DNA of 64,000 bases, taken from an uncultured Acidobacteriota bacterium. GTDB taxonomy: Bacteria > Acidobacteriota > Thermoanaerobaculia > Multivoradales > UBA5704. The notes below the pieces were generated by a model. It saw only the letters and a list, made by a program, of their open reading frames with translations, searched no databases and had not been told where the DNA came from. Positions 1 through 64,000 of the stretch are shown here, one piece after another. Position 1 is the first letter of the stretch. Every line of letters starts with the position of its first letter. Made by a program: the position numbers and the translations under genes. The DNA lies in assembly GCA_963770895.1 (NCBI GenBank), contig CAVYRF010000002.1, positions 1,824,001 through 1,888,000 of the forward strand. The letters run 5' to 3'.

Positions 1-496
1 GTCAAGCGTATCTTGCCATTTTCGTATTGCGAGAGCTGGCTGGTGGCGAAGCCGCTGGCCTTGGAAAGCTCGATTTGCGACCATCCCATGACGATCCGCA
101 AGGTCGAAAGAGCAAGGCCCAACGTTGGACGATTGCGGCGTGTCAGCCCCTGCACCACTGCGCGCGGGGCAGCATCGGGCCGGTTGCGGTGACGCCCCAG
201 GACAGTGCTCAAGGCGGGGGATAGCATTTTCGATCTACTCGCCCTCATAGCATCGGCTTTCCAGCATGGCGGTATTCACCTCGACGGCTGCCTGCGCAAA
301 CGAGCATGTGCCGCCGCCTGGGCTGGGCGCGAGCGGGTCGGCTAGCCGGCAGCATGCAAAGGACTCCAGAAATCGCTTAAGATGGGTATTCCTTGACGGA
401 TGGTCGCAACACGGACAACCAACGGCCCTGGTGTCCCGCACCGGAAGCGGTGAGCACGTGTTTGTTGAGGATGCACTTCGATGACGTGGAGGTCGC

Positions 497-2332
497 ATGG
501 TGGGAGGAGACAGGCCACCCTGGGCTAAGGCGCTGAAGGTCTTACGGCTGATCCGACGCTGGAACCGGGCACAGCTGGGGCGGGCCGCGGGCCTTTCGGC
601 GAGCGCGATCACGCGCTATGAGAAAGGGAACCGCCGGCCGGAAGAGGTGCGCAGCCTGGTATCTGTCATGGGCTACCCGCCCCTGCTTTGGGAGCGTACC
701 CTGGCGTTCGTAGCCTCTACGGAAGGCGAGCATCCGAACCAGACGGCGCCGGGTGAAACAGCGCCCTCGCCCCGCATCGACGCGCTGGTGGGTGACGCCG
801 GCCGCTGGGTGAACGAGGTGGTGCGCGAGGCCCTGACCGGGGCGTTCGACGCCCTTGGTGGGACGGGCGCGCGGCCACGGCTCAGGACGCCGCCGATCGG
901 CGAGGCGCTGGCGATCCTCCGCGCGATCCGCGGCTGGGAGCGCAAGGACCTGGCGGATGCCGTTGCCAGGCCGGAGGAAACCGTCGCCAACTACGAGTAC
1001 GGCAAGACGAAGCCCAAACTGCTGGTCCTCCAGGAGCTGCTTTCAGCGATGGGCTTCTCGTTGGCCGTCTTCGAGTGTGCGCTGGACTTCGTACGCACAG
1101 CGCAGGAGTCGCGCAGAACCCTTGCCGGCGGTGGGCGGGTACTGTCCTGGCAGGTGGAAGAGGTCGCCGCCCAGAAAGCCCGCCGCATCGAGGAGTTCAC
1201 CCGCACCGAGCTCAGCGCCCTGACGGTGGCGGCGCAGGTTCTGGCCTCGCGCGAAGCGGCACCGGTGGCGTGGAAGGCGTTCTCGGCCTGCCCCGAAGTC
1301 AGCCGGCTGGAGCTGGTGCGCCAGGTGGCCGAGTTTCAGACGGCTGGGTTCTGTGAGTTGCTGTGCGAAGAAAGTCTCGCCGCGGCGAGCGACAGCGCGA
1401 GCCGGGCGCGGCAGCTGGCCCAGCTGGCCGAGGCCACGGCCGAGCTGGCCGAGGGGGGACAGGCCTTCCGCTCACGCCTGCGCGGCTATGCCGGCGCCCA
1501 CCTCGCCAATGCCGAGCGGGTGGCTGGCCGCGATCTGCCGGCTGCCGAGGAGACGCTGGAGCGCGCCTTGGCGGCCTGGGACGCCGGTGACGGCGCCGAT
1601 TCCGGCCTGCTCAACGCGGCGCGGGTGTGCGGCCTCACCGCCTCGCTGCGGCGGGCACAACGGCGCTTGCCCGAGGCTCTGGCGGCGCTCGATGAAGGGC
1701 TCAAGATCGACCGCTGGGGAGAAACCCCCACCCTGCTGCTCGCCAAGGCGCGCGCCCTCGTCGAGTTGGGCGAGTACGGGGCTTCGATCGAGCAGTTGCG
1801 GGCCGCGGCGCCGTGGGTCCACGGCGAGCGCGAGCCGCGCAAGCTCTTTGTGATCGAGAATCTGCTGGTGTCCAACCTGTGCCGCCTGGGGCAGTTCGCC
1901 GCCGCCGAGCGGCGGTTGCCCGGACTGCGGCAGCTGGCGCTGCCCAACCGGCTCGACCTGCTGCGGGCAGCCTGGCAAACCGGCATCGTCGCGGCCGGTC
2001 TGGGGCGGGCTGACGAGGCGCTTGCCATCCTGGAGCAGGTGCGCACCGATTTCATCGCTACAGAGAACTTCTACGTTGCAGCGCTGGTCACTCTGGAGCT
2101 GGCGGAGGTACACGCCGGCCTGGGCCACACGGCCGAGGTCAAGGAGTTGGCTCGCAAGTCGGCGCCGGTGTTCGAGAACCAGCAGGTGCATTGCGAGGCG
2201 CAGCGGGCGCTGGCGCTGTTCCGCCAAGCGGCCGAGGAGGAGAAGGTCACCGGCGGGCTGCTTCGCCAGCTCATCGTCTACCTCCATCGTGCCCGGCACA
2301 ATCCGCAGCTGTGCTTCGCCACCGCCGCATGA
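497..2332 (+). CDS. XRE-family regulator with two HTH domains and a C-terminal TPR-like region (regulator R1)
   Basis: Two Cro/XRE HTH motifs (LKVLRLIRRWNRAQLGRAAGLSASAITRYEKGNRRP; LAILRAIRGWERKDLADAV...VANYEYGKTKP) followed by Ala/Leu-rich helical repeats. GGAGG RBS upstream of the ATG. Confidence 0.88.
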   Translation: MVGGDRPPWAKALKVLRLIRRWNRAQLGRAAGLSASAITRYEKGNRRPEEVRSLVSVMGYPPLLWERTLAFVASTEGEHPNQTAPGETAPSPRIDALVGDAGRWVNEVVREALTGAFDALGGTGARPRLRTPPIGEALAILRAIRGWERKDLADAVARPEETVANYEYGKTKPKLLVLQELLSAMGFSLAVFECALDFVRTAQESRRTLAGGGRVLSWQVEEVAAQKARRIEEFTRTELSALTVAAQVLASREAAPVAWKAFSACPEVSRLELVRQVAEFQTAGFCELLCEESLAAASDSASRARQLAQLAEATAELAEGGQAFRSRLRGYAGAHLANAERVAGRDLPAAEETLERALAAWDAGDGADSGLLNAARVCGLTASLRRAQRRLPEALAALDEGLKIDRWGETPTLLLAKARALVELGEYGASIEQLRAAAPWVHGEREPRKLFVIENLLVSNLCRLGQFAAAERRLPGLRQLALPNRLDLLRAAWQTGIVAAGLGRADEALAILEQVRTDFIATENFYVAALVTLELAEVHAGLGHTAEVKELARKSAPVFENQQVHCEAQRALALFRQAAEEEKVTGGLLRQLIVYLHRARHNPQLCFATAA

Positions 2333-2373
2333 CGAGGAGGGACCGAACAGAAAGAGTCCGATCCCTCGCTGCC

Positions 2374-2428
2374 TCGGCACCCGCGCTGCCGAGAGCCGCC
2401 CTGTCGCGTGGGCGGCTGCCGCTCGTGG
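2374..2428. terminator. Double hairpin between convergent R1 and peptide gene P1
   Basis: Stems ctcggca..tgccgag and agccgccc-tgtcgcgt-gggcggct lie between two convergent stop codons. The related sequence gccctgtcgcgt recurs at ~2978 and ~5437. Confidence 0.5.
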
Positions 2429-2434
2429 GCGGAT

Positions 2435-2707
2435 TCAACCGCCGTAGGGATCGGCTGCTGATCCGTCGTCGGTTTGCGCGTTGGAAGAGGTGCTGGCCGG
2501 TCGCCGGATCGTCACCTTGGCAGGCGGTGCCGCGGTCGGCTCCAGCGGCGCCAGTTCGCCGGAGAGCCATCCCCAGAGCCGGATCAACGGCTCCCAGACC
2601 GCGGCGGGCGGCTTGCCCTGCGCCTGGAGCGGTGCGGCGAAGGATGCGGTGGAGGCCACCGTCAGGGCAAGGAGCAGGGCGAGGGCGATGCTGCGAGGAA
2701 CACGCAT
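2435..2707 (-). CDS. Small secreted pro-peptide P1 (90 aa) ending in TDDGSAADPYGG
   Basis: GAAGGAG RBS before ATG 2707. Sec-type signal peptide MRVPRSIALALLLALTVASTASFA, then a Trp-rich helix and a P/A/S/T linker. Reading frame is conserved in paralog P2. Confidence 0.82.
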   Translation of the reverse strand: MRVPRSIALALLLALTVASTASFAAPLQAQGKPPAAVWEPLIRLWGWLSGELAPLEPTAAPPAKVTIRRPASTSSNAQTDDGSAADPYGG

Positions 2708-2875
2708 GCGGGACTCCTTCTGCAAAGGCGACGGCGACGCCAGCCGGAATGGCCGGCGCGGCGCCCCCCGAAAGCTAGGGTGCCCGTGCTGTCAAGGATG
2801 CGGCTGAAAGCACCCGTTTCTGTGGATCTTTTTGACGCCGCTCTGCCGGCAGTCCTTGGAGGAGCATCTTATGCT

Positions 2876-3058
2876 ATGCCAGCGAAGCGGGGGCGCAGCG
2901 ACGGGCTCGGCCTGGCACCGAGCTTTCTGCGCCAGCTCAAGGGCTGGAGCCAGGGGCAGGTGGCGACGGCGGCCGGCGCCCTGTCGCGTGGAAGGCTCAG
3001 CCGGCGGGGCAGCTGGCGCTCGCAAGCGGATTCAGCCGCCATAGGGGTCAGGTGCTGA
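2876..3058 (+). pseudogene. Truncated 5' remnant of an XRE-TPR regulator (R2)
   Basis: MPAKRGRSDGLGLAPSFLRQLKGWSQGQVATAAG matches the R3 N-terminus, then joins the downstream hairpin-motif sequence at ~2978. There is a 5-nt duplication (atgct-atgcc) at the start. Confidence 0.8.
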
Positions 3059-3304
3059 TCCCTCGTCGGTTTGCGGGTTGGAAGAGGTGCTGGCCGGCCG
3101 CTGGATCGCTCCCTTGGCAGGTTGTGCCGCGGTCGCATGCAGCGGCGCCAATTCGCCGGAGAGCCATCCCCAGAGCCTGGTCAACGGCTCCCAGACCGCG
3201 GCTGGCCGCTTGCTCTGTGCCTGGAGCGATGCGGCGAAGGATGCAGTGGCAGTCACCGTCAGGGCAAGGAGCAGGGCGAGGGCGATGCTGCGAGGGATAC
3301 GCAT
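3032..3304 (-). CDS. Small secreted pro-peptide P2 (90 aa) ending in TDEGSAPDPYGG
   Basis: GAAGGAG RBS before ATG 3304. Signal peptide MRIPRSIALALLLALTVTATASFA. Paralog of P1. Confidence 0.82.
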   Translation of the reverse strand: MRIPRSIALALLLALTVTATASFAASLQAQSKRPAAVWEPLTRLWGWLSGELAPLHATAAQPAKGAIQRPASTSSNPQTDEGSAPDPYGG

Positions 3305-3466
3305 GCGGGGCTCCTTCCGCGGAGGCGACGGCGATGCCGGCCGGAATAGCCGGCACGGCGCCCCCGAAAGCCAGGGTGCCCGTGCTGTCAAGGATGCGGC
3401 TGAAAGCACCCGTCGCTATGGATCTTTTTGACGCCGCTCTGCCGGCAGTCCTTGGAGGAGCATCTT

Positions 3467-5338
3467 ATGCCAGCGAAGTTGGGACGCGGTGACGAGCTGG
3501 GCCTGGCGCTGAGCTTCCTGCGCCAGCTCAAGGGCTGGCGGCAGGGCCAGGTGGCGGCGGCGGCCGGCGTCAGCCCGAGCGGCCTCTCTGCCCTCGAACA
3601 GGGCAAACGGCGACAACCTACGTTGAGGACCCTCGGTCCGGTCGCGGCTGCCCTCGGAGTAGACCTGGCGCTCGTGGACGAGATGGTGGCTCTGATCAGG
3701 GAACTGCGCCGCGGTGAGACGCCGAAGGCGGCGCGGGGCGGCGCAAGCTGCGATGCGGTCTTGGGCGCCGAAGCTGCCTTTCGCCAGAGGGTGAGGGAAG
3801 CGGTGATCGCAACGACTTCCCACGCGCTGGATGGTTCCGGATGCGCTCACCAGCCGAGCCGGCCACGGCTGACGGAGGTCGGCAGCGCCGAGGAGCTGGG
3901 CCTGTCGCTCACTCTTTTGCGCCAGGTGCGGGGGTGGAGGCAAAAAGACCTGGTTGCCGCCTCCGGCATCTCATTGGAGGTGATCCAGGCGATCGAGCAA
4001 GGCCGGCGGCGCCGGCTGGCGTCGGAGCTGCCGGCCATCCTGGCCGCGCTCGGCATGGATATGAGCGCCCTGGCGAAGGTAGCGGCCCTGGTGCGCCAGG
4101 TGCGCCGCCATCAGGGGACGGCGCAGCTGCCCTCGACGCTGCCATGGGCCCCACCGCCTCACGGCTGGGCTCCCGCCCTGCGCCCGGATCTCGCCGGATT
4201 GCTGCACGCCGGGGTCCAGGCCGCTAGCGCGGTGCCGCCGGATCAGGGCGAGAGGCGCCGGCGTGTGGTCGCGCTCTTGCCAGTCCTTGCCGAGTGTCCG
4301 CCGGAAGCGCAGCGGGCCCTGGCCCGCTTGGTGGCAGATCTGCGCACGCCGGAAGCGTGTCAGCTGCTGTGCGAGGAGAGTCTTGCCGCGGCGGGCGACA
4401 GCGCGAGCCGGGCGCGGCAGCTGGCCGAGCTGGCCGGGATCACAGCTGAGCTGGCCGAAGGTGGCGACGCCTTCCGCTCACGCCTGCGCGGCTATGCCGG
4501 TGTCCACCTGGCCAACGCCGAGCGGGTGGCTGGCCGCGACCTGCCGGCTGCAGGGGAGACGCTGGAGCGCGCCCTGGCAGCCTGGGACGCCGGTGCCGGC
4601 GCCGACTCCGGGCTGCTCAACGCGGCGCGGGTGTGCGGCCTCACCGCCTCGCTGCGGCGGGCGCAGCGGCGCTTGCCGGAGGCTTTGGCGGCGCTCGACG
4701 AAGCGCTGAAGATCGACCGCTGGGGCGAAACTCCCACCCTGCTGCTCGGAAAGGCCCGCGCCCTCGTCGAGCTGGGCGACTACGAAGCTTCGATCGAGCA
4801 GTTGCGGGCGGCGGCGGCGAGCGTGGAAGGCGAGCGCGAGCCGCGCAAGCCTTACCTGATCGAGAACCTGCTGGTGTCCAACCTGTGCCGCCTGGGGCAG
4901 TTCGGCGCCGCCGAGCGGCGGTTGCCCGCGTTGCGGCAGCTGGCGCTGCCCAACCGGCTCGATCTGCTGCGGGTGGCCTGGCAAACCGGCACCGTTGCGG
5001 CCGGTCTGGGGCGCACCGACCAGGCGCTTGCCGTCCTGCTGCAGGTGCGCGCCGACTTCATCGCCACGGACAACTTCTACGTTGCAGCGCTGGTGACTCT
5101 GGAGCTGGCGGAAGTACACGCCGGCCTGGGCCACACAGCCGAGGTCAAGGCGTTGGCCCGCGAGTCGGCGCCGGTGTTCGAGAACCAGCAGGTGCATCGC
5201 GAGGCGCAGCGGGCGCTGGCGCTGTTCCGCCAGGCAGCCGAGGAGGAGAGGGCCAGCGGCGAGCTGCTCCGCCAGCTCATCGTCTACCTCCACCGTGCAC
5301 GGCACGATCCGCAGCTGAGCTTCGCCGCGAGGGCATGA
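3467..5338 (+). CDS. XRE-family regulator with two HTH domains and a C-terminal TPR-like region (regulator R3)
   Basis: GGAGGAG RBS before ATG 3467. HTH motifs FLRQLKGWRQGQVAAAAGVSPSGLSALEQGKR and LLRQVRGWRQKDLVAASGISLEVIQAIEQGRR. The last 981 bp are nearly identical to R1. Confidence 0.88.
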   Translation: MPAKLGRGDELGLALSFLRQLKGWRQGQVAAAAGVSPSGLSALEQGKRRQPTLRTLGPVAAALGVDLALVDEMVALIRELRRGETPKAARGGASCDAVLGAEAAFRQRVREAVIATTSHALDGSGCAHQPSRPRLTEVGSAEELGLSLTLLRQVRGWRQKDLVAASGISLEVIQAIEQGRRRRLASELPAILAALGMDMSALAKVAALVRQVRRHQGTAQLPSTLPWAPPPHGWAPALRPDLAGLLHAGVQAASAVPPDQGERRRRVVALLPVLAECPPEAQRALARLVADLRTPEACQLLCEESLAAAGDSASRARQLAELAGITAELAEGGDAFRSRLRGYAGVHLANAERVAGRDLPAAGETLERALAAWDAGAGADSGLLNAARVCGLTASLRRAQRRLPEALAALDEALKIDRWGETPTLLLGKARALVELGDYEASIEQLRAAAASVEGEREPRKPYLIENLLVSNLCRLGQFGAAERRLPALRQLALPNRLDLLRVAWQTGTVAAGLGRTDQALAVLLQVRADFIATDNFYVAALVTLELAEVHAGLGHTAEVKALARESAPVFENQQVHREAQRALALFRQAAEEERASGELLRQLIVYLHRARHDPQLSFAARA

Positions 5339-5392
5339 GGGTCATGCAAGCACCTGGCGGCCAAGCGCGGTCCATGCCCGTCACCGGTGCCG

Positions 5393-5534
5393 CCTGAATA
5401 GCGTATGCAGGCGGAGTGCATTTTTGATCTCGAGCCGCCCTGTCGCGTCGAAGGCTCAGCGGTCCGCGCCCGTCCGTGGTGCCACTTTTTGTCCCCCTGA
5501 ATATCGTATGCAGGCCAGGTATATTTTGATCTCG
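5393..5534. promoter_or_regulatory. Two copies of a ~40-bp element containing an imperfect palindrome (candidate operators)
   Basis: cctgaatagcgtatgcaggcggagtgcatttttgatctcg (5393-5432) and cctgaatatcgtatgcaggccaggtatattttgatctcg (5496-5534). Confidence 0.5.
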
Positions 5535-5625
5535 CCGCTCGGTCGCCCGCTGGCCATTTTGGCGGTCCCGGCGACGGAGCTGACCGCGGGCGGACTGCGC
5601 CCGCTCCGCCCTGGTAGGATTGGGC

Positions 5626-6195
5626 ATGCAGCCGCGAAGCCTGATCTCGCCGGAAGGGTACAACCCCCGCGCCGTCGCCGTCCGCGCCCTGGCCGCCCAG
5701 CTGGACCCTCTCCTCAGATCGCTCGCGGCGCGGATCAAGGACGCGACCACGCCCGATCTGGAGTGGCAGCCGCGGCCCGGCACCAACACCATCGGCATGC
5801 TCCTGGCCCACATGGCCGTGACCGAAACCTTCTGGATGCAGGCCGGCGCCCAAGGCATCGACTCCCACCAGGAAGTCGACACGATCGTCCACGCGACGCT
5901 CGGCATCCACATCGACGACGACGGCCTCCCGCTGGCGCCGCACGCATCCCATCCGCCAACCCTCGCCGGCAAGACCGCGGCCGACTACCTTGACCTGCTG
6001 CACCGAGCGCGCCGGGCAACCCACGCCACCCTGCGCGCCTGGGACGATGCAGACCTGGAGCGCATCGTGACCGTCGATGGCAACCAGCTCACCCGCGGCT
6101 GGATCCTCTTTCACATCGTCGAACACTTCGCCCAGCACACCGGCCAGATCGCCCTCCTCGCGAGCCTGCGCCAGCGCACCCTCGCCGCCGGCTGA
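5626..6195 (+). CDS. DinB/DUF664-family protein
   Basis: TNTIGMLLAHMA and WILFHIVEHFAQHTGQI metal-binding His pattern. TAGGAT lies 5 nt before the ATG, which suggests a leaderless transcript. Confidence 0.85.
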   Translation: MQPRSLISPEGYNPRAVAVRALAAQLDPLLRSLAARIKDATTPDLEWQPRPGTNTIGMLLAHMAVTETFWMQAGAQGIDSHQEVDTIVHATLGIHIDDDGLPLAPHASHPPTLAGKTAADYLDLLHRARRATHATLRAWDDADLERIVTVDGNQLTRGWILFHIVEHFAQHTGQIALLASLRQRTLAAG

Positions 6196-6292
6196 TCGAG
6201 CGCCCGGCTGGGAGCTGGCGACCTCGTACTTGCTGGAGGTGTAGGCGACCGGATCGATCGCCTTGAGCGCATGGAGCTGAGCTGGTAGTCGC

Positions 6293-7129
6293 CTACGACA
6301 GATCCGTTCTAGTGAGATCCAGCAGGGCATTCCTGACAGCCCGGCGAAAGCGCCTATGTGCCTTTCCACTCCGGCCGTGCAGGACGAGGATCTTGCGATT
6401 TGCAAGGGTGTGCCGCAGAGCAGATTTCTGATCGAGATCGGACGCGCAGGAAGGGAACGGACCTTCGAACCATTCGCGGAGAGACGCTTCGTCCGCGATG
6501 AGGAGGAGTCGGGCGGGGAGGAGTTCTGGGAGAGTCTGCAATTCCCAGAGCAGGCCTTTGCCGCCAGGGCGCGATATGTCGATCACGGCGGCGTGGCAGT
6601 GCGGTGCAATGGATAAAATGAGAGGTTGCCAATCATCGTCACTCTGCACCTTGAGGCGCACGACCTGCTGCACGCTGAGCCACGCCTTGGTAGCGGGGCT
6701 CTTCGAAGTCACGGCAAGAACGCTCCGAGAGGCGAGGAATCGTCGCCAGGTGTCGGTGAAGAACAGGGCGCAGCCTCCGACCACGGTCGAGGCGATTTCT
6801 GCCCGCAGCCAGCGAGGGTGCCACAAGAATTCAACGCTCAAGAAAATGAGCGTTGACAAGGTAGTCAGGCCCAAGAACGGGGCTACAAGTTCGATGATCG
6901 AGATGGGGGTCGAGGCGGCGTCGGCCAGTGCGACGACCTGAAACGTCGTACCCAAGGCGTTGACGACGACGTCCTGGAATCTGGCGCCAGATGTGGCATC
7001 GTCGTTCGGGCGCAGGAAGAGGATCGTGCGGGTCTGGCTTGGTTTCGGCCAGCGGTGGTTCTCATTCAAGGGCCAGTCCAGCAACAGCTCGGGACCCGCA
7101 GGTGGTGTCGCAATCGACGTGAGCCGCAA
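6293..7129 (-). CDS. Hypothetical membrane protein, start uncertain (possibly 5'-truncated)
   Basis: 278-aa ORF with two hydrophobic segments and a soluble ILFLRP...SDDDWQ...VIDISR...LLWEL region. Only a TTG start with no RBS, and the frame stays open upstream. Confidence 0.55.
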   Translation of the reverse strand: MRLTSIATPPAGPELLLDWPLNENHRWPKPSQTRTILFLRPNDDATSGARFQDVVVNALGTTFQVVALADAASTPISIIELVAPFLGLTTLSTLIFLSVEFLWHPRWLRAEIASTVVGGCALFFTDTWRRFLASRSVLAVTSKSPATKAWLSVQQVVRLKVQSDDDWQPLILSIAPHCHAAVIDISRPGGKGLLWELQTLPELLPARLLLIADEASLREWFEGPFPSCASDLDQKSALRHTLANRKILVLHGRSGKAHRRFRRAVRNALLDLTRTDLS

Positions 7130-7220
7130 TGTGTGGAATGCCCTGAATGCCGCGATGGTTCTCAGGCCGGTGACGTGGCCGGCGTTGATTCCAGGCTGCG
7201 CCCCACCACGGTCTGGTGGC

Positions 7221-9293
7221 TCAATGCTCGGCGGCGCGGAGCAGCCGATCGAGGGTGGCGGATTCCACCGGCTTTACCAGGTGGACGTCGAAGCCGGCTT
7301 CCTGGGAGCGCTGCTTGTCTTCGTCGTGACCCCAGCCGCTGGCGGCGATGAGCAGGATGTGGCTGCCCCAGTCTTCGGCGCGGATGCGGCGCGCCAGGTC
7401 GTGGCCGTTGAGCTTGGGCATGGCGACGTCGAGCACCATCACGTCGGGGCGAAAGTCGCGCGCGATGGCCAGGGCCTGCTCGCCGTCGTGAGCGGTGCGC
7501 GTCTGGTGTCCCAGCAGGCTGAGCACCAGCGACAGGCTCTCCGCTGCGTCGACGTTGTCGTCCGCCACCAGGATGCGGCGGCCGGGGCTTGGCGGCGCGG
7601 TGGGGGCGAGCGCCGGCGCCGGGGAGGTGGCCGGCCGCGCCGCTGCCGTGGGCGCCAGCGGCAGGTGGACGCGAAATTCGCTGCCGGCGCCGGGTCCGTC
7701 GCTGTGCGCCTCGATGGTGCCGCCGTGCATCTCCACCAGCCGCCGCACGATGGTCAGGCCGATGCCCAGGCCGCCGCCGACCTGGGCGTGCGAGCGGTCG
7801 ACCTGCGCGAACATGTCGAAGATGCCGCTGAGCTTGGCGGCGGGGATGCCGATGCCGTTGTCGCGCACGGTGACCACCGCCGTTGCGCCGTCCTGGCGCG
7901 CCAGGGTGAGCTCGATGCGGCCGCCGTGCGGCGTGAACTTGGCGGCGTTGTTGAGCAGGTTGGCGAACACCTGCACGATGCGCGTCGGATCGGCTTCCAG
8001 CACCAGCTCTTCGCCGGGGAGCGTGACCGCCAGGGTGTGGCCGCACTGTTCGATCAGCGGCCGGCTGGTTTCGAGCGCGTCGCGCAAGGCGCCGGCGAGC
8101 GGCAGCCGGGTGCGCCGCAGGTCGACGATGCCGCGGTTCACCCGCGACAGGTCCAGCAGGTCGTCGATCAGCCGCACCATCTGAGCCAGCTGCCGCTCCA
8201 TCGTTTCCCGCGCCATCACCGCGACGTTGCCGTCGCCGGGAGCCATCTTGAGCAGTTCCAGGGCGTTGCGGATGGGAGCCAGGGGGTTGCGCAGCTCGTG
8301 CGCCAGGGTGGCCAGAAACTCGTCCTTGAGGCGGCTCGCGTCGCTCAGCTGCGCCGCGATCTGGCGAAAGCGGGCTTCGCTGGCCTGGAGGGCGACGTCG
8401 CCGCGCATGCGCTCGGTGACGTCGGCGCCTTCGACGAAGATGCCCGCCACCCTGCCGTCGCTGTCCTTGATCGGCTGGTAGACGAAGTCCACGTACCGCT
8501 CGCTGACCGCGCCGCCCGGCGTCGTCTGGACGGCGTACTTGGCGCCCCTGGCCACGTAGGCCGTGCCGCTGGTGAAAACCTCGTCGAGCAGGGTCAGGTA
8601 GCCCTGCTCCACCGCGTCCGGCAGGGCTTCGGCGACCGTCCGGCCCAGAACGGGCCGATGCCCGATCAGCTGCAGGTAGCTGGGATTGGCCAGCTCGATC
8701 CTGTGTTCGGCGCCGCGCAGCATCGCCATGAAGGTCGGCGCCTGTTCGAACAGCTGGGACAGCTGGTCGCGTTCCAGGGCCAGCCGGCGAGCCATGAGGA
8801 TCTGCTCGGTCGTCTCGGTGCAGACGACCAGGATGCCGCCGATGCCGCCGGGTGCGGTCAGCTCGTCGATCGGGCTGTAGCTGTACGTCCAGTAGACGTC
8901 TTCGCGCCGCCCATGGCGGGTGATCGGCACCAGGTGATTGACCTGCCAGGTGGCGCCGCCGCCGCTGGCGACCTGCTCGATCTGCGGGCCGATGATGTCC
9001 CAGATCTCGGCCCAGACTTCGCGCGCCGGCCGGCCCAGCGAGCCGGGGTGGCGCTCCGGTCCGATCGATTCCCGGTAGGCGTCGTTGTACAGGCAGGCCA
9101 GGTCAGGCCCCCACCAGATGTACATCGGGTGCCCGGTATTGAGCATGAGGCGCACCACCGTGCGCAGCGATTGCGGCCAGCCGGCGGGCGGGCCGAGCGA
9201 CGACGCGGTCCAGTCGTGCGCGCGCATCAACGCCCCCATCTCGCCGCCGCCGCTCAGAAAGCTGGGCTCGGTCGTCTCGGGTCCCACACTCAT
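7221..9293 (-). CDS. PAS-domain hybrid sensor histidine kinase/response regulator
   Basis: DWTASSLGPPAGWPQSL N-terminus, PAS domains, H-box LAHELRNPL, NLLNNAAKFT, DNGIGI, GLGIGL, and a C-terminal REC domain (VADDN, LDVAMP, KP). Confidence 0.95.
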   Translation of the reverse strand: MSVGPETTEPSFLSGGGEMGALMRAHDWTASSLGPPAGWPQSLRTVVRLMLNTGHPMYIWWGPDLACLYNDAYRESIGPERHPGSLGRPAREVWAEIWDIIGPQIEQVASGGGATWQVNHLVPITRHGRREDVYWTYSYSPIDELTAPGGIGGILVVCTETTEQILMARRLALERDQLSQLFEQAPTFMAMLRGAEHRIELANPSYLQLIGHRPVLGRTVAEALPDAVEQGYLTLLDEVFTSGTAYVARGAKYAVQTTPGGAVSERYVDFVYQPIKDSDGRVAGIFVEGADVTERMRGDVALQASEARFRQIAAQLSDASRLKDEFLATLAHELRNPLAPIRNALELLKMAPGDGNVAVMARETMERQLAQMVRLIDDLLDLSRVNRGIVDLRRTRLPLAGALRDALETSRPLIEQCGHTLAVTLPGEELVLEADPTRIVQVFANLLNNAAKFTPHGGRIELTLARQDGATAVVTVRDNGIGIPAAKLSGIFDMFAQVDRSHAQVGGGLGIGLTIVRRLVEMHGGTIEAHSDGPGAGSEFRVHLPLAPTAAARPATSPAPALAPTAPPSPGRRILVADDNVDAAESLSLVLSLLGHQTRTAHDGEQALAIARDFRPDVMVLDVAMPKLNGHDLARRIRAEDWGSHILLIAASGWGHDEDKQRSQEAGFDVHLVKPVESATLDRLLRAAEH

Positions 9294-9403
9294 TCCTAAA
9301 TCCCTTTGTGATAGCAATTTACCTTACCACAACGAGACGGTGCGGGGCCGTGGCCGGGGTGCGCCGGCGACGCTTCGCGGAGTGCGCTATCGTCCCGAGC
9401 GAC

Positions 9404-11371
9404 ATGCCGACCACGTCGCGGGCCGCGCGGTCCGGGTCTCACGCCGGGTGGGGCGCTGCCGTGGTCCTGGCGCTCGGGATCGCCGCGTTCTACCTGGCGC
9501 TGACGCCGTGGACGACCGTCTGGGACCGCGACGAGGCGCGCTTTGCGCAGGCGGCCGGCGAAATGGAGTCCAGCGGACAGTGGCTGGTGCCGACGTTCAA
9601 CGGCAGCCTGCGCGCCGACAAGCCGATCCTGGCCTACTGGTTGATGGGCAGCTCGATGCGGTGGTTCGGCCGCGGCGCGGTGGCGGCGCGGCTATGGTCG
9701 CCGATCGCGCTGGCGGCCGCGGCGCTGGCCACGTTTGCGATCGGGCGCCGTCTGTTCGGGCGGGCCGGCGGTCTGTGGGCGATGGCGATCCTGGCGACGG
9801 CGCCGCTCAGCCTGGCCGAAGGCACCGCCGCGACCGCCGACGCCCTGCTGCTGGCGGCGGTCACCGCGGCCCTTGCCGCCTTCGCCGCCTGGCTGGTGCC
9901 GATGGCGCCGCCGGTCCAGCCGCCGGCCGCGGTCCAGCTGCCGGCCGCTGCCCGGTCGCCGGCCGCTTTCCGGTTGCCGGCCGGCGGCGCCAGCCTCTGG
10001 CAGCTGCTGGCGCTCGCCGGGGCGGTCACCGCGGCGCTGCTGGCCAAGGGACCGGTGGGCTTGGCCGTGCCGCTCCTTGCGATCGGCGGCACGCTGGCGA
10101 TCCTGGCGCGCGCCTGCCGGTGGCCCGCGGCGCCAGGCTCGGCGGAGAGCGCTGACGGCGGCGTCGGTGGCATCGGTGGCTTCAGCGCTGTCGGCGATTT
10201 TGACGGCATGGGCGGCGTCGGCGGTGTGCCGGCGCCCTGCGTCCTGCGCCGCTATGCCGTGGGCGCCGCGCTGGCCGCGCTGGTCGCCGTGGGCGGGTTC
10301 TGTGTCTGGGCGATTCCCGCCAACGCGGCGACCGGCGGGGCGCTGGCGCGCATCGGCCTGGGCACCCATGTGGTGGCGCGGTCGCTGGCCGCGACCGGAG
10401 GGCACGGCCGCAACGCCCTGCTCGCGATGGTCTACTACGTGCCGGTGCTGTGGGTGGGTTTCTTTCCCTGGACTCCATTGCTGCCGGCGGCCGGCTGCCT
10501 GCTTGCCGGCGGCCGCCTGGGCGGGGTGCGCGGTGGCGCGCTGCTCGGCGCCGGCGTGGTGCCGCTCCTGGTCCTCTTCACCCTGGTCGCGACCAAGCTC
10601 CCCCACTACGTGCTGCCGGCCTGGCCGCCGCTCTCCCTGGCGGTGGCGGGAGTCCTGGCCGCGGAACCCCGCCGCGCCTGGACGGCGCGCGAGCGCGCCT
10701 GGTTGCGGCGCGGCGTCTGGCTTGCCGCGCCCCCACTGGCGCTGGTCCTGGCCGCGCTGCTGGCGGGGGCGGCGCTCCCCTGGCTGGCGCGGACCCGGCC
10801 GCTGCCGCCGGCGCTCGCCGCCCTGGCCGCCGCGCCCGACGTCGCAGGGGTTTGCGCCGGCCTGGCCGCGGTGGTCGGTCTGACCTCGGCAGCCGCCCTG
10901 CGCTCCCAGTGGCGGGGCCGCGTGCGACGGGCCGCCGGCTTTTGCGTGGCGGGGTCGGCGCTCGCCGCGGCGGTGGCAGGCGCGCTGCTGGCCCCGGCAG
11001 CTGAGAGTCTCAAGCCGGTGCCGCGCCTGGCCCGCGCCATCCGCGCCGCGACGCCGCCAGGCACGCCGGTCGCCGCCTGGGGCTTCCAGGAGCCGAGCCT
11101 GGTGTTCGAGCTGGGCCGCTGGCCGATCGAGGAGCTGGCGGGCGACGATCCCGCGGCGGCGGTCCGCCGGTGGATGCGCCGCGCCGGCGCCGGCGTGCTG
11201 GTCCTGCCCCGCCAGGCGCTCGACCGGGTGCGCGCCGCCGCCCACGGCGCCCTGCCGGTTCGCGTGCTCGCCGCCTCCTCCGGCCTTGACGTGACGCACG
11301 GTCGCTGGCTCGACCTGGTGGCCGTCGAGCGCCTGGCGCCGCCGTCCGCGGCGCCGGCAGGGCCGCCTTGA
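9404..11371 (+). CDS. ArnT/GT39-family integral membrane glycosyltransferase
   Basis: WDRDEARFAQAAGEM, PTFNG..RADKP, LLAKGPVG, FFPW and TKLPHYVLP motifs, with many TM helices. Confidence 0.9.
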   Translation: MPTTSRAARSGSHAGWGAAVVLALGIAAFYLALTPWTTVWDRDEARFAQAAGEMESSGQWLVPTFNGSLRADKPILAYWLMGSSMRWFGRGAVAARLWSPIALAAAALATFAIGRRLFGRAGGLWAMAILATAPLSLAEGTAATADALLLAAVTAALAAFAAWLVPMAPPVQPPAAVQLPAAARSPAAFRLPAGGASLWQLLALAGAVTAALLAKGPVGLAVPLLAIGGTLAILARACRWPAAPGSAESADGGVGGIGGFSAVGDFDGMGGVGGVPAPCVLRRYAVGAALAALVAVGGFCVWAIPANAATGGALARIGLGTHVVARSLAATGGHGRNALLAMVYYVPVLWVGFFPWTPLLPAAGCLLAGGRLGGVRGGALLGAGVVPLLVLFTLVATKLPHYVLPAWPPLSLAVAGVLAAEPRRAWTARERAWLRRGVWLAAPPLALVLAALLAGAALPWLARTRPLPPALAALAAAPDVAGVCAGLAAVVGLTSAAALRSQWRGRVRRAAGFCVAGSALAAAVAGALLAPAAESLKPVPRLARAIRAATPPGTPVAAWGFQEPSLVFELGRWPIEELAGDDPAAAVRRWMRRAGAGVLVLPRQALDRVRAAAHGALPVRVLAASSGLDVTHGRWLDLVAVERLAPPSAAPAGPP

Positions 11372-12903
11372 GCACCGCGCTGGCGGCGCCGCCGCCGGAG
11401 CCGGCGTCGTCGGCGCTGGCGGCACCGGCGGCCGGGTCCGACCGCGCGTTCTGCCGGCGCGCCTGGGTGCTCATCGGCATCCTCACCGCGGTGCGCCTGT
11501 GCCTGTGCGGCGCCTTTGAGCTGCAGGGTGACGAAGCGTACTTCTGGCGCTGGTCGCGCCACCTGGACTGGTGCTACTACAGCAAGGGACCGGGAATCGC
11601 CGTCCTCATCCGGCTCGGCACCAGCCTGTTCGGCGCCAGCGAGCTCGGCGTCCGGGTTGTGGCCGTGCTGGCCTCGGCGGGTGCAAGCCTGGCGCTGTTC
11701 CAGCTCGGGCGGGCGCTCGGCTCGCCGCGCATCGGCTTTCTGACGGTGGTCGTGGCCAACACCACGCCGCTGTGGAGCGCCGGCAGCCTGCTGGCCACCG
11801 CGGACATGCCGTCGATTTTCGCCTGGACCGCGGCGGCGCTGGTGTTCTGGCGCATCCGCGGCAGCTCCAGGCCGCTGCCGTGGGCCGGCCTGGGGCTGCT
11901 GCTCGGCCTGGGCACCCTGATCCGCTTCGTCGTCGCCGTCGAGCCGCTCGCCTTCGCCCTCTATCTGGCAGGCGATCGCACTTTGCGCCGGCGGCTGCGC
12001 GAGCCAGGCTTTGCGTTGATGATGGCGGCGCTGTGCGCCACCCTGGTGCCGATGGCCGTCTGGCAGCAGCGGCACGGCGGGATCACCTGGGCGCATCTGT
12101 GGGCGCGCGGCGGCTTCGACCGCCCCTGGGGCTTCCATCCGCTGGCTTTCGCCGAGTTTGCCGCCCTGCAGTTTGCGGTGGTGCTGCCGTATGGCGTCGC
12201 GGCGCTGGCGGCCTGGGGACGGCGGGCAAGGCAGGCGCTCGGCGACGACGCCTACCGCTACCTCTGCGCGCTCTCCCTGCCGCTGCTCGGCTTTTACGCC
12301 CTGCTCGCCGTGAACCGCCCAGGGCAGCCAAACTGGACGGGACCGGCCTACGTCGCGGTCGCACTGGTCGTCGTGGCGGCCTTTGCGTCACCCTCCGGCG
12401 GCTCGCCGGCGATCCGGCGCCTGGCCTGGGCGACGCTGATCCTGGCGATGCTGCTCACCGCCGGCCTGCACCTGGCGCTGTTGAGCGTTGCCCTGCCAGG
12501 CGACCACAACCCGCTGGCCCGGTTGCGCGGCAGCCGCGATCTCGCCGGCCAGGTCGCGGCAGCCGCGCGGCGCACCGGCGCGGCTTTTGTGATCGGCGAT
12601 CACTACCAGGTGGCGAGCTTGCTGTCGTTCTATCTGCCCGGTCATCCGGAGGTGTACACGCCCTGTGCCGAGCGGCCCGCCAACCAGATCGACCTGTGGG
12701 GAGGCTACGGGGAAACGCTGCTGGGACGGGATGCGCTCTACGTCAGCGCCGCAAGCGCCGTGCCGCCGGCCCTGGCGCGGCAGTTTGCGGCCGTCGAGCC
12801 GCTGCCGCCGTTCTATACCCGCTGGCGAGGCCAGCCGGTCAGCCGCTTCTACGTCTTCGCCTGCCGCCGCCTGGTGCGCAGCTGCGCCGGCGCCCGGCCC
12901 TGA
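11368..12903 (+). CDS. Second GT39/PMT_2-family membrane glycosyltransferase
   Basis: GDEAYFWRWSRHLDWCYYSKGPG, SELGVR and NWTGPAY motifs. TTG start overlaps the upstream TGA. Confidence 0.88.
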   Translation: MSTALAAPPPEPASSALAAPAAGSDRAFCRRAWVLIGILTAVRLCLCGAFELQGDEAYFWRWSRHLDWCYYSKGPGIAVLIRLGTSLFGASELGVRVVAVLASAGASLALFQLGRALGSPRIGFLTVVVANTTPLWSAGSLLATADMPSIFAWTAAALVFWRIRGSSRPLPWAGLGLLLGLGTLIRFVVAVEPLAFALYLAGDRTLRRRLREPGFALMMAALCATLVPMAVWQQRHGGITWAHLWARGGFDRPWGFHPLAFAEFAALQFAVVLPYGVAALAAWGRRARQALGDDAYRYLCALSLPLLGFYALLAVNRPGQPNWTGPAYVAVALVVVAAFASPSGGSPAIRRLAWATLILAMLLTAGLHLALLSVALPGDHNPLARLRGSRDLAGQVAAAARRTGAAFVIGDHYQVASLLSFYLPGHPEVYTPCAERPANQIDLWGGYGETLLGRDALYVSAASAVPPALARQFAAVEPLPPFYTRWRGQPVSRFYVFACRRLVRSCAGARP

Positions 12904-12980
12904 GCGACGGCACCTTGCGCCCGCGCGGCCCCGCCGCCGGGCAACCTGGTCATTGCGCCGCCGGTCGTGGGCGGCCGGTT

Positions 12981-13820
12981 TCAGACGCCTTGCAGAGACG
13001 ACGAGCGGCGCAGCAGGCGCAGCGCCGCCAGCAGCAGCCCGCCCGCGAGCAGCGCCACCCCGAAGGCGCCGAGCGCCGGAACCTGGGCGATGGGAGCCTG
13101 CGCCGGCGCGATGACTGGGCTCTGGAAAAGGTCCGGGTCGGGAACTCCGTTGCCGTCCAGATCGAAGGCGATGCGCCCGCCCGCGGTGAGCGGCACGAAC
13201 ACCTGCGGGTCGCCGCTGCCGTCGCACGCCGACTTGGCGCCCAGCATCTCGGCCTGGCTCCAGGGGATGCTGATGAAATTCGGGATCCCCTCACCATTGG
13301 GGAAGTAGATGAAGGTGACGTTCATATTCAAGCTGCCGCCCGACAGCTCGAGCGTGTCGTAGACCCCGTTGTTGTGTGACGAAACCAGGGTGGCGGTGCC
13401 GCTCTGGTTGAGCGCAGCGCCGATGTAGTCCTGAAACAGGAAGCTGGTCGGCTCGCCCTGGGTATTGAAGCCGGTGATCGTCACCACCTGGGACCGTACG
13501 GGAGTGCCGCCGGTGCTGCGCGTGACCTGCGTGAAGACGCCGTTGCCGTTTTTGGCGCCCAGCGAAAAGGTGTTCTTCTGATTGCTGCAGTTCCACGGCG
13601 ATCCGATGGTCACCGTGTCGTTGACGCGCGTCAGCGAGATCGGGGAATCGGAAGGGCTGGGATACCCCAGACCGGCGCTGTCCACCAGCGGCGGATGGTC
13701 GGGGCCGACGAAGGGGCCGGGATTGATCTGTATCACCGCCGCCGCCGTGACAGGCAAGACCAACAGGCTCAGTCCGCCGAGCAGCAGGACCAGCCGGATA
13801 CGCGAAGACATGGTTCTCAT
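12981..13820 (-). CDS. Secreted protein with an IPTL-CTERM-like sorting signal
   Basis: N-terminal signal peptide, G/T/N/S-rich beta-type body, DLDGNGVPD motif, and a C-terminal VPALGAFG + TM + RLLRR tail. Confidence 0.8.
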   Translation of the reverse strand: MRTMSSRIRLVLLLGGLSLLVLPVTAAAVIQINPGPFVGPDHPPLVDSAGLGYPSPSDSPISLTRVNDTVTIGSPWNCSNQKNTFSLGAKNGNGVFTQVTRSTGGTPVRSQVVTITGFNTQGEPTSFLFQDYIGAALNQSGTATLVSSHNNGVYDTLELSGGSLNMNVTFIYFPNGEGIPNFISIPWSQAEMLGAKSACDGSGDPQVFVPLTAGGRIAFDLDGNGVPDPDLFQSPVIAPAQAPIAQVPALGAFGVALLAGGLLLAALRLLRRSSSLQGV

Positions 13821-13994
13821 CGAAGAGCTCCTCCTCGCCGTCAGGTCCGGACCGCGATCGCAGCCGGCTTGCCTGGGCTCTGCCTGCGGTCTCCGCGGTG
13901 GCTCACGGCCGCCCGCGGGTTGAAGCAGGAGTGCCTAAACTGTTTTGATTGTGACGTTTCCCAGAATAGATGCTATCCGCCGCCGGGCGCGGCG

Positions 13995-15839
13995 TCAAGC
14001 GCCGGCCGCCAGCTGGTCGGAAAACAGGGCCCGAAACGGCGGGCATGCGGCGAGCAGCTCGGGCAGGGTGCCGTCGCCGGCGATCCGTCCGCCGTGCAGC
14101 ATGACGATCCGCGGCCAGCGCGCCACCGACGACAGACGGTGGGCCAGCACCAGCACCGTGCGCCGCGCCAGCCAGGGCGCCAGGGCGGCCAGGATCTCCG
14201 CCTCGGCGTCGCTGTCCAGGGCGCTGGTCGCCTCGTCCAGAATCAGCACCGCCGGCTCGCGGACGATGGCGCGGGCCAAGGCGATGCGCTGGCGCTCGCC
14301 GCCCGAGAGCCCCCGCCCGCCCTCCGCGATGGGAGTGGCGAGGCCGTCCGCAAAGCGGCTCACGCGGTCCAGCTGGACCAGCCGGGCCGCCGCCAGCAGC
14401 GCCGCGTCCGCGACCCCCTCGCTGCCGTAGCGGAGGTTTTCGCCCAGGCTGCCGCTCCACACCGCCGGGTCCTGCTCGACGACGCAGACGGCGCGCCGCA
14501 GCTCGTCCAGACGCAGCTCGCGCAGGTCCGTCCCGTCGAGCCGGATGCAGCCGGCCTGCGGATCGCCGAAGCGTGCCACGAGGCCGGCGAGCGTGCTCTT
14601 GCCGCCGCCGCTCTCGGCCACCAGGGCCGCCGCCGCTCCAGGTTCCAGGACCAGGTCCAGCCCCTCGAGCAGCGGGCGCTGCCGGTCGTGGCGGAAATGG
14701 ACGTGCTCGATGCGCACCTGGCCGCGGCACGGGCGCGGCAGGATCTCCGTCCCCTCCCGCTCCGCCTGTGGCAGATCGACGATCTGGTACACCCGCGCCG
14801 CCGCCGCCAGCGCCGGCTGCGCCAATCCCTGCAGCTCGGCGATCCGCCGCAGCGGCTCGGCGACCTGGGCCGCGTACAGGCAGAAGGCGAGGAGCGCTCC
14901 CGGCGTCGCCCGCCCCGACTGCACCTGCAGGCTGCCATAGGCGATGCTCGCCAGCAGCAGGCCGCCGGTCACCAACCAAACCGCCGCGATCAGCAGCCCC
15001 GAGCTGGTTTCGACCGCCACGGCGGTGCGCCGGCAGCGTTCGCTCGCGGCGCCGAAGCGGCGGCGCTCCGCGTTCTCGTTGCGATAGCCCTTGATGGTGG
15101 TCCAGCCGTGCAGCTGCTCGGACAGGACCGCGGTCAGCAGCGCCGCTTCGCGCCGCGCCCGCTCGCCCCGGCGGCGCAGCGTGCGGCCCATGCGATCCAC
15201 CAGCCACGCCACCGGCGGGACCGCCGCCGCGGCCAGCAGCGCCAGCCGCCAGTCCAGCCTCAGCATCAGCACCAGCGCGCCCACCGCGACCAGGCTTTCG
15301 CCCAACAGCCGCTTGACGACGTTGACCACGAAGCCGGCGAGCTGCGCGGCATCCTGCAGCACGCGCGACAGCAGCTCGCCGCTGTGAAACGCGCGCACCG
15401 TCCCGGTCTCCACGGCCAGCAGCCGGGCCACCGCTCGCTCGCGCAAACGGGCGAGCAGGCGCTGATCGGCGGCGCTGAGCAGGGCGCGGCTGACCGCCAG
15501 GGCGCCGACCATCAGCGCCAGCTCCAGGCCGCCCAGCAGCAGCAGGCGCCGGGCCTGGGGCGGCGCCGCGCGCAGCAGCGGCCCTTCCACCCACTGCTTG
15601 ACCAGCCAGGTCAGCGCCAGCTGTGCCCCGCCGGCCACCGCGGTCGCCGCCAGACCGGTGATCAGGAGCCCGGGCGACCGCGCCGCGTCGCGCAGCAGGC
15701 GGCCGAAGACTGGCGGCGCCGGCGGCTTGGGCGCGGCGACCGCCGGCGCCGCCTGCACCGCCGCCGCCACGTCACCAGAGACGGGCGGCGTATCCACGGC
15801 GACCGGGGGCAAGGCGTGTACCATGGTTTCTTGTGACAT
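13995..15839 (-). CDS. msbA: ABC exporter, fused permease/ATPase, MsbA-like
   Basis: TM domain plus Walker A variant AESGGGKST, LSGGERQR and ILDEATSALD. The MsbA assignment is inferred from the lipid A context. Confidence 0.8.
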   Translation of the reverse strand: MSQETMVHALPPVAVDTPPVSGDVAAAVQAAPAVAAPKPPAPPVFGRLLRDAARSPGLLITGLAATAVAGGAQLALTWLVKQWVEGPLLRAAPPQARRLLLLGGLELALMVGALAVSRALLSAADQRLLARLRERAVARLLAVETGTVRAFHSGELLSRVLQDAAQLAGFVVNVVKRLLGESLVAVGALVLMLRLDWRLALLAAAAVPPVAWLVDRMGRTLRRRGERARREAALLTAVLSEQLHGWTTIKGYRNENAERRRFGAASERCRRTAVAVETSSGLLIAAVWLVTGGLLLASIAYGSLQVQSGRATPGALLAFCLYAAQVAEPLRRIAELQGLAQPALAAAARVYQIVDLPQAEREGTEILPRPCRGQVRIEHVHFRHDRQRPLLEGLDLVLEPGAAAALVAESGGGKSTLAGLVARFGDPQAGCIRLDGTDLRELRLDELRRAVCVVEQDPAVWSGSLGENLRYGSEGVADAALLAAARLVQLDRVSRFADGLATPIAEGGRGLSGGERQRIALARAIVREPAVLILDEATSALDSDAEAEILAALAPWLARRTVLVLAHRLSSVARWPRIVMLHGGRIAGDGTLPELLAACPPFRALFSDQLAAGA

Positions 15840-15852
15840 CCGTGAGAGCTCG

Positions 15853-17415
15853 ATGATAGCGGAGCCGGCCGAGCCGGGTCGCGTGGCCGCCTCGCCCGGC
15901 TGGTGGGTCGCGGCGGCGCTGGGGCTCTACGGCGCGCTGATGGGCGTCGCGGTGGGTGCCGTGCTCGACCCGCTGGAGAGGCTGGCGCGGTGGCGGCGGC
16001 GCGCGCGGCCGGACGACCTGGCCGAGCGCCAGGGCCGCGCCAGCGCTCCCGCGGCGACGGGGGGCGGGCGGCGCATCCTGCTGCACGCGGTTTCGGTGGG
16101 CGAGATGCGCGCCGCGGCGGCGCTGGCGCACGCCCTTGAGAGCGTGCAGCCCGGCGTCGAGCTGATCGTCACCGCCGGCAATCGCGACGGCCGCGCCGCG
16201 GCGGAGCGGTTGCTGAGCGGCTGCCCCGCGGCGCGGGCCGTGCAGCTCCTCCCCTGGGACCGGCCGGCGGCGATGCGCGCATGGCTGGCGCGGCTGCGCC
16301 CGGACGCCGCCGCGGTGGTGGAAGCCGAGATCTGGCCGGGCCTCTTCGGTGCCTGCCGTCAGCTGGGCATCCCGCTCGCGGTGGTGAGCGGGCGCCTGAC
16401 CGGCGCCAACGTGCGCGGCTACCGGCTGGCGCGCCCCATCTTTGCGCGCGTCCTTGCCGGCGCGGCGTGGATCGGCGTGCAGGAGCCCCTGGACCGTCAG
16501 CGCTTCCTGGCGATCGGCGCGCCGCCGGGCGCCGTGTACGTGCTCGGCGACCTCAAGGCCGGCGCGCCCGCGGCGCCCGCGAGCCTGGCCGCGCCAGCCG
16601 CCTTCGGCGGACCTTGGATTGCCGGCTCGATCGCGGCGCCCCGGCCGCTGCTGGTCGCCGGCAGCACGCACGCTCCCGAGGAACGCTGGCTCATTGCGGC
16701 CCTGGAGCGGCTCGTCCGGCCGGAGCAGCGGCCCCGCCAGGCGGCGGCGATCTCGCTGCCGCGTTGTGCCGACGAGCCGCGGGCGTTGCAGGACCAGCTG
16801 CGGCTTGATCTGGCGCCGCGCTGCGCCGACGAGCCGCAGGCGTTGCGGGCGCTACGGGACCGGCCTCGGCTTGTCCTGGCGCCGCGCTCGATCGGCCGTG
16901 CCGCGGCGGTGGCGCGCCTGGCGCGCCGCCGCGGCTTGCGCTGCCAGATGTGGAGCGAGCAGCCCGGCGGCGACGATTGGGACGTGCTGGTGCTCGATCG
17001 GCTTGGCCCCTTGGCGGCCCTCTATCCCGGAGCCGCGCTGGCGTTCGTCGGCGGCACGCTGGCCCGCCGCGGCGGCCACACGCCACTGGAGGCCGCGGCG
17101 TGCGGCGTGCCGCTGCTGGCGGGGCCGCACCGCCAGCACATTGCGGCCGTCGCCGCGCGGCTCGAACGGGCCGGCGGCTTGCAGACCGTCGGAAACGCCC
17201 GCCAGCTGGCGGCCGCATGGCAGTCGCTGCTGGCCGACCTGCCCCGCCGGCGCCGCATGCGCAGCGCGCTGCTGACCGCGACCCGCGACGGCTGCGACGT
17301 CGCGGCGCGCTATGCCCGCGCGCTGCTGGCCGGCGGTCCGGGGATCGCGGATACCGCGGCCGCGGCGCCACCGGCCGGCGCCGCGAACGCCGCGGCCAGC
17401 TCGCGCCGTCCGTAG
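15853..17415 (+). CDS. waaA: 3-deoxy-D-manno-octulosonic acid (Kdo) transferase
   Basis: LHAVSVGE, VVEAEIWP, GDLK, VAGSTHAPEE, LAPR and AFVGGTL..RGGHTPLEAAACG motifs. Confidence 0.9.
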   Translation: MIAEPAEPGRVAASPGWWVAAALGLYGALMGVAVGAVLDPLERLARWRRRARPDDLAERQGRASAPAATGGGRRILLHAVSVGEMRAAAALAHALESVQPGVELIVTAGNRDGRAAAERLLSGCPAARAVQLLPWDRPAAMRAWLARLRPDAAAVVEAEIWPGLFGACRQLGIPLAVVSGRLTGANVRGYRLARPIFARVLAGAAWIGVQEPLDRQRFLAIGAPPGAVYVLGDLKAGAPAAPASLAAPAAFGGPWIAGSIAAPRPLLVAGSTHAPEERWLIAALERLVRPEQRPRQAAAISLPRCADEPRALQDQLRLDLAPRCADEPQALRALRDRPRLVLAPRSIGRAAAVARLARRRGLRCQMWSEQPGGDDWDVLVLDRLGPLAALYPGAALAFVGGTLARRGGHTPLEAAACGVPLLAGPHRQHIAAVAARLERAGGLQTVGNARQLAAAWQSLLADLPRRRRMRSALLTATRDGCDVAARYARALLAGGPGIADTAAAAPPAGAANAAASSRRP

Positions 17416-17832
17416 CGCTCGACCGTGCCGTCCGGCCGATGCTTCCAGCGCCAGTGGACCCAGCGCCATTGCAGGGGATCGTCGCGCACCCACCCCTCGT
17501 AGACCGCGACCAGCTGCCGCGTCAGTTCCACGATGGCTTCAGGGGCGCGGCCCGCGGTTTCGACCTGGTGCAGGCGGATCAGGAATGGCACCGGCCCCGG
17601 CCGGCGCACCGCGGCGCCGACGACCAGCGGCGCGCCGCTGGCCAAGGCCAGCAAGGCCGCCGGCACCGCGAAGCGGCGGGCGGTGCTCCGGTCCAGGGCC
17701 GCGCCGTAGGCACGGCGCAGGTTGATCATGCCGGTGCGCCGCGCGTGCCCCCAACCGACGCAGACCAGGCGGCCGTAGAAATCGCCCAGCGCGCCCGCCG
17801 CGCGCCACGACAGCAGCCATAGCGGCAGCGCC
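16592..17832. repeat. Left copy of a long direct repeat (waaA 3' half + lpxL 3' part)
   Basis: Aligns with 20002-21628 apart from SNPs and indels, including a 441-bp deletion. Confidence 0.9.
17310..17832 (-). pseudogene. Decayed duplicate of the lipid A acyltransferase (5'-truncated, internal in-frame deletion)
   Basis: ...STARRFAV|PAALLALASGAP lacks the sequence equivalent to 21018-21458, which includes the GHLGSWE catalytic motif. Confidence 0.85.
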
Positions 17833-17859
17833 CTTTGCGCCGCGACCGCGGCGCGGGCG

Positions 17860-18135
17860 GTGGCGGCGACGAAACTAGGAGTCGGCGGAGAGGTTCACTG
17901 GCAACCGCAAGCTCGGCGAGATCTGAAGCGACTCGACCGACTCGTGCGACGCCGTGTGGTTGAAGCAGTAGAGCAATTCGCGCAAACTGGAGAGGGCGAC
18001 GTAGTGCGTCTCGTTGGTGTCGATCCTCCCGAGTACCGCCTGAGGATAGGCGACTGGCGCCTTCGTTTCGCTCGCGACGACGAGCACCGCTTGCAGGTGC
18101 TTCGCGTGCTGCATCGCGGGAAGGCGTACCGCTAG
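17860..18135 (+). CDS. RelE/ParE-family toxin
   Basis: WQPQARRDLKRLD...GDVVRL...EYRLRIGDWRLRF...VLRVLHRGKAYR. Start is uncertain (GTG, no clear RBS). Confidence 0.82.
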   Translation: MAATKLGVGGEVHWQPQARRDLKRLDRLVRRRVVEAVEQFAQTGEGDVVRLVGVDPPEYRLRIGDWRLRFARDDEHRLQVLRVLHRGKAYR

Positions 18136-18141
18136 GTGAGA

Positions 18142-18396
18142 TCAGGTGTCTAGCTCGAACTCTCGCTTGAGTGCCTCCGTGGAGATGCCCTCGCCGCGCG
18201 CGAGTTCTTGGCGCGCCTCGGTCAGGCCGCCATCGTCGTCATCTGTGTCGGGCTCGTCGTCGACTGGCGCCAGGAGCAGGGCACGAGCGATGGGGTCAGC
18301 AGTCATGGTCAGGCCAACGAGCAACCGGCCGACAGTTGCTAGATCCTCTTCTGGAAGCGAATCGACGAGGCGATGAAGGGTAGCGCGCTGAGACAT
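18142..18396 (-). CDS. Putative antitoxin
   Basis: LHRLVDSLPEEDL...APVDDEP...EARQELARGEGISTEALKREF is an acidic RelB-like protein. Alternative ATG at 18420. Confidence 0.7.
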   Translation of the reverse strand: MSQRATLHRLVDSLPEEDLATVGRLLVGLTMTADPIARALLLAPVDDEPDTDDDDGGLTEARQELARGEGISTEALKREFELDT

Positions 18397-18515
18397 GGGC
18401 GGTTCTTCCGCGGCAGCCATCCTCCCTGATCAAGGGAGGTTGCCTTACTCCTGAGAGAGGCGAGGGGGGCCAGGGTCCCTCTATTCGACCTGAATGATAC
18501 TACCGAAGTGCGGCG

Positions 18516-18537
18516 GAAATTTCGCATGCGAAATTTC
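18516..18537. promoter_or_regulatory. Perfect 22-bp palindrome
   Basis: GAAATTTCGCATGCGAAATTTC equals its own reverse complement. It lies between the divergent antitoxin and recombinase genes. Confidence 0.6.
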
Positions 18538-18821
18538 TTGGGTCGAGCCCCCCGAGTGGTGGCATCGACCACTGCCAACCAACCGATGGACGAATTAGCG
18601 AGCCCGCAGCGTCCCGATCGCTTACCGGGACGGCCTTTAGGGGGGCGTGGCCGGCTGTCATCGCGTGGGGCCGGCGAGGGCGCCCTGGTAGCGGGAGTCG
18701 ACCTCTGCGAGATCCATGGGCTTCGCTCTTCCGCCGGAGTCCCGCGCCTCCTCTCCGGGGCCGGCATTTGCGCGGCCTGGGTAGCAACGAGCGGCCCGTC
18801 TAGGGCCGCCGGCGGGCCTGG

Positions 18822-19879
18822 TTGGCCGTCGGCCATGTCAGTAGAGCCACTGGCGCGGCGGAGATAGCAGCTTCGGGACCGGTTGGCGCCGCGGCGGTCG
18901 TGCTCTCGTCGGCGACGGCCGAGAAGGTCCGCGTAATTCTCGTCGAGGGGACGGCCGCGGCGACCGCCCGCGCACACGCCGGCGACATCGCCTATTTTTG
19001 CGCGCTGCCTGCGCACTACCCGGTGCCGCTGGCCGCGGTGGTGCAGTTCGTCACCGACCACCTGGAGGGCCTCCCCTCCGCGACCGAGCAAGCCTTGCTC
19101 GACCGAGCGGCGCGCCACCTGCCGGGCGGCAAGGCCAGGCCGGGACCGCACACCCTCTCCACGGTCACCCGCCGGCTCGCATCGCTCTCGAAGGCCCATC
19201 AGCTCGCCGGCGTCGCCAACCCCTGCCAGCGTCCCGAGCTACGCGAGCTGCTGGCGCGCGCCCGCCGGCGGCAGGTCCGCCGCGAGATCCTGCCGCGGCG
19301 CAAGCGTGCCGCCACCCGCGACGTGCTCGACGCCATGCTCGCCACCTGCGATGAACGCCTCGCCGGCGTCCGCGATCGGGCGCTGTTGCTCTTCGCCTTC
19401 GGTTCCGGCGGCCGCCGTCGCTCCGAGGTCGCCGCGGCGCGCGTCGAGGACCTGGTGCCGGTCGAGGGTGGGTATCTCTTCCGCCTGCGACGCAGCAAGA
19501 CCGACCAGGCCGGCGCCGGCGTCGAGCTACCCGTCGTCGGCCGCGCCGGCCGCGCGCGCGCCCTTTGGATCGCCAGCGCAGGTCTGACCGCCGGCCCGCT
19601 CTTTCGCCCGCTCTCATGGCATCGCCGCGGCGATGCCGGTATTTCGGACCGCAGCGTCGCCGGCATCGTCAAAGCTCACGCTGCCCTCGCCGGCTACGAT
19701 CCGCGGGAGTTTGGCGGCCACAGCCTGCGCGCAGGCTTCGTCACCACCGCTGGCCGCCAGGGCGTGAGCTTGGGCGACACAATGGCCCTTTCCGGCCACC
19801 GCAGCACCGCTGTAGCTCTTCGGTATCACCAGGCCGGCGCGCCGCGCTGCACAACCCCGCCGCTCGTCTTGCGGACTGA
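18822..19879 (+). pseudogene. Cre-like tyrosine recombinase/integrase with apparent frameshifts at both ends
   Basis: RDRALLLFAFGSGGRRRSE, RSKTDQ, GHSLRAGF, SGH and RY catalytic motifs. The likely ATG (18835) is out of frame, and the natural end AALHNPAARLAD* (TGA 19877-19879) is shifted by an extra GC at ~19839, giving read-through to 20630. Confidence 0.8.
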
Positions 19880-20001
19880 TTTGGCGGCCGGCGCCGCGCT
19901 ACACAACCCTCCCGCGGCGGCGGCCTTCAGAGAGCGGCGGGACGCGGCAGGACGGCGGTGCGCTCCACCTGGCCCAGCACCCGCCGCGCCTGATCGAGGG
20001 T

Positions 20002-20770
20002 CGCCAGCCGCCTCCGGCGGGTCTTGGATTGCCAGCTCGATCGCGGCGCCCCGGCCGCTGCTGGTCGCCGGCAGCACCCACGCTCCCGAGGAACGCTGGC
20101 TCATTACGGCCATGGCGCGGCTCGTCCGGCCGGAGCAGCGGCCCCGCCAGACGACGGCGATCTCGCTGCCGCGCTGTGCCGACGAGCCGCGGGCGCGGTA
20201 CCAGCCGCGGTTTGATCTCGCGCCGCGGTACCAGCCGCGGCTTGTCCTGGCGCCGCGCTCGATCGGCCGGGCGGCGGCGGTGGCGCGCCTGACGCGCCGC
20301 CACGGATTGCGCTGCCAGATGTGGAGCGAGCAGCCCGGCGGCGACGATTGGGACGTGTTGGTGCTCGATCAGCTTGGCCCCCTGGCGGCCCTCTATCCCG
20401 GCGCCGCGCTGGCGTTCGTCGGCGGCACGCTGGCCCGGCGCGGCGGCCATTCGCCACTGGAGGCCGCGGCATGCGGCGTGCCGCTCCTGGTGGGGTTGCG
20501 GCCGTCGCCGCACGGCTCGACCTGGCCGGCGGCCTACAGACCGTGGGCAACGCCCGCCAGCTGGCGGCCGCATGGCAGTCGCTGCTGGCCGACCTGCCCC
20601 GCCGGCGCCGCATGCGCAGCGCGCTGCTGACCGCGACCCGCGACGGCCGCGACATCGCGGCGCGCTATGCCCGCGCGCTGCTGGCCGGCGGACCGGGGAT
20701 CGCGGATGCCGCGGCCGCGGCGCCGCCGGCGGGCGGCGCGAAGGCCGCGGCCAGCTCGCGCCGGCCGTAG
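20002..20770 (+). pseudogene. Decayed 3' half of duplicated waaA
   Basis: Retains VAGSTHAPEE..AFVGGTL but has no N-terminal domain. A 16-nt deletion (ccgcaccgccagcaca) near 20495 causes a frameshift. Confidence 0.85.
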
Positions 20771-21628
20771 CGCTCGACCGTGCCGTCCGGCCGATGCTTC
20801 CAGCGCCAGTGGACCCAGCGCCACTGCAGCGGATCGTCGCGCACCCACCCCTCGTAGATCGCGACCAGCTGCCGCGTCAGCTCCACGATCGCTTCGGGGC
20901 CGCGGCCCGCAGTTTCGACCTGGTGCAGGCGGATCAGGAACGGCACCGGCCCCGGCCGGCGCACCGCGGCGCCGACGACCAGCGGCGCGCCGCTCGCCAG
21001 GGCCAGCAGGGCCGCCGTCTTGTGGGTCGAAGCCGGGCGGCCGAAGAAGTCGACGTACACCCCGCGCGGACCGCCGTTTTCGTCCAGCAGCAGCAGCACG
21101 CTATGGCCGGCGCGCAGGCGTTGCAGGGCCGGGGCGGCGCCGCCGCGCTTCTCGATCCACTGCTCGGGGCGGCCGCCGCGCACGCGGCGCGCCAGCGCTT
21201 CCAGGTAGGGGTTGTCGATGCTGCGGGCCAGCGCCGCGCCGCGGCCGCCGGTTGCCAGGTCGAGGAGCAGACCCAGGACTTCCCACGAGCCTAAGTGGCC
21301 GGTGACGAAGACCTTCGGCCGCGGGTCGGCCAGCAGCCGCTCGGCCAGGGCGGGGTCCTCGGCGCGGTACAACCGGCGCCACCTGCCGCCGCCGCGCCGG
21401 TGCCGGCGCGCAAACTGGATGGCCTCGGCCAGGCTGCGCCCCAACGAGCCGTAGGCGCGCACCGCGAAGCGGCGGGCGGTGCTCCGGTCGATGGCCGCGC
21501 CGTAGGCACGGCGCAGGTTGATCATGCCGGTGCGCCGCGCGTGCCCCCAGCCGACGCAGATCAGGCGGCCGTAGAAATCGCCCAGCGCGCCCGCCGCGCG
21601 CCACGACAGCAGCCAAAGCGGCAGCGCC
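20002..21628. repeat. Right copy of the long direct repeat
   Basis: Aligns with 16592-17832. Confidence 0.9.
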
Positions 21629-21816
21629 AGCAGCAGCACCAGCGCCGTGGCCGCCAGGTCGCGCGCCGCCAGCAGCCCGCGCAGCAAGGCTGGCGCCGGC
21701 GGCCGCGATCGGGGAAGACCGTCGCCCACCGGCGGCGCCGATCGGGGAGCACCGCCGCCGGGCGGCGGCATTGACTCGGGAGTAACACCGCCGGGCGGCG
21801 GCGGGGCGGCGCTCAC
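20665..21816 (-). CDS. lpxL: Lipid A biosynthesis late acyltransferase (LpxL/LpxP family)
   Basis: INLRRAY, VTGHLGSWE, LLLDEN...VDFFGRPAST and DPLQWRWVHWRWK motifs. GTG start overlaps the upstream TGA. Confidence 0.88.
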   Translation of the reverse strand: MSAAPPPPGGVTPESMPPPGGGAPRSAPPVGDGLPRSRPPAPALLRGLLAARDLAATALVLLLALPLWLLSWRAAGALGDFYGRLICVGWGHARRTGMINLRRAYGAAIDRSTARRFAVRAYGSLGRSLAEAIQFARRHRRGGGRWRRLYRAEDPALAERLLADPRPKVFVTGHLGSWEVLGLLLDLATGGRGAALARSIDNPYLEALARRVRGGRPEQWIEKRGGAAPALQRLRAGHSVLLLLDENGGPRGVYVDFFGRPASTHKTAALLALASGAPLVVGAAVRRPGPVPFLIRLHQVETAGRGPEAIVELTRQLVAIYEGWVRDDPLQWRWVHWRWKHRPDGTVERYGRRELAAAFAPPAGGAAAAASAIPGPPASSARA

Positions 21817-22730
21817 GGTGCCCCCGGCACGGCAGGCACATCCGGCGCATCCGGCGCATCCGGTACATCCGGCACATCCGGCAAGGCTGCGCTCTGGCGC
21901 CGGCCGGCCAGATAACCGGCCATCGCCGCCGCCGTGGCGCCCACCGCGCCGACGGTCCAGGCGAAGGTGCGCCATGGCTCGCGCAGGTAGGGATGGAGGA
22001 AGAAGCCGCCCACCAGGGTGGCGGCGACCACCAGCAGCGCCGCCAGCGTCCAGTCGACGGCGCGCGCCGCCAGCGGTCGGCTGCGCGACACCACCGCCTG
22101 CGCGGCCAGCAGGATCAGCACCAGCCCCAGCAGCACCGGAGGGTCGAAGCGCAGCCAGCGGACCAGCACGGACTGCGCCGAGAAGAGCCGGGCCGGGCCG
22201 TCTTCCAACCAGCCGGTGACCGGCTCGACGGCCAGCACCGCGAGCGCGCCGGCCGCCGCCAGCAGGGCGGCCCTGGTCGCGCCCCCGCGCTCGCGCACCG
22301 CGGCGCCGGCCCACAGCACGGCGGCGGCGGCCAGGGTGGCCGCCAGGAACAGGCGCGGCACCCCCATGGGAGCGTCGAAGCGCAGCGCCGCCAGTGCCGG
22401 CAGCGCCGCCATCGCCGACCGCGCCGCGAGCATGCGCGGCACCGCCAGCGCCGTCACCCAGGCCGTCGCCAACACCAGCACCTGCGCCAGGATCACCAGG
22501 CGCAGTCCGGACACCGCCAGCACCGCCCGCCAGGGGGCGAGCGGCGAGGGACCGCCGCGGGCGCGCAGCGCCCAGGACACCGCGGCGGCCTGCAGGCCCG
22601 GCACGACGATCAGCTCCACGAACGCCGCAAAGCGCAGGTCGAGCCCGGACGACAGCGCCAGGGAGACGACGGTGCGGGTCACCGCGAAGGCCGCCACCAG
22701 GACCAGCCACAAGGCCAGGAAGCGCTTCAC
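21813..22730 (-). CDS. Hypothetical polytopic membrane protein
   Basis: About 8-9 hydrophobic segments, GTGA coupling on both sides, and a C-terminal PDV/PDA 9-bp repeat. Confidence 0.75.
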   Translation of the reverse strand: MKRFLALWLVLVAAFAVTRTVVSLALSSGLDLRFAAFVELIVVPGLQAAAVSWALRARGGPSPLAPWRAVLAVSGLRLVILAQVLVLATAWVTALAVPRMLAARSAMAALPALAALRFDAPMGVPRLFLAATLAAAAVLWAGAAVRERGGATRAALLAAAGALAVLAVEPVTGWLEDGPARLFSAQSVLVRWLRFDPPVLLGLVLILLAAQAVVSRSRPLAARAVDWTLAALLVVAATLVGGFFLHPYLREPWRTFAWTVGAVGATAAAMAGYLAGRRQSAALPDVPDVPDAPDAPDVPAVPGAP

Positions 22731-23407
22731 CGCCGGACCTCCGCGGCTCCGGCCAGGGCGCCGGCCAGAGCGCCGGCCAGCCGCCGCTCCACCTCCGCGG
22801 CCAGGGCGTCCAGCTCGCCGAAGCCGGCGGTGGGCGGCACCGCCAGCGGCGGCGCCAGGGCGATCCGCACCTCGGCGAAGGGCAGGGGCAGGTAGATCCC
22901 CGACCAGGTGCCGGGGAAGCGCAGCCGGTGGCGTGCCGCCGCCGCCACCGGGCGGATCGGCCGGCCGCTTTCGCGGCTGCACACCAGCGCGCCCGGCCGC
23001 ACGCTGCCGCTGGGGCCGAGCGGTCCGTCGACGACCACCGCCAGCGGCCCGGGCGTGATGCGAAGCTGAGCCAGCAGCTGGCGCAACGCCGCCCAGCCGC
23101 CCCGCCGGCTCGAGCCGCGCACCACCTCGCAGCCGAGAGCGCCCAGCGCCGCGGCGGCCCAGTCGCCGTCGCGCCCCAGCGCCACCAGGGCGGTGAAGCC
23201 GCGCGCCGCGGCCAGGCCGGCCAGCGCCAGCGCATCGCGTTCACAGAGCGCGAAGATCTCGCCGGCAAACGCAAACGACCGCGGGTCGAAGCTGGCGCCG
23301 CTGTCGCTCAGGCCGCGCAGGCGCAGCGTCCGGTAGTAGGCGCGGTAGAGACGCGCCAGCGCCGGCACCAGCGGCACGACCAGGCGCCAGCCGCCGCCTT
23401 TTCTCAT
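22727..23407 (-). CDS. DUF374 / lysophospholipid acyltransferase-like protein
   Basis: RDGD, VVRGSSRRGG, VDGPLGP, PG and W..YLPLPF motifs. ATGA coupling to fabF. Confidence 0.85.
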   Translation of the reverse strand: MRKGGGWRLVVPLVPALARLYRAYYRTLRLRGLSDSGASFDPRSFAFAGEIFALCERDALALAGLAAARGFTALVALGRDGDWAAAALGALGCEVVRGSSRRGGWAALRQLLAQLRITPGPLAVVVDGPLGPSGSVRPGALVCSRESGRPIRPVAAAARHRLRFPGTWSGIYLPLPFAEVRIALAPPLAVPPTAGFGELDALAAEVERRLAGALAGALAGAAEVRR

Positions 23408-24729
23408 GGCTCCGCGCGCCGCAGCAGCAGGGATGCGCACTGGCCGCCGAACGCAAACGAATTGGACAGCGCGTACTCCAGGTCGGCCGGCGCCGGCCGC
23501 GCCTGGTTCGGCACGGTGTCCAGGCCGCATTCGGGGTCGGGGCGCTCCTGGTTGATGGTCGGATGGAGCGTGCCGCGGCGGAGGGTCAGGGCGGTCACGG
23601 CGGCCTCCACGGCGCCCGCGGCGACCGTCAGGTGGCCGATCATCGACTTGGTGGAGGACACCCCCACCGCCGCCAGCCGCGCGCCCAGCACGTGCCGCAA
23701 CGCCAGGCTCTCGATGCGGTCGTTGGCGGGCGTGGAGGTGCCGTGGGCGTTGACGTAGCCGATCGCTTCCGGCCCGACGCCGGCGTCGGCCAGGGCGCGG
23801 CGCATGGCGAGCTCGGCGCCCCGCCCGCCGGGGTGAGGGTCGGTGACGCGGTAGGCGTCGCAGGCCGAGCCGAAGCCCGCCACCTCGGCCAGGATCGCGG
23901 CGCCGCGCCGGCGGGCGTGCGCCAGCTCCTCCAGGACCAGGACCGCGGCGCCCTCGCCGAGCACGAAGCCGTCGCGGCAGGCGTCGAACGGCCGGCTGGC
24001 GCCGGCGGGGTCCTCGTTGCGGCGCGACAGCGCCCGCAGCAGGCAGAAGCTGGCCAGGCCCATGGGGTAGATCTCCGAGTCGGCCGCGCCGGCGAACACC
24101 AGGTCGGCGGCGCCGCTGCGTATCCAGCGAGCCGCATCGCCGATCGCCTGGGTGCCGGCGGCGCAGGCCGTCATCACCGCCTGCACCGGCCCGCCGGCGC
24201 ACTGCTGGCGCGCCACCAGGGCGGCGAGCGCGCCCGGCGAGCGGCGCTCGGCGGCGCGCGGCTCCATGGTTGCGGCGAGCCGGTCGGCAAAGGCCCGCGG
24301 CGCGAAGGCGCCCTGCGCGCCGGCGGCGGCGCAGGCGGCGAACAGCTCGCGGTGGCCGTAGGTGCCCAGCCCGGACGCGAACACCACCCCCACCCGGTCG
24401 GCCGGGACCTCCGCCGCCCGCGCGTCGCGGCCGGCCTGGGCCGCCGCCATCAGGCCGAAGCGGGCGATGCGCTCCAGGTCGTGCCAGAGCCGCGCGGCGA
24501 CGGTGCCGGCGGGAGGCTCGACCTCGCCGTCCGGCACCACGGCGGCGATGCGCGACGGAAAGGCCGCGGCGTCGAAGCGGCGGATCGCGGTGACCGCCGA
24601 GCGGCCCGCGACAAGGCTCTGCCAGAACCGCTCGACGTCGCAGCCGTGCGGCGTGACGACGCCCAGGCCGGTGATGACGACGCGGCGCCGCGCCGCGCCC
24701 GGCCGCAAGGGCTCCGCGGCGGCGCTCAC
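23404..24729 (-). CDS. fabF: Beta-ketoacyl-ACP synthase II
   Basis: RRVVITGLG, TACAAG (Cys), NAHGTST (His), KSMIGHL (His) and SNSFAFGG. Confidence 0.93.
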   Translation of the reverse strand: MSAAAEPLRPGAARRRVVITGLGVVTPHGCDVERFWQSLVAGRSAVTAIRRFDAAAFPSRIAAVVPDGEVEPPAGTVAARLWHDLERIARFGLMAAAQAGRDARAAEVPADRVGVVFASGLGTYGHRELFAACAAAGAQGAFAPRAFADRLAATMEPRAAERRSPGALAALVARQQCAGGPVQAVMTACAAGTQAIGDAARWIRSGAADLVFAGAADSEIYPMGLASFCLLRALSRRNEDPAGASRPFDACRDGFVLGEGAAVLVLEELAHARRRGAAILAEVAGFGSACDAYRVTDPHPGGRGAELAMRRALADAGVGPEAIGYVNAHGTSTPANDRIESLALRHVLGARLAAVGVSSTKSMIGHLTVAAGAVEAAVTALTLRRGTLHPTINQERPDPECGLDTVPNQARPAPADLEYALSNSFAFGGQCASLLLRRAEP

Positions 24730-25133
24730 GGCGTCTCCGGCAGCCTTGTTTCGAGGTAGGCGACGATCGTGCTCACGGTCACCAGGCGCGGCAGGTCCTG
24801 CTGGCGCACGCCGTCGGCAAAGCGATCCCAGCGGAACTCCGGCAGGCGCTCGCGCAGCGCGGCGACCCCGGCTTCCAGGCGCTCGGCGGTCACCTCGCCG
24901 GGACCGAAGCCGCCGCGCCAGATCTCTTCGTCCGGGATCTCGATGCCGAACTCGTCTTCGAGCCGGAAGGCGATGTCCATGAAGTCGATCGATTCGGCGC
25001 CCAGGTCGTCCACCAGCGACGAATACAGGTGGATCTCGCCGGTGGGCCGGTCCAGGGCCGCGGCCAGGATGGTCGCGACACGCGCCTCGATCTGGCGCGG
25101 CGCGGCTGCCGGCGTGGAGCCTTCGGCGGTCAT
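24726..25133 (-). CDS. Acyl carrier protein, long form with an insertion (135 aa)
   Basis: LVDDLGAESIDFMDIAFRLEDEFGIEIP with the Ser attachment site, a ~40-aa insert, then TVSTIVAYL. Confidence 0.9.
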   Translation of the reverse strand: MTAEGSTPAAAPRQIEARVATILAAALDRPTGEIHLYSSLVDDLGAESIDFMDIAFRLEDEFGIEIPDEEIWRGGFGPGEVTAERLEAGVAALRERLPEFRWDRFADGVRQQDLPRLVTVSTIVAYLETRLPETP

Positions 25134-26488
25134 GCGGGCTCTGCCCTGCCGGCCTGGAGTGCCGCGTCGCCGGCGCCTCCCCACCAGGGCGGCTCGCCGC
25201 AGCCGCCCGCGACGATCGCCAAACCGGCCGCCTGGCCCATCAGGCCGCGCCCGCTGCACAGCATGCGCGCGCCGGGTGCCGCGCCACGTCGGGCCGCGAT
25301 GTCGCCGGCGTCGTCGCGGTCGCCTCGGTACAGGGCCAGGGCGATCGCGATGGGGCCTTGCGCCGCCAGCGCGTGGCCCAGGCGCGCCGCGGGATCGAAC
25401 CAGCCGTCGAGCGCGCACCCGATCGACGCCAGGGCTCGCCGCTCCAAGCCGTGCCGCGCGGCAGACGCCGCGCCGCCGCTGATCAGCCAGGCCACCGAGC
25501 CGCTGTCCCAACCGGCCGCCGCCAGCGCCCGGCAAGCGGCGCGCGCCAGGGCGGACCGCGCTGGCGGCGGCGTGTCCGGCGCGGCGATCTCAGCCATCTC
25601 GGTGATCTCAGCCATCTCGGCCAGCGAGGAATATCCCAGAATCTCGCCGAGGACCGGGGCGCCGCGCCGCAGGGCGCGCTCGCGCTCTTCGAGCACCAGC
25701 ACGGCGGCGCCCTCGGCGAGCGGCGGCGCCGCGCCGGCGGGGCCGGCGAACAGACCGCGCTGGCGGTAGCTGGCCTGGTTGAGCGCGGTGGTGCCGACGT
25801 CGGCGCCGCCGGCGAGAACCACGTCGGCTTCGCCCTGCTGGATCCACAGGCAGCCTTCGCCGATGGCCTGGATGCCCGCCACCCAGTCGGTCATCACCGT
25901 CGAGTTGGGTCCCTGCAGCCCGAACTGGATCGCGACGTGGGCGCTGGTCATGTTGGGCAGTTGCACCACCAGCCAGAGCGGGTGCAGGCGCGTCAGGATG
26001 CGCTCGGCGAAAAACGGGATGTCGCCGGCCGATCGTTCCGCGGCATCGCCGGCAAGCGCGTCCGCGAGGTCCTGCGGGCAGGGATCGGAGCCGGAGGTTC
26101 CCAGCACGACGCCAAAGTCCGGCTGCTCGGCGCCGTCGCCCAACCCGGCGTCCGCCAGCGCCATCGCCGCCGCGGCGACCGCCAGCCGGGTGCGGCGGTC
26201 GCAAACCTTGATCGCCTTCGGCGTGCGGAAATAGCGGCGCACGTCGAGCTCCGGCACCGTCGTCGCCGGCGCCGCGCCGTCTCCCGCCGCGGCCATCCCT
26301 GCTGTCCCTGCCATCCCTGCGATCCCTGGAATCGCCGCCGGCGAGGATGCAACGCCGGCGGCGGTCTCGCCGCGCGCCAGGGCCCTGAGCGTCGACGCCA
26401 GGTCGACGCCGAGCGCCGTCACGGCGCCGACGCCGGTCACCACCACCCGGCGGCCCGCCGGCGCCGTGCCGCCCGCCACGTCACGCAT
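25130..26488 (-). CDS. Ketosynthase-fold protein lacking catalytic residues (chain-length-factor-like)
   Basis: RRVVVTGVG, LPNMTSAHVAI and GPNSTVMTDWVAG (Cys->Trp). LISGGAAS replaces NAHGTST. Confidence 0.85.
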   Translation of the reverse strand: MRDVAGGTAPAGRRVVVTGVGAVTALGVDLASTLRALARGETAAGVASSPAAIPGIAGMAGTAGMAAAGDGAAPATTVPELDVRRYFRTPKAIKVCDRRTRLAVAAAAMALADAGLGDGAEQPDFGVVLGTSGSDPCPQDLADALAGDAAERSAGDIPFFAERILTRLHPLWLVVQLPNMTSAHVAIQFGLQGPNSTVMTDWVAGIQAIGEGCLWIQQGEADVVLAGGADVGTTALNQASYRQRGLFAGPAGAAPPLAEGAAVLVLEERERALRRGAPVLGEILGYSSLAEMAEITEMAEIAAPDTPPPARSALARAACRALAAAGWDSGSVAWLISGGAASAARHGLERRALASIGCALDGWFDPAARLGHALAAQGPIAIALALYRGDRDDAGDIAARRGAAPGARMLCSGRGLMGQAAGLAIVAGGCGEPPWWGGAGDAALQAGRAEPA

Positions 26489-27581
26489 CGCCAGATGATC
26501 CGCTCCCATCCGGGCCGGCGGGGCCGGCGGCGGGCGCCGTGCCGCGCTCCAGGGCTCCCTCCAGGGCGGCGCAGCGCCGCTCCAGCGCCGCGATCCGCCG
26601 GCGCTGCTCCGGCAGCCGCCCGATCAGCGGGTAGGCGCGCCGCGCCTCGCTGGCGGCGATGGCCGGCGCCCCGAACCATTCGCCGCTGGCCAGGTCGCGG
26701 GTGACGCCGGCCTGCGCGCCGACCACCGTGTCGGGGGCCAGCTGGACGTGAGGAACCACGCCGGCCTGCCCCAGGAGCTTGGAGCGCGCGCCGATCTGGA
26801 CACTGCCCGAAATGCCGACCTGAGCCACCAGGCAGCTGTGCTCGCCGACGCTGCTGTTGTGGCCGACGTGCACCAGGTTGTCCAACTTGACGCCGGCCGC
26901 CAGCACGGTCGCGGCGAGCGTGCCGCGGTCGATGGTGCAGTTGGCGCCGATCTCCACGTCGTCGCCGATTTCGACGCCGCCGATCTGCGGCACCTTGAGC
27001 AGGCTGCCGTCGGCCTGCGGCTGGTAGCCGAAGCCGTCGCTGCCCACCACCGCGCCGGCGTGGATGCGCACCCGCCGCCCCACCCTGGTGCCGGGGTAGA
27101 GCGTGACGTGGGGAAAGATGACGCTGTCTTCGCCGATCACGACGTCCTCGCCGACAACCGCGTTGGCGTGGATCTCGACGCCGGCGGCCAACCGCGCGCC
27201 GGCACCGACGACGGCTCCGGCGGCGACGTGGACGCCGGGCGCCAGGGTCGCCGCCGGATCGACATGGGCCGCCGCCGCGACGCCGCTGCGGCGCCTCTCC
27301 GGGTGGAGCAGGTGGAGGAGGCTGACGAACGCCCGCTGCGGGTCGGCCAGCCGGATCACCGCCGCCGCTTGCACCGGCGTGTCGACATCGTCGGCCAACA
27401 CCAGCGCCGCGGCCGAGCTCGCCAGGTGGCGCAGCACGCGCGGATGGAAGACCACCGCGATGTCGTGCGCCGCGGCAGTCTCCGGCGGCTGCACGCGCAC
27501 GATGCGCAGGTCGGGGTCGCCTTCGAGGCGCCCCGCCAAGTGGTCGGCGATCTCGCGCAGCGACAGGCCCGGTTCGGTCAC
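26481..27581 (-). CDS. lpxD: UDP-3-O-acylglucosamine N-acyltransferase
   Basis: Hexapeptide repeats, GSDGFGY, KVPQIGGV, IGANCTIDRG and KLDNLVHVGHN. GTGA coupling. Confidence 0.93.
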   Translation of the reverse strand: MTEPGLSLREIADHLAGRLEGDPDLRIVRVQPPETAAAHDIAVVFHPRVLRHLASSAAALVLADDVDTPVQAAAVIRLADPQRAFVSLLHLLHPERRRSGVAAAAHVDPAATLAPGVHVAAGAVVGAGARLAAGVEIHANAVVGEDVVIGEDSVIFPHVTLYPGTRVGRRVRIHAGAVVGSDGFGYQPQADGSLLKVPQIGGVEIGDDVEIGANCTIDRGTLAATVLAAGVKLDNLVHVGHNSSVGEHSCLVAQVGISGSVQIGARSKLLGQAGVVPHVQLAPDTVVGAQAGVTRDLASGEWFGAPAIAASEARRAYPLIGRLPEQRRRIAALERRCAALEGALERGTAPAAGPAGPDGSGSSGDA

Positions 27582-28897
27582 GGCGCCCCCGCCTCGAAGC
27601 GGGCGCGCCCCACCGGCCACGCGGCGCCGGCGGCGGCGCGCTGGGAGGCGCGGTGCAGCACCCACTCGGCGACGCGGCCGGCGGAGCCTTCACCCGACAC
27701 CTGGGCCGCCGCCTCGGCAAGCGCCGCGCGCTGGGTTTCGCGCCGCTCGCGGCTGGCCAGCAGCGCGCCCGCGGCGCTCGCCACCCGCTCGCCGGTGACC
27801 GCCCCTTGCAGCAGCTCCGGCACCGCGGCGCGGCGCAGCAGCAGGTTGGGGATCCCCACTCTCTCGGTGGCCAGCAGCCGCAGCGCCTGGCTGAGCCGCA
27901 CCGTCGCCAGGGAGAGCATTCCGATGTTGCACACGATGACCATCGGCACCCTCAGCAAAGTCGCCTCCAGGCAGGCTGTGCCCGAGGCGATGACCAGCAG
28001 GTCGCTGGCCCGCATGGCCAGGTGGCTGTCGCTGGTGAGCGTGACGTGTTGCCGCAGTCCGTGCGCCGCGATGCGGCTGCCGATCTCTGCGGCAAGGTGA
28101 GGCTCGGCGACGGGGAGCACGAACGCGCGCCGCGGGTCGTCGCGCAGCAACCGCGCCGCGGCGTCGAGCAGCGCCGGCAGCAGCGCGCGCACCTCTTGCG
28201 TCCGGCTTCCCGGCAGCAGCCCGACGATCGCCGGGGCGCTGTCGCCGGCGCCTGCAGCTCCGCCCACCTCGCCGGCTCCGCCCTGGCCGGCAACGTCCCC
28301 GGCAGCACCGGCGCTGCCGGCGCTGCCGGCGCCAAGCCCCAGCGCGGCCCTGGCGGCGGCGCGGTCCGCGGCCTCCACCGGGCTCAATTCGTCACACAGG
28401 TAGTGGCCGACAAACGTCGTCTCCACGCCGCGCCCCGCGTAGACTTCCTGTTCTTCGCCGAAGCAGGTCAGCACGGAGTCGAAGCTGCGAGCCATCGGGC
28501 CGGCAAAGACCCGCCACAGCCACACCTGGGGCGGAAAGTACGAGATTGCCGGCACTCCCTGGCGCCGCAGCCAGCGGGCCAGCGCGACGTGGAACAGGTC
28601 GTAACCGATCAGCAGTGCCGCATGGGGGCGCTCGTCGCGCACCCGGCGTCGCAGCGCGCGCACCATCGCGGCGAGCGCCGGCAGGGTGCTGAACGGCTCG
28701 GAGACGCCCACCGAAGCCAGGCGGCTGGAATCGACGTCGATCGCCACCCCGGCCGCGCGCATCCGCTTGCCGCCGACGCCGGCCAGCCGGGTGTCCGGCG
28801 CGCGGCGCAGGATCTCGGCCGCCACGCGCGCCCCCGCCGCGTCGCCCGAGACCTCGCCGGCGCTCATCAGGATACGAGCCGCTGGGACCTGGGTCAC
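27578..28897 (-). CDS. lpxB: Lipid-A-disaccharide synthase
   Basis: MSAGEVSGD, YFPPQVWLWR, FVGH, GLLPGSRTQEV, SGTACLE and IPNLL..VPELLQ motifs. Confidence 0.92.
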   Translation of the reverse strand: MTQVPAARILMSAGEVSGDAAGARVAAEILRRAPDTRLAGVGGKRMRAAGVAIDVDSSRLASVGVSEPFSTLPALAAMVRALRRRVRDERPHAALLIGYDLFHVALARWLRRQGVPAISYFPPQVWLWRVFAGPMARSFDSVLTCFGEEQEVYAGRGVETTFVGHYLCDELSPVEAADRAAARAALGLGAGSAGSAGAAGDVAGQGGAGEVGGAAGAGDSAPAIVGLLPGSRTQEVRALLPALLDAAARLLRDDPRRAFVLPVAEPHLAAEIGSRIAAHGLRQHVTLTSDSHLAMRASDLLVIASGTACLEATLLRVPMVIVCNIGMLSLATVRLSQALRLLATERVGIPNLLLRRAAVPELLQGAVTGERVASAAGALLASRERRETQRAALAEAAAQVSGEGSAGRVAEWVLHRASQRAAAGAAWPVGRARFEAGAP

Positions 28898-29046
28898 TGC
28901 CTCATGATACCCAACAACAGGATCCGGTGCGGCGCCCGCTGCGCACCGGGCTGCCGCAAGGCGCTGCGCCGGCGATCGCCGACGCACGGCTGAGCCCCCT
29001 CAGGCCCGTCGCCTGAGGCTATGATGCGAAAAAAAGGAGCCCATGG

Positions 29047-29847
29047 ATGAGTGGAACATTGCTGCTGGTGAGAGTGCAGGCGCGTGGAGGCAAGTTTCTG
29101 GCGGACGACATCGGCGGCGCCGAAGTGATCGTGCGCGACGATCACAGCGGTGACATGCTGGGCAGTGCGGTGGTCCAAGGAGACTCCGGCACGCTGAGCA
29201 GCACCTATCAGGCCGCGGCCTCGCGCAACACGATGATCGTCCCCGCGTCACCGGTCAACCCGCAACCGATCGTGCAGTGGCTGGTGGCGGATGCCGGCTC
29301 CTCGGGACACCTGTTCAATCTGTCGCTGCAGCGTCCCACCCTGCTGCGCATCAGCGTCCTGGGGCCGGTTGGCGGCCTGCAGTCGGCGCAGCGGGTGACG
29401 ACCCACCTGTGGGCGGTGCCGGGGGTGAACAACAATCTCCCTCCGGTGCCGGTCGGCATGGTGATCGAGCTGCCGGGGCTGCTGGTAAATGTGATGCAAC
29501 CCGCGGTGCACGAGCCGCTCCCGCCCAACCCGAACACCAGGAACGTCGATTTCAAAGTGAAGGTCATGATGATGTGCGGCTGCCAGATCGCGGAGCCCAC
29601 CGCGCCGCCCAACCCCTGGCCGTGGATCTTCAGCGACTTTGACGTCAAGGTCGTGTTCACGCCGCTGAGCGGCGGCGCCGGGCCGCTGCCGGACCTCATC
29701 TTGGGCTACGACGGCGGCACCACCAGCACCTTTAGTGGCAGCCGCAGCGTCACGGGGCGCGGCTTTTACCAGGCGGCGATCACCGCGGTCCAGAAGAGCA
29801 CCGGCAACACCGGCACGGCAACCGTCACCTTTTACGTCACCACCTGA
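29047..29847 (+). CDS. Hypothetical protein with an MMCGC (CxC) motif
   Basis: AAGGAG RBS, strong GC3 codon bias, VRVQARGGKF..IGGA N-terminus, beta-rich. Confidence 0.75.
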   Translation: MSGTLLLVRVQARGGKFLADDIGGAEVIVRDDHSGDMLGSAVVQGDSGTLSSTYQAAASRNTMIVPASPVNPQPIVQWLVADAGSSGHLFNLSLQRPTLLRISVLGPVGGLQSAQRVTTHLWAVPGVNNNLPPVPVGMVIELPGLLVNVMQPAVHEPLPPNPNTRNVDFKVKVMMMCGCQIAEPTAPPNPWPWIFSDFDVKVVFTPLSGGAGPLPDLILGYDGGTTSTFSGSRSVTGRGFYQAAITAVQKSTGNTGTATVTFYVTT

Positions 29848-29975
29848 CGTGGAGGCGATTGCGGGCCGTCGCCCGCACCGATCCCGCGGCAGCGGCAGTC
29901 CGGCAAGCCATCGCCCCGCCGGCGATTCTCCGCGGGCGCCGGCCCGCATGGCGCGCGGCGCCCACTCCCGGCGGC

Positions 29976-30632
29976 CTACGGGGCCGGCCGGTGCGCCTGC
30001 TTTTGGCAATAGGTCTTGAGCGTGGCGAGCACGTGGGGCCAGTTCTTGTCGCGGAAGAGCGCGAAGCATTTGTCCCACTTCTCGCTGTGCGGGAAGCCGA
30101 AGTGCTGCAGGCGCACCACCGTCTGGCCGGGCTGACCGATCACCGGATCGATCTGGATCTCGACCCAGGTCGGGAACGGTTGCGTATTGAGCTCCGCGCC
30201 CAGCGGCGGGAACGTCCATTCGAACGCCACCGAATGGTTCGGTTCGAGACGCAGGACCCTGCACCCCCAGGTGCCGTACGCCCTGCCGTCAGGATCGTTC
30301 TGAGGATCGAACATCACCTGGTAACGGCCGCCCAGCCGGGAATCGATCGTTGCCGCCGGCGCCATGAAATGCATCACGCCTTCCGCCGTGGTCCACAGCC
30401 GATACACCTCCGCCGGGGTCGCCTCGACGGTAACGTCGAGCGAGATGCTCTGATCGGTCTTGCTCTTGGCCGCCCAGATCGCCCGCTCCGCCGCCACGGC
30501 AGGATCTTCCGCGACGGCAGCAGTCTGGGCCGCCGCCGCCCTGGGCTCAACGGAGGCGCCGGCGTGGAGCGCAGCGAACGCAAGCAGCACCCAGCCGCAG
30601 ACCAGCACCGAACCAGACAGTCTCTGGGCCAT
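29976..30632 (-). CDS. Secreted SRPBCC/AHSA1-domain protein
   Basis: Signal peptide followed by VEATPAEVYRLWTT..G, GGRY and VRLQHFGF..W motifs. GGAG RBS. Confidence 0.85.
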   Translation of the reverse strand: MAQRLSGSVLVCGWVLLAFAALHAGASVEPRAAAAQTAAVAEDPAVAAERAIWAAKSKTDQSISLDVTVEATPAEVYRLWTTAEGVMHFMAPAATIDSRLGGRYQVMFDPQNDPDGRAYGTWGCRVLRLEPNHSVAFEWTFPPLGAELNTQPFPTWVEIQIDPVIGQPGQTVVRLQHFGFPHSEKWDKCFALFRDKNWPHVLATLKTYCQKQAHRPAP

Positions 30633-30842
30633 CGTCCGTTCTCCGATCAGGCCGGCCGCGAGCACCGGTGCTGCCTACCGCTTCGCGCGCCGGGAAGCTT
30701 GTGGATGCGTGGCAGCATAGCACCGGGCCTACCGCTGTTGCCGCGGTTCCAGGCGTCGACACGTCGAAGATGTTAGCCTGGATTGTCGATGCCTCGGCCC
30801 GCGCAGCGGCCGGCAACGGCAATCACAAGGGAGGAGTGAGCG

Positions 30843-31253
30843 ATGCTATCCGATCCGTCTGAAGTACCGGTCTCGAAGAAGGCGCTCTGGGTGGGGCGCA
30901 TCATCAGCGGCGTCGTGGCGCTGTTCCTGTTGTCGGCCGTGGTCATGGACCTCGTCAAGCCGCCCTCTGCCGTGCAGGGCATGGTCAAGTACGGGTATCC
31001 CGAGAGCTCAATGGTTGGCATTGGCATCGCCCTGCTGATCGGCGTGGTGCTCTACGTCGTTCCCCGCATGTCGGTGCTGGGCGCGATCGTGCTGACCGGC
31101 TACCTCGGTGGCGCGGTCTCCACTCACGTTCGCGCCGGCGATCCGGCCGGCCGCATCGTCGTCCCGGTGGTCTTCGGGCTACTTATCTGGGGCGGTATCT
31201 ATCTGCGCGACAACCGCCTGCGCGCGCTCGTGCCATTGCGTCGTCCGCGGTAG
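30843..31253 (+). CDS. DoxX-family membrane protein
   Basis: WVGRIISG, LYVVPRMSVLGAIVLTGYLGGAVSTHVRAG and LRDNRLR. GGAGG RBS. Confidence 0.9.
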   Translation: MLSDPSEVPVSKKALWVGRIISGVVALFLLSAVVMDLVKPPSAVQGMVKYGYPESSMVGIGIALLIGVVLYVVPRMSVLGAIVLTGYLGGAVSTHVRAGDPAGRIVVPVVFGLLIWGGIYLRDNRLRALVPLRRPR

Positions 31254-31515
31254 GTCCCAAGTCGGCTCCCCTCCCCCGGCCCGATCGCGGACGCGCCGCA
31301 AGGCGTGCCGCGGTCGGGGCAACAGGACAGCGGCGCCGGAGACAGCCTCCGATGCCCGGCGTCTCGCCGAACCTGCGGATCTGCGCCAGCTGCGGGCTCA
31401 GCTCGGCGAAGGCACGAGCTGAGCGGCTGAACCAGTTCTGGACTCACCTTTGAGACTGACCTGTCATTGGGCATGTCCAGCCAAGATCTCTTTGTGCACC
31501 GCCGCCGGTGGCAGT

Positions 31516-32574
31516 CTACGAGAGACTCATGGAGAACCTGCGATGTAGGAAGGCGAGTTGGCTCCCGATGTCCTGCACCCAACCTAATTGGAATCGACCA
31601 CCATACCCGCTGCCGACACCCGCCACCAGATGGCCCAAGACCTTGCCGCTTCCGTGCAAGGTGACTGCGGCTCCAGAGTCTCCCTGCCTTGCAAGCCATC
31701 GGGGGTCACCACATACGGTCCAGCAGTTTTCCCACACTTCCCCATGCCGACCCTGTTGCAGTGTCATCGCGCCGTAAACGAAACCATAACGAGAACCGCT
31801 GGCCCCGCCCAGCATAGTGCATCGGGGGAATACGCTCGCATCGCAGTCGCTTGGTTGACTGACTCCATGGTTCGCCAGCGATGCTGAACGCGACAGGGAA
31901 GCACGCGACTCCACGACCGCAATGTCGTATCCCTCAGCCTTGGGATCGCTCGCAGAGTTTGCCGCTACAACCACCATGTCGGGATGGTGCTCCCTTCCCT
32001 GCCACGAAATCATTTTCGGTGTGCGCCGCACGAACGCATCTCCAATCACATGACCCGCGGTCGTGTATCCGCGGGTTGGGCTACTTCCTGCAATTTGAAG
32101 TTCGACCGAGAGTCCTATACTGCCGCGTGAGCTTCCAGAGCGAATAGCGCCCTCGCGAAAGAGCATCGGTGTTGGTGGCTCCGTAACAAGCACCATCGTG
32201 TCACGTCCAAAATCAGCCACGCCAAGATGCCTTGGACCCTGGTCTAACAGCGCGCCAAAAGGTATCGCTAAATCCATCAGTGAAACGAGAGCAAATCCGC
32301 GACCGCGAATCCGGCCTTGCGCATGGCGCCCGAGCCAGCGACCAGGGCGCTCGTAGTGACGATACCTCCAAGGGAGGCAGTCCATAATTAGTGGTGCGTC
32401 GACGGCCAGCAGGAGGACGCGAAACTCTGGAGCGAGGAGTATGGTGCCAACGCCGTGTAGCGATGCCCGGGGAAGCCAAGGTAGTGCACTTGCACCTTCA
32501 CGCATTAGTCCGGCGATGCGTGACACGGCCGAGGACAGTCGGTCGTCGTTACGCGTAGTAGGCTTCCACCACAT
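31516..32574 (-). CDS. Trypsin-like (PA clan) serine protease
   Basis: TTAGHV (His), YDIAVV (Asp), GDSGA (Ser) and VLGHLVAG. No evident signal peptide. Less GC-rich DNA. Confidence 0.78.
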   Translation of the reverse strand: MWWKPTTRNDDRLSSAVSRIAGLMREGASALPWLPRASLHGVGTILLAPEFRVLLLAVDAPLIMDCLPWRYRHYERPGRWLGRHAQGRIRGRGFALVSLMDLAIPFGALLDQGPRHLGVADFGRDTMVLVTEPPTPMLFREGAIRSGSSRGSIGLSVELQIAGSSPTRGYTTAGHVIGDAFVRRTPKMISWQGREHHPDMVVVAANSASDPKAEGYDIAVVESRASLSRSASLANHGVSQPSDCDASVFPRCTMLGGASGSRYGFVYGAMTLQQGRHGEVWENCWTVCGDPRWLARQGDSGAAVTLHGSGKVLGHLVAGVGSGYGGRFQLGWVQDIGSQLAFLHRRFSMSLS

Positions 32575-32612
32575 TATTTTAGTTCCATTATGTTACGCGG
32601 CTCTTTGCTGGG

Positions 32613-33125
32613 TCATGCTCCACGATTGAGGAGTGTAGCCGCTCCGCCGATCATGACTGATACTACGAAGACCAGGAGAGTCGGAGCCCAGACGATATTA
32701 GCGCCCCACTTGAACCAACTGCCAGGCATTGCTGTAGCCCACGAGAAAAAGGCAAACCCGGCTGCTAGCACTTCAAACCAAGCCGCGGCCAGGGTGCTGA
32801 GCGCCGTAGGCGCTGAGACTGGTTGTTTTGCCGCCTCGGTGCGGACCTTTTTGTGGCTAATGACCCAAGTTGTGAAGGACGCGATGACGGCGACCGCGAA
32901 AGCGAGGAGAACCAACTTCCGTCTACCTATTCCGCCAGGTATGGTAGCGATGCCCCCTGCGGCGGCGACATATGCGGTAGTGACTTCCGTAGGTATGTAT
33001 GCGCCAATGTTGGCCAGGAGTTGCTGAGCAGCCGGCATTCTCCCGGAATTAGCCAACGCCTTAGAAGTGACCGGTCGCGGCAGTGCGCGTCTCGCAACCA
33101 TGTCGGATATCCGAGCTAGTGACAT
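32613..33125 (-). CDS. Hypothetical 4-TM membrane protein (YIPTEV motif)
   Basis: AAGGAGG RBS and four hydrophobic segments. Confidence 0.78.
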   Translation of the reverse strand: MSLARISDMVARRALPRPVTSKALANSGRMPAAQQLLANIGAYIPTEVTTAYVAAAGGIATIPGGIGRRKLVLLAFAVAVIASFTTWVISHKKVRTEAAKQPVSAPTALSTLAAAWFEVLAAGFAFFSWATAMPGSWFKWGANIVWAPTLLVFVVSVMIGGAATLLNRGA

Positions 33126-33278
33126 TTCTCCTCCTTCATTTCTCCGTGCTGACCTGTCCCCAATGACTGGTCAGTCCGAAAGGTGAGTCCCCGCCCGGGC
33201 CGCCGTCCCCCCGCCGTGGCCGGCGCCGGCAACGCTTTCGTGCGCGAACGTGCCGATCCGCAACGCCGGCTCGTCCCC

Positions 33279-35717
33279 TCACGACGGCGGAGCAGGTGGT
33301 GCCGCTGGCGCCGCGGAAGCTGCCGCGGCGGCCCCACCTGAGCTGGTCATCCCTCCCGCGGCTGTCGTCGCCGTCCCCACGGCGGACACGGTCGCCGCAG
33401 CGGTCGCCGAACTCGGCGGGGCAATGATCTGGACGACGACCGGGATCTGAGTCTGGTCCTTATCGTTCTGCACGGCCGTCAGCAGGTGAAGGCCCACCAC
33501 GGTGTTGATCGCGTCCGGGAGCGGCACCGAGATGGAGCTCTGGTCAGGCGAGATGCGCGGCTGCAGCGTCGTGCCGTTCAAAAGCACATCCTTGAGCAAA
33601 CCCAGATTGGTGCCGGTCAGCACCAGAACCCTTTTCGTGCCGGCGGCCAATTGCGGTAGCGGCGCCGGTGCCGTGATCTGCGGCTTGGGATCTCCCGGCG
33701 CCGCAGCCAGCGCGAGCTGGACGGCAGGCCCGTCCGTGCGCGCCAGCACGAGGCTTTTCACACCTGCCAGCTGGCAGGTCGGGATTGCGACCAGCAGCAG
33801 CGTAGGTCGGTACGTGTCATCAACGATGGCATCGCCGACACATGGCTTGGACTTCTGCTTGGCCAGCGGCGTGGAAGCCTGGGGAGCGGCCGCCATTTTC
33901 GGCCTGGGAACCTTGCCTGGCGTCGCCGGGACACCGTTCACAAGCACGGCAACGTCATTGGATAGCTGGTCTCCAGAAATGCCGATCACCGTCGTTTCGC
34001 TGCTGGCAGACAGAGTCGTCGCGCTGGTCGCCACGAAGTCAGTCTTAAACTCGATCTGGTGGGTGGCGTAAAACCTGGCACCGCAAAAAAGATGCGCAAT
34101 CGAGAGCCTCCGATACTGCCTGACGTCGGCGGTGGGAGCCAGGAAGCTGACTTTTTGCCAGTCCTTGAGTTCGCCATGAAGACCGCAGGTTGTAACCTCG
34201 TCTTCGTGGAGCGGGGCGTTGCTCAAGCCGTACACCGCCTGTCCCAGCAGGATCAGGGGCGGCGAATCCGCACCGACGCAGTCACCCGTCAGAGATACGG
34301 TAACCTTGGATTGGACCGCATCGAAAGGCATTGCCTCGGCTTCGCCGATCGTGGTCTTCGAAGGTGGATCGGTATTCGGCGCGCAATCCTGGCGAAGGAG
34401 CTCTGCCTTGTCTCCAGCAGCCGAAAGCACCCAGCCGACTTGAGGGCGCACCAACTGGGCGGCCTCGAGGTTGAAGATCATTCGCTTCGAAGCAAGGCTG
34501 AAGCCCGGCGATCCGTCGCCGATCGGCCCTTCGGGAACCAGCACCGTTGTGCGAGGCGCGAAGGGGCCTTGGTCGAACACCGTCACCTGGCCGTTGCCGA
34601 GGTCGGCCCAGGTGATGGCGCCCACCTCCTTGGCTTCTATATCTTTCAGCTGGATCGACCTCTCCAGGATCAGGTTGGGGCCGCTGATCGGCCTGCCCAC
34701 GATGCCTGTTGCCGCATCGTAGCGCCGCCAGGAGGTGCGTATGGAGATGGTCGCGGGACTCATGCTGGTCCCGTTCATGTCGAACGAGAGACGCGCAAAG
34801 ACCTCGCGCATGCCGGCCTTCACCGCCTTTTGTCCGAGCACCGGCCGAAACTGCCACGCCAGCACCGTTGTTGCCGGCAGGGTCGTCGGCCGCTGCAAGG
34901 CCACGGTATCCAGGGCTTGTACGATGTAGGCGGACTGCGTCCTTCCAAACCAGCTGGCGCCGACATTGACGACGTTGGAGATCACCGCTCCCGCGCCCAA
35001 CGAGGTGCTGCTGTCCTTGATAGCCGCCACGTTGTAGCTCTCTTCTCGCGGCAGCAGTGCCACGACGCCGGGTCGCTCAGGCGACCTGGAGCCATCTTGC
35101 ACTGCTTCAAGGGAGAGCTCGACCTCCGCGACGGCGCCAGCCGCTCCGGGCGGCGCCTCGATGCTGATGGGGATGCCGACCGTCAGGGTGCGCTTGGGCA
35201 GCCCTGGGCTGGTCTTGGTGTAGAGGTCTGAATAGGATTCGGTGAGCAGCAACCGCAGGTCGGCGATATCGGCGGCCAACCGCGCCTGCTCGGCAAGAGC
35301 ATCACCGGCAGAGGTGGTGAGGGAGCTTGGCAGGGCCGCCGCGCCGGTGTCGGTGATGGCGGGCGTCCCCGGCGTCAGCGGGGTGGCCTTGGTGGCGGCG
35401 CGGGAACTGACGCTGCCCTGCGCGGCGAAGGAGCTCTGCCTTGACTGCGCTCCCTGCAACCCGCCGATGCGGCTGATAAGGCTGGGGTTGTCGAAGGCGT
35501 TGAGCTGAGCCAGTTGGGCGCTCTCCAGCTGCAGCATCTGGGTCAGGAACGCATCGTCATAGATCTTGGGGTCATCAACCTCGATGCCATTGAACGCACA
35601 GTCGCGGGTGAGGTCGCTTCCCCTGCAGTCGGTCACTGCAGCGATCAGGCGCGACGAGCCCCCGATCCAAAGGACGACCACGGCAAGACGCAGCAGAGCT
35701 CTTTCCCGTCGAAGCAT
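33279..35717 (-). CDS. Large secreted hypothetical protein (812 aa) with C-terminal Ig/IPT-like beta domains
   Basis: Signal-peptide-like N-terminus, long ORF with coding bias, ISGDQL / LTGTNL IPT-like motifs and an Ala/Pro tail. Confidence 0.8.
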   Translation of the reverse strand: MLRRERALLRLAVVVLWIGGSSRLIAAVTDCRGSDLTRDCAFNGIEVDDPKIYDDAFLTQMLQLESAQLAQLNAFDNPSLISRIGGLQGAQSRQSSFAAQGSVSSRAATKATPLTPGTPAITDTGAAALPSSLTTSAGDALAEQARLAADIADLRLLLTESYSDLYTKTSPGLPKRTLTVGIPISIEAPPGAAGAVAEVELSLEAVQDGSRSPERPGVVALLPREESYNVAAIKDSSTSLGAGAVISNVVNVGASWFGRTQSAYIVQALDTVALQRPTTLPATTVLAWQFRPVLGQKAVKAGMREVFARLSFDMNGTSMSPATISIRTSWRRYDAATGIVGRPISGPNLILERSIQLKDIEAKEVGAITWADLGNGQVTVFDQGPFAPRTTVLVPEGPIGDGSPGFSLASKRMIFNLEAAQLVRPQVGWVLSAAGDKAELLRQDCAPNTDPPSKTTIGEAEAMPFDAVQSKVTVSLTGDCVGADSPPLILLGQAVYGLSNAPLHEDEVTTCGLHGELKDWQKVSFLAPTADVRQYRRLSIAHLFCGARFYATHQIEFKTDFVATSATTLSASSETTVIGISGDQLSNDVAVLVNGVPATPGKVPRPKMAAAPQASTPLAKQKSKPCVGDAIVDDTYRPTLLLVAIPTCQLAGVKSLVLARTDGPAVQLALAAAPGDPKPQITAPAPLPQLAAGTKRVLVLTGTNLGLLKDVLLNGTTLQPRISPDQSSISVPLPDAINTVVGLHLLTAVQNDKDQTQIPVVVQIIAPPSSATAAATVSAVGTATTAAGGMTSSGGAAAAASAAPAAPPAPPS

Positions 35718-35736
35718 GGACGTTCCACCCCCAGGT

Positions 35737-36108
35737 TTACTTCTTGCCACTCGAATTCTTGCCGCTGGACCCTCGCGATGCGTGGGGTCCCGGCTGGCTC
35801 TTGCGCGGGGCGACGCCACCCACGGGTGACGGAGCGCTGTGGTGAATCAGGAGCGTTTCGACCCGATGATCCGGGTCGGAACCGTTGACCAGGGTGCCTT
35901 GGAACGTGGCATAGGCGTCGTCGACATAGATGGCGTTCGTGCCGCTGAACACTACCGGATGACCGTCCACGGCAATCGTGCTGTTGGGCGAAAGGCCCAC
36001 CGTATTCATGTAGTCCTCGGCCCCAGGAGGATCGGGGCGCACCAGCAGGGTGCTGTCCAAGTAGTAGTAGGTATCCTCGCCTTCCAGCAGCGTTCCGACG
36101 TAGCGCAT
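35737..36108 (-). CDS. Small hypothetical protein
   Basis: AGAGG RBS and coding bias. Ends 19 bp before the next ATG. Confidence 0.65.
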   Translation of the reverse strand: MRYVGTLLEGEDTYYYLDSTLLVRPDPPGAEDYMNTVGLSPNSTIAVDGHPVVFSGTNAIYVDDAYATFQGTLVNGSDPDHRVETLLIHHSAPSPVGGVAPRKSQPGPHASRGSSGKNSSGKK

Positions 36109-36335
36109 TGCGCACCTCTTTCTGCGAGAGTTGCGCGCCAGTTGCTGGCACGTACTCCTGACAGAGAGGTAGACGGACCCAGCTGCGGTTTTCTCAGGCC
36201 AGCGGCGGCGAATCGAGATTCGCAGGCCGGTGCGCAGCGGGGTAACGGCGATCCAGCGACTGATCTCTGCGCACGACAGCGGTGATCAGGCCGGAACCCT
36301 CGCCGTCAAGGCTCGTTGGGCGCTGCTTCCCCGCG

Positions 36336-36374
36336 CCTTCACCGAACCTTCAGGAAAGATTCAGCCATCCTTCA
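36336..36374. promoter_or_regulatory. Four direct repeats (CC/GA)TTCA at 11-bp period
   Basis: ccttca 36336, ccttca 36347, gattca 36358, ccttca 36369, upstream of the serine hydrolase. Confidence 0.6.
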
Positions 36375-36437
36375 TCGTCGGTGCGGGATGACTGGTGCAT
36401 AAGCGTGGGGTGACGGACCAACCAGGAGGCGCCACCC

Positions 36438-37820
36438 ATGCAGCAAGTGAAGCAGGCGAACCGCTTGACCTTTGACTACCCATGGACATCGCCCCGCGGC
36501 GGTTGCCAACCCGAGCACCGCGGGGGCGGACGCGCCAGTGTTTGTTGCGGCCCTGGGCTCGTGGTCGTCCTCACCGCTCTCACCGTCCAGCTCCTTGCGG
36601 CGATCCACGGCCAGGCGGCGATGGCCGGTGAGCCGGCGCCGGAAACGGCACTGCCTTCCGCTGCGGCGGCGCCCTTGCCGCAGGAGCTGCGGCCGCCGGA
36701 TCTGGGCGACGGTTTGGCGGTTGCCGCGGTGGGGCCGGCGGCAGTGGGCGGCCTGGATGCGCGGCGGCTCGCGACGATCGGCGAGCGCATTCGCGACGGC
36801 GGCTTTCAGCGCATCACCAGCGTGGTGGTGTTGCTGGACGGCAAGCTGACCTATGAAGGCTATTGGGGTGGCGCCGACCGCGACACGTTGCACGACATCC
36901 GCTCGGCCAGCAAGACGTTGACCAGCATGATGGTGGGGCAGGCGATCGCTCGCGGCGCCATCCCTGGTGTCGATACCAAGGTTTTCAGCTACTTCACCGA
37001 TCGGAAGAACCCGCCTGGCGGTGCGGGGAGCGCTGACGGCTTGCCGTGGAAGAACCCGGACCCGCGCAAGATGCAGATCACCGTCGAGGATTTGCTGACC
37101 ATGAGCTCGCTGCTCGAATGCGACGACAACAACGACGCCTCGTCCGGCAACGAAGAGCGCATGTACGTCACCGAGGACTGGCTGGGCTTCTTCCTGGACC
37201 TGCCGATCAAGGGCTTCCCTTCATGGGTGCCGAAGCCCAAGGACTCACCCTATGGCCGCTCCTTCTCCTACTGCACGGCGGGGGTCTTTGCGCTCGGCAG
37301 GGTGCTGGAAAAGGCAACGGGGCAGAGCGTCCCCGACCTGGCGCGGGAAGGAATTCTGGCGCCGCTCGGCATCGGCAAGGTCGACTGGAAGTACTCTCCG
37401 CTGGGCGAGGCGCAGACCGGCGGCGGCACCGGCCTGCGCAGCCGCGACCTGGCCAAGCTGGGCCAGCTCTACCTGGACGGCGGGCGCTGGCAGGGGCGGC
37501 AGCTCATCCCGCGCGGCTGGGTGGAGGTTTCCACCGCCGCACACGCCAAGGCGAGCGACACCGACACCTACGGCTACCTGTGGTGGCGGCGCGACTTCGT
37601 CGCCGGCGGGCGCGCCTTCCCTGCCTTCTACATGTCGGGCAACGGTGGCAACAAGGTGGTGGTGGTGCCGTCGGCGAAGCTGGTGGCGGTCATCACCAGC
37701 ACCAACTACAACAGCCGAGGGATGCACGAGCAGACCGCGAAGCTGCTCACCGACTACATCCTGGCGGCGCTGCCCGCGAGCAGCGCGGGCGGCAGCCAGG
37801 GGGCGCCGACGACGCCCTGA
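36438..37820 (+). CDS. Serine hydrolase, beta-lactamase class C/AmpC-like family, exported
   Basis: SxxK (RSASKT), FSYCT, RDLAKLGQL, YGYLWW and SGNGGN. AGGAGG RBS and an N-terminal hydrophobic segment. Confidence 0.92.
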   Translation: MQQVKQANRLTFDYPWTSPRGGCQPEHRGGGRASVCCGPGLVVVLTALTVQLLAAIHGQAAMAGEPAPETALPSAAAAPLPQELRPPDLGDGLAVAAVGPAAVGGLDARRLATIGERIRDGGFQRITSVVVLLDGKLTYEGYWGGADRDTLHDIRSASKTLTSMMVGQAIARGAIPGVDTKVFSYFTDRKNPPGGAGSADGLPWKNPDPRKMQITVEDLLTMSSLLECDDNNDASSGNEERMYVTEDWLGFFLDLPIKGFPSWVPKPKDSPYGRSFSYCTAGVFALGRVLEKATGQSVPDLAREGILAPLGIGKVDWKYSPLGEAQTGGGTGLRSRDLAKLGQLYLDGGRWQGRQLIPRGWVEVSTAAHAKASDTDTYGYLWWRRDFVAGGRAFPAFYMSGNGGNKVVVVPSAKLVAVITSTNYNSRGMHEQTAKLLTDYILAALPASSAGGSQGAPTTP

Positions 37821-39592
37821 CGCTCGCGGTCGACCAGCCGGCGCATGCGCGCCAGGCGCTCGCCGAACCGCGCGTCGCGCCGCAGCGCCACCAGCATCGG
37901 CTCCAGCTCCAGCCAGCCGGCGTCGCGGTAGCCCAGGTCGATGGCGGCGTCCAGCGCCTGGAGCGCCGCGCCGTCGTCGCCGGCGGCGGTTTCGAGCAGT
38001 GCCAGGTCGAGCCCCGAGTCGGGCCACTCGTCGCCCTCGGCCCGGCCGCGCCGCAGCGCCTCCGCGAGGTCGCGCAGGTCGCGGCGCCGGCTCTCCAGGG
38101 TGGTGCCGGCGGCCACCGGCTGGCCTGCCGGGAGGTGGGCGCCCGCCTCCTGGAGCGCCAGCACCAGCAGCCGGGTCCGCGCGCGCAGGTCGTGGGGAGC
38201 CACGGCGAGCGCCTGGGCGAAGAACGCCCTGGCCCGCGCCGTGTCGCCGGCCAGGAGGGCGACCGCGCCGCGGACGTCGGCCAGCTCGGGGCGCCGGATG
38301 CCGCGCGCGATGGCGCCCTCGGCGATCGCGTCCGCCTCCCGCACCCGCCCCTGCGACAGGCGGGCGGCGGCGAAGGCGGCGGCGGCAAAGACGTTGTCCG
38401 GGCGAAGCTCCAGGGCGCGCTCGAACCAGACCGTCGCCGCGGGTTCGAAGCCGAGCGCGGCCAGGGTTCCTCCCACCTGCACCTCCAGGTAGATGGGCGG
38501 GTCGCCCGCTCCCAGGCGGGCGGCGCGCACGTCGGCTTCCAGCGCCGCCGCCAGGTGACCTTGGACCTGCAGCAGGTTGGCCGCGCTGGCCAGGGCGGCC
38601 GCCGGCTGCGCCTCCAGGCCGGCGGCGAGCTGGTAGGCGGCGAGCGCCGCATGCACCTGGCCGCGGCTGTCGCGGGCCAACCCAAGAGCATGGTGCGCCC
38701 TGCCCAGCCGCGGGTCCAGGGCCAGGGCTCGCTGCGCCAGCGCCAGCGCCTGGTCGTCGCCGCCGTGCTGGTTGAACTTGGTGCCGCGCTGGGACAGCGC
38801 CATGCTCAAGCCCGCCAGCGCCTGCGGGTTCCGCGGCTCGAGCTGCAGCGCCCGCTGATAGAGCTCGATCGCCAGCTCGTTGTTGGCCTCCTGGTGCTGC
38901 CCCAGGTAGGCGTCGGCGCGCCGCACCAGCTCGGCACCGGTGGGTGAGCGGGTTGCCACCGGGGCGGCCGGATCGGCCGTGGCGGCCGCTGCGGCCGGCG
39001 GTGCGAGTCGCGGGTCGAGCTGGCCCTGGCGGTCACGGTGCTGCCGGTAGGCGGCGACAAGCGCCAGGCCGGCGACCAGCAGCACGACGGCCGCGACGCT
39101 CAGGGCGGCAAGGGTGCCGGTGCGGCGGCGGGTGCCCTGGCCCTCGCCTGGCTTTCGGTCGGGCTGCTGGTGGCGCTCCCGGCCAGGTTCCTGGGCAGGC
39201 GTCTGGCGGTGTTCCTGGTCGAGCTCCAGACCGGGCTGCTGGCCGGACTCCTGGTGGCCTTCCACCAGCACCGCGGGGACCAGCTGGTAGCCGCGCCCGC
39301 GCACCGCTCGCAGGTAGCGCGGGCTCCTGGCCTCGTCGCCCAGCGCCCGGCGCAGCAGCGCGACGCGCTGGGTGAGCGTTTCGTCGGCGACTGCCACCCC
39401 CGCCCAGACGGTGGCGATGAGCTCCTCCGGCGACACCACGGCGGGGGCGCGGCGCGCCAGCGCGACGAGCAGGTCGAACGACAGGCGCGGCAGCTCCACC
39501 TTGCGGCCGTCCTGGTGGACAACGGTGAATTCTTCCAGGTCGACCGTCAGGTCGGCGATGCGGAACCGCTTTTCGCCTGGCTGCCGGAGCAT
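37754..39592 (-). CDS. CadC/ToxR-like regulator: winged helix + TM + TPR
   Basis: FDLLVAL...VSPEELIATVW...LTQRVALLRRALGD..YLRAVRGRGY, one TM helix, then TPR repeats. Confidence 0.9.
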   Translation of the reverse strand: MLRQPGEKRFRIADLTVDLEEFTVVHQDGRKVELPRLSFDLLVALARRAPAVVSPEELIATVWAGVAVADETLTQRVALLRRALGDEARSPRYLRAVRGRGYQLVPAVLVEGHQESGQQPGLELDQEHRQTPAQEPGRERHQQPDRKPGEGQGTRRRTGTLAALSVAAVVLLVAGLALVAAYRQHRDRQGQLDPRLAPPAAAAATADPAAPVATRSPTGAELVRRADAYLGQHQEANNELAIELYQRALQLEPRNPQALAGLSMALSQRGTKFNQHGGDDQALALAQRALALDPRLGRAHHALGLARDSRGQVHAALAAYQLAAGLEAQPAAALASAANLLQVQGHLAAALEADVRAARLGAGDPPIYLEVQVGGTLAALGFEPAATVWFERALELRPDNVFAAAAFAAARLSQGRVREADAIAEGAIARGIRRPELADVRGAVALLAGDTARARAFFAQALAVAPHDLRARTRLLVLALQEAGAHLPAGQPVAAGTTLESRRRDLRDLAEALRRGRAEGDEWPDSGLDLALLETAAGDDGAALQALDAAIDLGYRDAGWLELEPMLVALRRDARFGERLARMRRLVDRERQGVVGAPWLPPALLAGSAARM

Positions 39593-39653
39593 GCGCCAAG
39601 AATACTGCGGCCGCTGGGCGCCGGCCGCGCCGGCCGGCGCCGGGGGCTCCGCG

Positions 39654-40433
39654 TCAGCCCGGCGCCAGGGCCAGCACGCGCAGAGGGCTGCCGCTGCCCT
39701 GGACGATCTTGAGCGGCGCGGCGATCACCACGGCACCGGTCGGCGGCAGCTGGTCGAGGTTGCGCAGGCTGGTCAAGCCGAAGCGGCCGGCGCCGTGCAT
39801 CAGGGTGTGGCAGGGGAACGGCGGATCGAAGCGGCCGGCCTGGCCGGCGTCGGTGCCGACGGTCTCGACCCCGACGCCAAGGATGTCGCGATGGTGCGCC
39901 AGCAGCTCGATCGCCTCGCGGTCGAAGCCCGGACTGTGCGGGCCGTCGTCGGCGGCGTTGAGAAAGTCGCGCGCGCCGCTGCGCCGGCTCCAGCCGGTGC
40001 GCAGCAGCACCCACGACCCCGCCGGGATGGCGCCGTGCGCCTTCTCCCAAGCGAGCAGGCGGTCGCGGCCGAGCAGGAAATCGGCGTTCGCCGCCACCTC
40101 CGCGGTGACGTCGACGACGCAGGCGGGGCCGACGAAACGGCCGGCGGGGATGGTGTCGCAGGCGTTGCCCGGCAGGTCCCTGCCGGTGATCCAGTGGATG
40201 GGGGCGTCGAAATGCGTGCCGGTGTGCTCGCCTAGGCGCAGGCTGTTCCAGTACCACGCCGGGCCCTTCTCGTCGTAGCGCGACAGCACCTCGACCGAGA
40301 GACCGGGAGAAGCGGCGAACTGCGGCGGCAGATCGATCACCGGCGTATCCGGCCCGAGCGGCTGCGTCAGATCGACCACCCGCACCGTGCCGCCGGCGAG
40401 CGCTGCCACCAGCTGTACCAGGACGTCCGTCAT
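39654..40433 (-). CDS. Cyclase-family metallohydrolase (kynurenine formamidase/isatin hydrolase type)
   Basis: EHTGTHFDAPIHW, LLRTGWS, GVETVGTDAG and APLKI..GSGSPLR. Confidence 0.92.
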   Translation of the reverse strand: MTDVLVQLVAALAGGTVRVVDLTQPLGPDTPVIDLPPQFAASPGLSVEVLSRYDEKGPAWYWNSLRLGEHTGTHFDAPIHWITGRDLPGNACDTIPAGRFVGPACVVDVTAEVAANADFLLGRDRLLAWEKAHGAIPAGSWVLLRTGWSRRSGARDFLNAADDGPHSPGFDREAIELLAHHRDILGVGVETVGTDAGQAGRFDPPFPCHTLMHGAGRFGLTSLRNLDQLPPTGAVVIAAPLKIVQGSGSPLRVLALAPG

Positions 40434-41062
40434 GGGCTGCTCCTCGTGCTCGCGTTGCTGAGGTTGCTGGCATTGTTCGCGTCGTTTGCGCCGCCGGCCA
40501 GGCCGCGCAGATGGCGCTCGAACTGGAAGCGGTTCTCCAGCAGGTGCAGGTCGATGAAGTAGCTTGCCGGCCCTTGCGGCTCGACCTTGGCGACCAGCAC
40601 CGCCAGATCCCCCGCGTCTAGCGCCTCCTGGCAGGCCAGCGCCAGGCTGTCCGTGGTGCGGTAGGTGCCGCTGCGCGGCACTCCCGCGGCGGCGGCGATC
40701 GCGGCCAGGTCGCTGCCGGTCGCGGTGGCGGTCGAAAAGCTGCGTCCGACCGAAAGCAGCGCCTCGTTGTCGAAGACCACGTGCAGCAGGTTGCGCGGCC
40801 GGTGCCGCGCCAGGGTGGTGAAGGTCCCCAGGTTCATCAAGACCGACCCGTCGCCATCCAGCACCACCACCTGCAGCTGCGGCCGCGCCAGCGCGATCCC
40901 CAGCCCCACCGAAGACGCCAGCCCCATCGAATGCCAGACGTAGAAGAACCCCGGCTGATGTCCGAGCGAAAACAGCTCGGCCGGCGCCGCGCCCATGTTG
41001 GTGACCACCACCCGGTCGGCGAGCAGCGGATAGATCGCCCGCAGCGCATCGATGCGCAGCAT
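40430..41062 (-). CDS. comE: ThDP-dependent decarboxylase beta subunit (ComE-like)
   Basis: SMGLASSVGLG and the GDGSVLMN...DN ThDP motif. Coupled to both neighbours. Confidence 0.8.
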   Translation of the reverse strand: MLRIDALRAIYPLLADRVVVTNMGAAPAELFSLGHQPGFFYVWHSMGLASSVGLGIALARPQLQVVVLDGDGSVLMNLGTFTTLARHRPRNLLHVVFDNEALLSVGRSFSTATATGSDLAAIAAAAGVPRSGTYRTTDSLALACQEALDAGDLAVLVAKVEPQGPASYFIDLHLLENRFQFERHLRGLAGGANDANNASNLSNASTRSSP

Positions 41063-41586
41063 CACGCGGGCCGCTCCTCTTCCCACATCAGCTCCCGGCC
41101 CAGCAGCAGCGCCACCGGCCGCAAGCTCGCCTCGGCCAGGCTCTGCGCCTGGCGCATCCTGGCCGCCACCTCTTCCTGCCGCTCGAGCAACAGCCAGGGG
41201 ATGCGCAGAGCGCGCAGCAGATCTTCCGTGACCCCGCCCCCCTCGGTCTGCCAGGGGTGTTCTTCGCCAAAACCACCGCGGTAGCTCACCAGCATCAGCA
41301 GCGGCACCCGATACAGCTGGGCCAACGACACGATGGCATTGACGCTCGCCAGCAGCCCATGGTTCTGCATCAGCATCGCCGACCGCACTCCAGCCAGGTG
41401 CGCGCCCACCGACACCCCCACCCCCTCCTCCTCCTTGGCCAGGCGCACCAGCGTCATCTCAGGATCCTCTTCCGCCAGGCTCACCAGCTGCACCAGCCAC
41501 GTCTCCGGCAACACCGACAGCAGCCGCACCCCGCAATCCTTCAGGGCCTGGTACAACCGCCGCGAATTCGCCACCGATACCGGCAT
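41062..41586 (-). CDS. comD: ThDP-dependent decarboxylase alpha subunit (ComD-like)
   Basis: LAKEEEGVGVSVGAHLAG, MLMQNHG and LMLVSYRG..GE. Confidence 0.82.
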   Translation of the reverse strand: MPVSVANSRRLYQALKDCGVRLLSVLPETWLVQLVSLAEEDPEMTLVRLAKEEEGVGVSVGAHLAGVRSAMLMQNHGLLASVNAIVSLAQLYRVPLLMLVSYRGGFGEEHPWQTEGGGVTEDLLRALRIPWLLLERQEEVAARMRQAQSLAEASLRPVALLLGRELMWEEERPA

Positions 41587-41766
41587 GGTTGGTTAAGGAG
41601 TATAGCGAAGCCCGCAAATTGCGGCTTCTATCGCCGGGTCCCTGCGCCGGAGGTGCCGACCTGGCGCGGAGCGAGCGCCAGCCCGGCCTGGTCCGGGCAG
41701 CGGCGCCGGCGCGGTGCACGGAGGGCCGGCCGGGAGGGCTCGCCGGCGGCGGATCGTGATGGCTGG

Positions 41767-42030
41767 CTAGCCGTTGCGGAGCGGCCTGCCCGACGACACG
41801 GAGAGGACACGCGCATCCTCTTCGAGACGCGCCAGGGCGTCCGGCTGCACGAAGGCAGTGAAGATCTGGGGCGTCAATCGCGTACGGAGCGCGATACAGG
41901 AAGGCACATAACCGTCCGACGCCACCCGGACGACGGCCAGCAGAGGACCGGCGCGGGCCGTGCGGGCAAGCCACCGCAAGCGAGGCTCGATCTTCCTGGA
42001 CATGGGCTCGATGAGCGTCGAGTCAGCCAT
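41767..42030 (-). CDS. Stand-alone subtilase prodomain-like protein (putative protease inhibitor, 87 aa)
   Basis: AAAGGA RBS. IEPRLRW...VVRV...IFTAFV..DALARLE....V.SV..GRPLR parallels the prodomain of the upstream protease (LEPRLRW...TARV...IVTARV...VEEIG..PFL..L..ARPVR). Confidence 0.72.
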   Translation of the reverse strand: MADSTLIEPMSRKIEPRLRWLARTARAGPLLAVVRVASDGYVPSCIALRTRLTPQIFTAFVQPDALARLEEDARVLSVSSGRPLRNG

Positions 42031-42145
42031 GTTGTCCTTTTTCTTTTTGCCTGGCCTGCTCTCGCACTGCAAGGCAAAAATCCGAGTTTGGCGCTGGCTT
42101 CATGTATATCATAACCGCCCGCATTCGCTGCCGGTTCCACCGCAA

Positions 42146-44314
42146 TCAGGATGGTAACCGGTGGATCGCCTGGATCGCGGCGCGCGCTTCGATCCGCCCC
42201 CAGCCGTAGCGTTCGTGCCACACGTGATCGGGCGGCGAGACCCGCGCCGCGGCGCGCAGGATCTCGCGAATGCGCGTCATGGACAGGTGCAAACCGCGTG
42301 CCTTTGCCTCGGCAAGCATCAGCGCGACGACTCCGGTGACGGCGGGAGCCGCCATGCTCGTGCCGCTGAGCGGAATCCTCTGCGTGCCGCGGCGGGAGCA
42401 GGCCGCCTGGACCGCCTGGCCCGGTGCGCTCAGCTCCGGTTTCTGCCGCCCGTCACGAGTTGGACCGGCACTGGTGAACGCGGACAGCGGCGTGCCGGTG
42501 CTGGTCGCGTCATAGGAACCGACGACGATCGGTTCGCGGCCGCACGCGATGGACCCCAGCGTAAAGCTGCGATCGACAGGCTCCAGGAACCGCGCCGTAC
42601 GGTCCCGATACCTCTCCATCCAGGCGTGAAACGTGCCGTCGATGACGCGGCGCCCGCGCAGCCGCAGCCGCCATTCGCCCGCGGGAAGCGCCGGTCCCAT
42701 CGCGATCAAAACCTGGGCCGGCTCACCTGCCAGACCTCCGCCCACGTGGCTGAGCAAGCCGCCCACAGCGCCCGCCCTGCCCGTCAGCTCGACATCCGGA
42801 TCGCCCGCGGCCAGCGGCGGGGATACCAGCTTGCCGCGAGGATCGATCAGCTCGACGGTGAGGTCGTCGTCCGGCGAATACCAGCCTTCGATTTCGATCT
42901 GCCGCTGGCGCGAACGCCGCACCTGCCAGGAGATCTCGTGGCTGCCGTCCTGGCCGACATGCCCTGTCACGTGGATGCCGGCATCAAAGGTATTTCCCGC
43001 GGCGATCACGATGGCGCGGTCGGGCGCGCCGCCCAGCATTTCGTCCAGGAAGACCTCGACGATGGAGGAGCCGTCGTGGGGACCGGCGTCGGTCGCCAGG
43101 CTGAGGTTCACCACGCAGGGCCGGTCCCCTGCCTGGCGGAAGATGAACTCGACGGCGTTCATCAGCTGCGTCGAATCGCTGAGGGAGCTCCGGCGGCGGC
43201 CGTCTGCCGGCGACGCTTCGCCGGCAAGGCACACGAAGATCAGCTCCGCGCCCGGCGCGATGCCCGCGACTCCGGTGCCGCGTCCGCCGCCGGCGGCGAT
43301 ATCCATGACGTGCGTGCCGTGGGCGCTCAATTCCGGACGATAGCCGAGGGCCTTGTAGGGAGCGGCGGTTTGCAGAGCGGCGTCGATCTGCTCCCTGGTG
43401 TGGACGCCGGTGTCACCCTGTGCCTGATCCCAAAGCGCCAGCAGGCGGGTCTTGCCATCCTGCTGGCGAAAGTTGGGGTGCGCGAAGTCGCAACCGAAAT
43501 CGACGATGCCGACGATCGCGCCGCGACCAGGCTCTCCCGAGGTCAGCGCCGGCAGCTGCAGTGGGGCCGCCGCGGTCTCCTCGACGGTCCGGTGCAGGTC
43601 CGGGCGGACCGGTCGGGCGGCGGCCAAACCCTGCAGGAACGGCAGCCGGCCGATCTCTTCGACCCGGTGGGGCGGCACGCGTGCGGTCACGATCCATTCG
43701 CTTCCGGCGCGCCGCGGCACGGCGATGCCGTGCGCGATGCCGGTCACCTTCTCCCAGGACGGGAGGTCGGACACCCGTGCCGTCACCGGGATGGTTCCTC
43801 CGGTTGCTGCGAGCCGCTGCGCCGACTGGAGCTGCCAGCGGAGCCGCGGCTCAAGGACCACCCTGGAGCGTCGCGCCCGTTCGAGCAGCTTCGGCCAATC
43901 ATCGGCGAAGTCGCCCTTGTCGAATACGTCCTCGATCTCCAGCTCTCGCCGATTGATCAGGTCTTTCAGCGGTTTGTCATCGGAGAAGTTGGTCAGCACC
44001 AGCACTGGCAGGTCGGGCCGCTCGCTACGAATCCGTTCGATCAGGCCGGTCGTCGTTCTGGGATGTGTGCCCCAGTTCATGAAGGCGCCCGGCCTTTCTT
44101 CGGGCAGGCGCCAATCCAGGACGAAGGCAACCAATGTCGAGTCCGCGATCCATTCTGCAGCGGTGCTCAACCGCGCCGCCCTCTGGTACCGGATGGTACC
44201 CACCTCGGGCCAATAGCCGACGCTCCGCCCATCGGCGGGCTCATACGCATCGCTTTCATCGACGTGCGCAAGGTACCAACCTACCGGGGGCTGCGTGACG
44301 GGAGCCAGGGTCAC
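42146..44314 (-). CDS. Receiver domain + prodomain + S8 subtilisin-like protease fusion
   Basis: REC motifs HVDES, FVLDWRLP, VLVLTN and FDKG. S8 triad VGIVDFG, HGTHV, GTSMAAP and oxyanion AAGN. Beta insert within the catalytic domain. No signal peptide. GTG overlaps the kinase TGA. Confidence 0.9.
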   Translation of the reverse strand: MTLAPVTQPPVGWYLAHVDESDAYEPADGRSVGYWPEVGTIRYQRAARLSTAAEWIADSTLVAFVLDWRLPEERPGAFMNWGTHPRTTTGLIERIRSERPDLPVLVLTNFSDDKPLKDLINRRELEIEDVFDKGDFADDWPKLLERARRSRVVLEPRLRWQLQSAQRLAATGGTIPVTARVSDLPSWEKVTGIAHGIAVPRRAGSEWIVTARVPPHRVEEIGRLPFLQGLAAARPVRPDLHRTVEETAAAPLQLPALTSGEPGRGAIVGIVDFGCDFAHPNFRQQDGKTRLLALWDQAQGDTGVHTREQIDAALQTAAPYKALGYRPELSAHGTHVMDIAAGGGRGTGVAGIAPGAELIFVCLAGEASPADGRRRSSLSDSTQLMNAVEFIFRQAGDRPCVVNLSLATDAGPHDGSSIVEVFLDEMLGGAPDRAIVIAAGNTFDAGIHVTGHVGQDGSHEISWQVRRSRQRQIEIEGWYSPDDDLTVELIDPRGKLVSPPLAAGDPDVELTGRAGAVGGLLSHVGGGLAGEPAQVLIAMGPALPAGEWRLRLRGRRVIDGTFHAWMERYRDRTARFLEPVDRSFTLGSIACGREPIVVGSYDATSTGTPLSAFTSAGPTRDGRQKPELSAPGQAVQAACSRRGTQRIPLSGTSMAAPAVTGVVALMLAEAKARGLHLSMTRIREILRAAARVSPPDHVWHERYGWGRIEARAAIQAIHRLPS

Positions 44315-47300
44315 AGGGGTGTCGCCTCCTTGGGGAGCGTGACGGTGAAGGTGGTGCCGGCCGCTGGCCGGCAAGCGAACCGCACATCACCGCCGAGCCA
44401 TTGGACGTATCGATAGACCATGAAAAGGCCGAGGCCGAGTCCGGGGTGGTGGGTCTCCTCGGACTCCGAGTCGCCGCGAACGCCTTCGCCATAGAGCGAT
44501 GCGGCGATCGTCGCCGGCAGGCCGTCGCCCTCGTCGCGCACCTCGATGAACACCTCGCGACGGTGACGCCGAACGTCCAGCACGACCTCCGAGTCCGCGG
44601 GCGAGTACTTGCAGGCATTGTCGAGCAGGTTCTGCACGATGTCGCCGACCATCATCTGGTCGAGCATCACCTCCACCGGCTCGCGCCGCGCCTGCCAGTG
44701 GACGACGTGCGTGTCCTTGTAAAGGGATTGCACGATCCGGCGGCGAAATTCCATCTCCGCGACAAGATCGAACCGCTTGAGCAGGGTCGGTGGCGACATG
44801 CCCCGTACCATGCGCATGTAGTTCTGGTGGTTGGAGATCATCAGCGCGCAGTCCTCGGCGAGGTCTTTGAGATAGGACAGGTCGCCCGCGATCAACGACG
44901 CGGGCCGCCGCTCCAGGCGCTTCAGCACGTTGCGCATGGCGTTGATCGGGCTGCCGATGTGATGGAACTGGAGGGCTAGAAGGCGGTGCGTCTGCACGGA
45001 GCGGATGAACTCGTGGACCAGGAATTGCGGCACCATGCGGCACAGCGCGCGGGTCGAAGGGTCGGGAGCCGCTTCGCGTTCATAGGCAAAGAAGAGCAGG
45101 GCGTAGCGTTGCCCGTTGCGCAGCACCGGCACCACCTCACCCAGCAGGATGCCACCGCTGTCGAGCTTGAAGAGCTCCGGGGTTGGCGGATCGCCGAGCA
45201 GCGGCGCCGCCGCCAGCAGGTCGTCGGCTTCGCGCTTCAGCCGGCCGATTTCGATATCGGGCAGCAGGCGCTTGAGCTGCCGCCGGATCACGCTCGAATG
45301 GGTCATCGTCGCTGCGGCGTCGGAATTGAGGATCACCCCCTTTGCCGAGGGGTCCTTGGTCAACAGCAGCACGTGCTGGGCGCGGGCAAGCTCGCCATGG
45401 AGCGAGGCATAGTCGAGCAGGCGGCGCCGCAGGATGCCTTCATCGAAGGAGTCCTCGGGCTCTTCGGGAGCCTCCTGTTGCAGGAAACGCAGCGGCGCGA
45501 CGAAGTCGAATTCGATTTCGACCTGCCGTAGCACGGCGTCGCAGGCCGTCGCAAAGACCGCCGCGATCACTCCGCGCATCTTTTCGGTCACGTTCGCCTG
45601 GCGCACGACCAGCAGCCGGTCCGCCGAGCGCCGCAGCGCGCTGTACAGCGTCCGCGCCGCGGCGAAGGCGGCGCTGGGCGGCAGCTGCGAGATCTCGATC
45701 AGGCTCTGTGCGCACTGCGCCAGCGCCAGGCTGTGGTCTGCCGGCAGGTGCGAGCCTTCCCAGGCCAGTGTCCCGACGTGGGCTCGGGCGCTCTCCCGCA
45801 GGTGCGGATCGACCCCGCCGTCGAATGCGATGGCGATGCCGCAGAGGTTGTAGACGTCGCGGAAGGCTCTCTGGCTGGCGGTTTGCGCCGGCGCCTTGTG
45901 CAGCAGCCTGAACAGCGTGCGTCTGGCCTCGCCTCCCCGTGCGTCACCGGGTGGCGAGGAGCCGGCCTGGCACAGGGCGACGAGGATCTCGGTACAGCGC
46001 CTCTCCGCGGGCGGGTGCACTCGGTGGCGCCTGGCGACGAACTCGAGCACCGCCAGCCGGCAGGTGCCGTCCACCAGCGATGCCAGCAGGTCCCAATCCG
46101 AATAGCCGTAAGCCTGTTGCACTGCCTGTACGCAGCGGTACAGCTCGATTGCCAGCCAGGTGTCGTGTTGATCGAAGTGGCAGTCGCGGAGCCGCTGCAG
46201 CAGCATGGGGAGGAGATACGCGATCACCGGTTGGCGGGCGCTGCGGCGGACGTCGTACGCCATCATGCGACGGATCGCCTGCGAGGTGCGAAACGGCAGC
46301 GCCAGCCGTGGGTCGTTGAGCACCCGCTCGACCAGGAGGCTTTTCATCGAGCGGCCGCCGAAGCTTGCCAGCTCGCCGTTCAGCTCGTCGCCCAGAAAGA
46401 CCTCGAGCGCGGAGCCGTTCGAGTATCGGAAGAACATGTGCGCCACCACGAGCCGGCACCGCAGGTTGTCTTCGGAGGACTCGGGCCCCCAATTCCTGCA
46501 CAGGTCGTGGCACAGGTGTACCAGGCGGGCAAGCTGAGGGCGTAGGTCCGGCGACAAATCGCCGCAGCTGAATGCGGCCAGCCGGAAGGCGCAGCGCAGG
46601 GCGTAGCGCAATCGCAGGTTGGGGTGCCGGCCGCCGGGTGTCCTGATGTGGCCCGCCGCCAGCGTGATCAACTCAGGAAGCAGAGACGAAAAGCCCTCCT
46701 CGTCGTCGTAGCGCAACCGAAAAGCCAGCGCCGACGGGGCCTCGGTGGGCATGCCGACGCTGGCCAGCAGCCACGCCACCTCTTCGAGGGCCTGGCGCAG
46801 CATGGACGCGTCCAGGCCGGCTCCGGCGCCGGCGTCCGAGGAAGCCTTGTGGGCGATCGCTGCCAGCAGCTCAGGGATCAGTCTGCCGCTGTGCAGAGAG
46901 CTCTCGATGCTGGCGGTGAGCGACCGCTCCAGCGTTGCCGGCAGACGTGCTCCGGCGTGAGCGAGGGCGCCGGCCGCCGCGATGGCGATGTCGTGGTTCA
47001 GCCGCCGCACGCTTTCGGCGCGATGGCAAAGCGCCACGATGCGGATGCTCTTGTCGAAACAGGCCAGCGCCACCAGGGTGTGGCCGCGCTCCTCGTCTTC
47101 GCTGGCACTGAGTGGGGAGTCAGGCGCCGCGAGCAGCACCAGGTGCTCGATGGCCAGGGCGTCGGAGTCGGCCAGCCGGATCGCGTAGCTGTGCTCGATC
47201 GGGTCGTCCAGACGCACGACGTGCAGCAGACCCGCCGAGTCCGATGCCAGGAGAACCTGGCGCAGCCGTGGCGGCGGCTCCGGAAGGCCGGGGTCAACCG

Positions 47301-49854
47301 GTACGCCTGGCAGCAGCAGCCGGGTGAGCCCGCCGCCGGTGATGGATGCCGTGCCCCCCACCTCGGCAGCCCAGTCGACGACCAGCTCGGTTTCGCCATC
47401 CGGCACTGCGGCCGGCAGCCGCCGCAAGAGCACCAGGGTGCCGCTGGCATTGCCGATCATCAGCAGGCCGGGGCCGCAGGCGGCGATCATGCGTACGGCG
47501 GCGGCCGCTTCGTAGACCACCTTGCGGCGCGGGGCTCGCAGGTTGCGACCGTCAAACAGCAGCCGCAAGCAGCGACCGTTGTCACAGCCGGCGATCAGCT
47601 CGCCGGTGCCGTCGGCATCCGGGCACCATTCCAGCACGCGGACGGGCGTGTATCCGTCGCCGACGGCGGGAACCTCGGGTGGGCTCTCGTAGCGCACCTG
47701 CAGAGCGCCGTTGCCGGCCGTCACCCGCAGCAGTCCGACGTCTTCCCGCCGCCCTCCGACCGCGATGGCGCCTCCCGGCAGGAGCTTGAAGCCATAGATG
47801 AAGAAGGTTCCAGCGGCGCCTTCGACTGGCTGCGGCGGCGGCCAGCGCAGGCTCTCGGAGGCGCCGACCATGACGTCGGCAAGCGGCAACGAGGTCCATC
47901 CGCGGTCGCGATGGAAAAGGATCAGGTGCTGTCGGGCGGTGGCGGGGTCGCGCCATACGACAGCCTGTTGCAACCGCGTTATCGGGCCTTTTTCATCCTT
48001 GGCCCGGGTGGAGATCAGTCGCTGTCCAAAATTATCCAGCAGATAGGCAAATCCTTCGTCGTACGAAGTGGCAAGCAGCAGGAAGTCATCGCCGTCCCTG
48101 CCGGCCTCGATCTTCTGCAGGGTCGTGACAACCTGCGGCAGCTTGATCGAAGTCCGCTCCGTGTACAGCCGCTCAGCCAGCAAGGAGCGGTAGATCGCCG
48201 CGTCGTAGATGTGATCGCGGCCGTTCTGCTCGTTGAAGCGGGCCAATTTGTGCAAGTTCTGGCGCTTGTCGAAAAAGGACAGGCCGTCCAGGTTGTACTT
48301 GCCGATGTGATGCAGCAGATCCAGCGCAGTGGCGCAAAAGGGCTCATGGTGCTGCGCCACTTCGGCGACCCGCGACTGGACTTCCCGGCACCAGCCGGAG
48401 CCTGCGTCGATCAGCAGGTGGTAGACGATCAGCAGCAGCCGGCGATGGTCGGCGGGTCCCCAGGGCGCGCGCTCGACCTGCCGCAAAAGCCAGTCGCTGG
48501 TTCTGAACAGGAGGGCCAGCACATTACGCCGCAGCTCGCGATCGTCAGGTTGGGCCTGAAGATGCTTCAGCACCGTTGCGAGGTCGTCGATCCCGGCCGC
48601 CCGCGACCAATCCTGAACGCGCCGGTCGAACTCCTGCTTGGTGAGGATGCAAATTTCTTGCAGCTGGTGATTGCCGAGCGCCACAAAGATCGTCGTCGCT
48701 GGCACCGACCTCGCTGCGCCGCGGTCACGGACGGCGAGGGCCAGGACACGCTCGCCCAGCGGCACGGTGAACTGCCGGCCGGTGAACAGCCAGCTGGGCA
48801 TGGCAGACCGGCCGTCCATCACGATTTCCGGGGCATGGTAGAAGTGCAGGAAAGAGTCGTTGGCGCCCGCCGCCAGCCACAACGCGTCGCCGAAATCGAT
48901 CCAGGCGAGTGACGATACGCGGTCGGCGATCGGGCGATCGGTCACCAGGCGCGACTTCGACGTCCCCTCGCCGCCGGCGTCCGCGTGCCAATGGACGATG
49001 TATTTGACATTGCCGCCCTGCGCCACGGCCAGAACGTCGCAGGGCAAGGGCACGCATGCCGGCTGTGGCATCGCGGCCAAGGCGCGGATCGGTCCCGGCT
49101 CTCCCGACAGCCGGTCCGGATGTGACGCGAACGCTTCCGCGGGCGCGAAGTCGACTTGATACAGCCCGCCAAGCATGGTCCCGGCATAGATCCGTGGCGC
49201 GGGACTGCCTGGCCGCGGCTCCCCGGCGGCATAGAGCACGGCCACGGGCTCCCGCGGCGAGGCCAGACGCTGGCGATGGACCGACGGCGGTTCCGGCTTG
49301 GACGGCGGTTCCGGCTTGGCGGCAGGGAAGCCGATGGCTGCACGGACGATGCCGCCATCGGCCAGGCTCACCCAGAGCTCCCGCCGCCCTTCCAGGTAGA
49401 GCAGCGACAGGATGCGCGCCCCCAGGTCGATGCGATGGACGCGCCCGAGCTCGCTGTCGTCCACCCAAGCCGGCTTGCCGGTCTCGTAGTCAAGGAACTG
49501 CAATCCGCCGCCGCCGGCGCCGGCGGCGACCAGCGTTCTCTCGCTGCACGGATCGCAGCGCTCGGCCTGCTCCTCATGGCAATAGATCAGTGTGAGATCG
49601 TAGATCGGGCCTGCGGTGCCGCCTTGGCTGGTGTCCCCCGGCGAGGTCCAGACAACCTGCAAATCAAGGCCAAGCCGCAGGATCTGTCCGCTCTTGTCGC
49701 CGCAGAGGAGGCCGTTGTCCTCTTTCAGGCTATAGCGATCGATCAGTTTCAGCGATCGGGTCTCGTAGGCAAGCGTGAATTTGCCGAGCACCTCGTGGCG
49801 GCCGGAGACGTTGGGGTACTTCGATGGGAACCCTTCAGCGGGCGTGCGGTTCAT
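44311..49854 (-). CDS. Giant soluble histidine kinase (WD40-like beta-propeller regions + helical region + HisKA/HATPase)
   Basis: H-box QFHHIGSPI, NLLDNACKYS, DEGDGL, GLGLGL and GTTFTVTLP. WD40-like blades (VSSLAW..LAAGANDSFLHFY; VRVLEW..LIAGCDNG; VALACFDKSIRI). No clear TM helix. Confidence 0.88.
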   Translation of the reverse strand: MNRTPAEGFPSKYPNVSGRHEVLGKFTLAYETRSLKLIDRYSLKEDNGLLCGDKSGQILRLGLDLQVVWTSPGDTSQGGTAGPIYDLTLIYCHEEQAERCDPCSERTLVAAGAGGGGLQFLDYETGKPAWVDDSELGRVHRIDLGARILSLLYLEGRRELWVSLADGGIVRAAIGFPAAKPEPPSKPEPPSVHRQRLASPREPVAVLYAAGEPRPGSPAPRIYAGTMLGGLYQVDFAPAEAFASHPDRLSGEPGPIRALAAMPQPACVPLPCDVLAVAQGGNVKYIVHWHADAGGEGTSKSRLVTDRPIADRVSSLAWIDFGDALWLAAGANDSFLHFYHAPEIVMDGRSAMPSWLFTGRQFTVPLGERVLALAVRDRGAARSVPATTIFVALGNHQLQEICILTKQEFDRRVQDWSRAAGIDDLATVLKHLQAQPDDRELRRNVLALLFRTSDWLLRQVERAPWGPADHRRLLLIVYHLLIDAGSGWCREVQSRVAEVAQHHEPFCATALDLLHHIGKYNLDGLSFFDKRQNLHKLARFNEQNGRDHIYDAAIYRSLLAERLYTERTSIKLPQVVTTLQKIEAGRDGDDFLLLATSYDEGFAYLLDNFGQRLISTRAKDEKGPITRLQQAVVWRDPATARQHLILFHRDRGWTSLPLADVMVGASESLRWPPPQPVEGAAGTFFIYGFKLLPGGAIAVGGRREDVGLLRVTAGNGALQVRYESPPEVPAVGDGYTPVRVLEWCPDADGTGELIAGCDNGRCLRLLFDGRNLRAPRRKVVYEAAAAVRMIAACGPGLLMIGNASGTLVLLRRLPAAVPDGETELVVDWAAEVGGTASITGGGLTRLLLPGVPVDPGLPEPPPRLRQVLLASDSAGLLHVVRLDDPIEHSYAIRLADSDALAIEHLVLLAAPDSPLSASEDEERGHTLVALACFDKSIRIVALCHRAESVRRLNHDIAIAAAGALAHAGARLPATLERSLTASIESSLHSGRLIPELLAAIAHKASSDAGAGAGLDASMLRQALEEVAWLLASVGMPTEAPSALAFRLRYDDEEGFSSLLPELITLAAGHIRTPGGRHPNLRLRYALRCAFRLAAFSCGDLSPDLRPQLARLVHLCHDLCRNWGPESSEDNLRCRLVVAHMFFRYSNGSALEVFLGDELNGELASFGGRSMKSLLVERVLNDPRLALPFRTSQAIRRMMAYDVRRSARQPVIAYLLPMLLQRLRDCHFDQHDTWLAIELYRCVQAVQQAYGYSDWDLLASLVDGTCRLAVLEFVARRHRVHPPAERRCTEILVALCQAGSSPPGDARGGEARRTLFRLLHKAPAQTASQRAFRDVYNLCGIAIAFDGGVDPHLRESARAHVGTLAWEGSHLPADHSLALAQCAQSLIEISQLPPSAAFAAARTLYSALRRSADRLLVVRQANVTEKMRGVIAAVFATACDAVLRQVEIEFDFVAPLRFLQQEAPEEPEDSFDEGILRRRLLDYASLHGELARAQHVLLLTKDPSAKGVILNSDAAATMTHSSVIRRQLKRLLPDIEIGRLKREADDLLAAAPLLGDPPTPELFKLDSGGILLGEVVPVLRNGQRYALLFFAYEREAAPDPSTRALCRMVPQFLVHEFIRSVQTHRLLALQFHHIGSPINAMRNVLKRLERRPASLIAGDLSYLKDLAEDCALMISNHQNYMRMVRGMSPPTLLKRFDLVAEMEFRRRIVQSLYKDTHVVHWQARREPVEVMLDQMMVGDIVQNLLDNACKYSPADSEVVLDVRRHRREVFIEVRDEGDGLPATIAASLYGEGVRGDSESEETHHPGLGLGLFMVYRYVQWLGGDVRFACRPAAGTTFTVTLPKEATPL

Positions 49855-50043
49855 TCTGAATTGGACAGGTGAGTGCAGGCCACAATCACTACATGGTCAC
49901 ACGGAACAAATCGCTGCGAAATTTCTATGGCAAAGCTATCACCGGCCCCTGGGTTATGCAATGTTTAGCATACTGCGCACATGTCTATATCATGATCAAC
50001 GGACGCGCCGTTGCGGTGGTGAGCCGATGTCGCGATCCGCGCG

Positions 50044-51231
50044 CTACAGCGGCGCCAGCAGCAGCAGGGCCAGGAGCGCGGCGCGCTCGGGCAGGCGATC
50101 GACGACGATGTGTTCGTGGGCGGCGTGGGCGCCGTCGCCGACGGCTCCCAGGCCGTCCAGGGTGGCGGTGTACAGGCTGGTGGTGTTGCCGTCGGAGCCT
50201 CCTCCGGCGGTGCTTTCGTCGAGCTGGAAACCGAGCTGCGCGGCGGCGCGCTGGGCGGCGGCGATGAGGGTCTGGTTGCGCGGGGTGCGCTCCAGGGGCG
50301 GCAGGTCGACGCGGTCGGTGATCTCGATGCGGGTGCCGGGCACGATTGGACGCAGGGCCGCGATGCGGTCTTCCAGCTGCGTGCGGGCGGCCATGGTCAG
50401 GGTGCGGACGCCGACCTGGGCGGTGGCCAGGGGTGGGATGACGTTGATCCTTTCGCCTCCGGCGATGGTGGCGACGTTGATCAGGGTGCCTTGCGCCGGG
50501 TCGGCGAGCTGGTGCAGGGCCTGGATGACGTGGGCCAGCTCCAGGATGGCGCTGGCTCCCTTCTCCGGCTCCAGGCCGGAGTGCGCGGCCCTGCCGTGGA
50601 CGGTGACGGTGAATTGGCCGAAACCCTTGCGGCGGGTCTTCAGCCGCCCTTCCGGTCCCAGCGCCGGCTCCAGCACGTAGACGCGGGCCATGCGCCGCGC
50701 CAGGTGCGCGACCGCGGGCCGCGAATCGCAGCTGAAGATCTCTTCGTCGGAGTTGATGAAGACCACCGGCGTGGCGGGCGGTTCCAGCCCCAGCTCGCGC
50801 AGGGCGCGCAGGGCGAAGAGCGCCTGGGTCAGGCCGGCTTTCATGTCGAAGACGCCGGGGCCGTACAGACGGCCGTCCCGCAGGACGACCGGCATCTGCT
50901 CCAGGGTTCCCAGGGGCCACACGGTGTCGACGTGCCCGAGCAGCAGCTGCGCCCGGCGTCCGTGCCTCCGCCGCGCCGGCACCGCCAGGAGCTGGCCGCC
51001 GCTGCTGACGCCGCGCCGCCGCCGGACTTTGTAGCCGCAGTCCGCCAGGGCCGCCGCCAGCAGGTCGAAGGCCGGTCCCTGCGCCTCGGGGCAGAGCGAG
51101 GGCGTCTCGATCAGCGCCAGCCGGCACAGAAAGTCGAGCATCTGGTCCTGGCGGTCCCGCAGCCAGGCCAGCAGGTCCTTTGCAGTTGCCGCCGGCACGC
51201 CGATCAGGGTCGAAGGGGTGTTCTCGAGCAC
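50044..51231 (-). CDS. M20-family metallopeptidase (glutamate carboxypeptidase-like)
   Basis: LLGHVDTVW, GPGVFDMKAG, SDEE, VLEP, GRAAHSG, GGSDGN and GAHAAHE. Confidence 0.93.
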   Translation of the reverse strand: MLENTPSTLIGVPAATAKDLLAWLRDRQDQMLDFLCRLALIETPSLCPEAQGPAFDLLAAALADCGYKVRRRRGVSSGGQLLAVPARRRHGRRAQLLLGHVDTVWPLGTLEQMPVVLRDGRLYGPGVFDMKAGLTQALFALRALRELGLEPPATPVVFINSDEEIFSCDSRPAVAHLARRMARVYVLEPALGPEGRLKTRRKGFGQFTVTVHGRAAHSGLEPEKGASAILELAHVIQALHQLADPAQGTLINVATIAGGERINVIPPLATAQVGVRTLTMAARTQLEDRIAALRPIVPGTRIEITDRVDLPPLERTPRNQTLIAAAQRAAAQLGFQLDESTAGGGSDGNTTSLYTATLDGLGAVGDGAHAAHEHIVVDRLPERAALLALLLLAPL

Positions 51232-51390
51232 CGGACCGAAGTGTAAGGCCTCTTGCCACGGCCTCGTCCAGCTCGATCCCCGCCCTGGGCGCCGCGGTCT
51301 GGCGGCGGGGACTGGGAACTTCTGTGGCTGGGTTCCGTATACAGGGAGAGAGGCCGAGTGGCTGATCGCGATCTTTCAGGAGATGCCGCA

Positions 51391-51735
51391 GTGCCCCAGA
51401 TGCCAAAGGCGGAATCGGTGGTGGTTCTCATCATGTCCCTGGCGACCCTCGGCATGACGGCCGCCGCGCTGGTCCAGCTCGCGCACGAGCCGGGCTGGAC
51501 CGCGGTCGTTGCGGCGCCGTCGGCAGGTGCCGCCGCAACGCCAGCGGCCGCGCCGGCAACCGTGCTGCCCGGCAGGCCCGCTGCGCCGGCGGCCAGGGCG
51601 CTGCCGGATGCCGGTCCCGAGGTTTGCCGGCTGGATCGCAAGGCGTCGCCTGCCGGCGCGCCCGCCCCGGCAGAGCGAAGCGGCGACGGCCACCGGACCT
51701 GTCGGGGCTCGCACCCTCCAGCGCGTCCAACCTGA
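51391..51735 (+). CDS. Small hypothetical protein with an N-terminal hydrophobic segment
   Basis: AGGAG before GTG 51391 (or ATG 51400). Single TM/signal segment followed by an Ala/Pro-rich tail. Confidence 0.4.
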   Translation: MPQMPKAESVVVLIMSLATLGMTAAALVQLAHEPGWTAVVAAPSAGAAATPAAAPATVLPGRPAAPAARALPDAGPEVCRLDRKASPAGAPAPAERSGDGHRTCRGSHPPARPT

Positions 51736-51892
51736 TCTGTCCGCATCACCCCTGCCGCAGGCGCTTGGCTCCTACACTCTCGCCGGAGAGGAGCGGCTGA
51801 GATGGAGGTCTGCCTCCATTGATCCCTGAGGGAACGGAAGCTGGCGGCCCAAAACGCCTTGGGCCGATCGGTTTGGGTAGAATGCCTGGCCG

Positions 51893-54800
51893 ATGAGCGG
51901 CTCTCTTCCTCCGGCGCAACGATTCAGCCATCTTGAGCTCTGGCGTAGCGGCGTCGGACTGGTGCCGGCCGAGGGGGCGCGGGGATCGGCCTCCGCCGTG
52001 CATATCGGCGAAGTGCCGGGAAGCCGGTTGCCGCTGCGTTCGTGCACGTGCGCCGACAGCCAGAAGCGGACCTGCGATCACCTGCGCGACCTGGGGCGCG
52101 CCCTGGGCGAGCTCAAGCGGCACCTTGGCGGCGCGGCCTGGCAGGAGATGTTTGCCGCCACCGTCTGGTACCGGCTGGCAAAGATCCTCTTCGCGGAGAG
52201 CGGCATCGGCTGCGCGGCCGTGCTGGTCAGCCGTGTCGAAGTGGACGGACGGGCGGCGATCCGCATCACCGGGGGCGGCGGCGAGGAGCTGGCGAGCTAC
52301 CTTGACGGCTCCGGCGCCCAGGTCCGGTTCCTCGAGCGTGCGGGCAAGATGGCGCCCTCGGACGCGGCCTTCGACCGTGCCCGCCTGCTCGACCGGCTGG
52401 CGCTCTTTCAGCGCACCAAGGCCGAGCGCGAGTTGGCGGAGCGCGGCGCCAAGACGCAAGGTCAGGCGTGGGAGGAGAGCTTCTGGCACCGGCTTGCCTA
52501 CCACTGCGTGCGCGAATTCGAGGACCGCGAGGGGAGCTTCCACCCGGCGATCGACACCGGCTCCGGGCGTTTCACCCTCACTTACCGCTGGCAGGGCGAG
52601 CCGGTCGTGCGAGTGGGCGTGCCGCGCGGTTCCGTCCAGCCGGCGCTGCGGCTGCTGGCCCAAGCGTTCCCGGAGCAGGAGGACCTGGCGATCTCGCCGC
52701 TGCCTCTGCAGTCGATCCTGCACGTCGGCGCCGAGACGCGCTTCGACCTGGACGAAGTCGTGGTGCGGCCGGCGATCCGGGCGATCCAGGCAGCGGGCGG
52801 CGAGCGCTACCTCTTCCAGGCCGAGGTCGACAAGTTCCGCTACGGCAGCCTGGTCTACCTGCGCGAGCTGGGCGTGCTCGCCGAGCTCGAGCGGCCGGGC
52901 AAGGAGCGCAAGTTCCGCGCCCCAGCGCACCTGAAGCTCAGTCGCTGCCAGATCCCGGGCTTCCTGGCCGAGCACCGGGAGGAGGTCGTCCAGGGGCGGG
53001 TGGTGCTCGACGCTCCGTTGCGCAATCGCAGGATCTGGAAGGAGATCGACTGGATCCAGGCGAGCGGCGAAGCGGCGGCGCGGAGCTGGTATTGGCTGGC
53101 GATGGAATACGGCTTCGGCAACCATTCCCTCTCGCTCGCCGACCTCCTGGCCGCACGGCGCGGCGGCCTGCCGTTCCTGGAGACCCCGGACGGCTGGATC
53201 GATCTTCACGCTCCTGCCTTCGACCATCTCGACCGCCTGGTCGAGGTGACGGAGGCGGGGGCCGGCGGTGCCGGCCTGCCCGCGACACCGCCCGATTCCG
53301 ATCGTCTGGCGATCCCGGCCCTGGAGCTGCTGCGTCTGCAGGCGCTCCTGGGCCGGCCGCTGGCGATCGCCGGCGACGCGGCGCGCGGCGCCGCCGCGCC
53401 GCTCGGGACGCTTTTGGGCCAGCGCCCCCGCGATCCGCTCGGGCCGCTCGGCGCCCTGGCGTCGCCCCTGCGGCCCTACCAGCGGCTGGGGGTCGAGTGG
53501 CTGCGCTTTCTTGCCGACAACGGGCTCTCCGGCCTGCTCTGCGACGACATGGGACTGGGCAAGACCCACCAGGTGATGGCGCTGCTGGCGAGCTTGCTGG
53601 AAGACGGGCGCGCCACCGCGCCGTTCCTGGTCGTCTGCCCCACGAGCGTGATCAGCCACTGGCGCAACAAGCTGCGCGAGCACGCGCCGGGACTGCGTGC
53701 GGTGATCCACCACGGCAGCGACCGGAGTGAGGACAGCCTGGCGCTGCTGCGGCCCGGAGACGTCCTGGTGACCTCGTATGGCGTGCTGCGGCGCGAGGCG
53801 GAGGAGCTTTCTCGCGTCGCTTTCACGGTCGCGGTGTTCGACGAGGCGCATCATCTCAAGAACCCCGGCACGCAAGCCTTTCGCGCCGCCGGCGGCCTGC
53901 GCGCCGAGATGCGGCTGGGGCTCACCGGGACGCCGATCGAGAACGCCACCGGCGATCTCAAGGCGCTGTTCGACCTGGTGCTGCCCGGCTATTTCGGCAG
54001 CGACGCCGACTTCACGCGGCGTTACGGCCGCGACGCCCGTCCGGCGCAGGGCGCCGCCGCGCAGCAGGGACTGGGGTTGGCCTGGAGCGACGACCTGCGG
54101 CTTGCCGAGCTGCGCCGCGCCATCTCGCCTTTCGTGTTGCGCCGCCTCAAGTCGACGGTGCTCGCCGAGCTGCCGGACAAGATCGAAGACCTTCGCACCT
54201 GCGCCCTGTCCGACGACCAGGTGAAGCTCTACCGCGACGCGATCGCCGGGCGCGGGGACGCTCTCGCCCGCGAGCTGGTGGCGGCGGCCGGCCCGGTGCC
54301 CTACATCCACGTCTTCGCCCTCCTCAACCTGCTCAAGCGGATCTGCGACCATCCCTGCCTCGCCCTGGGCCGCCTCGACGACGTCGAGCAGTGGCGTTCG
54401 GGCAAGTGGGACCTTTTCCGCGAGATTCTGGACGAGACCCTGGGCAGCGGCCTCAAGGTCGTCGTCTTCAGTCAGTTCCTGGGCATGATCGAGCTCATGC
54501 AACGGCACCTCACCGGCCTGGGAGTCGGCTTCGCCACCCTTACCGGGTCCAGCGGCGGCAGCGTCCGCCGCGGCGAAATCGTCGACCGCTTCAACCGTGA
54601 TCCAGACTGCCGTGTGTTCCTGGGCAGCCTCAAGGCCGGCGGCACCGGCATCGACCTGGTGGGCGGCTCGGTGGTCGTGCACTACGACCGCTGGTGGAAC
54701 GCGGCACGCGAAGACCAGGCGACCGATCGCGTCCATCGCATCGGACAGCAGCGCGCGGTGCAGGTCGTCAAGCTCATCACCGAGGGCACGCTCGAAGAGA

Positions 54801-54934
54801 AGATCGCCGCGATCATCGCCAGCAAGCGCCACGTCCTCGACCAGGTCGTCGCCGAGGACGACCCCGGTCTGGCCAAGCTCTTCACCCGCGACCAGCTTCT
54901 GGACCTGCTGCGCCCCCCCGGCCCCGCCGCCTAG
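51893..54934 (+). CDS. SWIM zinc finger + SNF2-family helicase/ATPase
   Basis: CTC..CDH SWIM motif, LRPYQ, DDMGLGKT, DEAH, LTGTPIEN, LRRLK, VFSQF and DRWWN..EDQATDRVHRIGQ. Confidence 0.95.
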   Translation: MSGSLPPAQRFSHLELWRSGVGLVPAEGARGSASAVHIGEVPGSRLPLRSCTCADSQKRTCDHLRDLGRALGELKRHLGGAAWQEMFAATVWYRLAKILFAESGIGCAAVLVSRVEVDGRAAIRITGGGGEELASYLDGSGAQVRFLERAGKMAPSDAAFDRARLLDRLALFQRTKAERELAERGAKTQGQAWEESFWHRLAYHCVREFEDREGSFHPAIDTGSGRFTLTYRWQGEPVVRVGVPRGSVQPALRLLAQAFPEQEDLAISPLPLQSILHVGAETRFDLDEVVVRPAIRAIQAAGGERYLFQAEVDKFRYGSLVYLRELGVLAELERPGKERKFRAPAHLKLSRCQIPGFLAEHREEVVQGRVVLDAPLRNRRIWKEIDWIQASGEAAARSWYWLAMEYGFGNHSLSLADLLAARRGGLPFLETPDGWIDLHAPAFDHLDRLVEVTEAGAGGAGLPATPPDSDRLAIPALELLRLQALLGRPLAIAGDAARGAAAPLGTLLGQRPRDPLGPLGALASPLRPYQRLGVEWLRFLADNGLSGLLCDDMGLGKTHQVMALLASLLEDGRATAPFLVVCPTSVISHWRNKLREHAPGLRAVIHHGSDRSEDSLALLRPGDVLVTSYGVLRREAEELSRVAFTVAVFDEAHHLKNPGTQAFRAAGGLRAEMRLGLTGTPIENATGDLKALFDLVLPGYFGSDADFTRRYGRDARPAQGAAAQQGLGLAWSDDLRLAELRRAISPFVLRRLKSTVLAELPDKIEDLRTCALSDDQVKLYRDAIAGRGDALARELVAAAGPVPYIHVFALLNLLKRICDHPCLALGRLDDVEQWRSGKWDLFREILDETLGSGLKVVVFSQFLGMIELMQRHLTGLGVGFATLTGSSGGSVRRGEIVDRFNRDPDCRVFLGSLKAGGTGIDLVGGSVVVHYDRWWNAAREDQATDRVHRIGQQRAVQVVKLITEGTLEEKIAAIIASKRHVLDQVVAEDDPGLAKLFTRDQLLDLLRPPGPAA

Positions 54935-54980
54935 CCCGGCGCCAGCTGCAGCAGCCGCGGTGCTGCCCGACGCCGCGGGA

Positions 54981-55817
54981 TCAGGGGGTTGCGGGCTCGA
55001 GGTTTTCCTGGCGGAACTCGGGGCTGGCGTGGACGTCGACCTGGCGCAGCGGGGTGTCGCCGGTGTTGACGAAGCGGTGCGGGGTGCGGGCGGGGACGGC
55101 GACGATGTCGCCGGCGGCGATGCTGTGCTGCTGGTCGCCGATGTAGACGGTGCCCGTGCCCTCGAGCACGACGATCACCTCGTCGTATTCGTGCCGGTGC
55201 AGCTTGGGGCCCCGCCCCGGCGGCGCCGTGAGCAGATAGAGCGAGGAGGCGACGCCGTGGCGGGCGCCGGCAAACTGGTGCGACATGCCGACGAAGGGCA
55301 GGTCTGCGATGCGGACGATCGAGGCCGGAGCGCTGGGCGGTTCGCGGTAGGGGTCCTTGCGGCCCGCGGGCGGCGAGCTGAGGGCGATCAGCAGCGCGGC
55401 CGCGGAGGCCGAGTAGACCGAATAGTCCAGAGGCGACTTGAGACCGAAGGAGATCGCCATGGCGGTGGCGAAGACGGCGAGCAGCACGGAAGCGGCGATG
55501 CCGGTCAAGCGGGGCCACAGCCCCAGCACCAGGGCCACGCCGCAGGTGAGCTCGGCCGCGGTGGCCGCCCAGGCAAGGTAGGGGATGCTGGCCGCGGGCA
55601 TGAACGAGTTGACCTGGGCGGTGTAGCGCTCGAAGTCTGGGAAGTAGGCGAGGCCGGGATGCTCCTTCCAGATCCCGAAGCGGCTGGCCACGGCGGACAG
55701 AAACGCCGCAGCCAGGGCGATCCTGGCGTAGACAAGGCCGGCCCGCGGCCAGGAAAAAGGCGCGGCGGCGCGCGCCTGGGGAGCGGCGGATGACGAGGTC
55801 GAGGGATCTGTGCTCAT
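54981..55817 (-). CDS. DoxX-family membrane domain fused to a cupin domain
   Basis: ARIALAAAFLSAVASRFG..KSPLDYSVY (DoxX-like) followed by HRHEYDE..GD...VPARTPHRF (cupin). AGGAGG RBS. Confidence 0.85.
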   Translation of the reverse strand: MSTDPSTSSSAAPQARAAAPFSWPRAGLVYARIALAAAFLSAVASRFGIWKEHPGLAYFPDFERYTAQVNSFMPAASIPYLAWAATAAELTCGVALVLGLWPRLTGIAASVLLAVFATAMAISFGLKSPLDYSVYSASAAALLIALSSPPAGRKDPYREPPSAPASIVRIADLPFVGMSHQFAGARHGVASSLYLLTAPPGRGPKLHRHEYDEVIVVLEGTGTVYIGDQQHSIAAGDIVAVPARTPHRFVNTGDTPLRQVDVHASPEFRQENLEPATP

Positions 55818-56037
55818 GGTTGTAACCTCCTGGGCCTGGTCGTCGAAGCCCACCGGTGAAGCCTAGTCGAAGGTGGACAACCCAGAAAGATCCATTTATG
55901 GAATTTCTGCTGGTCCACTTGGAGCCCGCTCCAAAGGGCCGCGGCATATTTTTTGCTGCGCGGTTGGGAAGATGCCGTTTCACGCAGACGGTGTCGCCGG
56001 TTGCCAGCGAAAGTTCCCAACGAAAGCGAGGTCCGCG

Positions 56038-56430
56038 ATGAATCGATTCGCCTTGGTGGGTTCGGCGTCTCTGCTCGTGCTGTGTCCACTGGCCATGGGG
56101 GCGGTCACCCTGACCAGTTTGCAAAGCAACAATACCTCCGCCTGCACTGACAGCGGCACGCACCAGAGTTATTGCTATCAGGGTTTTGCCGGCCAGACGG
56201 ATACCGACTTCAGCCCCCCGGTGGTATATGAGCCGGCGCCGGCCAACACCAGTGGCACCAACCTGACCCAGGCCGGCACGGTCAAGAGCGGCACCCACAC
56301 CACCAACCTCTGCACCCTCGATCCCAACATCCCGAGCGGCGCCACCATCTACGTCGAAGCCGAGGGCATGCCCTCCATCTTCAATCACCTGGTCACCAAC
56401 CCGCAGAAGTTCACCGGCACCTGCTCCTGA
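56038..56430 (+). CDS. Small secreted Cys-containing protein (130 aa)
   Basis: GAGG RBS, signal peptide, T/S/N-rich composition, strong coding bias. Confidence 0.7.
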   Translation: MNRFALVGSASLLVLCPLAMGAVTLTSLQSNNTSACTDSGTHQSYCYQGFAGQTDTDFSPPVVYEPAPANTSGTNLTQAGTVKSGTHTTNLCTLDPNIPSGATIYVEAEGMPSIFNHLVTNPQKFTGTCS

Positions 56431-56476
56431 TCGCGGCCTGTTCGATCTCGCCACGATCTGTGGGCCGCCAATACGG

Positions 56477-59422
56477 CTACGGCCTGTCGGCGGCCGCACG
56501 TCCGAGCACGGCCAGGATGAATGGAGCCCAGTCGCAGCGGTCGGCACGCTCAGGGTGGGCGTCCAGATAGGCGATCAGGCATCGCTGCAAGGCGATTTCG
56601 GGCGGCCGGTCAGGATGCATGCCGCACTCGCGGTGAAAGCCCACCATCACCTCGTACGCGACCTTGTCGAAGACAGGCCACAGGGTTCCCAGGACGCGGC
56701 GGGCACCCGCGGCGAAGAAGGCGCCCTGCAGGCCGAGCACATCGTCGCCCGGCACGTCGCTGAAGCCGCGGGCGGCGCGCGGCCTCTTGGCTGACCAGCA
56801 GGCGCTCAGCACCACGAGCTCCGCCTGCAACCGCCAGGTCGAGATCTCCACGCCGTCGATCGCCGCATCGCGCAGGTAGAGTCGCGACTCCATCGGTGCG
56901 TCCTCGGCGACGTCGGAGCCGTGGGTGGCGAAGTGCAAGCAGCTGAAGCTGGCCAACCCAGGGTCCGCCGCGGTCGCCAGCCAGCGCGCCTTGGTTGCCT
57001 CGGCGCCGCAGAGTGCGGTGCAGGCCACGCCCGCGCCCCGGTAGATGGCGGCAATCTCGTCGACCTCCCGCTCCACCAGCCCAAGAGGCGGCGCCAGCAA
57101 TCGCGATGTCGCCGAGCCGATCGCCAGGATCCGTGGCGCTGGAGCTGGCTCGCGCTCGAGCAGCAGACTGCCCAGGTTCGGCACGTGCGAGGTCGCGAAT
57201 CGCCGCACCAGTCGCGCGCCTCGCCAGGTGAGCGCGGGGAACGGAACCGCATGCAGCATCCGGTGCGGCGAAAGGACGAGACGCTGCTTTTCCTCCAGCC
57301 AGGGGAGATCCGGAAGCAGGACGCCCGAAAGGCGCGCCAGCGCCGCTGCAAGCTGGGGCCCAGCCGCGTCGGTCGTCGCGACACCGCGCTCCACCTCGTC
57401 CCGCTCCGCCGCATCGATGAAGCCCATCCGGCGATCGGCCGTCGCGTGGGCGTGGCGCGGGAAGGTGCAGGCCGCCAGGTCCTGCAGGAGCTGGGGCGAA
57501 AGCGTACGCGCCGCGAGGTGCAGCCGGCTCCGATCGATCGCCGCCACCAGCAATGTCTCGCGATCCAACCAGTAGTAGTAGAGCACCGCTTCGTCGGCCG
57601 CCAGGCGGCGTTGCACGTGCGGCAGGAGGTCGCGAACCGTTGCCGGCACCCCCCGGCCGGCATTGCGCTCCCGATGCGCCCGCTCGATGAACAGGCGCTC
57701 CCAGACCGGCCGGCGCTTGGCGAGCAGCGGTGAAGCCGAGACGCCGGCCGCGATCCGCGCGTCGATCTCGCGCGATAGCACCGCGAACTCGCGCTCGGCC
57801 GTCGCTTCTCCAGACCCATTGCCGAGCGATGTCGGCGCGTAGGTGAGCACCGAGCGACCCTTCGAAAGGTCGGCGAAGGTCAATGCGGACGCGGACTCGC
57901 CTCGTTGGTACGCGGCGCGGGATCCCAGGACATAGAGCGCCAGGGAGGTGCCGAGGTAACCCAGCTGCAGGTAGGGCGGCGTCACCTTGTAACGGTACTT
58001 TTCGACGATCGCCACTCCGCGCTCGCAATCCGCGGCAACCGCAGGCCAATCGGCACGGCGCGCGCGGATCTCGGCGAGTATGCGCAGCAGCTGCACGGCG
58101 TGCTGGTGGGGCTCCACGCGAGTCAGCAGCGCGACTCCCTCTTCCAGGAGCTCGACCGCCTGTTCATCGCGGTCCAGATCCACCAGCAGCTCGGCGTGAC
58201 GCCGGAGCGCCATCGCTACCAGCGGGGGGTGCTCCGACCGCCGCGCTTCCTGCTCGAGCTGCTCGGCGCGCGGCAGCAGCTTCGCCGCGGCCGCGGCGCC
58301 GCCGTTCGCCCTGCGCACCATCAGCAGAGCCAGCCGCAGCCGCGGAGCGCCGGTGTCGATCGGGGCCTGAGCCAGGCTCTTTTCGTACGCCTCGTCATTC
58401 CGCCGCTTCGCGGCGAGGAAGCGTTGCCGCGAATCGTGGTTCTGCCGCTCGAGCTCGCGGTCGGTTTGCAGCAGCAGCTGCTTGAGGGGACCATCCTCCA
58501 ACCCCTGGTCGAAGTCGATCAGCTCCCGCATGCCTCCAGGCCGCAGCAGCGGTGGCAGGTGGGACAGGTCGTCCGCCTCGGCCTCGCGCTCCCGCTCCCA
58601 CCCTTCGCGCAGAATCCGGCTCGCCGTCCCCCAGTCGATGGCCCGGTCGAGCATGTCGTCTGCCTGATCGGCGAAGCGCGACGCCTCGGCGCCGCTCAGG
58701 GGAGGAGCCGCGAACGCCAGCGATGTATAGATCCCGGCGAACAGCGAAAGCGTGGCGTCGACCTGCCTGGCCTCCTGCCAGAGCTTGGCGGCGGTCTGCG
58801 TTGGCGCGCCAGGATGGAGAGGGGCGATGCTGCGAGCGAAGGCCTCGCGGTGCTCCTGCGCGGTAGGCGGTTCGATCCCCAGGGAGGCGAGCTCCGCGAG
58901 CGTCGCTTCCAGCCGCCTGCGGGCTTCGAGACTGTCGCCGACACCGAGATAGAGGTTGGCGGAGCGCGCCAGGACCTCGCAATGGGCGAAGCTGCCTGCC
59001 GGTGTGCTGGCGAGCTCGGCTTCCGCCTGCTCCACGTCTTGGTCGAGGTCCATCGCCGCCAGTCGTTCCAGGCTGTCAAGTTGCTGCCTGCAGCTCTCCA
59101 TCCTGGACGCGCTGTCGAGCTCGGCAAAGAGCGCCGCCGCCTCCCGGTAGGATTCCTTCGCCTCTGCGAAGCGCCCGAACGTCAGCAGGACGAATGCCCG
59201 CCGCTCCACGGTTTCGGCGATGCCGTTGCGCAAGCCCGTCGTCTGGCTGGCGGTCAGCTCTGCGGGCGCCGCCGCCGCCAGGATGTCGCGCGCCTCGCGG
59301 ATCGCCTGATCGAGCAGCGGAAGATCTGCGGCCGTGGCGCGTCCGACCGAAGACGCCATGGCCAAGGCGGAGAACCGCTCGATTGCCGCTTGCAAGCGAT
59401 CGCGTAGCGGAGGTTTGCTCAT
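56477..59422 (-). CDS. TPR + CHAT (caspase-like) domain protein
   Basis: LHAVPFPAL, LHFATHG (His), LVVLSAC (Cys), AGARRVLGTLWPV and WAPF, with N-terminal TPR-like repeats. Confidence 0.92.
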   Translation of the reverse strand: MSKPPLRDRLQAAIERFSALAMASSVGRATAADLPLLDQAIREARDILAAAAPAELTASQTTGLRNGIAETVERRAFVLLTFGRFAEAKESYREAAALFAELDSASRMESCRQQLDSLERLAAMDLDQDVEQAEAELASTPAGSFAHCEVLARSANLYLGVGDSLEARRRLEATLAELASLGIEPPTAQEHREAFARSIAPLHPGAPTQTAAKLWQEARQVDATLSLFAGIYTSLAFAAPPLSGAEASRFADQADDMLDRAIDWGTASRILREGWEREREAEADDLSHLPPLLRPGGMRELIDFDQGLEDGPLKQLLLQTDRELERQNHDSRQRFLAAKRRNDEAYEKSLAQAPIDTGAPRLRLALLMVRRANGGAAAAAKLLPRAEQLEQEARRSEHPPLVAMALRRHAELLVDLDRDEQAVELLEEGVALLTRVEPHQHAVQLLRILAEIRARRADWPAVAADCERGVAIVEKYRYKVTPPYLQLGYLGTSLALYVLGSRAAYQRGESASALTFADLSKGRSVLTYAPTSLGNGSGEATAEREFAVLSREIDARIAAGVSASPLLAKRRPVWERLFIERAHRERNAGRGVPATVRDLLPHVQRRLAADEAVLYYYWLDRETLLVAAIDRSRLHLAARTLSPQLLQDLAACTFPRHAHATADRRMGFIDAAERDEVERGVATTDAAGPQLAAALARLSGVLLPDLPWLEEKQRLVLSPHRMLHAVPFPALTWRGARLVRRFATSHVPNLGSLLLEREPAPAPRILAIGSATSRLLAPPLGLVEREVDEIAAIYRGAGVACTALCGAEATKARWLATAADPGLASFSCLHFATHGSDVAEDAPMESRLYLRDAAIDGVEISTWRLQAELVVLSACWSAKRPRAARGFSDVPGDDVLGLQGAFFAAGARRVLGTLWPVFDKVAYEVMVGFHRECGMHPDRPPEIALQRCLIAYLDAHPERADRCDWAPFILAVLGRAAADRP

Positions 59423-59581
59423 GCGGGGAGCTCGCCCTGTCTCAAGGCACTAATGCTTTTCAGAGCCGCGGCAAGGTCCATCTCCGGTATCGACCCGCTG
59501 GTGCGGCGAATGTTTAACGGCCAGCAGTCATCAGACCCGGCCAAGCTGCTAAACTGCGCGCGGCCGAACGGGAACCATCGT

Positions 59582-60925
59582 ATGACAGGCATTCTGGAAA
59601 GCTTTTCGGCGGCGGGCTGGGCGCAGGTTGCGGGCTCGGATCGCACGCTGTACGACCTTTTGGAAAACGAGCACCGGCGCCAGGCCGAAGTGCTGATGAT
59701 GGTTGCTTCCAGCAGCGTTGCCGAAGCGGGCGCGCTGGTCTGCATGGCAAGCACGGCGATCAACGTTACCGCCGAGGGGTACCCAGGGCAGCGCTTCCAG
59801 GCCGGCTGCCAATATATCGATGCGATCGAGCAGCTTGCCGTGGACCGTGCCAAGGCGGCGTTCGGCGCGCGCTATGCCAACGTCCAGCCGCATTCTGCGA
59901 CGGTGGCCAACCAGGTCGTCATGTTCAGCCTGCTCGAGCCCGGCGATGTCATCCTGGGCCTCGACCTCAAGTGCGGCGGCCACCTGTCTCACGGTGCCAA
60001 GGCTTCCGTCTCGGGCAAGTACTTCCACTCCCTGGCCTACGGTCTGGACGGCGAGGGTCACATCGACTACGCCGCGGTTCGGCGGCTGGCCCTGGAGCAC
60101 CGGCCAAAGCTGATCATCTGCGGCACGACCGCCTATGCCAGGACGCTGGATTTCGGCCGCTTCCGCCAGATCGCCGATGAGGCGGGCGCCTATCTGCTGG
60201 CCGACATGACCCACATCGCGGGCCTGGTGGCGACCGGCCTGCATCCGAGCCCGATCGACCAGGCACATTTCACCACCACCTGCATGTACAAGCAGCTGTG
60301 CGGACCCCGCGGCGGGCTGATCCTGATGGGACGCGACTACGACTGTCCAGGTCCGCGCTCTCTGCCGTCCCTGGCCGCTGCCATGGATCGCGGCGTCTTC
60401 CCGCTGGTGCAGGGCGCCATCTCGCCGAGCTCCATCGCGGCCAAGGCGTTTGCGCTGGCTCGCCTGGGCAGCGCGGACTTCCGCGCCCTGGCGGAGCGCA
60501 TCCTGTCGTGCTCCCGCGGCATGGCTCAGGCGCTCACCGCGGCGGGATACTCCCTGGTCGGCGGCGGGTCGGACAACCACATGCTCCTGGTCGACCTTAC
60601 CTCCAGGGGTATCAGCGGCCTGATGGCCGAACGCGCCCTGGAACAGAGCGGCATCATCGTCAACAAGAACCTGGTGCCCGGCGACCATCGCCCGGCGACC
60701 ATCGCCAGCGGCATCCGGCTGGGCATGAACTCCCTGGCGGGAAGGGGCATGGCAGGTTCCGAGATGGCGGAGTGCTCGGACCTGGTCGATCGGGTGCTCG
60801 GCGCGATCACACCGACGGGCGACAAGGCCTATGTCCTGGACGCGGCGGTCCGGGACTCCGTCGCCGAACAGGTCAGGGCGCTGTGCAGGAGGTTCCCGCT
60901 CCCCGGCTACGTTTGCCAGGGCTGA
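59582..60925 (+). CDS. glyA: Serine hydroxymethyltransferase-family PLP enzyme, atypical
   Basis: EGYPG, NVQPHS, GGHLSHG, ADMTHIAGL, YKQLCGPRGG, VNKN and SGIRLG. Start could also be 59510. Confidence 0.85.
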   Translation: MTGILESFSAAGWAQVAGSDRTLYDLLENEHRRQAEVLMMVASSSVAEAGALVCMASTAINVTAEGYPGQRFQAGCQYIDAIEQLAVDRAKAAFGARYANVQPHSATVANQVVMFSLLEPGDVILGLDLKCGGHLSHGAKASVSGKYFHSLAYGLDGEGHIDYAAVRRLALEHRPKLIICGTTAYARTLDFGRFRQIADEAGAYLLADMTHIAGLVATGLHPSPIDQAHFTTTCMYKQLCGPRGGLILMGRDYDCPGPRSLPSLAAAMDRGVFPLVQGAISPSSIAAKAFALARLGSADFRALAERILSCSRGMAQALTAAGYSLVGGGSDNHMLLVDLTSRGISGLMAERALEQSGIIVNKNLVPGDHRPATIASGIRLGMNSLAGRGMAGSEMAECSDLVDRVLGAITPTGDKAYVLDAAVRDSVAEQVRALCRRFPLPGYVCQG

Positions 60926-63369
60926 TGCCAGGCCTGATCCAGGACGTGCTCGGCGGCCTGCGGTTCCTCCGCCAGCGGCCGGGCTTCACCGCCGTCGCCG
61001 TGCTCACCTTGGGCCTCGGGATCGGCGCCACGACCGAGGTCTACACCGTGGTCAGCACGGTGCTGTTGCGGCCGCAACCGTATCCGCAGCCGGATCGCCT
61101 GGTGATGGTTTGGGAGGACTACGTCACCCACGAACAGAATCGCCTGATCGCCCCTGCCGAGTTCGCCGCTCTCAAACGCGAAGCCAGGTCCCTGGATCAG
61201 CTTTCCGCGGTCGACCTGCAGCGCTGCAGCATCGTCGGCCGGGATCAGCCCGCGCCCGCGACCATCGCCCTGGTGTCCAGCGACTTCTTCCCGCTTCTGG
61301 GAGCCAGGGCCGCCATCGGCAGGACCTTCCTGCCCCAGGAGGACAGTCCGGGCCGGGGCCAGGAAGTCGTGCTCAGCCATCGTCTCTGGCAGCGCCGGTT
61401 CGGCGGCGACCCCCGCGTCGTGGGGGAGAAGCTCGACCTGCAGCTGGTGCGCGAGATCGGGCCGCAGCGCCAGCGGCCCGCGACCTTCACCGTGGTCGGC
61501 GTCCTGCCGGCGGACTTCGAGCCGCCCACCCCCGACATGGACGTGGATCTATGGGCGCCGATCGCCCTGGCGCCCGGCGCGGGCGGGAGCTCCCACTATC
61601 TGGAGGCGCTGGGACGGCTGCGCGGCGGCACGTCGCTGGCCAGGGCCCAATCGCAGGTGGATGCCCAGGCGCTGCACTTTGCCGCCTTGGGGCTGGTGCA
61701 CCAGGATCACTTCCGCTGCAACCTTGTGCCGCTGCGCGAATTTCTGGTCGGCGGCCTGCGCCCCGTCCTGCTGGTGCTGCTGTTCGCCGTCGGGTTCGTC
61801 CTGCTGATCGCGTGCAGCAACGTCGCCAGCCTCATCCTGGCCCAGGGCTCCTCGCGGCACTCCGAGATGGCGATCCGCGTCGCCCTGGGCGCCGGCCGCG
61901 GGCAGATCCTCCGCCGGCTGTTGATCGAGAGCGCCTTGCTGGGCCTGCTCGGCGGCCTGATCGGCCTGCTGCTCTGCCAGGGGTCTCTGCAGCTCCTGCT
62001 GGCGCTCGGCCCGGCGGATCTCCCGCGGCTGCACCAGATCCGGGTCGATTCCCACGTCCTCGCCTTCGCCTGCGCCTTGTCGCTGCTGACCGCGGTGCTC
62101 TCCGGGCTGGCGCCGGCCCTCCACAGCTCCCGCTCCGAGCTTCTGGCGACCCTCAAGGGCAGCGGCGACCGGCGCTCCACGGCGAGCCGCCAGGCCCGCC
62201 GCCTGGGCTCGACGCTGGTGGTGGCCGAGGCGGCCCTGGCGGTCGTGCTGCTGATCGCCGCGGGCCTGCTCACCAGGAGCTTCGGGCAGCTGCTCGCCGT
62301 CGACACCGGCTTCGATCCCGGGCACCTGCTGGTGCTGCGCATCTCCATGCCGGAAGGGAGCTTTCCGGTCACCGCCAATCGCCTTGCCTTCGTCCTGCGC
62401 TGCACGGAAGCTCTCGAGTCGCAGCCGGGCGTCCGCGCCGCGGCGGCCGCCAACCTCTTCCCGTTGCGGAACTGGAACACCGACACCTCTTTCCTGGTCG
62501 AAGGCCGCTCCGACCTGACGGCTGCCAACGCTCCCACCGCCGATTGGCGCAGCGTGACCCCGGGTTACTTTCGCACCCTGGGCGTGCCGCTGCTGCGAGG
62601 CCGCTCGTTCACCCAGACCGAGCTGCGCACCGGCGCTCCGGTGGTGGTCGTCAACCAGGCCCTGGCGCGGCGTTTCTGGCCGCGCGACAACCCTCTGGGC
62701 AAGCGCCTGAAGCAAGTGGTCAACGGCAGCGACCGGCCCTGGCTCACGGTGATCGGGGTGGTGGGCGACGTGCGCAACCAGGACCTGGGGAGCGCCGCGG
62801 CGCCCACCATGTACACGCAAAACTACTGGGCCCCCTCCGTGTCGCTGGGCGTGCGGACGGCGGGCGATCCGGCTGCCCTGGCCGGCCCCGTGCGCCGCCT
62901 GCTGGCGGGGCTCGACCGGGACGCCACCATCCAGGAGCTGAGCCCGATGCCGGACATCCTGCGGCAATCGGTTGCCCAGCAACGTTTTGCCGCCGTCATC
63001 CTGGGCGGCTTCGCGCTGCTCGCCCTGGTCCTGGCGGCGGTGGGGATCTACGGCGTGCTGGCGTTCGCCACCGGCCGGCGCGCCAGGGAGATCGGCTTGC
63101 GCATGGCCCTGGGGGCCGGCCGCCGCCAGGTGCTGGCGCTGGTGGTCGGCCAGGGCATGGCCCCGGTGCTCGCCGGCCTGCTGCTCGGCGTCGCCGTGGC
63201 GGCCGGCCTGACCCGCTACCTGTCGAGCCTGCTGTTCGGCGTCGGCGCCACCGATCCATTCACCTTCTGCGCCGGGCCGTCCATCCTGGTCGGCGTCGCC
63301 CTGGCCGCCTGCCTGCTGCCGGCGTGGCGCGCCGCCCGCATCGACCCGGCAAGCTCACTGAACGCCTGA
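60925..63369 (+). CDS. ABC permease with duplicated MacB/FtsX domains (acidobacterial orphan-permease type)
   Basis: PGFTAVAVLTLGLGIGATT, LLIACSNVASL, EMAIRVALGA, REIGLRMALGA and PAWRAARIDP. TGATG coupling to the SHMT gene. Confidence 0.93.
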   Translation: MPGLIQDVLGGLRFLRQRPGFTAVAVLTLGLGIGATTEVYTVVSTVLLRPQPYPQPDRLVMVWEDYVTHEQNRLIAPAEFAALKREARSLDQLSAVDLQRCSIVGRDQPAPATIALVSSDFFPLLGARAAIGRTFLPQEDSPGRGQEVVLSHRLWQRRFGGDPRVVGEKLDLQLVREIGPQRQRPATFTVVGVLPADFEPPTPDMDVDLWAPIALAPGAGGSSHYLEALGRLRGGTSLARAQSQVDAQALHFAALGLVHQDHFRCNLVPLREFLVGGLRPVLLVLLFAVGFVLLIACSNVASLILAQGSSRHSEMAIRVALGAGRGQILRRLLIESALLGLLGGLIGLLLCQGSLQLLLALGPADLPRLHQIRVDSHVLAFACALSLLTAVLSGLAPALHSSRSELLATLKGSGDRRSTASRQARRLGSTLVVAEAALAVVLLIAAGLLTRSFGQLLAVDTGFDPGHLLVLRISMPEGSFPVTANRLAFVLRCTEALESQPGVRAAAAANLFPLRNWNTDTSFLVEGRSDLTAANAPTADWRSVTPGYFRTLGVPLLRGRSFTQTELRTGAPVVVVNQALARRFWPRDNPLGKRLKQVVNGSDRPWLTVIGVVGDVRNQDLGSAAAPTMYTQNYWAPSVSLGVRTAGDPAALAGPVRRLLAGLDRDATIQELSPMPDILRQSVAQQRFAAVILGGFALLALVLAAVGIYGVLAFATGRRAREIGLRMALGAGRRQVLALVVGQGMAPVLAGLLLGVAVAAGLTRYLSSLLFGVGATDPFTFCAGPSILVGVALAACLLPAWRAARIDPASSLNA

Positions 63370-63519
63370 CCATGACCGGCGGTGACGGCGAGGCCGGGGA
63401 GCTTCTGGCGAGCGGTAGCTCCTGGGTGTAAGCGCGGTTGAGGAGAATGCGGTCCCTGGCGCGAGGCGGGGCCATTGCGGCGGCGCGATCGAGCAACTCG
63501 AGTGGCAGGACCAAGCCGT

Positions 63520-63755
63520 TCCCCCAATACCTCGAACATGAACTGAGAGAGAGGATCGCCGCCCTCCTCCCAGGTGCGATGCAGGCCGACGTGCTCCTTT
63601 ACGAGACCTTCCTCAAAAATCAGCGAGGGAAAGGCGCCGTATGGTGGGAGCTACCAGGTCCTATCGCCAGCGCACTCCTGGTTGCAGGCGCCACATCATT
63701 CTTCTGGTTACTTCCATCCACGGACTCCCATCGAGTCGGTCGCTGTGCCCATTAA
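63520..63755 (+). pseudogene. Possible 3' remnant of a membrane-protein gene
   Basis: YLEHELRERIAALL..LLYETFLK followed by a hydrophobic segment, in less GC-rich DNA with no convincing start. Confidence 0.3.
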
Positions 63756-64000
63756 CCCCTTGCCGTTCTGCCAGATCTTCGAGCGCTGGATTGCCTCACC
63801 AGCGAGGCCGCTAAGCGGTCGTCCGAGCGCGCGGCTGAGGGAGAAGTAGCCGGATTAACGGGCGAATCTCTAGCGGTCTCGATTCTCGAAGCGCCCGGCT
63901 GCCTGGGCAGATTCCGAGGTGTGCGCCACCCCTTTCACCTCAGCGACTCCCGCCCGGCTGTGCGCAGAAGTTCCGCCTCGGAGAAATGAACGTAATTCCT

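Follow-up and report, generated by a model that had tools for sequence, protein, structure and literature searches.

A candidate RRNPP-like peptide-sensing module in a diderm acidobacterium

In PlcR-PapR and AimR-AimP, an exported pro-peptide encoded next to its receptor gives a ligand derived from its C-terminus, and an N-terminal HTH is present in NprR too. SHPs, which are short and hydrophobic, lack a classical Sec signal peptide and depend on PptAB for export. Peptide sensing by a cytoplasmic DNA-binding regulator occurs in diderm bacteria as well: in heterocystous cyanobacteria, a C-terminal motif of PatS/HetN binds HetR. HetR is not a TPR protein, PatS moves between the cells of the filament without a Sec signal peptide, and the genes for PatS/HetN and HetR form no adjacent conserved pair. 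RRNPPA systems are described for Bacillota, with intracellular receptors as a Gram-positive hallmark, in the available portions of two large surveys (PMC10075063, PMC12700828), and we found no literature linking RRNPP to Acidobacteria. Excerpts of further papers indicate that Rap-Phr propeptides may hold tandem pheromone copies (PMC11343458), that shp lies downstream of rgg and convergent with it in group III Rgg loci (PMC3679016), and that two regulators, Rgg2 and Rgg3, can respond to neighbouring peptides (PMC3509411).

Here we analyze a locus at the start of a 64,000-nucleotide stretch (the window) from an uncultured soil acidobacterium. Computational evidence leads us to favor, with modest confidence, an RRNPP-like peptide-sensing module built from unrelated sequence families in a diderm of a Thermoanaerobaculia-type Acidobacteriota family. 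"RRNPP-like" denotes a way of working and not membership; the module is analogous, not demonstrably homologous, to those systems.

One module with a partial tandem duplication

R1 (497..2332, + strand) encodes a cytoplasmic regulator of 611 aa in which two XRE-type HTH domains precede a TPR superhelix at the C-terminus, and converges across a gap of 102 nt on P1 (2435..2707, − strand), a putative 90-aa pre-pro-peptide counted from ATG. Beyond P1 lie the R2 remnant (2876..3058, + strand), a 60-aa frame; the P1 paralogue P2 (3032..3304, − strand), also of 90 aa; and R3 (3428/3467..5338, + strand), which is divergent from P2 and encodes a second regulator, likewise double-HTH with a TPR superhelix, 623 aa long from the ATG at 3467 (after GGAGGAG) or 636 aa from the TTG at 3428. 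The ORF map bears out the gene order given in an earlier note, with R1, truncated R2 and R3 on one strand and P1 and P2 on the other, but not its description as an array: the locus is a single R-P-R module, not three pairs, in which a recent tandem duplication of part of the module has added a second P and a dead stub of R3. The two units (2410..3006 and 3007..3603) each combine P and the intergenic region with the 5' end of an R3-type gene, and appear as direct repeats (D1, D3 and D4; 87-96% identity by segment, spacing 591-597). R2 is truncated because of this 597-bp duplication. The duplicated unit includes the first ~35 codons of R3; the first ~35 residues of R2 match the R3 N-terminus (76% identity to R3 residues 11-47 in tblastn), after which the frame enters the duplication junction. 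With R2 reduced to a dead 60-aa remnant, P1 and P2 have no separate receptors. The D/E and A/P differences between their C-termini, proposed earlier as specificity variants, have no evident role in specificity, and P1 versus P2 gives a dN/dS of 0.43, with no sign of positive selection.

The gap between P and the divergent R contains conserved elements, TGTCAAGGATGCGGCTGAAAG at 2790-2810 and TTTTTGACGCCGCT at 2829-2842 in the first copy (2790..2842), repeated at 3386-3406 and 3425-3438 in the second (3386..3438). They are kept in 4/5 aligned P/R intergenic regions from the host genome and a congener, and we infer a promoter/operator role for them. The intergenic copies are 96% identical, while the P copies show a dS of 0.22. 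At the very start of the window, R0 (3..248, − strand) is what the window retains of a third R paralogue, namely its N-terminal HTH portion; the ORF runs off the window start, and the whole gene occupies C2:1822242-1824248 of the genome, where R3 matches it by tblastn at C2:1822767-1824122, and in the tree it groups with "third" R genes located next to other modules. Genes downstream in the window encode a DinB-like protein, an unknown, a hybrid histidine kinase, PMT_2 and, 8.6 kb away, an ABC exporter.

The P family and its linkage to R genes

P1 and P2 share 82% identity; their C-termini are TDDGSAADPYGG and TDEGSAPDPYGG, respectively, and both finish in DPYGG, in line with the earlier description of exported-type proteins with conserved C-termini. 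P1 begins with a signal-peptide-like segment, continues through an LWGWLS helix and a linker of Pro/Ala/Ser, and closes with the conserved C-terminus. Both N-termini are basic and then hydrophobic, as expected of the putative signal peptide; signal-peptide calls were made by sequence inspection and a crude home-made rule. Each gene has AAGGAG 5-6 nt upstream of its ATG. Two further copies elsewhere in the host genome, the dN/dS value and a large conserved family argue that the P genes are real and not chance ORFs.

No family model matched P1 or P2 at or near its curated cut-off, the sole rows being PepSY_2 (11.6 bits, cut-off 24.3) and NF033902 (10.9 bits, cut-off 95). Among six relatives, DUF6799 (cut-off 26.8) matched P0003 at 31.1 bits and P0006 at 15.1 and gave no match for the other four; NF047412 (GCG_CRPN prefix-to-repeats, cut-off 24) reached 13-15 bits among P relatives. 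An Atlas model of P0003 has a pLDDT of 0.44, with no stable fold predicted. The family is large and unannotated, comprising 1844 representative clusters with a signal peptide, a Trp helix and then 1-5 repeats of G-C-x-[IL]-D-P-x-G-x-C. It is present in 90/92 genomes of the host's own family, at up to 34 per genome, and in 0/299 genomes sampled from other Acidobacteriota. Within 150 representatives, a signal-peptide-like N-terminus (crude rule) was called in 146 and the Trp-rich helix is kept in 125; 144 carry 2-5 tandem cores, and in 138 the last core ends at most 6 residues from the C-terminus. Cys flanks are found on 408/447 family cores; P1 and P2 have no Cys, their Cys-less, single-core DPYGG form being a minority within the family. 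At least 10 modules with differing cores are found in the host genome.

Linkage of small ORFs to HTH-TPR genes was scanned across relatives in 80 loci of 8 kb from Thermoanaerobaculia/Acidobacteriota MAGs, containing 83 P-like ORFs; all 80 are titled Thermoanaerobaculia, Thermoanaerobaculaceae, Thermoanaerobaculum, "Holophagales" or Acidobacteriota MAGs. An R-type TPR match lies within 500 nt of 77/83 P-like ORFs and within 1500 nt of two more, with none for four. In 74/83, R is tail-to-tail with P, and five of the nine P genes without such a partner sit at most 350 nt from the end of the fetched stretch. A divergent R is additionally present beside 27 of the 46 P genes with enough room. The previously proposed pairing with an adjacent receptor stands as linkage, but it is the convergent, R1-type partner that is best conserved, not only the divergent one. 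All four P copies of the host genome adjoin R or an R fragment; conversely, ~40 R-like loci occur in that genome (44 tblastn rows), and not all of these have a detected P. Across 500 neighbouring ORFs, the R family occurs in 78/80 loci, and the next family beyond R and P in 9/80. As the earlier note had stated for this locus, no RiPP maturase is nearby: none lies within ~9 kb downstream in the window, and no maturase, ABC transporter or peptidase recurs among the 500 neighbours in the 80 loci.

Receptor architecture and the predicted complex

Pfam places two HTH_3 stretches in each receptor (E 3.5e-11 in R1, 3e-16 in R3), and TPR_12 (cut-off 30.1 bits) scores 31.2 bits in R3 and 24.1 bits, i.e., below cut-off, in R1; only generic TPR and HTH families were returned. 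The AF2 model of R3 (mean pLDDT 83.5) contains two helix bundles (8-82, 141-218) followed by a TPR-like superhelix that spans 260-611, most of it at pLDDT >90, consistent with the HTH-HTH-TPR architecture assigned earlier to R1 and R3. No hydrophobic segment was seen on inspection of the receptor sequence. In VIA-align, the C-domain matches RapJ (4gyo_B; Z 21.3, rmsd 4.0, 294 aligned), a phage Rap (8rsv_B; Z 21.3) and NprR (5dbk_A; Z 20.4), a resemblance that is generic, eukaryotic LGN (Z 21.7) scoring equally within tie range. Searches of all PDB chains, by phmmer from R3 and with a profile built from 66 sequences, returned only HTH proteins at E up to 1; chains of Rap, NprR, PlcR, Rgg, PrgX and AimR were absent.

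The two receptors differ chiefly at their N-terminal ends. R1 residues 297-611 are identical to R3 at 276/315 positions; by segment, identity is 77-95% past residue 297 versus 23-42% over residues 1-290. When 84 R were compared, the C-domain found its closest counterpart in the module partner in 9 of 14 modules from other MAGs, whereas the N-region did so in only one. Judged by sequence, both receptors of one module share a putative ligand domain and carry divergent HTH heads. Gene conversion between neighbours, without selection, could also produce shared TPR domains.

Complex prediction with R1 residues 240-611 and P1 yielded a score of 0.65 (runs 0.63, 0.65 and 0.71), compared with 0.00-0.26 for controls; the score mark is reached by 58/80 solved complexes and 2/110 mismatched pairs. 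Contact agreement among the runs is at least 32%, and the pLDDT of the partner is low (34-40). The confident predicted interface joins P1 residues 79 and 81-90 to R1 groove residues 294-600, with the tightest contacts at D86, P87, Y88 and G89, so that the C-terminal DPYGG tail, suggested earlier to be the TPR ligand, is predicted to dock in the R1 groove. TPR-peptide complexes are common in the PDB, and the docking may therefore partly be memory. Contact positions have a mean entropy of 1.50 versus 1.92 for all positions in 85 R C-domains, only 9/5000 random sets being as low; N338, R341, S383, R490 and W493 are conserved at 93-100%. Above-random conservation of groove positions is expected for structural reasons as well.

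Proposed mechanism, rival readings and relation to known systems

The host genome encodes LpxC (1 match) and Omp85 (5 matches), upholding the earlier assignment as a diderm. In the module we propose, P would be made as a pre-pro-peptide and exported by Sec, and proteolysis would then free the G-x3-D-P-x-G unit at its C-terminus (most relatives would yield several). The peptide would re-enter the cytoplasm, possibly via an Opp/Dpp-type importer, and is predicted to occupy the concave TPR groove of the flanking regulators. Because these combine a near-identical TPR domain with different double-HTH heads, one peptide would steer two DNA-binding outputs, which would include the P/R intergenic region. 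The genome contains two SBP_bac_5 (Opp/Dpp-type) genes, neither near the modules; the diderm envelope adds two outer-membrane crossings, for which there is no linked component. A broader version, which we offer tentatively, is that this family of soil Acidobacteria possesses a private pheromone repertoire (1-34 per genome, mostly multi-core and disulfide-looped), each peptide read by paired cytoplasmic double-HTH/TPR receptors whose ligand domain is kept common by concerted evolution while the heads differ: an independent invention of RRNPP-type communication outside Gram-positives, with a two-receptor logic.

The Cys flanks raise a different possibility. Flanked cores would form periplasmic disulfide loops. 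This points to a function outside the cytoplasm and sits badly with a linear ligand acting inside it; such flanks and the Trp helix are both typical of extracytoplasmic peptides. P might then be a secreted or periplasmic effector (e.g., metal/Ca-binding, adhesive or antimicrobial), with the flanking XRE-TPR proteins merely regulating the P gene and their TPR sensing something else or oligomerising. Regulator-target adjacency alone would give the observed linkage, and some R-like loci have no detected P. We nevertheless consider this rather unlikely, as the predicted complex puts exactly the conserved DPxG tail in the groove, P1 and P2 keep their R linkage without any Cys, P is predicted to be unstructured, and no immunity, exporter or partner genes recur across the 80 loci; moreover, a TPR ligand unrelated to P would leave it difficult to see why both flanking receptors keep a common TPR domain.

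The same R1-P1 docking would serve a circuit in which R engages P precursor by its C-terminal tail inside the cytoplasm, without export, as secretion-coupled feedback or in a chaperone-like manner, with no extracellular or re-import step. No double outer-membrane crossing is needed, and the core at the extreme C-terminus is accessible without processing; internal tandem cores, however, would be purposeless, the Cys-flanked loops suggest maturation in an oxidising compartment, and we know of no XRE-TPR regulators that bind unexported precursor tails. We judge such a circuit improbable. Similarly little credence is given to P as a multi-core RiPP precursor with modifying enzymes encoded elsewhere and R as pathway regulator: tandem conserved cores, conserved flanks and an N-terminal helix do resemble a leader/core architecture, but no maturase recurs across the 80 loci or lies within ~9 kb downstream in the window, up to 34 precursors per genome are without linked enzymes, and RiPP precursors do not typically start with a Sec-type signal peptide.

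If the peptide-sensing reading is true, gene-encoded peptide signalling with cytoplasmic receptors evolved in diderms too, and an abundant, mostly uncultured soil lineage holds a near-universal, highly expanded peptide/receptor system with dozens of orthogonal peptide/regulator pairs. It would pose the concrete question of how 1-kDa peptides traverse the outer membrane, and synthetic peptide with purified receptor would offer a simple testable handle on Acidobacteria social behaviour. If P is instead an effector, the family would still be new: a large, lineage-specific set of secreted peptides with Cys-loop repeats, served by regulators of its own.

Compared with described systems, the earlier RRNPP-like reading holds for gene pairing and TPR fold, with groove docking predicted, but not for sequence or profile homology to RRNPP families. 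As in Rap-Phr and NprR-NprX, a gene for a cytoplasmic TPR receptor lies beside one for a small pro-peptide of the Sec type, with the ligand (here predicted) coming from its C-terminal part, numerous paralogous pairs occur per genome, and the C-domain gives a generic fold match (Z 19-21). The differences are the undetected sequence homology, a diderm acidobacterium in place of Bacillota as host, two HTH domains per receptor, two receptors per peptide, convergent genes, a conserved Trp helix in the pro-peptide, and cores that are mostly ~10-residue Cys-flanked DPxG loops rather than linear 5-8-mers. Tandem cores in the pro-peptide are shared with Rap-Phr, as far as the excerpted source goes (PMC11343458). 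Rgg-SHP of streptococci likewise has an HTH plus TPR-like receptor adjoining a small peptide gene, convergent in group III according to the portion available (PMC3679016); Rgg has a single HTH and ~285 aa, with no sequence relationship to R. PlcR-PapR and AimR-AimP, from Bacillota and their phages, have one HTH, a peptide gene downstream on the same strand and no sequence homology to the present proteins; what PlcR and AimR share with R1 and R3 is an XRE-type HTH fused to a TPR domain.

The window module and its duplication

The window holds two genes for R receptors, cytoplasmic regulators, and two for small, putatively exported pro-peptides (P). R1 lies at 497–2332 on the + strand (611 aa, from the ORF list and the sequence), followed by P1 at 2435–2707 (−; 90 aa, ATG preceded by AAGGAG), the R-like stub R2 at 2876–3058 (+; 60 aa), P2 at 3032–3304 (−; 90 aa) and R3 at 3467–5338 (+; 623 aa from an ATG after GGAGGAG, or 636 aa if TTG at 3428 is used). 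Pfam assigned R1 and R3 a pair of HTH_3 stretches each, together with TPR repeats, while NCBIfam returned only sub-threshold HTH/antitoxin-type matches for the receptors. An AlphaFold2 model of R3 built from a 66-sequence alignment (mean pLDDT 83.5) comprises helix bundles at residues 8–82 and 141–218 and, at 260–611, a TPR-like superhelix of 14 helices; its linkers are disordered. P1 and P2 are 82% identical and share an N-terminus that is basic and hydrophobic, the invariant motif LWGWLS, a linker rich in Pro/Ala/Ser and the C-termini TDDGSAADPYGG or TDEGSAPDPYGG; neither has any Pfam or NCBIfam family near a curated cut-off. The ORFs, Pfam hits, R3 model and P1/P2 comparison confirm the gene order and the receptor and peptide architectures described in the earlier note.

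Direct-repeat analysis revealed a 597-bp tandem duplication (2410–3006 and 3007–3603), whose copies are 88% identical in the P part, 96% in the intergenic part and 87% over the first ~100 nt of R3. The apparent array is thus a single module plus a partial duplication. R2 consists of the start of an R3-type gene reading into the duplication junction and is therefore no receptor. Comparison of P1 with P2 gave dS 0.22, dN 0.09 and dN/dS 0.43; purifying selection acts on both copies. As R2 is dead, dN/dS is 0.43 and the arrangement is a duplication, we rejected the proposal of an array in which P1 and P2 are specificity variants. The short-read contigs over the locus are short and fragmented. In one of them, from run X1, position 2822 is followed directly by 3419, so that 596 nt of the duplication are missing, and 52 nt are compatible with either side; this may reflect assembly repeat collapse or a natural single-copy allele. 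The R1 and R3 C-domains (1385–2332 vs 4391–5338, dS 0.23) have diverged equally to the P1/P2 duplication (dS 0.22), and their homogenisation may belong to a common rearrangement episode with it.

The P/R intergenic region is conserved above synonymous sites and contains the conserved elements TGTCAAGGATGCGGCTGAAAG and TTTTTGACGCCGCT, candidate sites for ligand-dependent R binding. A promoter and terminator scan found no sigma-70-like promoters; terminator-like sites were more frequent than expected (6 vs 2.7), with none between R1 and P1, and no strong inverted repeats were found. The runs containing the locus were soil metagenome contigs, with no RNA run among those listed. Downstream, the window encodes a DinB-like protein, an unknown protein, a hybrid histidine kinase and a glycosyltransferase of the PMT_2 type, with an ABC exporter 8.6 kb away. 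The kinase (7221–9317, −; 2 kb downstream of R3) carries PAS, HisKA, HATPase_c and receiver domains, and a homologous N-terminal region adjoins another P/R locus (L068).

Linkage, repertoire and distribution of P and R

The earlier note had called for a scan for small ORFs ending in the core (G-x3-DP-x-G) next to XRE-TPR genes. Across 80 P/R stretches from named Acidobacteriota MAGs, 83 P-like ORFs were identified, defined by two or more cores of which the final one is close to the stop. An R-type TPR match lay within 500 nt of 77 of them and within 1500 nt of 2 more, with none for 4. For 74/83 the R gene was convergent, tail-to-tail, with −2 to 371 nt between the 3′ ends; of the nine P ORFs without a convergent R, five sit within 350 nt of where the sequence stretch stops. 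A second, divergent R gene was present upstream of P in 27 of the 46 cases with enough room. The window order R1-> <-P R3-> is therefore that of a typical module. Clustering of 500 neighbouring ORFs recovered only the R family (153 proteins, 78/80 loci) and P as recurrent. Neither a maturase nor an ABC transporter or peptidase is recurrent among these ORFs from the 80 loci, in agreement with the initial remark that no RiPP maturase is nearby. The next neighbour family, in 9/80 loci, consists of CxxC small proteins of ~105–170 aa with an HxxxCxxC-like motif (L109:3579–4172, L072:3779–4282 and others); a related group occurs in 3 further P/R loci. The HxxxCxxC proteins are reminiscent of zinc-finger anti-sigma factors.

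The host genome (8.16 Mb, 3 contigs) contains about 40 R-like loci (from 44 tblastn rows, in which some genes are split over more than one row) and at least 10 R-P-R modules with differing cores, among them KPQNGCGIDPNGGQQC and KPQNRCxxDPDGQC, each in four copies, and QATCxxDPxxxC in three. Two further copies of the P1/P2 type are present. One, itself intact and 79% identical to P1, belongs to a displaced remnant at C2:365281–365917 (L003:1498–2137), where it abuts a 116-aa C-terminal R fragment (96% identical to R3) without a full receptor alongside. The other, at 43–44% identity, retains the R-> <-P R-> order. At the left window edge lies R0, the N-terminus of a further R paralogue (3–248, −, continuing to C2:1822242), which lies divergently to R1. 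By its C-domain, R0 groups apart, in a clade with 'third' R genes lying 2–4 kb from other host modules (C2:1905121, 4274525, 5559411), so that modules may have three regulators. Eight host TPR proteins of 370–590 aa were also noted (C2:3843810–3845207, 4273176–4274525, 491316–492353, 55087–55950 and four more, such as L036:8811–10211); several end in LTDRLLRHRGEFEDPLG (GEFEDPLG), with a P-like G-x3-DP-x-G 3–4 residues from the C-terminus, and some lie 0.2–1.3 kb from R clusters. Their tail might act as a cytoplasmic ligand of R-type TPR grooves, but none of these proteins turned up in the 80 MAG loci, and they were dropped as a module component.

A profile of 22 P sequences from the host and related genomes, searched against 1.84 billion representative proteins, gave 1844 matches at E <= 1e-3, of which 312 also reached E <= 1e-10. 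The best 150 of the 1844 are all 90–201 aa; 146 have a signal-peptide-like N-terminus by our own crude rule, and 125 have a Trp-containing helix ahead of the first repeat. Of these 150 proteins, 6 have a single core, 22 have two, 95 three, 23 four and 4 five; the core consensus is [DKE]-[NEAT]-G-C-x-[ILAV]-D-P-[NSDHY]-G-[RG]-C, with Cys flanks in 408/447 cores; in 138/150 the C-terminus is <=6 residues past the last core. The family being mostly multi-core and Cys-flanked, the Cys-less, single-core DPYGG form of the window is a minority variant. P appears from these matches to be a large family without description in Pfam or NCBIfam: one relative passed DUF6799 (31 bits), the others remaining below cut-offs. 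The ESM Atlas returned only 'hypothetical protein' clusters from Acidobacteriota, and its model of P0003 (pLDDT 0.44) predicts no stable fold. A pattern from a 4-sequence P alignment gave 57 matches, none confirmed by tblastn.

Where R homologues are named, the label is Thermoanaerobaculia. When a degenerate two-repeat DNA pattern was run against 185,579 species genomes, at least 120 stretches matched, and the 80 listed all come from MAGs titled Thermoanaerobaculia, Thermoanaerobaculaceae, Thermoanaerobaculum, 'Holophagales' or Acidobacteriota. At E <= 1e-5 the P profile matched 90/92 genomes of the host's GTDB family (0–34 matches per genome, 1037 in total), including 56/56 high-quality genomes and 11/11 genera. 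In an even phylum sample, of lower sensitivity because only 16 candidates were scored per genome, P was found only in the 2 genomes of the host's family and in 0/299 others.

Ligand domains and predicted binding

R1 and R3 are 23–42% identical over residues 1 to ~290 and 77–95% from 297 on, and the switch at residue 297 coincides with the start of the predicted P contacts. Their C-domains share 276 identical residues over 315 ungapped codons (dS 0.23, dN 0.07). In a tree of 31 R C-domains from the host genome, R1 and R3 are nearest neighbours, the receptor pair of the second DPYGG module likewise, and the convergent and divergent receptors of KPQN-type modules form sister clades. Among 20 same-strand R pairs of the MAG loci, 14 were kept (200–2000 nt apart, both receptors complete); when each receptor was compared with 84 R, the module partner came out closest by C-domain in 9/14 modules (56–98% identity) and closest by N-region in just 1/14. 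Together, these comparisons indicate that the ligand domains of flanking receptors have repeatedly been kept alike while their DNA-binding heads differ. Like ligand domains beneath unlike heads fit one ligand read by two regulators. Gene conversion between neighbours, without selection, would be the alternative source of the C-domain likeness.

Complex prediction used R1 residues 240–611 and P1 residues 30–90, both as alignments. The pair scored 0.65 (runs 0.63, 0.65, 0.71) vs 0.26 for the best control, meeting a mark reached by 58/80 solved complexes and 2/110 mismatched pairs; contact agreement between runs was at least 32%, with a partner pLDDT of 34–40. The confident P1 interface comprises residues 79 and 81–90, the conserved tail, with the lowest errors at D86, P87, Y88 and G89, positioned on the concave face of R1 (residues 294–600). 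Part of this docking may be memory, since TPR-peptide complexes are common in the PDB. Of the proposal that the C-terminal peptide is the TPR ligand, the tail in the groove is thus reproduced by the model, which supports binding without showing it. Across 85 R C-domains from many MAGs, contact positions had a mean entropy of 1.50 vs an average of 1.92, a value matched by 9/5000 random position sets. N338, R341, V342, S383, R490 and W493 are 93–100% conserved, and positions 294, 387, 416, 419, 451, 452 and 597 are variable. Structural reasons may also account for this groove conservation.

Sequence searches with R against the PDB returned HTH proteins only. By structure, the C-domain matched LGN (Z 21.7), phage Rap (8rsv_B, Z 21.3), RapJ-PhrC (4gyo_B, Z 21.3, rmsd 4.0, 294 aligned), RapF (4i9c, Z 20.7) and NprR (5dbk, Z 20.4), all within the tie range of VIA-align. 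The modelled fold is that of peptide-binding TPR receptors. The match was rejected as proof of RRNPP kinship, as neither Foldseek nor VIA-align tells RRNPP receptors and generic TPR proteins (LGN, for example) apart, and R is not a demonstrable member of RRNPPA.

Proposed mechanism and comparison with RRNPP systems

The data establish P/R as a real, strongly conserved, lineage-specific receptor/pro-peptide module, in which the gene pair and its conservation, both architectures, the lineage restriction, the copy-number expansion and the shared TPR domains are directly observed. Mechanistically, P would be exported via Sec, one or several cores would be freed by proteolysis, and the core peptide would go back into the cytoplasm; two Opp/Dpp-type binding proteins are encoded in the host genome, unlinked to the modules. 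There, the DPxG tail is predicted by the complex model to seat in the R TPR groove, and the ligand might then alter R binding to DNA, with the intergenic elements as candidate sites. The main difficulty is that the Cys-flanked cores of most P relatives point to an oxidising compartment. The second is the outer membrane, the host being a diderm on the basis of LpxC and five Omp85-family genes. The core idea of the earlier note, an RRNPP-like receptor and pro-peptide module, holds on the conserved R-P pair and the tail in the modelled groove, and we lean slightly towards the module working like an RRNPP system.

Our literature search found nothing joining RRNPP and Acidobacteria, although survey supplements, outside that search, might list non-Bacillota candidates. 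A query on Thermoanaerobaculia peptide quorum sensing retrieved nothing related, judged by titles and abstract openings, and among the matches listed for Acidobacteria and quorum sensing with tetratricopeptide and propeptide no paper names Acidobacteria. In the available excerpts of PMC10075063, PMC12700828 and PMC9765709, RRNPP(A) systems are described from Gram-positive Bacillota and their mobile elements. The R-> <-P order resembles the convergent peptide/receptor genes of group III shp/rgg loci (excerpts of PMC3679016), and multi-core P resembles Phr propeptides, which can hold tandem pheromone copies (excerpts of PMC11343458). Compared with RRNPP systems, P/R is new in its diderm host, its double HTH, the two receptors that accompany each peptide and have homogenised ligand domains, and its multi-core Cys-loop peptides.

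Follow-up and report, generated by a model that had tools for sequence, protein, structure and literature searches.

Gene layout and the predicted sensor kinase

The module described here lies on the minus strand of the window, the whole 64,000-nucleotide stretch of DNA that was analysed, and consists of three co-oriented genes encoding a sensor histidine kinase, a protease that combines a receiver (REC), a prodomain and an S8 catalytic domain, and a small prodomain-like protein. Its host is a soil acidobacterium. The kinase gene (44311..49854; all features below are on the minus strand) codes for 1847 residues, the protease gene (42146..44314) for 722 and the small gene (41767..42030) for 87, counted from its ATG. 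These open reading frames and their positions agree with those listed in an earlier interpretation of the same letters (the sequence-only reading). The GTG start of the protease overlaps the kinase stop codon (...CCC CTG TGA, giving GTGA), as that reading had also pointed out, and AGGAGG is found 10 nt upstream of the GTG; together, these features suggest that translation of the kinase and the protease is coupled. AAGGA lies 6 nt before the ATG of the 87-residue frame. GC3 is 0.82-0.84 for the two large genes (0.84 for the kinase), like that of neighbouring genes, and a protein identical to the 722-residue protease is on record as P0004.

The transmitter occupies residues 1620-1844 of the kinase (44323..44997). 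In the Pfam scan, only HATPase_c was called (residues 1733-1843, E 9.5e-19, 68.3 bits against a cut-off of 26.4), and HisKA was not, while profile comparison by hhalign with the DHp and CA regions of kinases from the same genome gave a probability of 100% (E 2.5e-39). In this alignment FHHIGSPI falls on sHELRTPL, so that H1631 (codon 44962-44964), in the H-box FHHIG, is the predicted phosphoryl-accepting histidine. Five full-length relatives, at 32-43% identity to the kinase, all retain the initial His of the H-box as well as the N, G1 and G2 boxes. Profile and motif comparison thus show a predicted transmitter with complete DHp and HATPase parts, in agreement with the HisKA/HATPase pair assigned earlier, the first part being recovered by hhalign and the second by Pfam.

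The sensor part was examined with an AlphaFold2 model that covers residues 1-1000 and was built from a 9-row alignment (mean pLDDT 74.6). The model shows two all-beta regions, at residues 20-404 (48643..49797) and 569-942 (47029..48150), with helices between them at 406-567 (48154..48639) and after them at 945-1000. The top Foldseek matches were tandem WD40 double propellers (SSU-processome chains, Elp2 and Gemin5, E about 1e-17), and the two all-beta regions are predicted to be a first and a second beta-propeller. The WD40-like blades proposed from the letters are therefore borne out by fold but not by sequence, as the Pfam scan of the kinase returned no WD40 match. Residues 945-1619 (44998..47022) have no assigned domain and match no Pfam family; a GAF-like domain in front of the DHp region, with Atlas scores of 0.83-0.84 that served as leads only, was not supported by hhalign (probability 1.9%), and a GAF seed found no relatives in the genome. 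No hydrophobic 19-mer exceeds a KD value of 1.61, which agrees with the earlier description of a protein without membrane segments and with a cytoplasmic location. A large cytoplasmic protein whose tandem propellers probably sense a ligand resembles the WD40-sensor STAND/NLR-type proteins, such as those like Apaf-1. Unlike them, the 1847-residue kinase contains no detected NTPase domain (no Pfam family of the NACHT, NB-ARC or AAA_16 kind), and its transmitter is a histidine kinase. It appears, from the model, to carry a cytoplasmic tandem-propeller sensor of a very rare kind: an exhaustive search of 1.84 billion representative proteins found 8 relatives.

The receiver-subtilisin fusion and the small protein

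The N-terminus of the protease (residues 13-149; 43868..44278) is a divergent receiver. An hhalign comparison of an 8-sequence profile of this region with a REC profile from the same genome gave a probability of 97.4% (E 1.4e-11), with the acidic pair, D67 (in FVLDW) and T108 in register with canonical receivers; two unrelated profiles compared with the same REC profile as a control reached 0.1-0.2%. The residues D19/E20, D67 (codon 44114-44116), T108 and K133 are all present, and the structural model follows the (beta-alpha)5 order. D67 and K133 are invariant in the eight REC-proteases, a clade that also keeps the acidic pair and a Thr or Ser at beta-4. Profile comparison and the modelled order of secondary structure thus show that the region is, as predicted, a REC domain, which is also what the sequence-only reading had proposed. 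By Pfam, Response_reg stays below threshold, with E values of 0.12 for the window protein and 0.015 for the G009 ortholog; E ≤ 1 was reached by 3 of the 8 clade members (best 0.0036) and the gathering score by none. A REC-domain HMM searched against the response regulators of the same genome found no significant relative, the next match having an E value of 0.12. In the model, the alpha-1 region (residues 25-38) has pLDDT below 50, and the window receiver carries a 13-residue insertion after the phospho-acceptor Asp. Given these two features and the sub-threshold Pfam score, the receiver could behave atypically.

The receiver is followed by a predicted CspB-type prodomain (residues 156-246; 43577..43849), whose modelled elements are helices at 156-168 and 215-221 and strands at 175-181, 194-200, 207-213 and 227-232; conservation in the family starts at about residue 154. 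The S8 catalytic domain (residues 267-718; 42161..43516) matches Pfam Peptidase_S8 with E 6.6e-30 and contains the triad D272, H332 and S653 (in GTSM) and the oxyanion residue N441, all four invariant among 106 aligned relatives; the intact S8 protease of the earlier description is thereby confirmed. The best PDB sequence match is CspB (4i0w, E 8.7e-42), with an alignment that runs continuously across an insertion seen in the model as an all-beta stretch at residues 448-566, and it is also the best PDB match by fold (Foldseek TM score 0.86 on the target). The likeness to clostridial CspB and CspBA thus comprises an S8 domain interrupted by an all-beta (jellyroll) insertion together with an N-terminal prodomain. 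The clostridial CspB, on the other hand, has no receiver, partner kinase or free prodomain gene, and the present module belongs to an acidobacterium. The NCBIfam model germ_prot_CspBA scored 137.9 bits against a cut-off of 1250; the protease is Csp-like in fold and is not a germination protease. A second S8 gene elsewhere in the genome (contig C1) matches the prodomain region weakly and encodes an ordinary S8-PA-DUF11-CARDB protease.

The 87-residue protein was described earlier as a prodomain look-alike. By itself it matches no Pfam family, while the profile of its family aligns with that of the protease prodomain at a probability of 85.8% (E 5.3e-6), which shows, at the level of profiles, that the two are homologous; its nearest Atlas neighbours, to be taken as leads, are a CspB_prodomain cluster (0.96) and an Inhibitor_I9 cluster (0.94). 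The family has a core of about 65 residues, a conserved segment at the N-terminus with one invariant Lys, and no detectable effector domain. The last residues of the small protein align to about residues 238-239 of the protease, and the beginning of mature CspB to about residue 243. Stand-alone propeptide-like inhibitors of subtilases include yeast PBI2 and other proteins of MEROPS family I9. The pair described here differs from these in being bacterial and cytoplasmic, with a free protein of the CspB-prodomain type (an Atlas lead) as the putative inhibitor. The CspB prodomain stays bound to its enzyme, occludes the active site and inhibits through its C-terminal residues, and it also works when supplied in trans (PMC3567191). 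In Plasmodium, SUB1-ProM, a small free prodomain homolog whose gene neighbours subtilase genes, inhibits its subtilase potently and selectively (PMC6993865).

The same pathway could instead employ the small protein as a trans-acting folding chaperone for maturation, or as a substrate or pro-effector of the protease, an alternative that we regard as unlikely. Prodomains of subtilases double as chaperones for folding, and the trans activity of the CspB prodomain, as described in that source (PMC3567191), would suit such a role, as would the invariant Lys; moreover, the protease already contains its own prodomain, next to which a second inhibitor may look redundant. Against this alternative, the core has only about 65 residues and no recognisable effector domain, the C-terminus corresponds in the alignment to the product-like prodomain tail, as an active-site plug would need, and the Plasmodium precedent is an inhibitor (PMC6993865).

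Distribution and genomic context

The kinase, the REC-protease and the small protein are found together in all three contexts that could be read, with no flanking gene in common, as expected from the sequence-only reading, which had proposed synteny as a check. A fourth pair of kinase and protease (P0125 and P0014), both on contigs of 9586 bases, is circumstantial. A set of eight REC-proteases was found, including P0005, P0006, P0009, P0012 and P0014; the sensor part of the kinase is of similar rarity. All eight form one clade in a tree computed without the REC columns (8/8 rows, SH-like support 99). The automatic annotation of one relative reads 'subtilisin family serine protease/CheY-like chemotaxis protein'. 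The protease and the small protein, for their part, occur as a two-gene cassette at 332 loci in species-representative genomes, some of them on plasmids, and the S8 gene is immediately followed by a homolog of the small protein at 57 of the 75 loci with room for it. It therefore appears from sequence comparison that the receiver and the kinase are a rare addition, of single origin, to a widespread protease/small-protein cassette. The novelty is limited to this addition, and the stand-alone cassette had been overlooked in the earlier interpretation.

No third partner of the cassette was recovered, as none of the 25 most matched Pfam families occurs in more than one of 50 non-redundant co-oriented neighbours. 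Kinases do lie directly upstream of the S8 and small genes at two loci (L033 and L088), but about two in 78 would be expected by chance, as roughly estimated from the usual density of kinase genes. The N-terminal extension of an S8 protein from a Rhizobium plasmid was likewise rejected as a receiver (hhalign probability 0.2%). Phage records yielded only two weak matches (26-28% identity). Four DNA runs, all from one soil-metagenome study, contained 0.05-0.25 of the sampled words, and there was no RNA run among the listed runs containing the sequence. A full-text literature search yielded no description of this architecture or of a REC-S8 regulator, in line with the earlier interpretation, which knew of no described system of this kind.

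The synteny also bears on whether the receiver takes part in signalling at all. It may be a pseudo-receiver or a scaffold, with a kinase that signals elsewhere and a gene adjacency that reflects co-expression only; this would fit its strong divergence, its score under the Pfam cut-off and the lack of a significant HMM match to the other receivers of the genome. Such an explanation is very improbable in our judgement, as D67 and K133 persist in 8/8 proteins along with the acidic pair and the Thr or Ser at beta-4, the kinase and protease genes overlap, and the two are neighbours in 3/3 contexts that share no other regulator gene.

The anti-phage or cell-death role considered in the sequence-only reading was examined with PADLOC. 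The three module proteins matched a generic subtilase model (E 2.4e-24) and, weakly, IetS (E 7e-5) and, through the ATPase domain of the kinase, PDC-M43B (1.2e-4); these are matches of single proteins, and a complete system is absent. Nine of ten neighbours had no match and the remaining one matched ATPase-type models only; proximity to a defence island, which the sequence-only reading had suggested as a check, was not found in the module and its 10 neighbours. An SNF2 helicase (51893-54934) was discarded as a defence gene, since it matches the DpdE and ZorD models via its helicase core only, and a CHAT protein at a distance of 6.6 kb is unremarkable in a genome with 34 CHAT matches. The module shares with the IetAS anti-phage system (the ATPase IetA and the S8 protease IetS) an S8 protease as presumed effector, yet the IetS match is weak and the module has no IetA-like ATPase. 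A conflict role can nonetheless be formulated, speculatively, as a phosphorylation-triggered, irreversible protease switch for conflict or programmed cell death, in which the double-propeller kinase would sense an invader or a damage-derived protein, phosphorylation of the receiver would eject the plug and the free prodomain paralog would buffer the enzyme in the manner of an antitoxin; on this view, the widespread two-gene parent would itself be a protease/inhibitor unit of toxin-antitoxin-like or abortive-infection type, absent from the scanned catalogue. We consider this doubtful, as there is no positive evidence for it, no defence neighbours and no recurring partner gene.

A candidate two-component pathway with a proteolytic output

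The reading that we prefer, with a probability of roughly 0.55, is that the three genes form a self-contained two-component pathway acting through a cytoplasmic subtilisin of the CspB type. It would have arisen when an older, widespread cassette of an S8 protease and a free prodomain-like protein gained a receiver and a dedicated kinase. The two propellers and the middle region of the kinase, judging by the predicted fold, would recognise a ligand inside the cell, probably a protein. H1631 would then autophosphorylate and pass the phosphoryl group on to Asp67 of the receiver. The protease, by analogy with CspB, would cleave off its own REC-prodomain piece, which would stay bound and plug the active site. 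Phosphorylation may change or dimerise the receiver fused to this prodomain, thereby loosening and releasing the plug and setting off an essentially irreversible burst of proteolysis, the polarity of this step being assumed. Finally, the 87-residue paralog, which ends at the active-site tail end of the prodomain, could re-cap the free enzyme in trans and so set a threshold.

Sequence does not fix this polarity, and many histidine kinases are bifunctional. The phosphorylated receiver might accordingly lock the protease, with the signal turning the kinase to its phosphatase mode and dephosphorylation freeing the enzyme; we think this reversed arrangement quite unlikely. Among known systems, the proposed pathway, in which phosphorylation frees the protease, comes close to the CheB methylesterase type, where a receiver is fused to an enzyme and encoded beside its kinase, and where the receiver obstructs the active site, a block that its phosphorylation lifts. 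In the present module, by contrast, the output is a subtilisin with a prodomain of its own.

The output domain of a response regulator is nearly always of the DNA-binding or second-messenger kind. The module looks like a rare two-component pathway with protein cutting, rather than gene regulation, as its output, and if the preferred reading is true, a receiver fused to a retained subtilisin prodomain would let two-component signalling act directly at the post-translational level, and probably irreversibly. It would also offer a simple model for the unlocking of Csp-type proteases. Beyond this locus, the analysis defines a widespread bacterial cassette of a cytoplasmic S8 protease and a free prodomain-like protein, and the kinase-controlled variant may provide a handle on it, because the make-up of this variant implies signal-dependent switching of the protease.

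Organization of the kinase–protease module

The module is encoded on the minus strand by a kinase gene (44311-49854, an ORF of 1847 aa), a protease gene (42146-44314, 722 aa counted from its GTG) and a small-protein gene (41767-42030, 87 aa counted from its ATG). The sequence-only reading had described three co-oriented genes with the first two coupled by GTGA, and both the ORFs and the overlap were confirmed: the kinase stop and the protease start share this GTGA, with AGGAGG placed 10 nt 5' of the protease GTG. Such an overlap suggests translational coupling of the kinase and protease genes. The small gene, separated from the protease gene by 115 nt, has its own AAGGA, and a simple scan found no terminator-like sites between the module genes.

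Pfam and NCBIfam recognize only the C-terminal HATPase_c in the kinase. The complete HisKA/HATPase claimed previously was nevertheless recovered by profile comparison: the kinase family (five rows) matched a DHp+CA profile, made from regions gathered by jackhmmer from the window's genome with the module kinase itself excluded, with a probability of 100% (E 2.5e-39). Since FHHIGSPI aligns in register with the canonical H-box, H1631 is the predicted phospho-acceptor. All full-length relatives (5/5) retain the leading His of the H-box together with the N, G1 and G2 boxes, and the transmitter looks competent. No membrane-like segment was found in the kinase, in agreement with its description as a TM-less protein. 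The WD40-like blades seen in the sequence were borne out by the modelled fold. Residues 1-1000 were modelled with AlphaFold2 (9-row alignment, mean pLDDT 74.6, pTM 0.52): residues 20-404 and 569-942 are each all-beta, with about seven four-stranded sheets apiece, whereas helices occupy the interval between them (406-567) and reappear at 945, continuing to the last modelled residue. The best PDB matches of this model in Foldseek were tandem WD40 propeller proteins (E about 1e-17, probability 1.0), among them SSU-processome chains, Elp2, Gemin5 and Aip1. Residues 1001-1619 match no Pfam family; a GAF-like element ahead of the DHp was a weak lead that a follow-up test did not support. Relatives of the sensor are extremely few: when residues 1-1200 were used for an exhaustive HMMER search of 1.84 billion representative proteins, 8 came up, four of them full-length (1788-1859 aa), one truncated at 1244 aa and the other three fragmentary, and in a phylum sample of 401 genomes the only match was in the window's own genome.

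A receiver–protease fusion and its prodomain paralog

The C-terminal 450 residues of the protease are an S8 peptidase (Pfam, E 6.6e-30), and none of the 106 aligned relatives departs from D272, H332, N441 or S653, so that the earlier claim of an intact protease stands. CspB of Clostridium perfringens is the nearest solved relative both by sequence (E 8.7e-42, in an alignment spanning the central insertion) and by fold (TM 0.86 on target; model mean pLDDT 86.1). The model places a prodomain at residues 156-246, and the enzyme appears to be an active protease of CspB type. With 137.9 bits where the cut-off is 1250, it is no ortholog of the CspB germination enzyme.

The small protein has no Pfam match on its own. 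Its profile, built from 46 homologs, matched the prodomain profile of the protease family with a probability of 85.8% (E 5.3e-6), which supports its initial description as a prodomain look-alike. The two also have IEPRLRW/LEPRLRW in common at the domain start (7/13 identical, E 0.026 within the window's genome). The last residues of the small protein align to protease residues about 238-239, and the mature CspB chain begins opposite residue about 243; the small protein thus ends close to the predicted autoprocessing site. In a language-model atlas it adjoins clusters carrying CspB_prodomain (score 0.96; found in 32% of members) and Inhibitor_I9 (score 0.94); both are leads, consistent with the prodomain alignment. 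By alignment, the small protein is a free paralog of the protease prodomain.

Residues 13-149 of the protease form a divergent receiver, which falls below the Pfam threshold (E 0.12 in the window protein and 0.015 in its counterpart from G009, a genome of the same genus); 3/8 members of the clade of receiver-bearing proteases give a Pfam receiver match at E<=1, the best at 0.0036. An HMM of this receiver found no significant match among the regulators of the window's own genome (next E 0.12). In profile–profile comparison, an 8-row alignment of the protease receivers matched a REC profile of the window's genome (71 aligned jackhmmer rows, those of at least 90 residues being used) with a probability of 97.4% (E 1.4e-11), and two unrelated control profiles gave 0.1-0.2% against the same REC profile. 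The acidic pair, Asp67 and Thr108 are in register, with a 13-residue insertion after Asp67, and D67 and K133 are invariant in 8/8 clade members. Asp67 is the FVLDW Asp singled out in the sequence-only reading, and the model has the expected (beta-alpha)5 order, with alpha-1 (25-38) of low confidence in the window protein. Judged from these alignments, the receiver has the residues needed for phosphorylation.

Distribution and origin of the module and the cassette

The same three genes recur in the same order in G009, at identities of 39% for the kinase over its whole length, 42% for the REC-protease and 46% for the small protein, and in a metagenome contig at 42%, 41% and 40%; a further metagenome contig terminates within the kinase. 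Of eight genes flanking the module in the window, none is matched at the G009 locus or in the metagenome contigs. Conserved synteny is therefore found in two further places with unrelated flanks, and because no flank gene is matched there, the module is a discrete unit in differing surroundings. Nine other genomes of the genus, several of them 84-89% complete, yielded a full-length match to the REC-protease only in G009. A further kinase may be paired with a REC-protease, on the circumstantial ground that both source contigs measure 9586 bases.

The family of proteases with their own prodomain is far larger, with 970 proteins at E<=1e-3 among 8000 candidates scored and 332 confirmed loci in one-genome-per-species contigs; 16 plasmid records carry it. 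We kept 80 of these loci, from Cyanobacteria, the Bacillus cereus group, Acidobacteriota, Bacteroidota, Proteobacteria and others, and a small-protein homolog is present in 63. Where at least 400 nt of sequence follow the S8 gene (75 loci), the small homolog starts -150 to +700 nt from the S8 stop in 57, with 56 on the same strand; 14 loci with room lack it, partly from Bacillota (for example Bacillus, Paenibacillus and Pelosinus). The receiver part is covered by only seven proteins besides that of the window. These eight REC-proteases form one clade (FastTree on prodomain and S8 columns only, SH-like support 99), in which the window protein and the record P0005 are long branches. In the simplest history, a receiver was fused once to the protease of the cassette and the kinase was recruited with it. 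Patchy distribution, plasmid copies and unrelated flanks fit an accessory and mobile cassette, although they do not show its function.

At L033:3043-12128, an S8 protease without receiver lies directly downstream of a 1781-aa Pkinase-AAA_16-GAF-HATPase protein and a REC-HATPase protein, and at L088:113-5471 a Reg_prop/Y_Y_Y kinase lies 58 nt upstream of another such protease, on a contig that stops short of the small-gene position. These kinases could reflect independent recruitment of phospho-signalling to this protease family, or chance. TPR-CHAT proteins (1435 and 1221 aa) are located slightly upstream of S8–small-protein cassettes in two Acidobacteriota MAGs (L045:4618-8925 and L092:744-4409). 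Bacillota copies often have no detectable small partner: on the Bacillus cereus plasmid NZ_CP125990.1 (locus L096, 7962-16032), two tandem S8 paralogs have no annotated small gene, and nearby a third S8 is followed by a 76-aa hypothetical protein, near an integrase and endonucleases. The most island-like context among those examined is on the Rhizobium plasmid NC_012853.1 (locus L095, 5021-17161), where an S8 protease (715 aa, with a non-REC N-terminal extension) and an 85-aa partner are surrounded by two Pfam-less proteins, a PLD-like protein, an AAA ATPase and transposases.

Genomic setting and possible regulation

An anti-phage or cell-death switch had been considered in the sequence-only reading, and the defence searches did not favour it. 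PADLOC found no complete system among the three module proteins; of 10 module neighbours in the window and G009, nine had no match and one matched ATPase-type models only, which gives no sign of a nearby defence island. When 50 non-redundant co-oriented neighbours of the wider cassette were compared, each of the 25 most often matched Pfam families, mostly housekeeping ones, was found in at most one of them. Within the window, the module is accompanied by an M20 peptidase, an SNF2 helicase, a cupin/DoxX protein, a CHAT protein, a SARP/TPR regulator, a cyclase and two TPP-decarboxylase halves, with lipid A genes and SHMT more distant. The CHAT neighbour was dismissed as a significant defence sign because the genome has 34 CHAT matches, an unusually large family.

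The window has further features of its own. The CHAT neighbour (56477-59449, minus strand) is 990 aa long; its C-terminal domain is of CHAT (caspase-like) type, and its N-terminal 700 residues have no assignment. The SNF2-family helicase (51893-54934, plus strand; 1013 aa, the first 520 residues without assignment) has a helicase core matching the DpdE (E 2.8e-107) and ZorD (E 1.4e-89) defence models. Directly downstream of the module, the two TPP-dependent decarboxylase halves, the putative cyclase and the SARP-type regulator with TPR repeats (37754-41586, minus strand) may form a small biosynthetic cluster; these genes are not conserved beside the module in other loci. The genome is of 8.16 Mb in three contigs, and the window is GC-rich (about 0.62-0.77). 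The segment 31199-36151 has a lower GC (0.62-0.65 vs about 0.70 in its surroundings) and may be acquired DNA; none of its minus-strand ORFs (846, 352, 170 and 168 aa) belongs to a Pfam family, and the two longest gave no PADLOC match. Two stretches with a GC of 0.77 and strong AT skew of opposite signs (10001-12000, -0.395; 22001-24000, +0.311) may be biased, repetitive coding sequence.

In CspB, autoprocessing leaves the prodomain in place, where it blocks the active site; it is also effective in trans, inhibiting through its C-terminal residues (PMC3567191). Because the receiver of the module protease is joined directly to the prodomain, phosphorylation of Asp67 would most likely govern retention of the REC-prodomain piece on the enzyme, and the free prodomain paralog may buffer enzyme that escapes.

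As far as the available portion of a survey of NTP-dependent conflict systems goes, receiver domains are mentioned just sporadically among effectors, histidine kinases are explicitly stated to be absent from vWA-associated effectors, and S8 domains occur in another architecture (PMC7159879). Work on bacterial gasdermins, in the part available, gives subtilases for fungal systems only (10.1101/2021.06.07.447441). In the full-text literature searched (main texts), neither a receiver-S8 regulator nor an S8/prodomain cassette was found described, and the earlier claim that no system of this architecture has been described holds within that literature. The parts of the module are all of known kinds, namely a two-component system, a Csp-type subtilase and a propeptide-like inhibitor. 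To our knowledge, no known system combines them. The finding pairs a rare sensor with an unusual output, and its wider-reaching by-product is the widespread protease/prodomain cassette.
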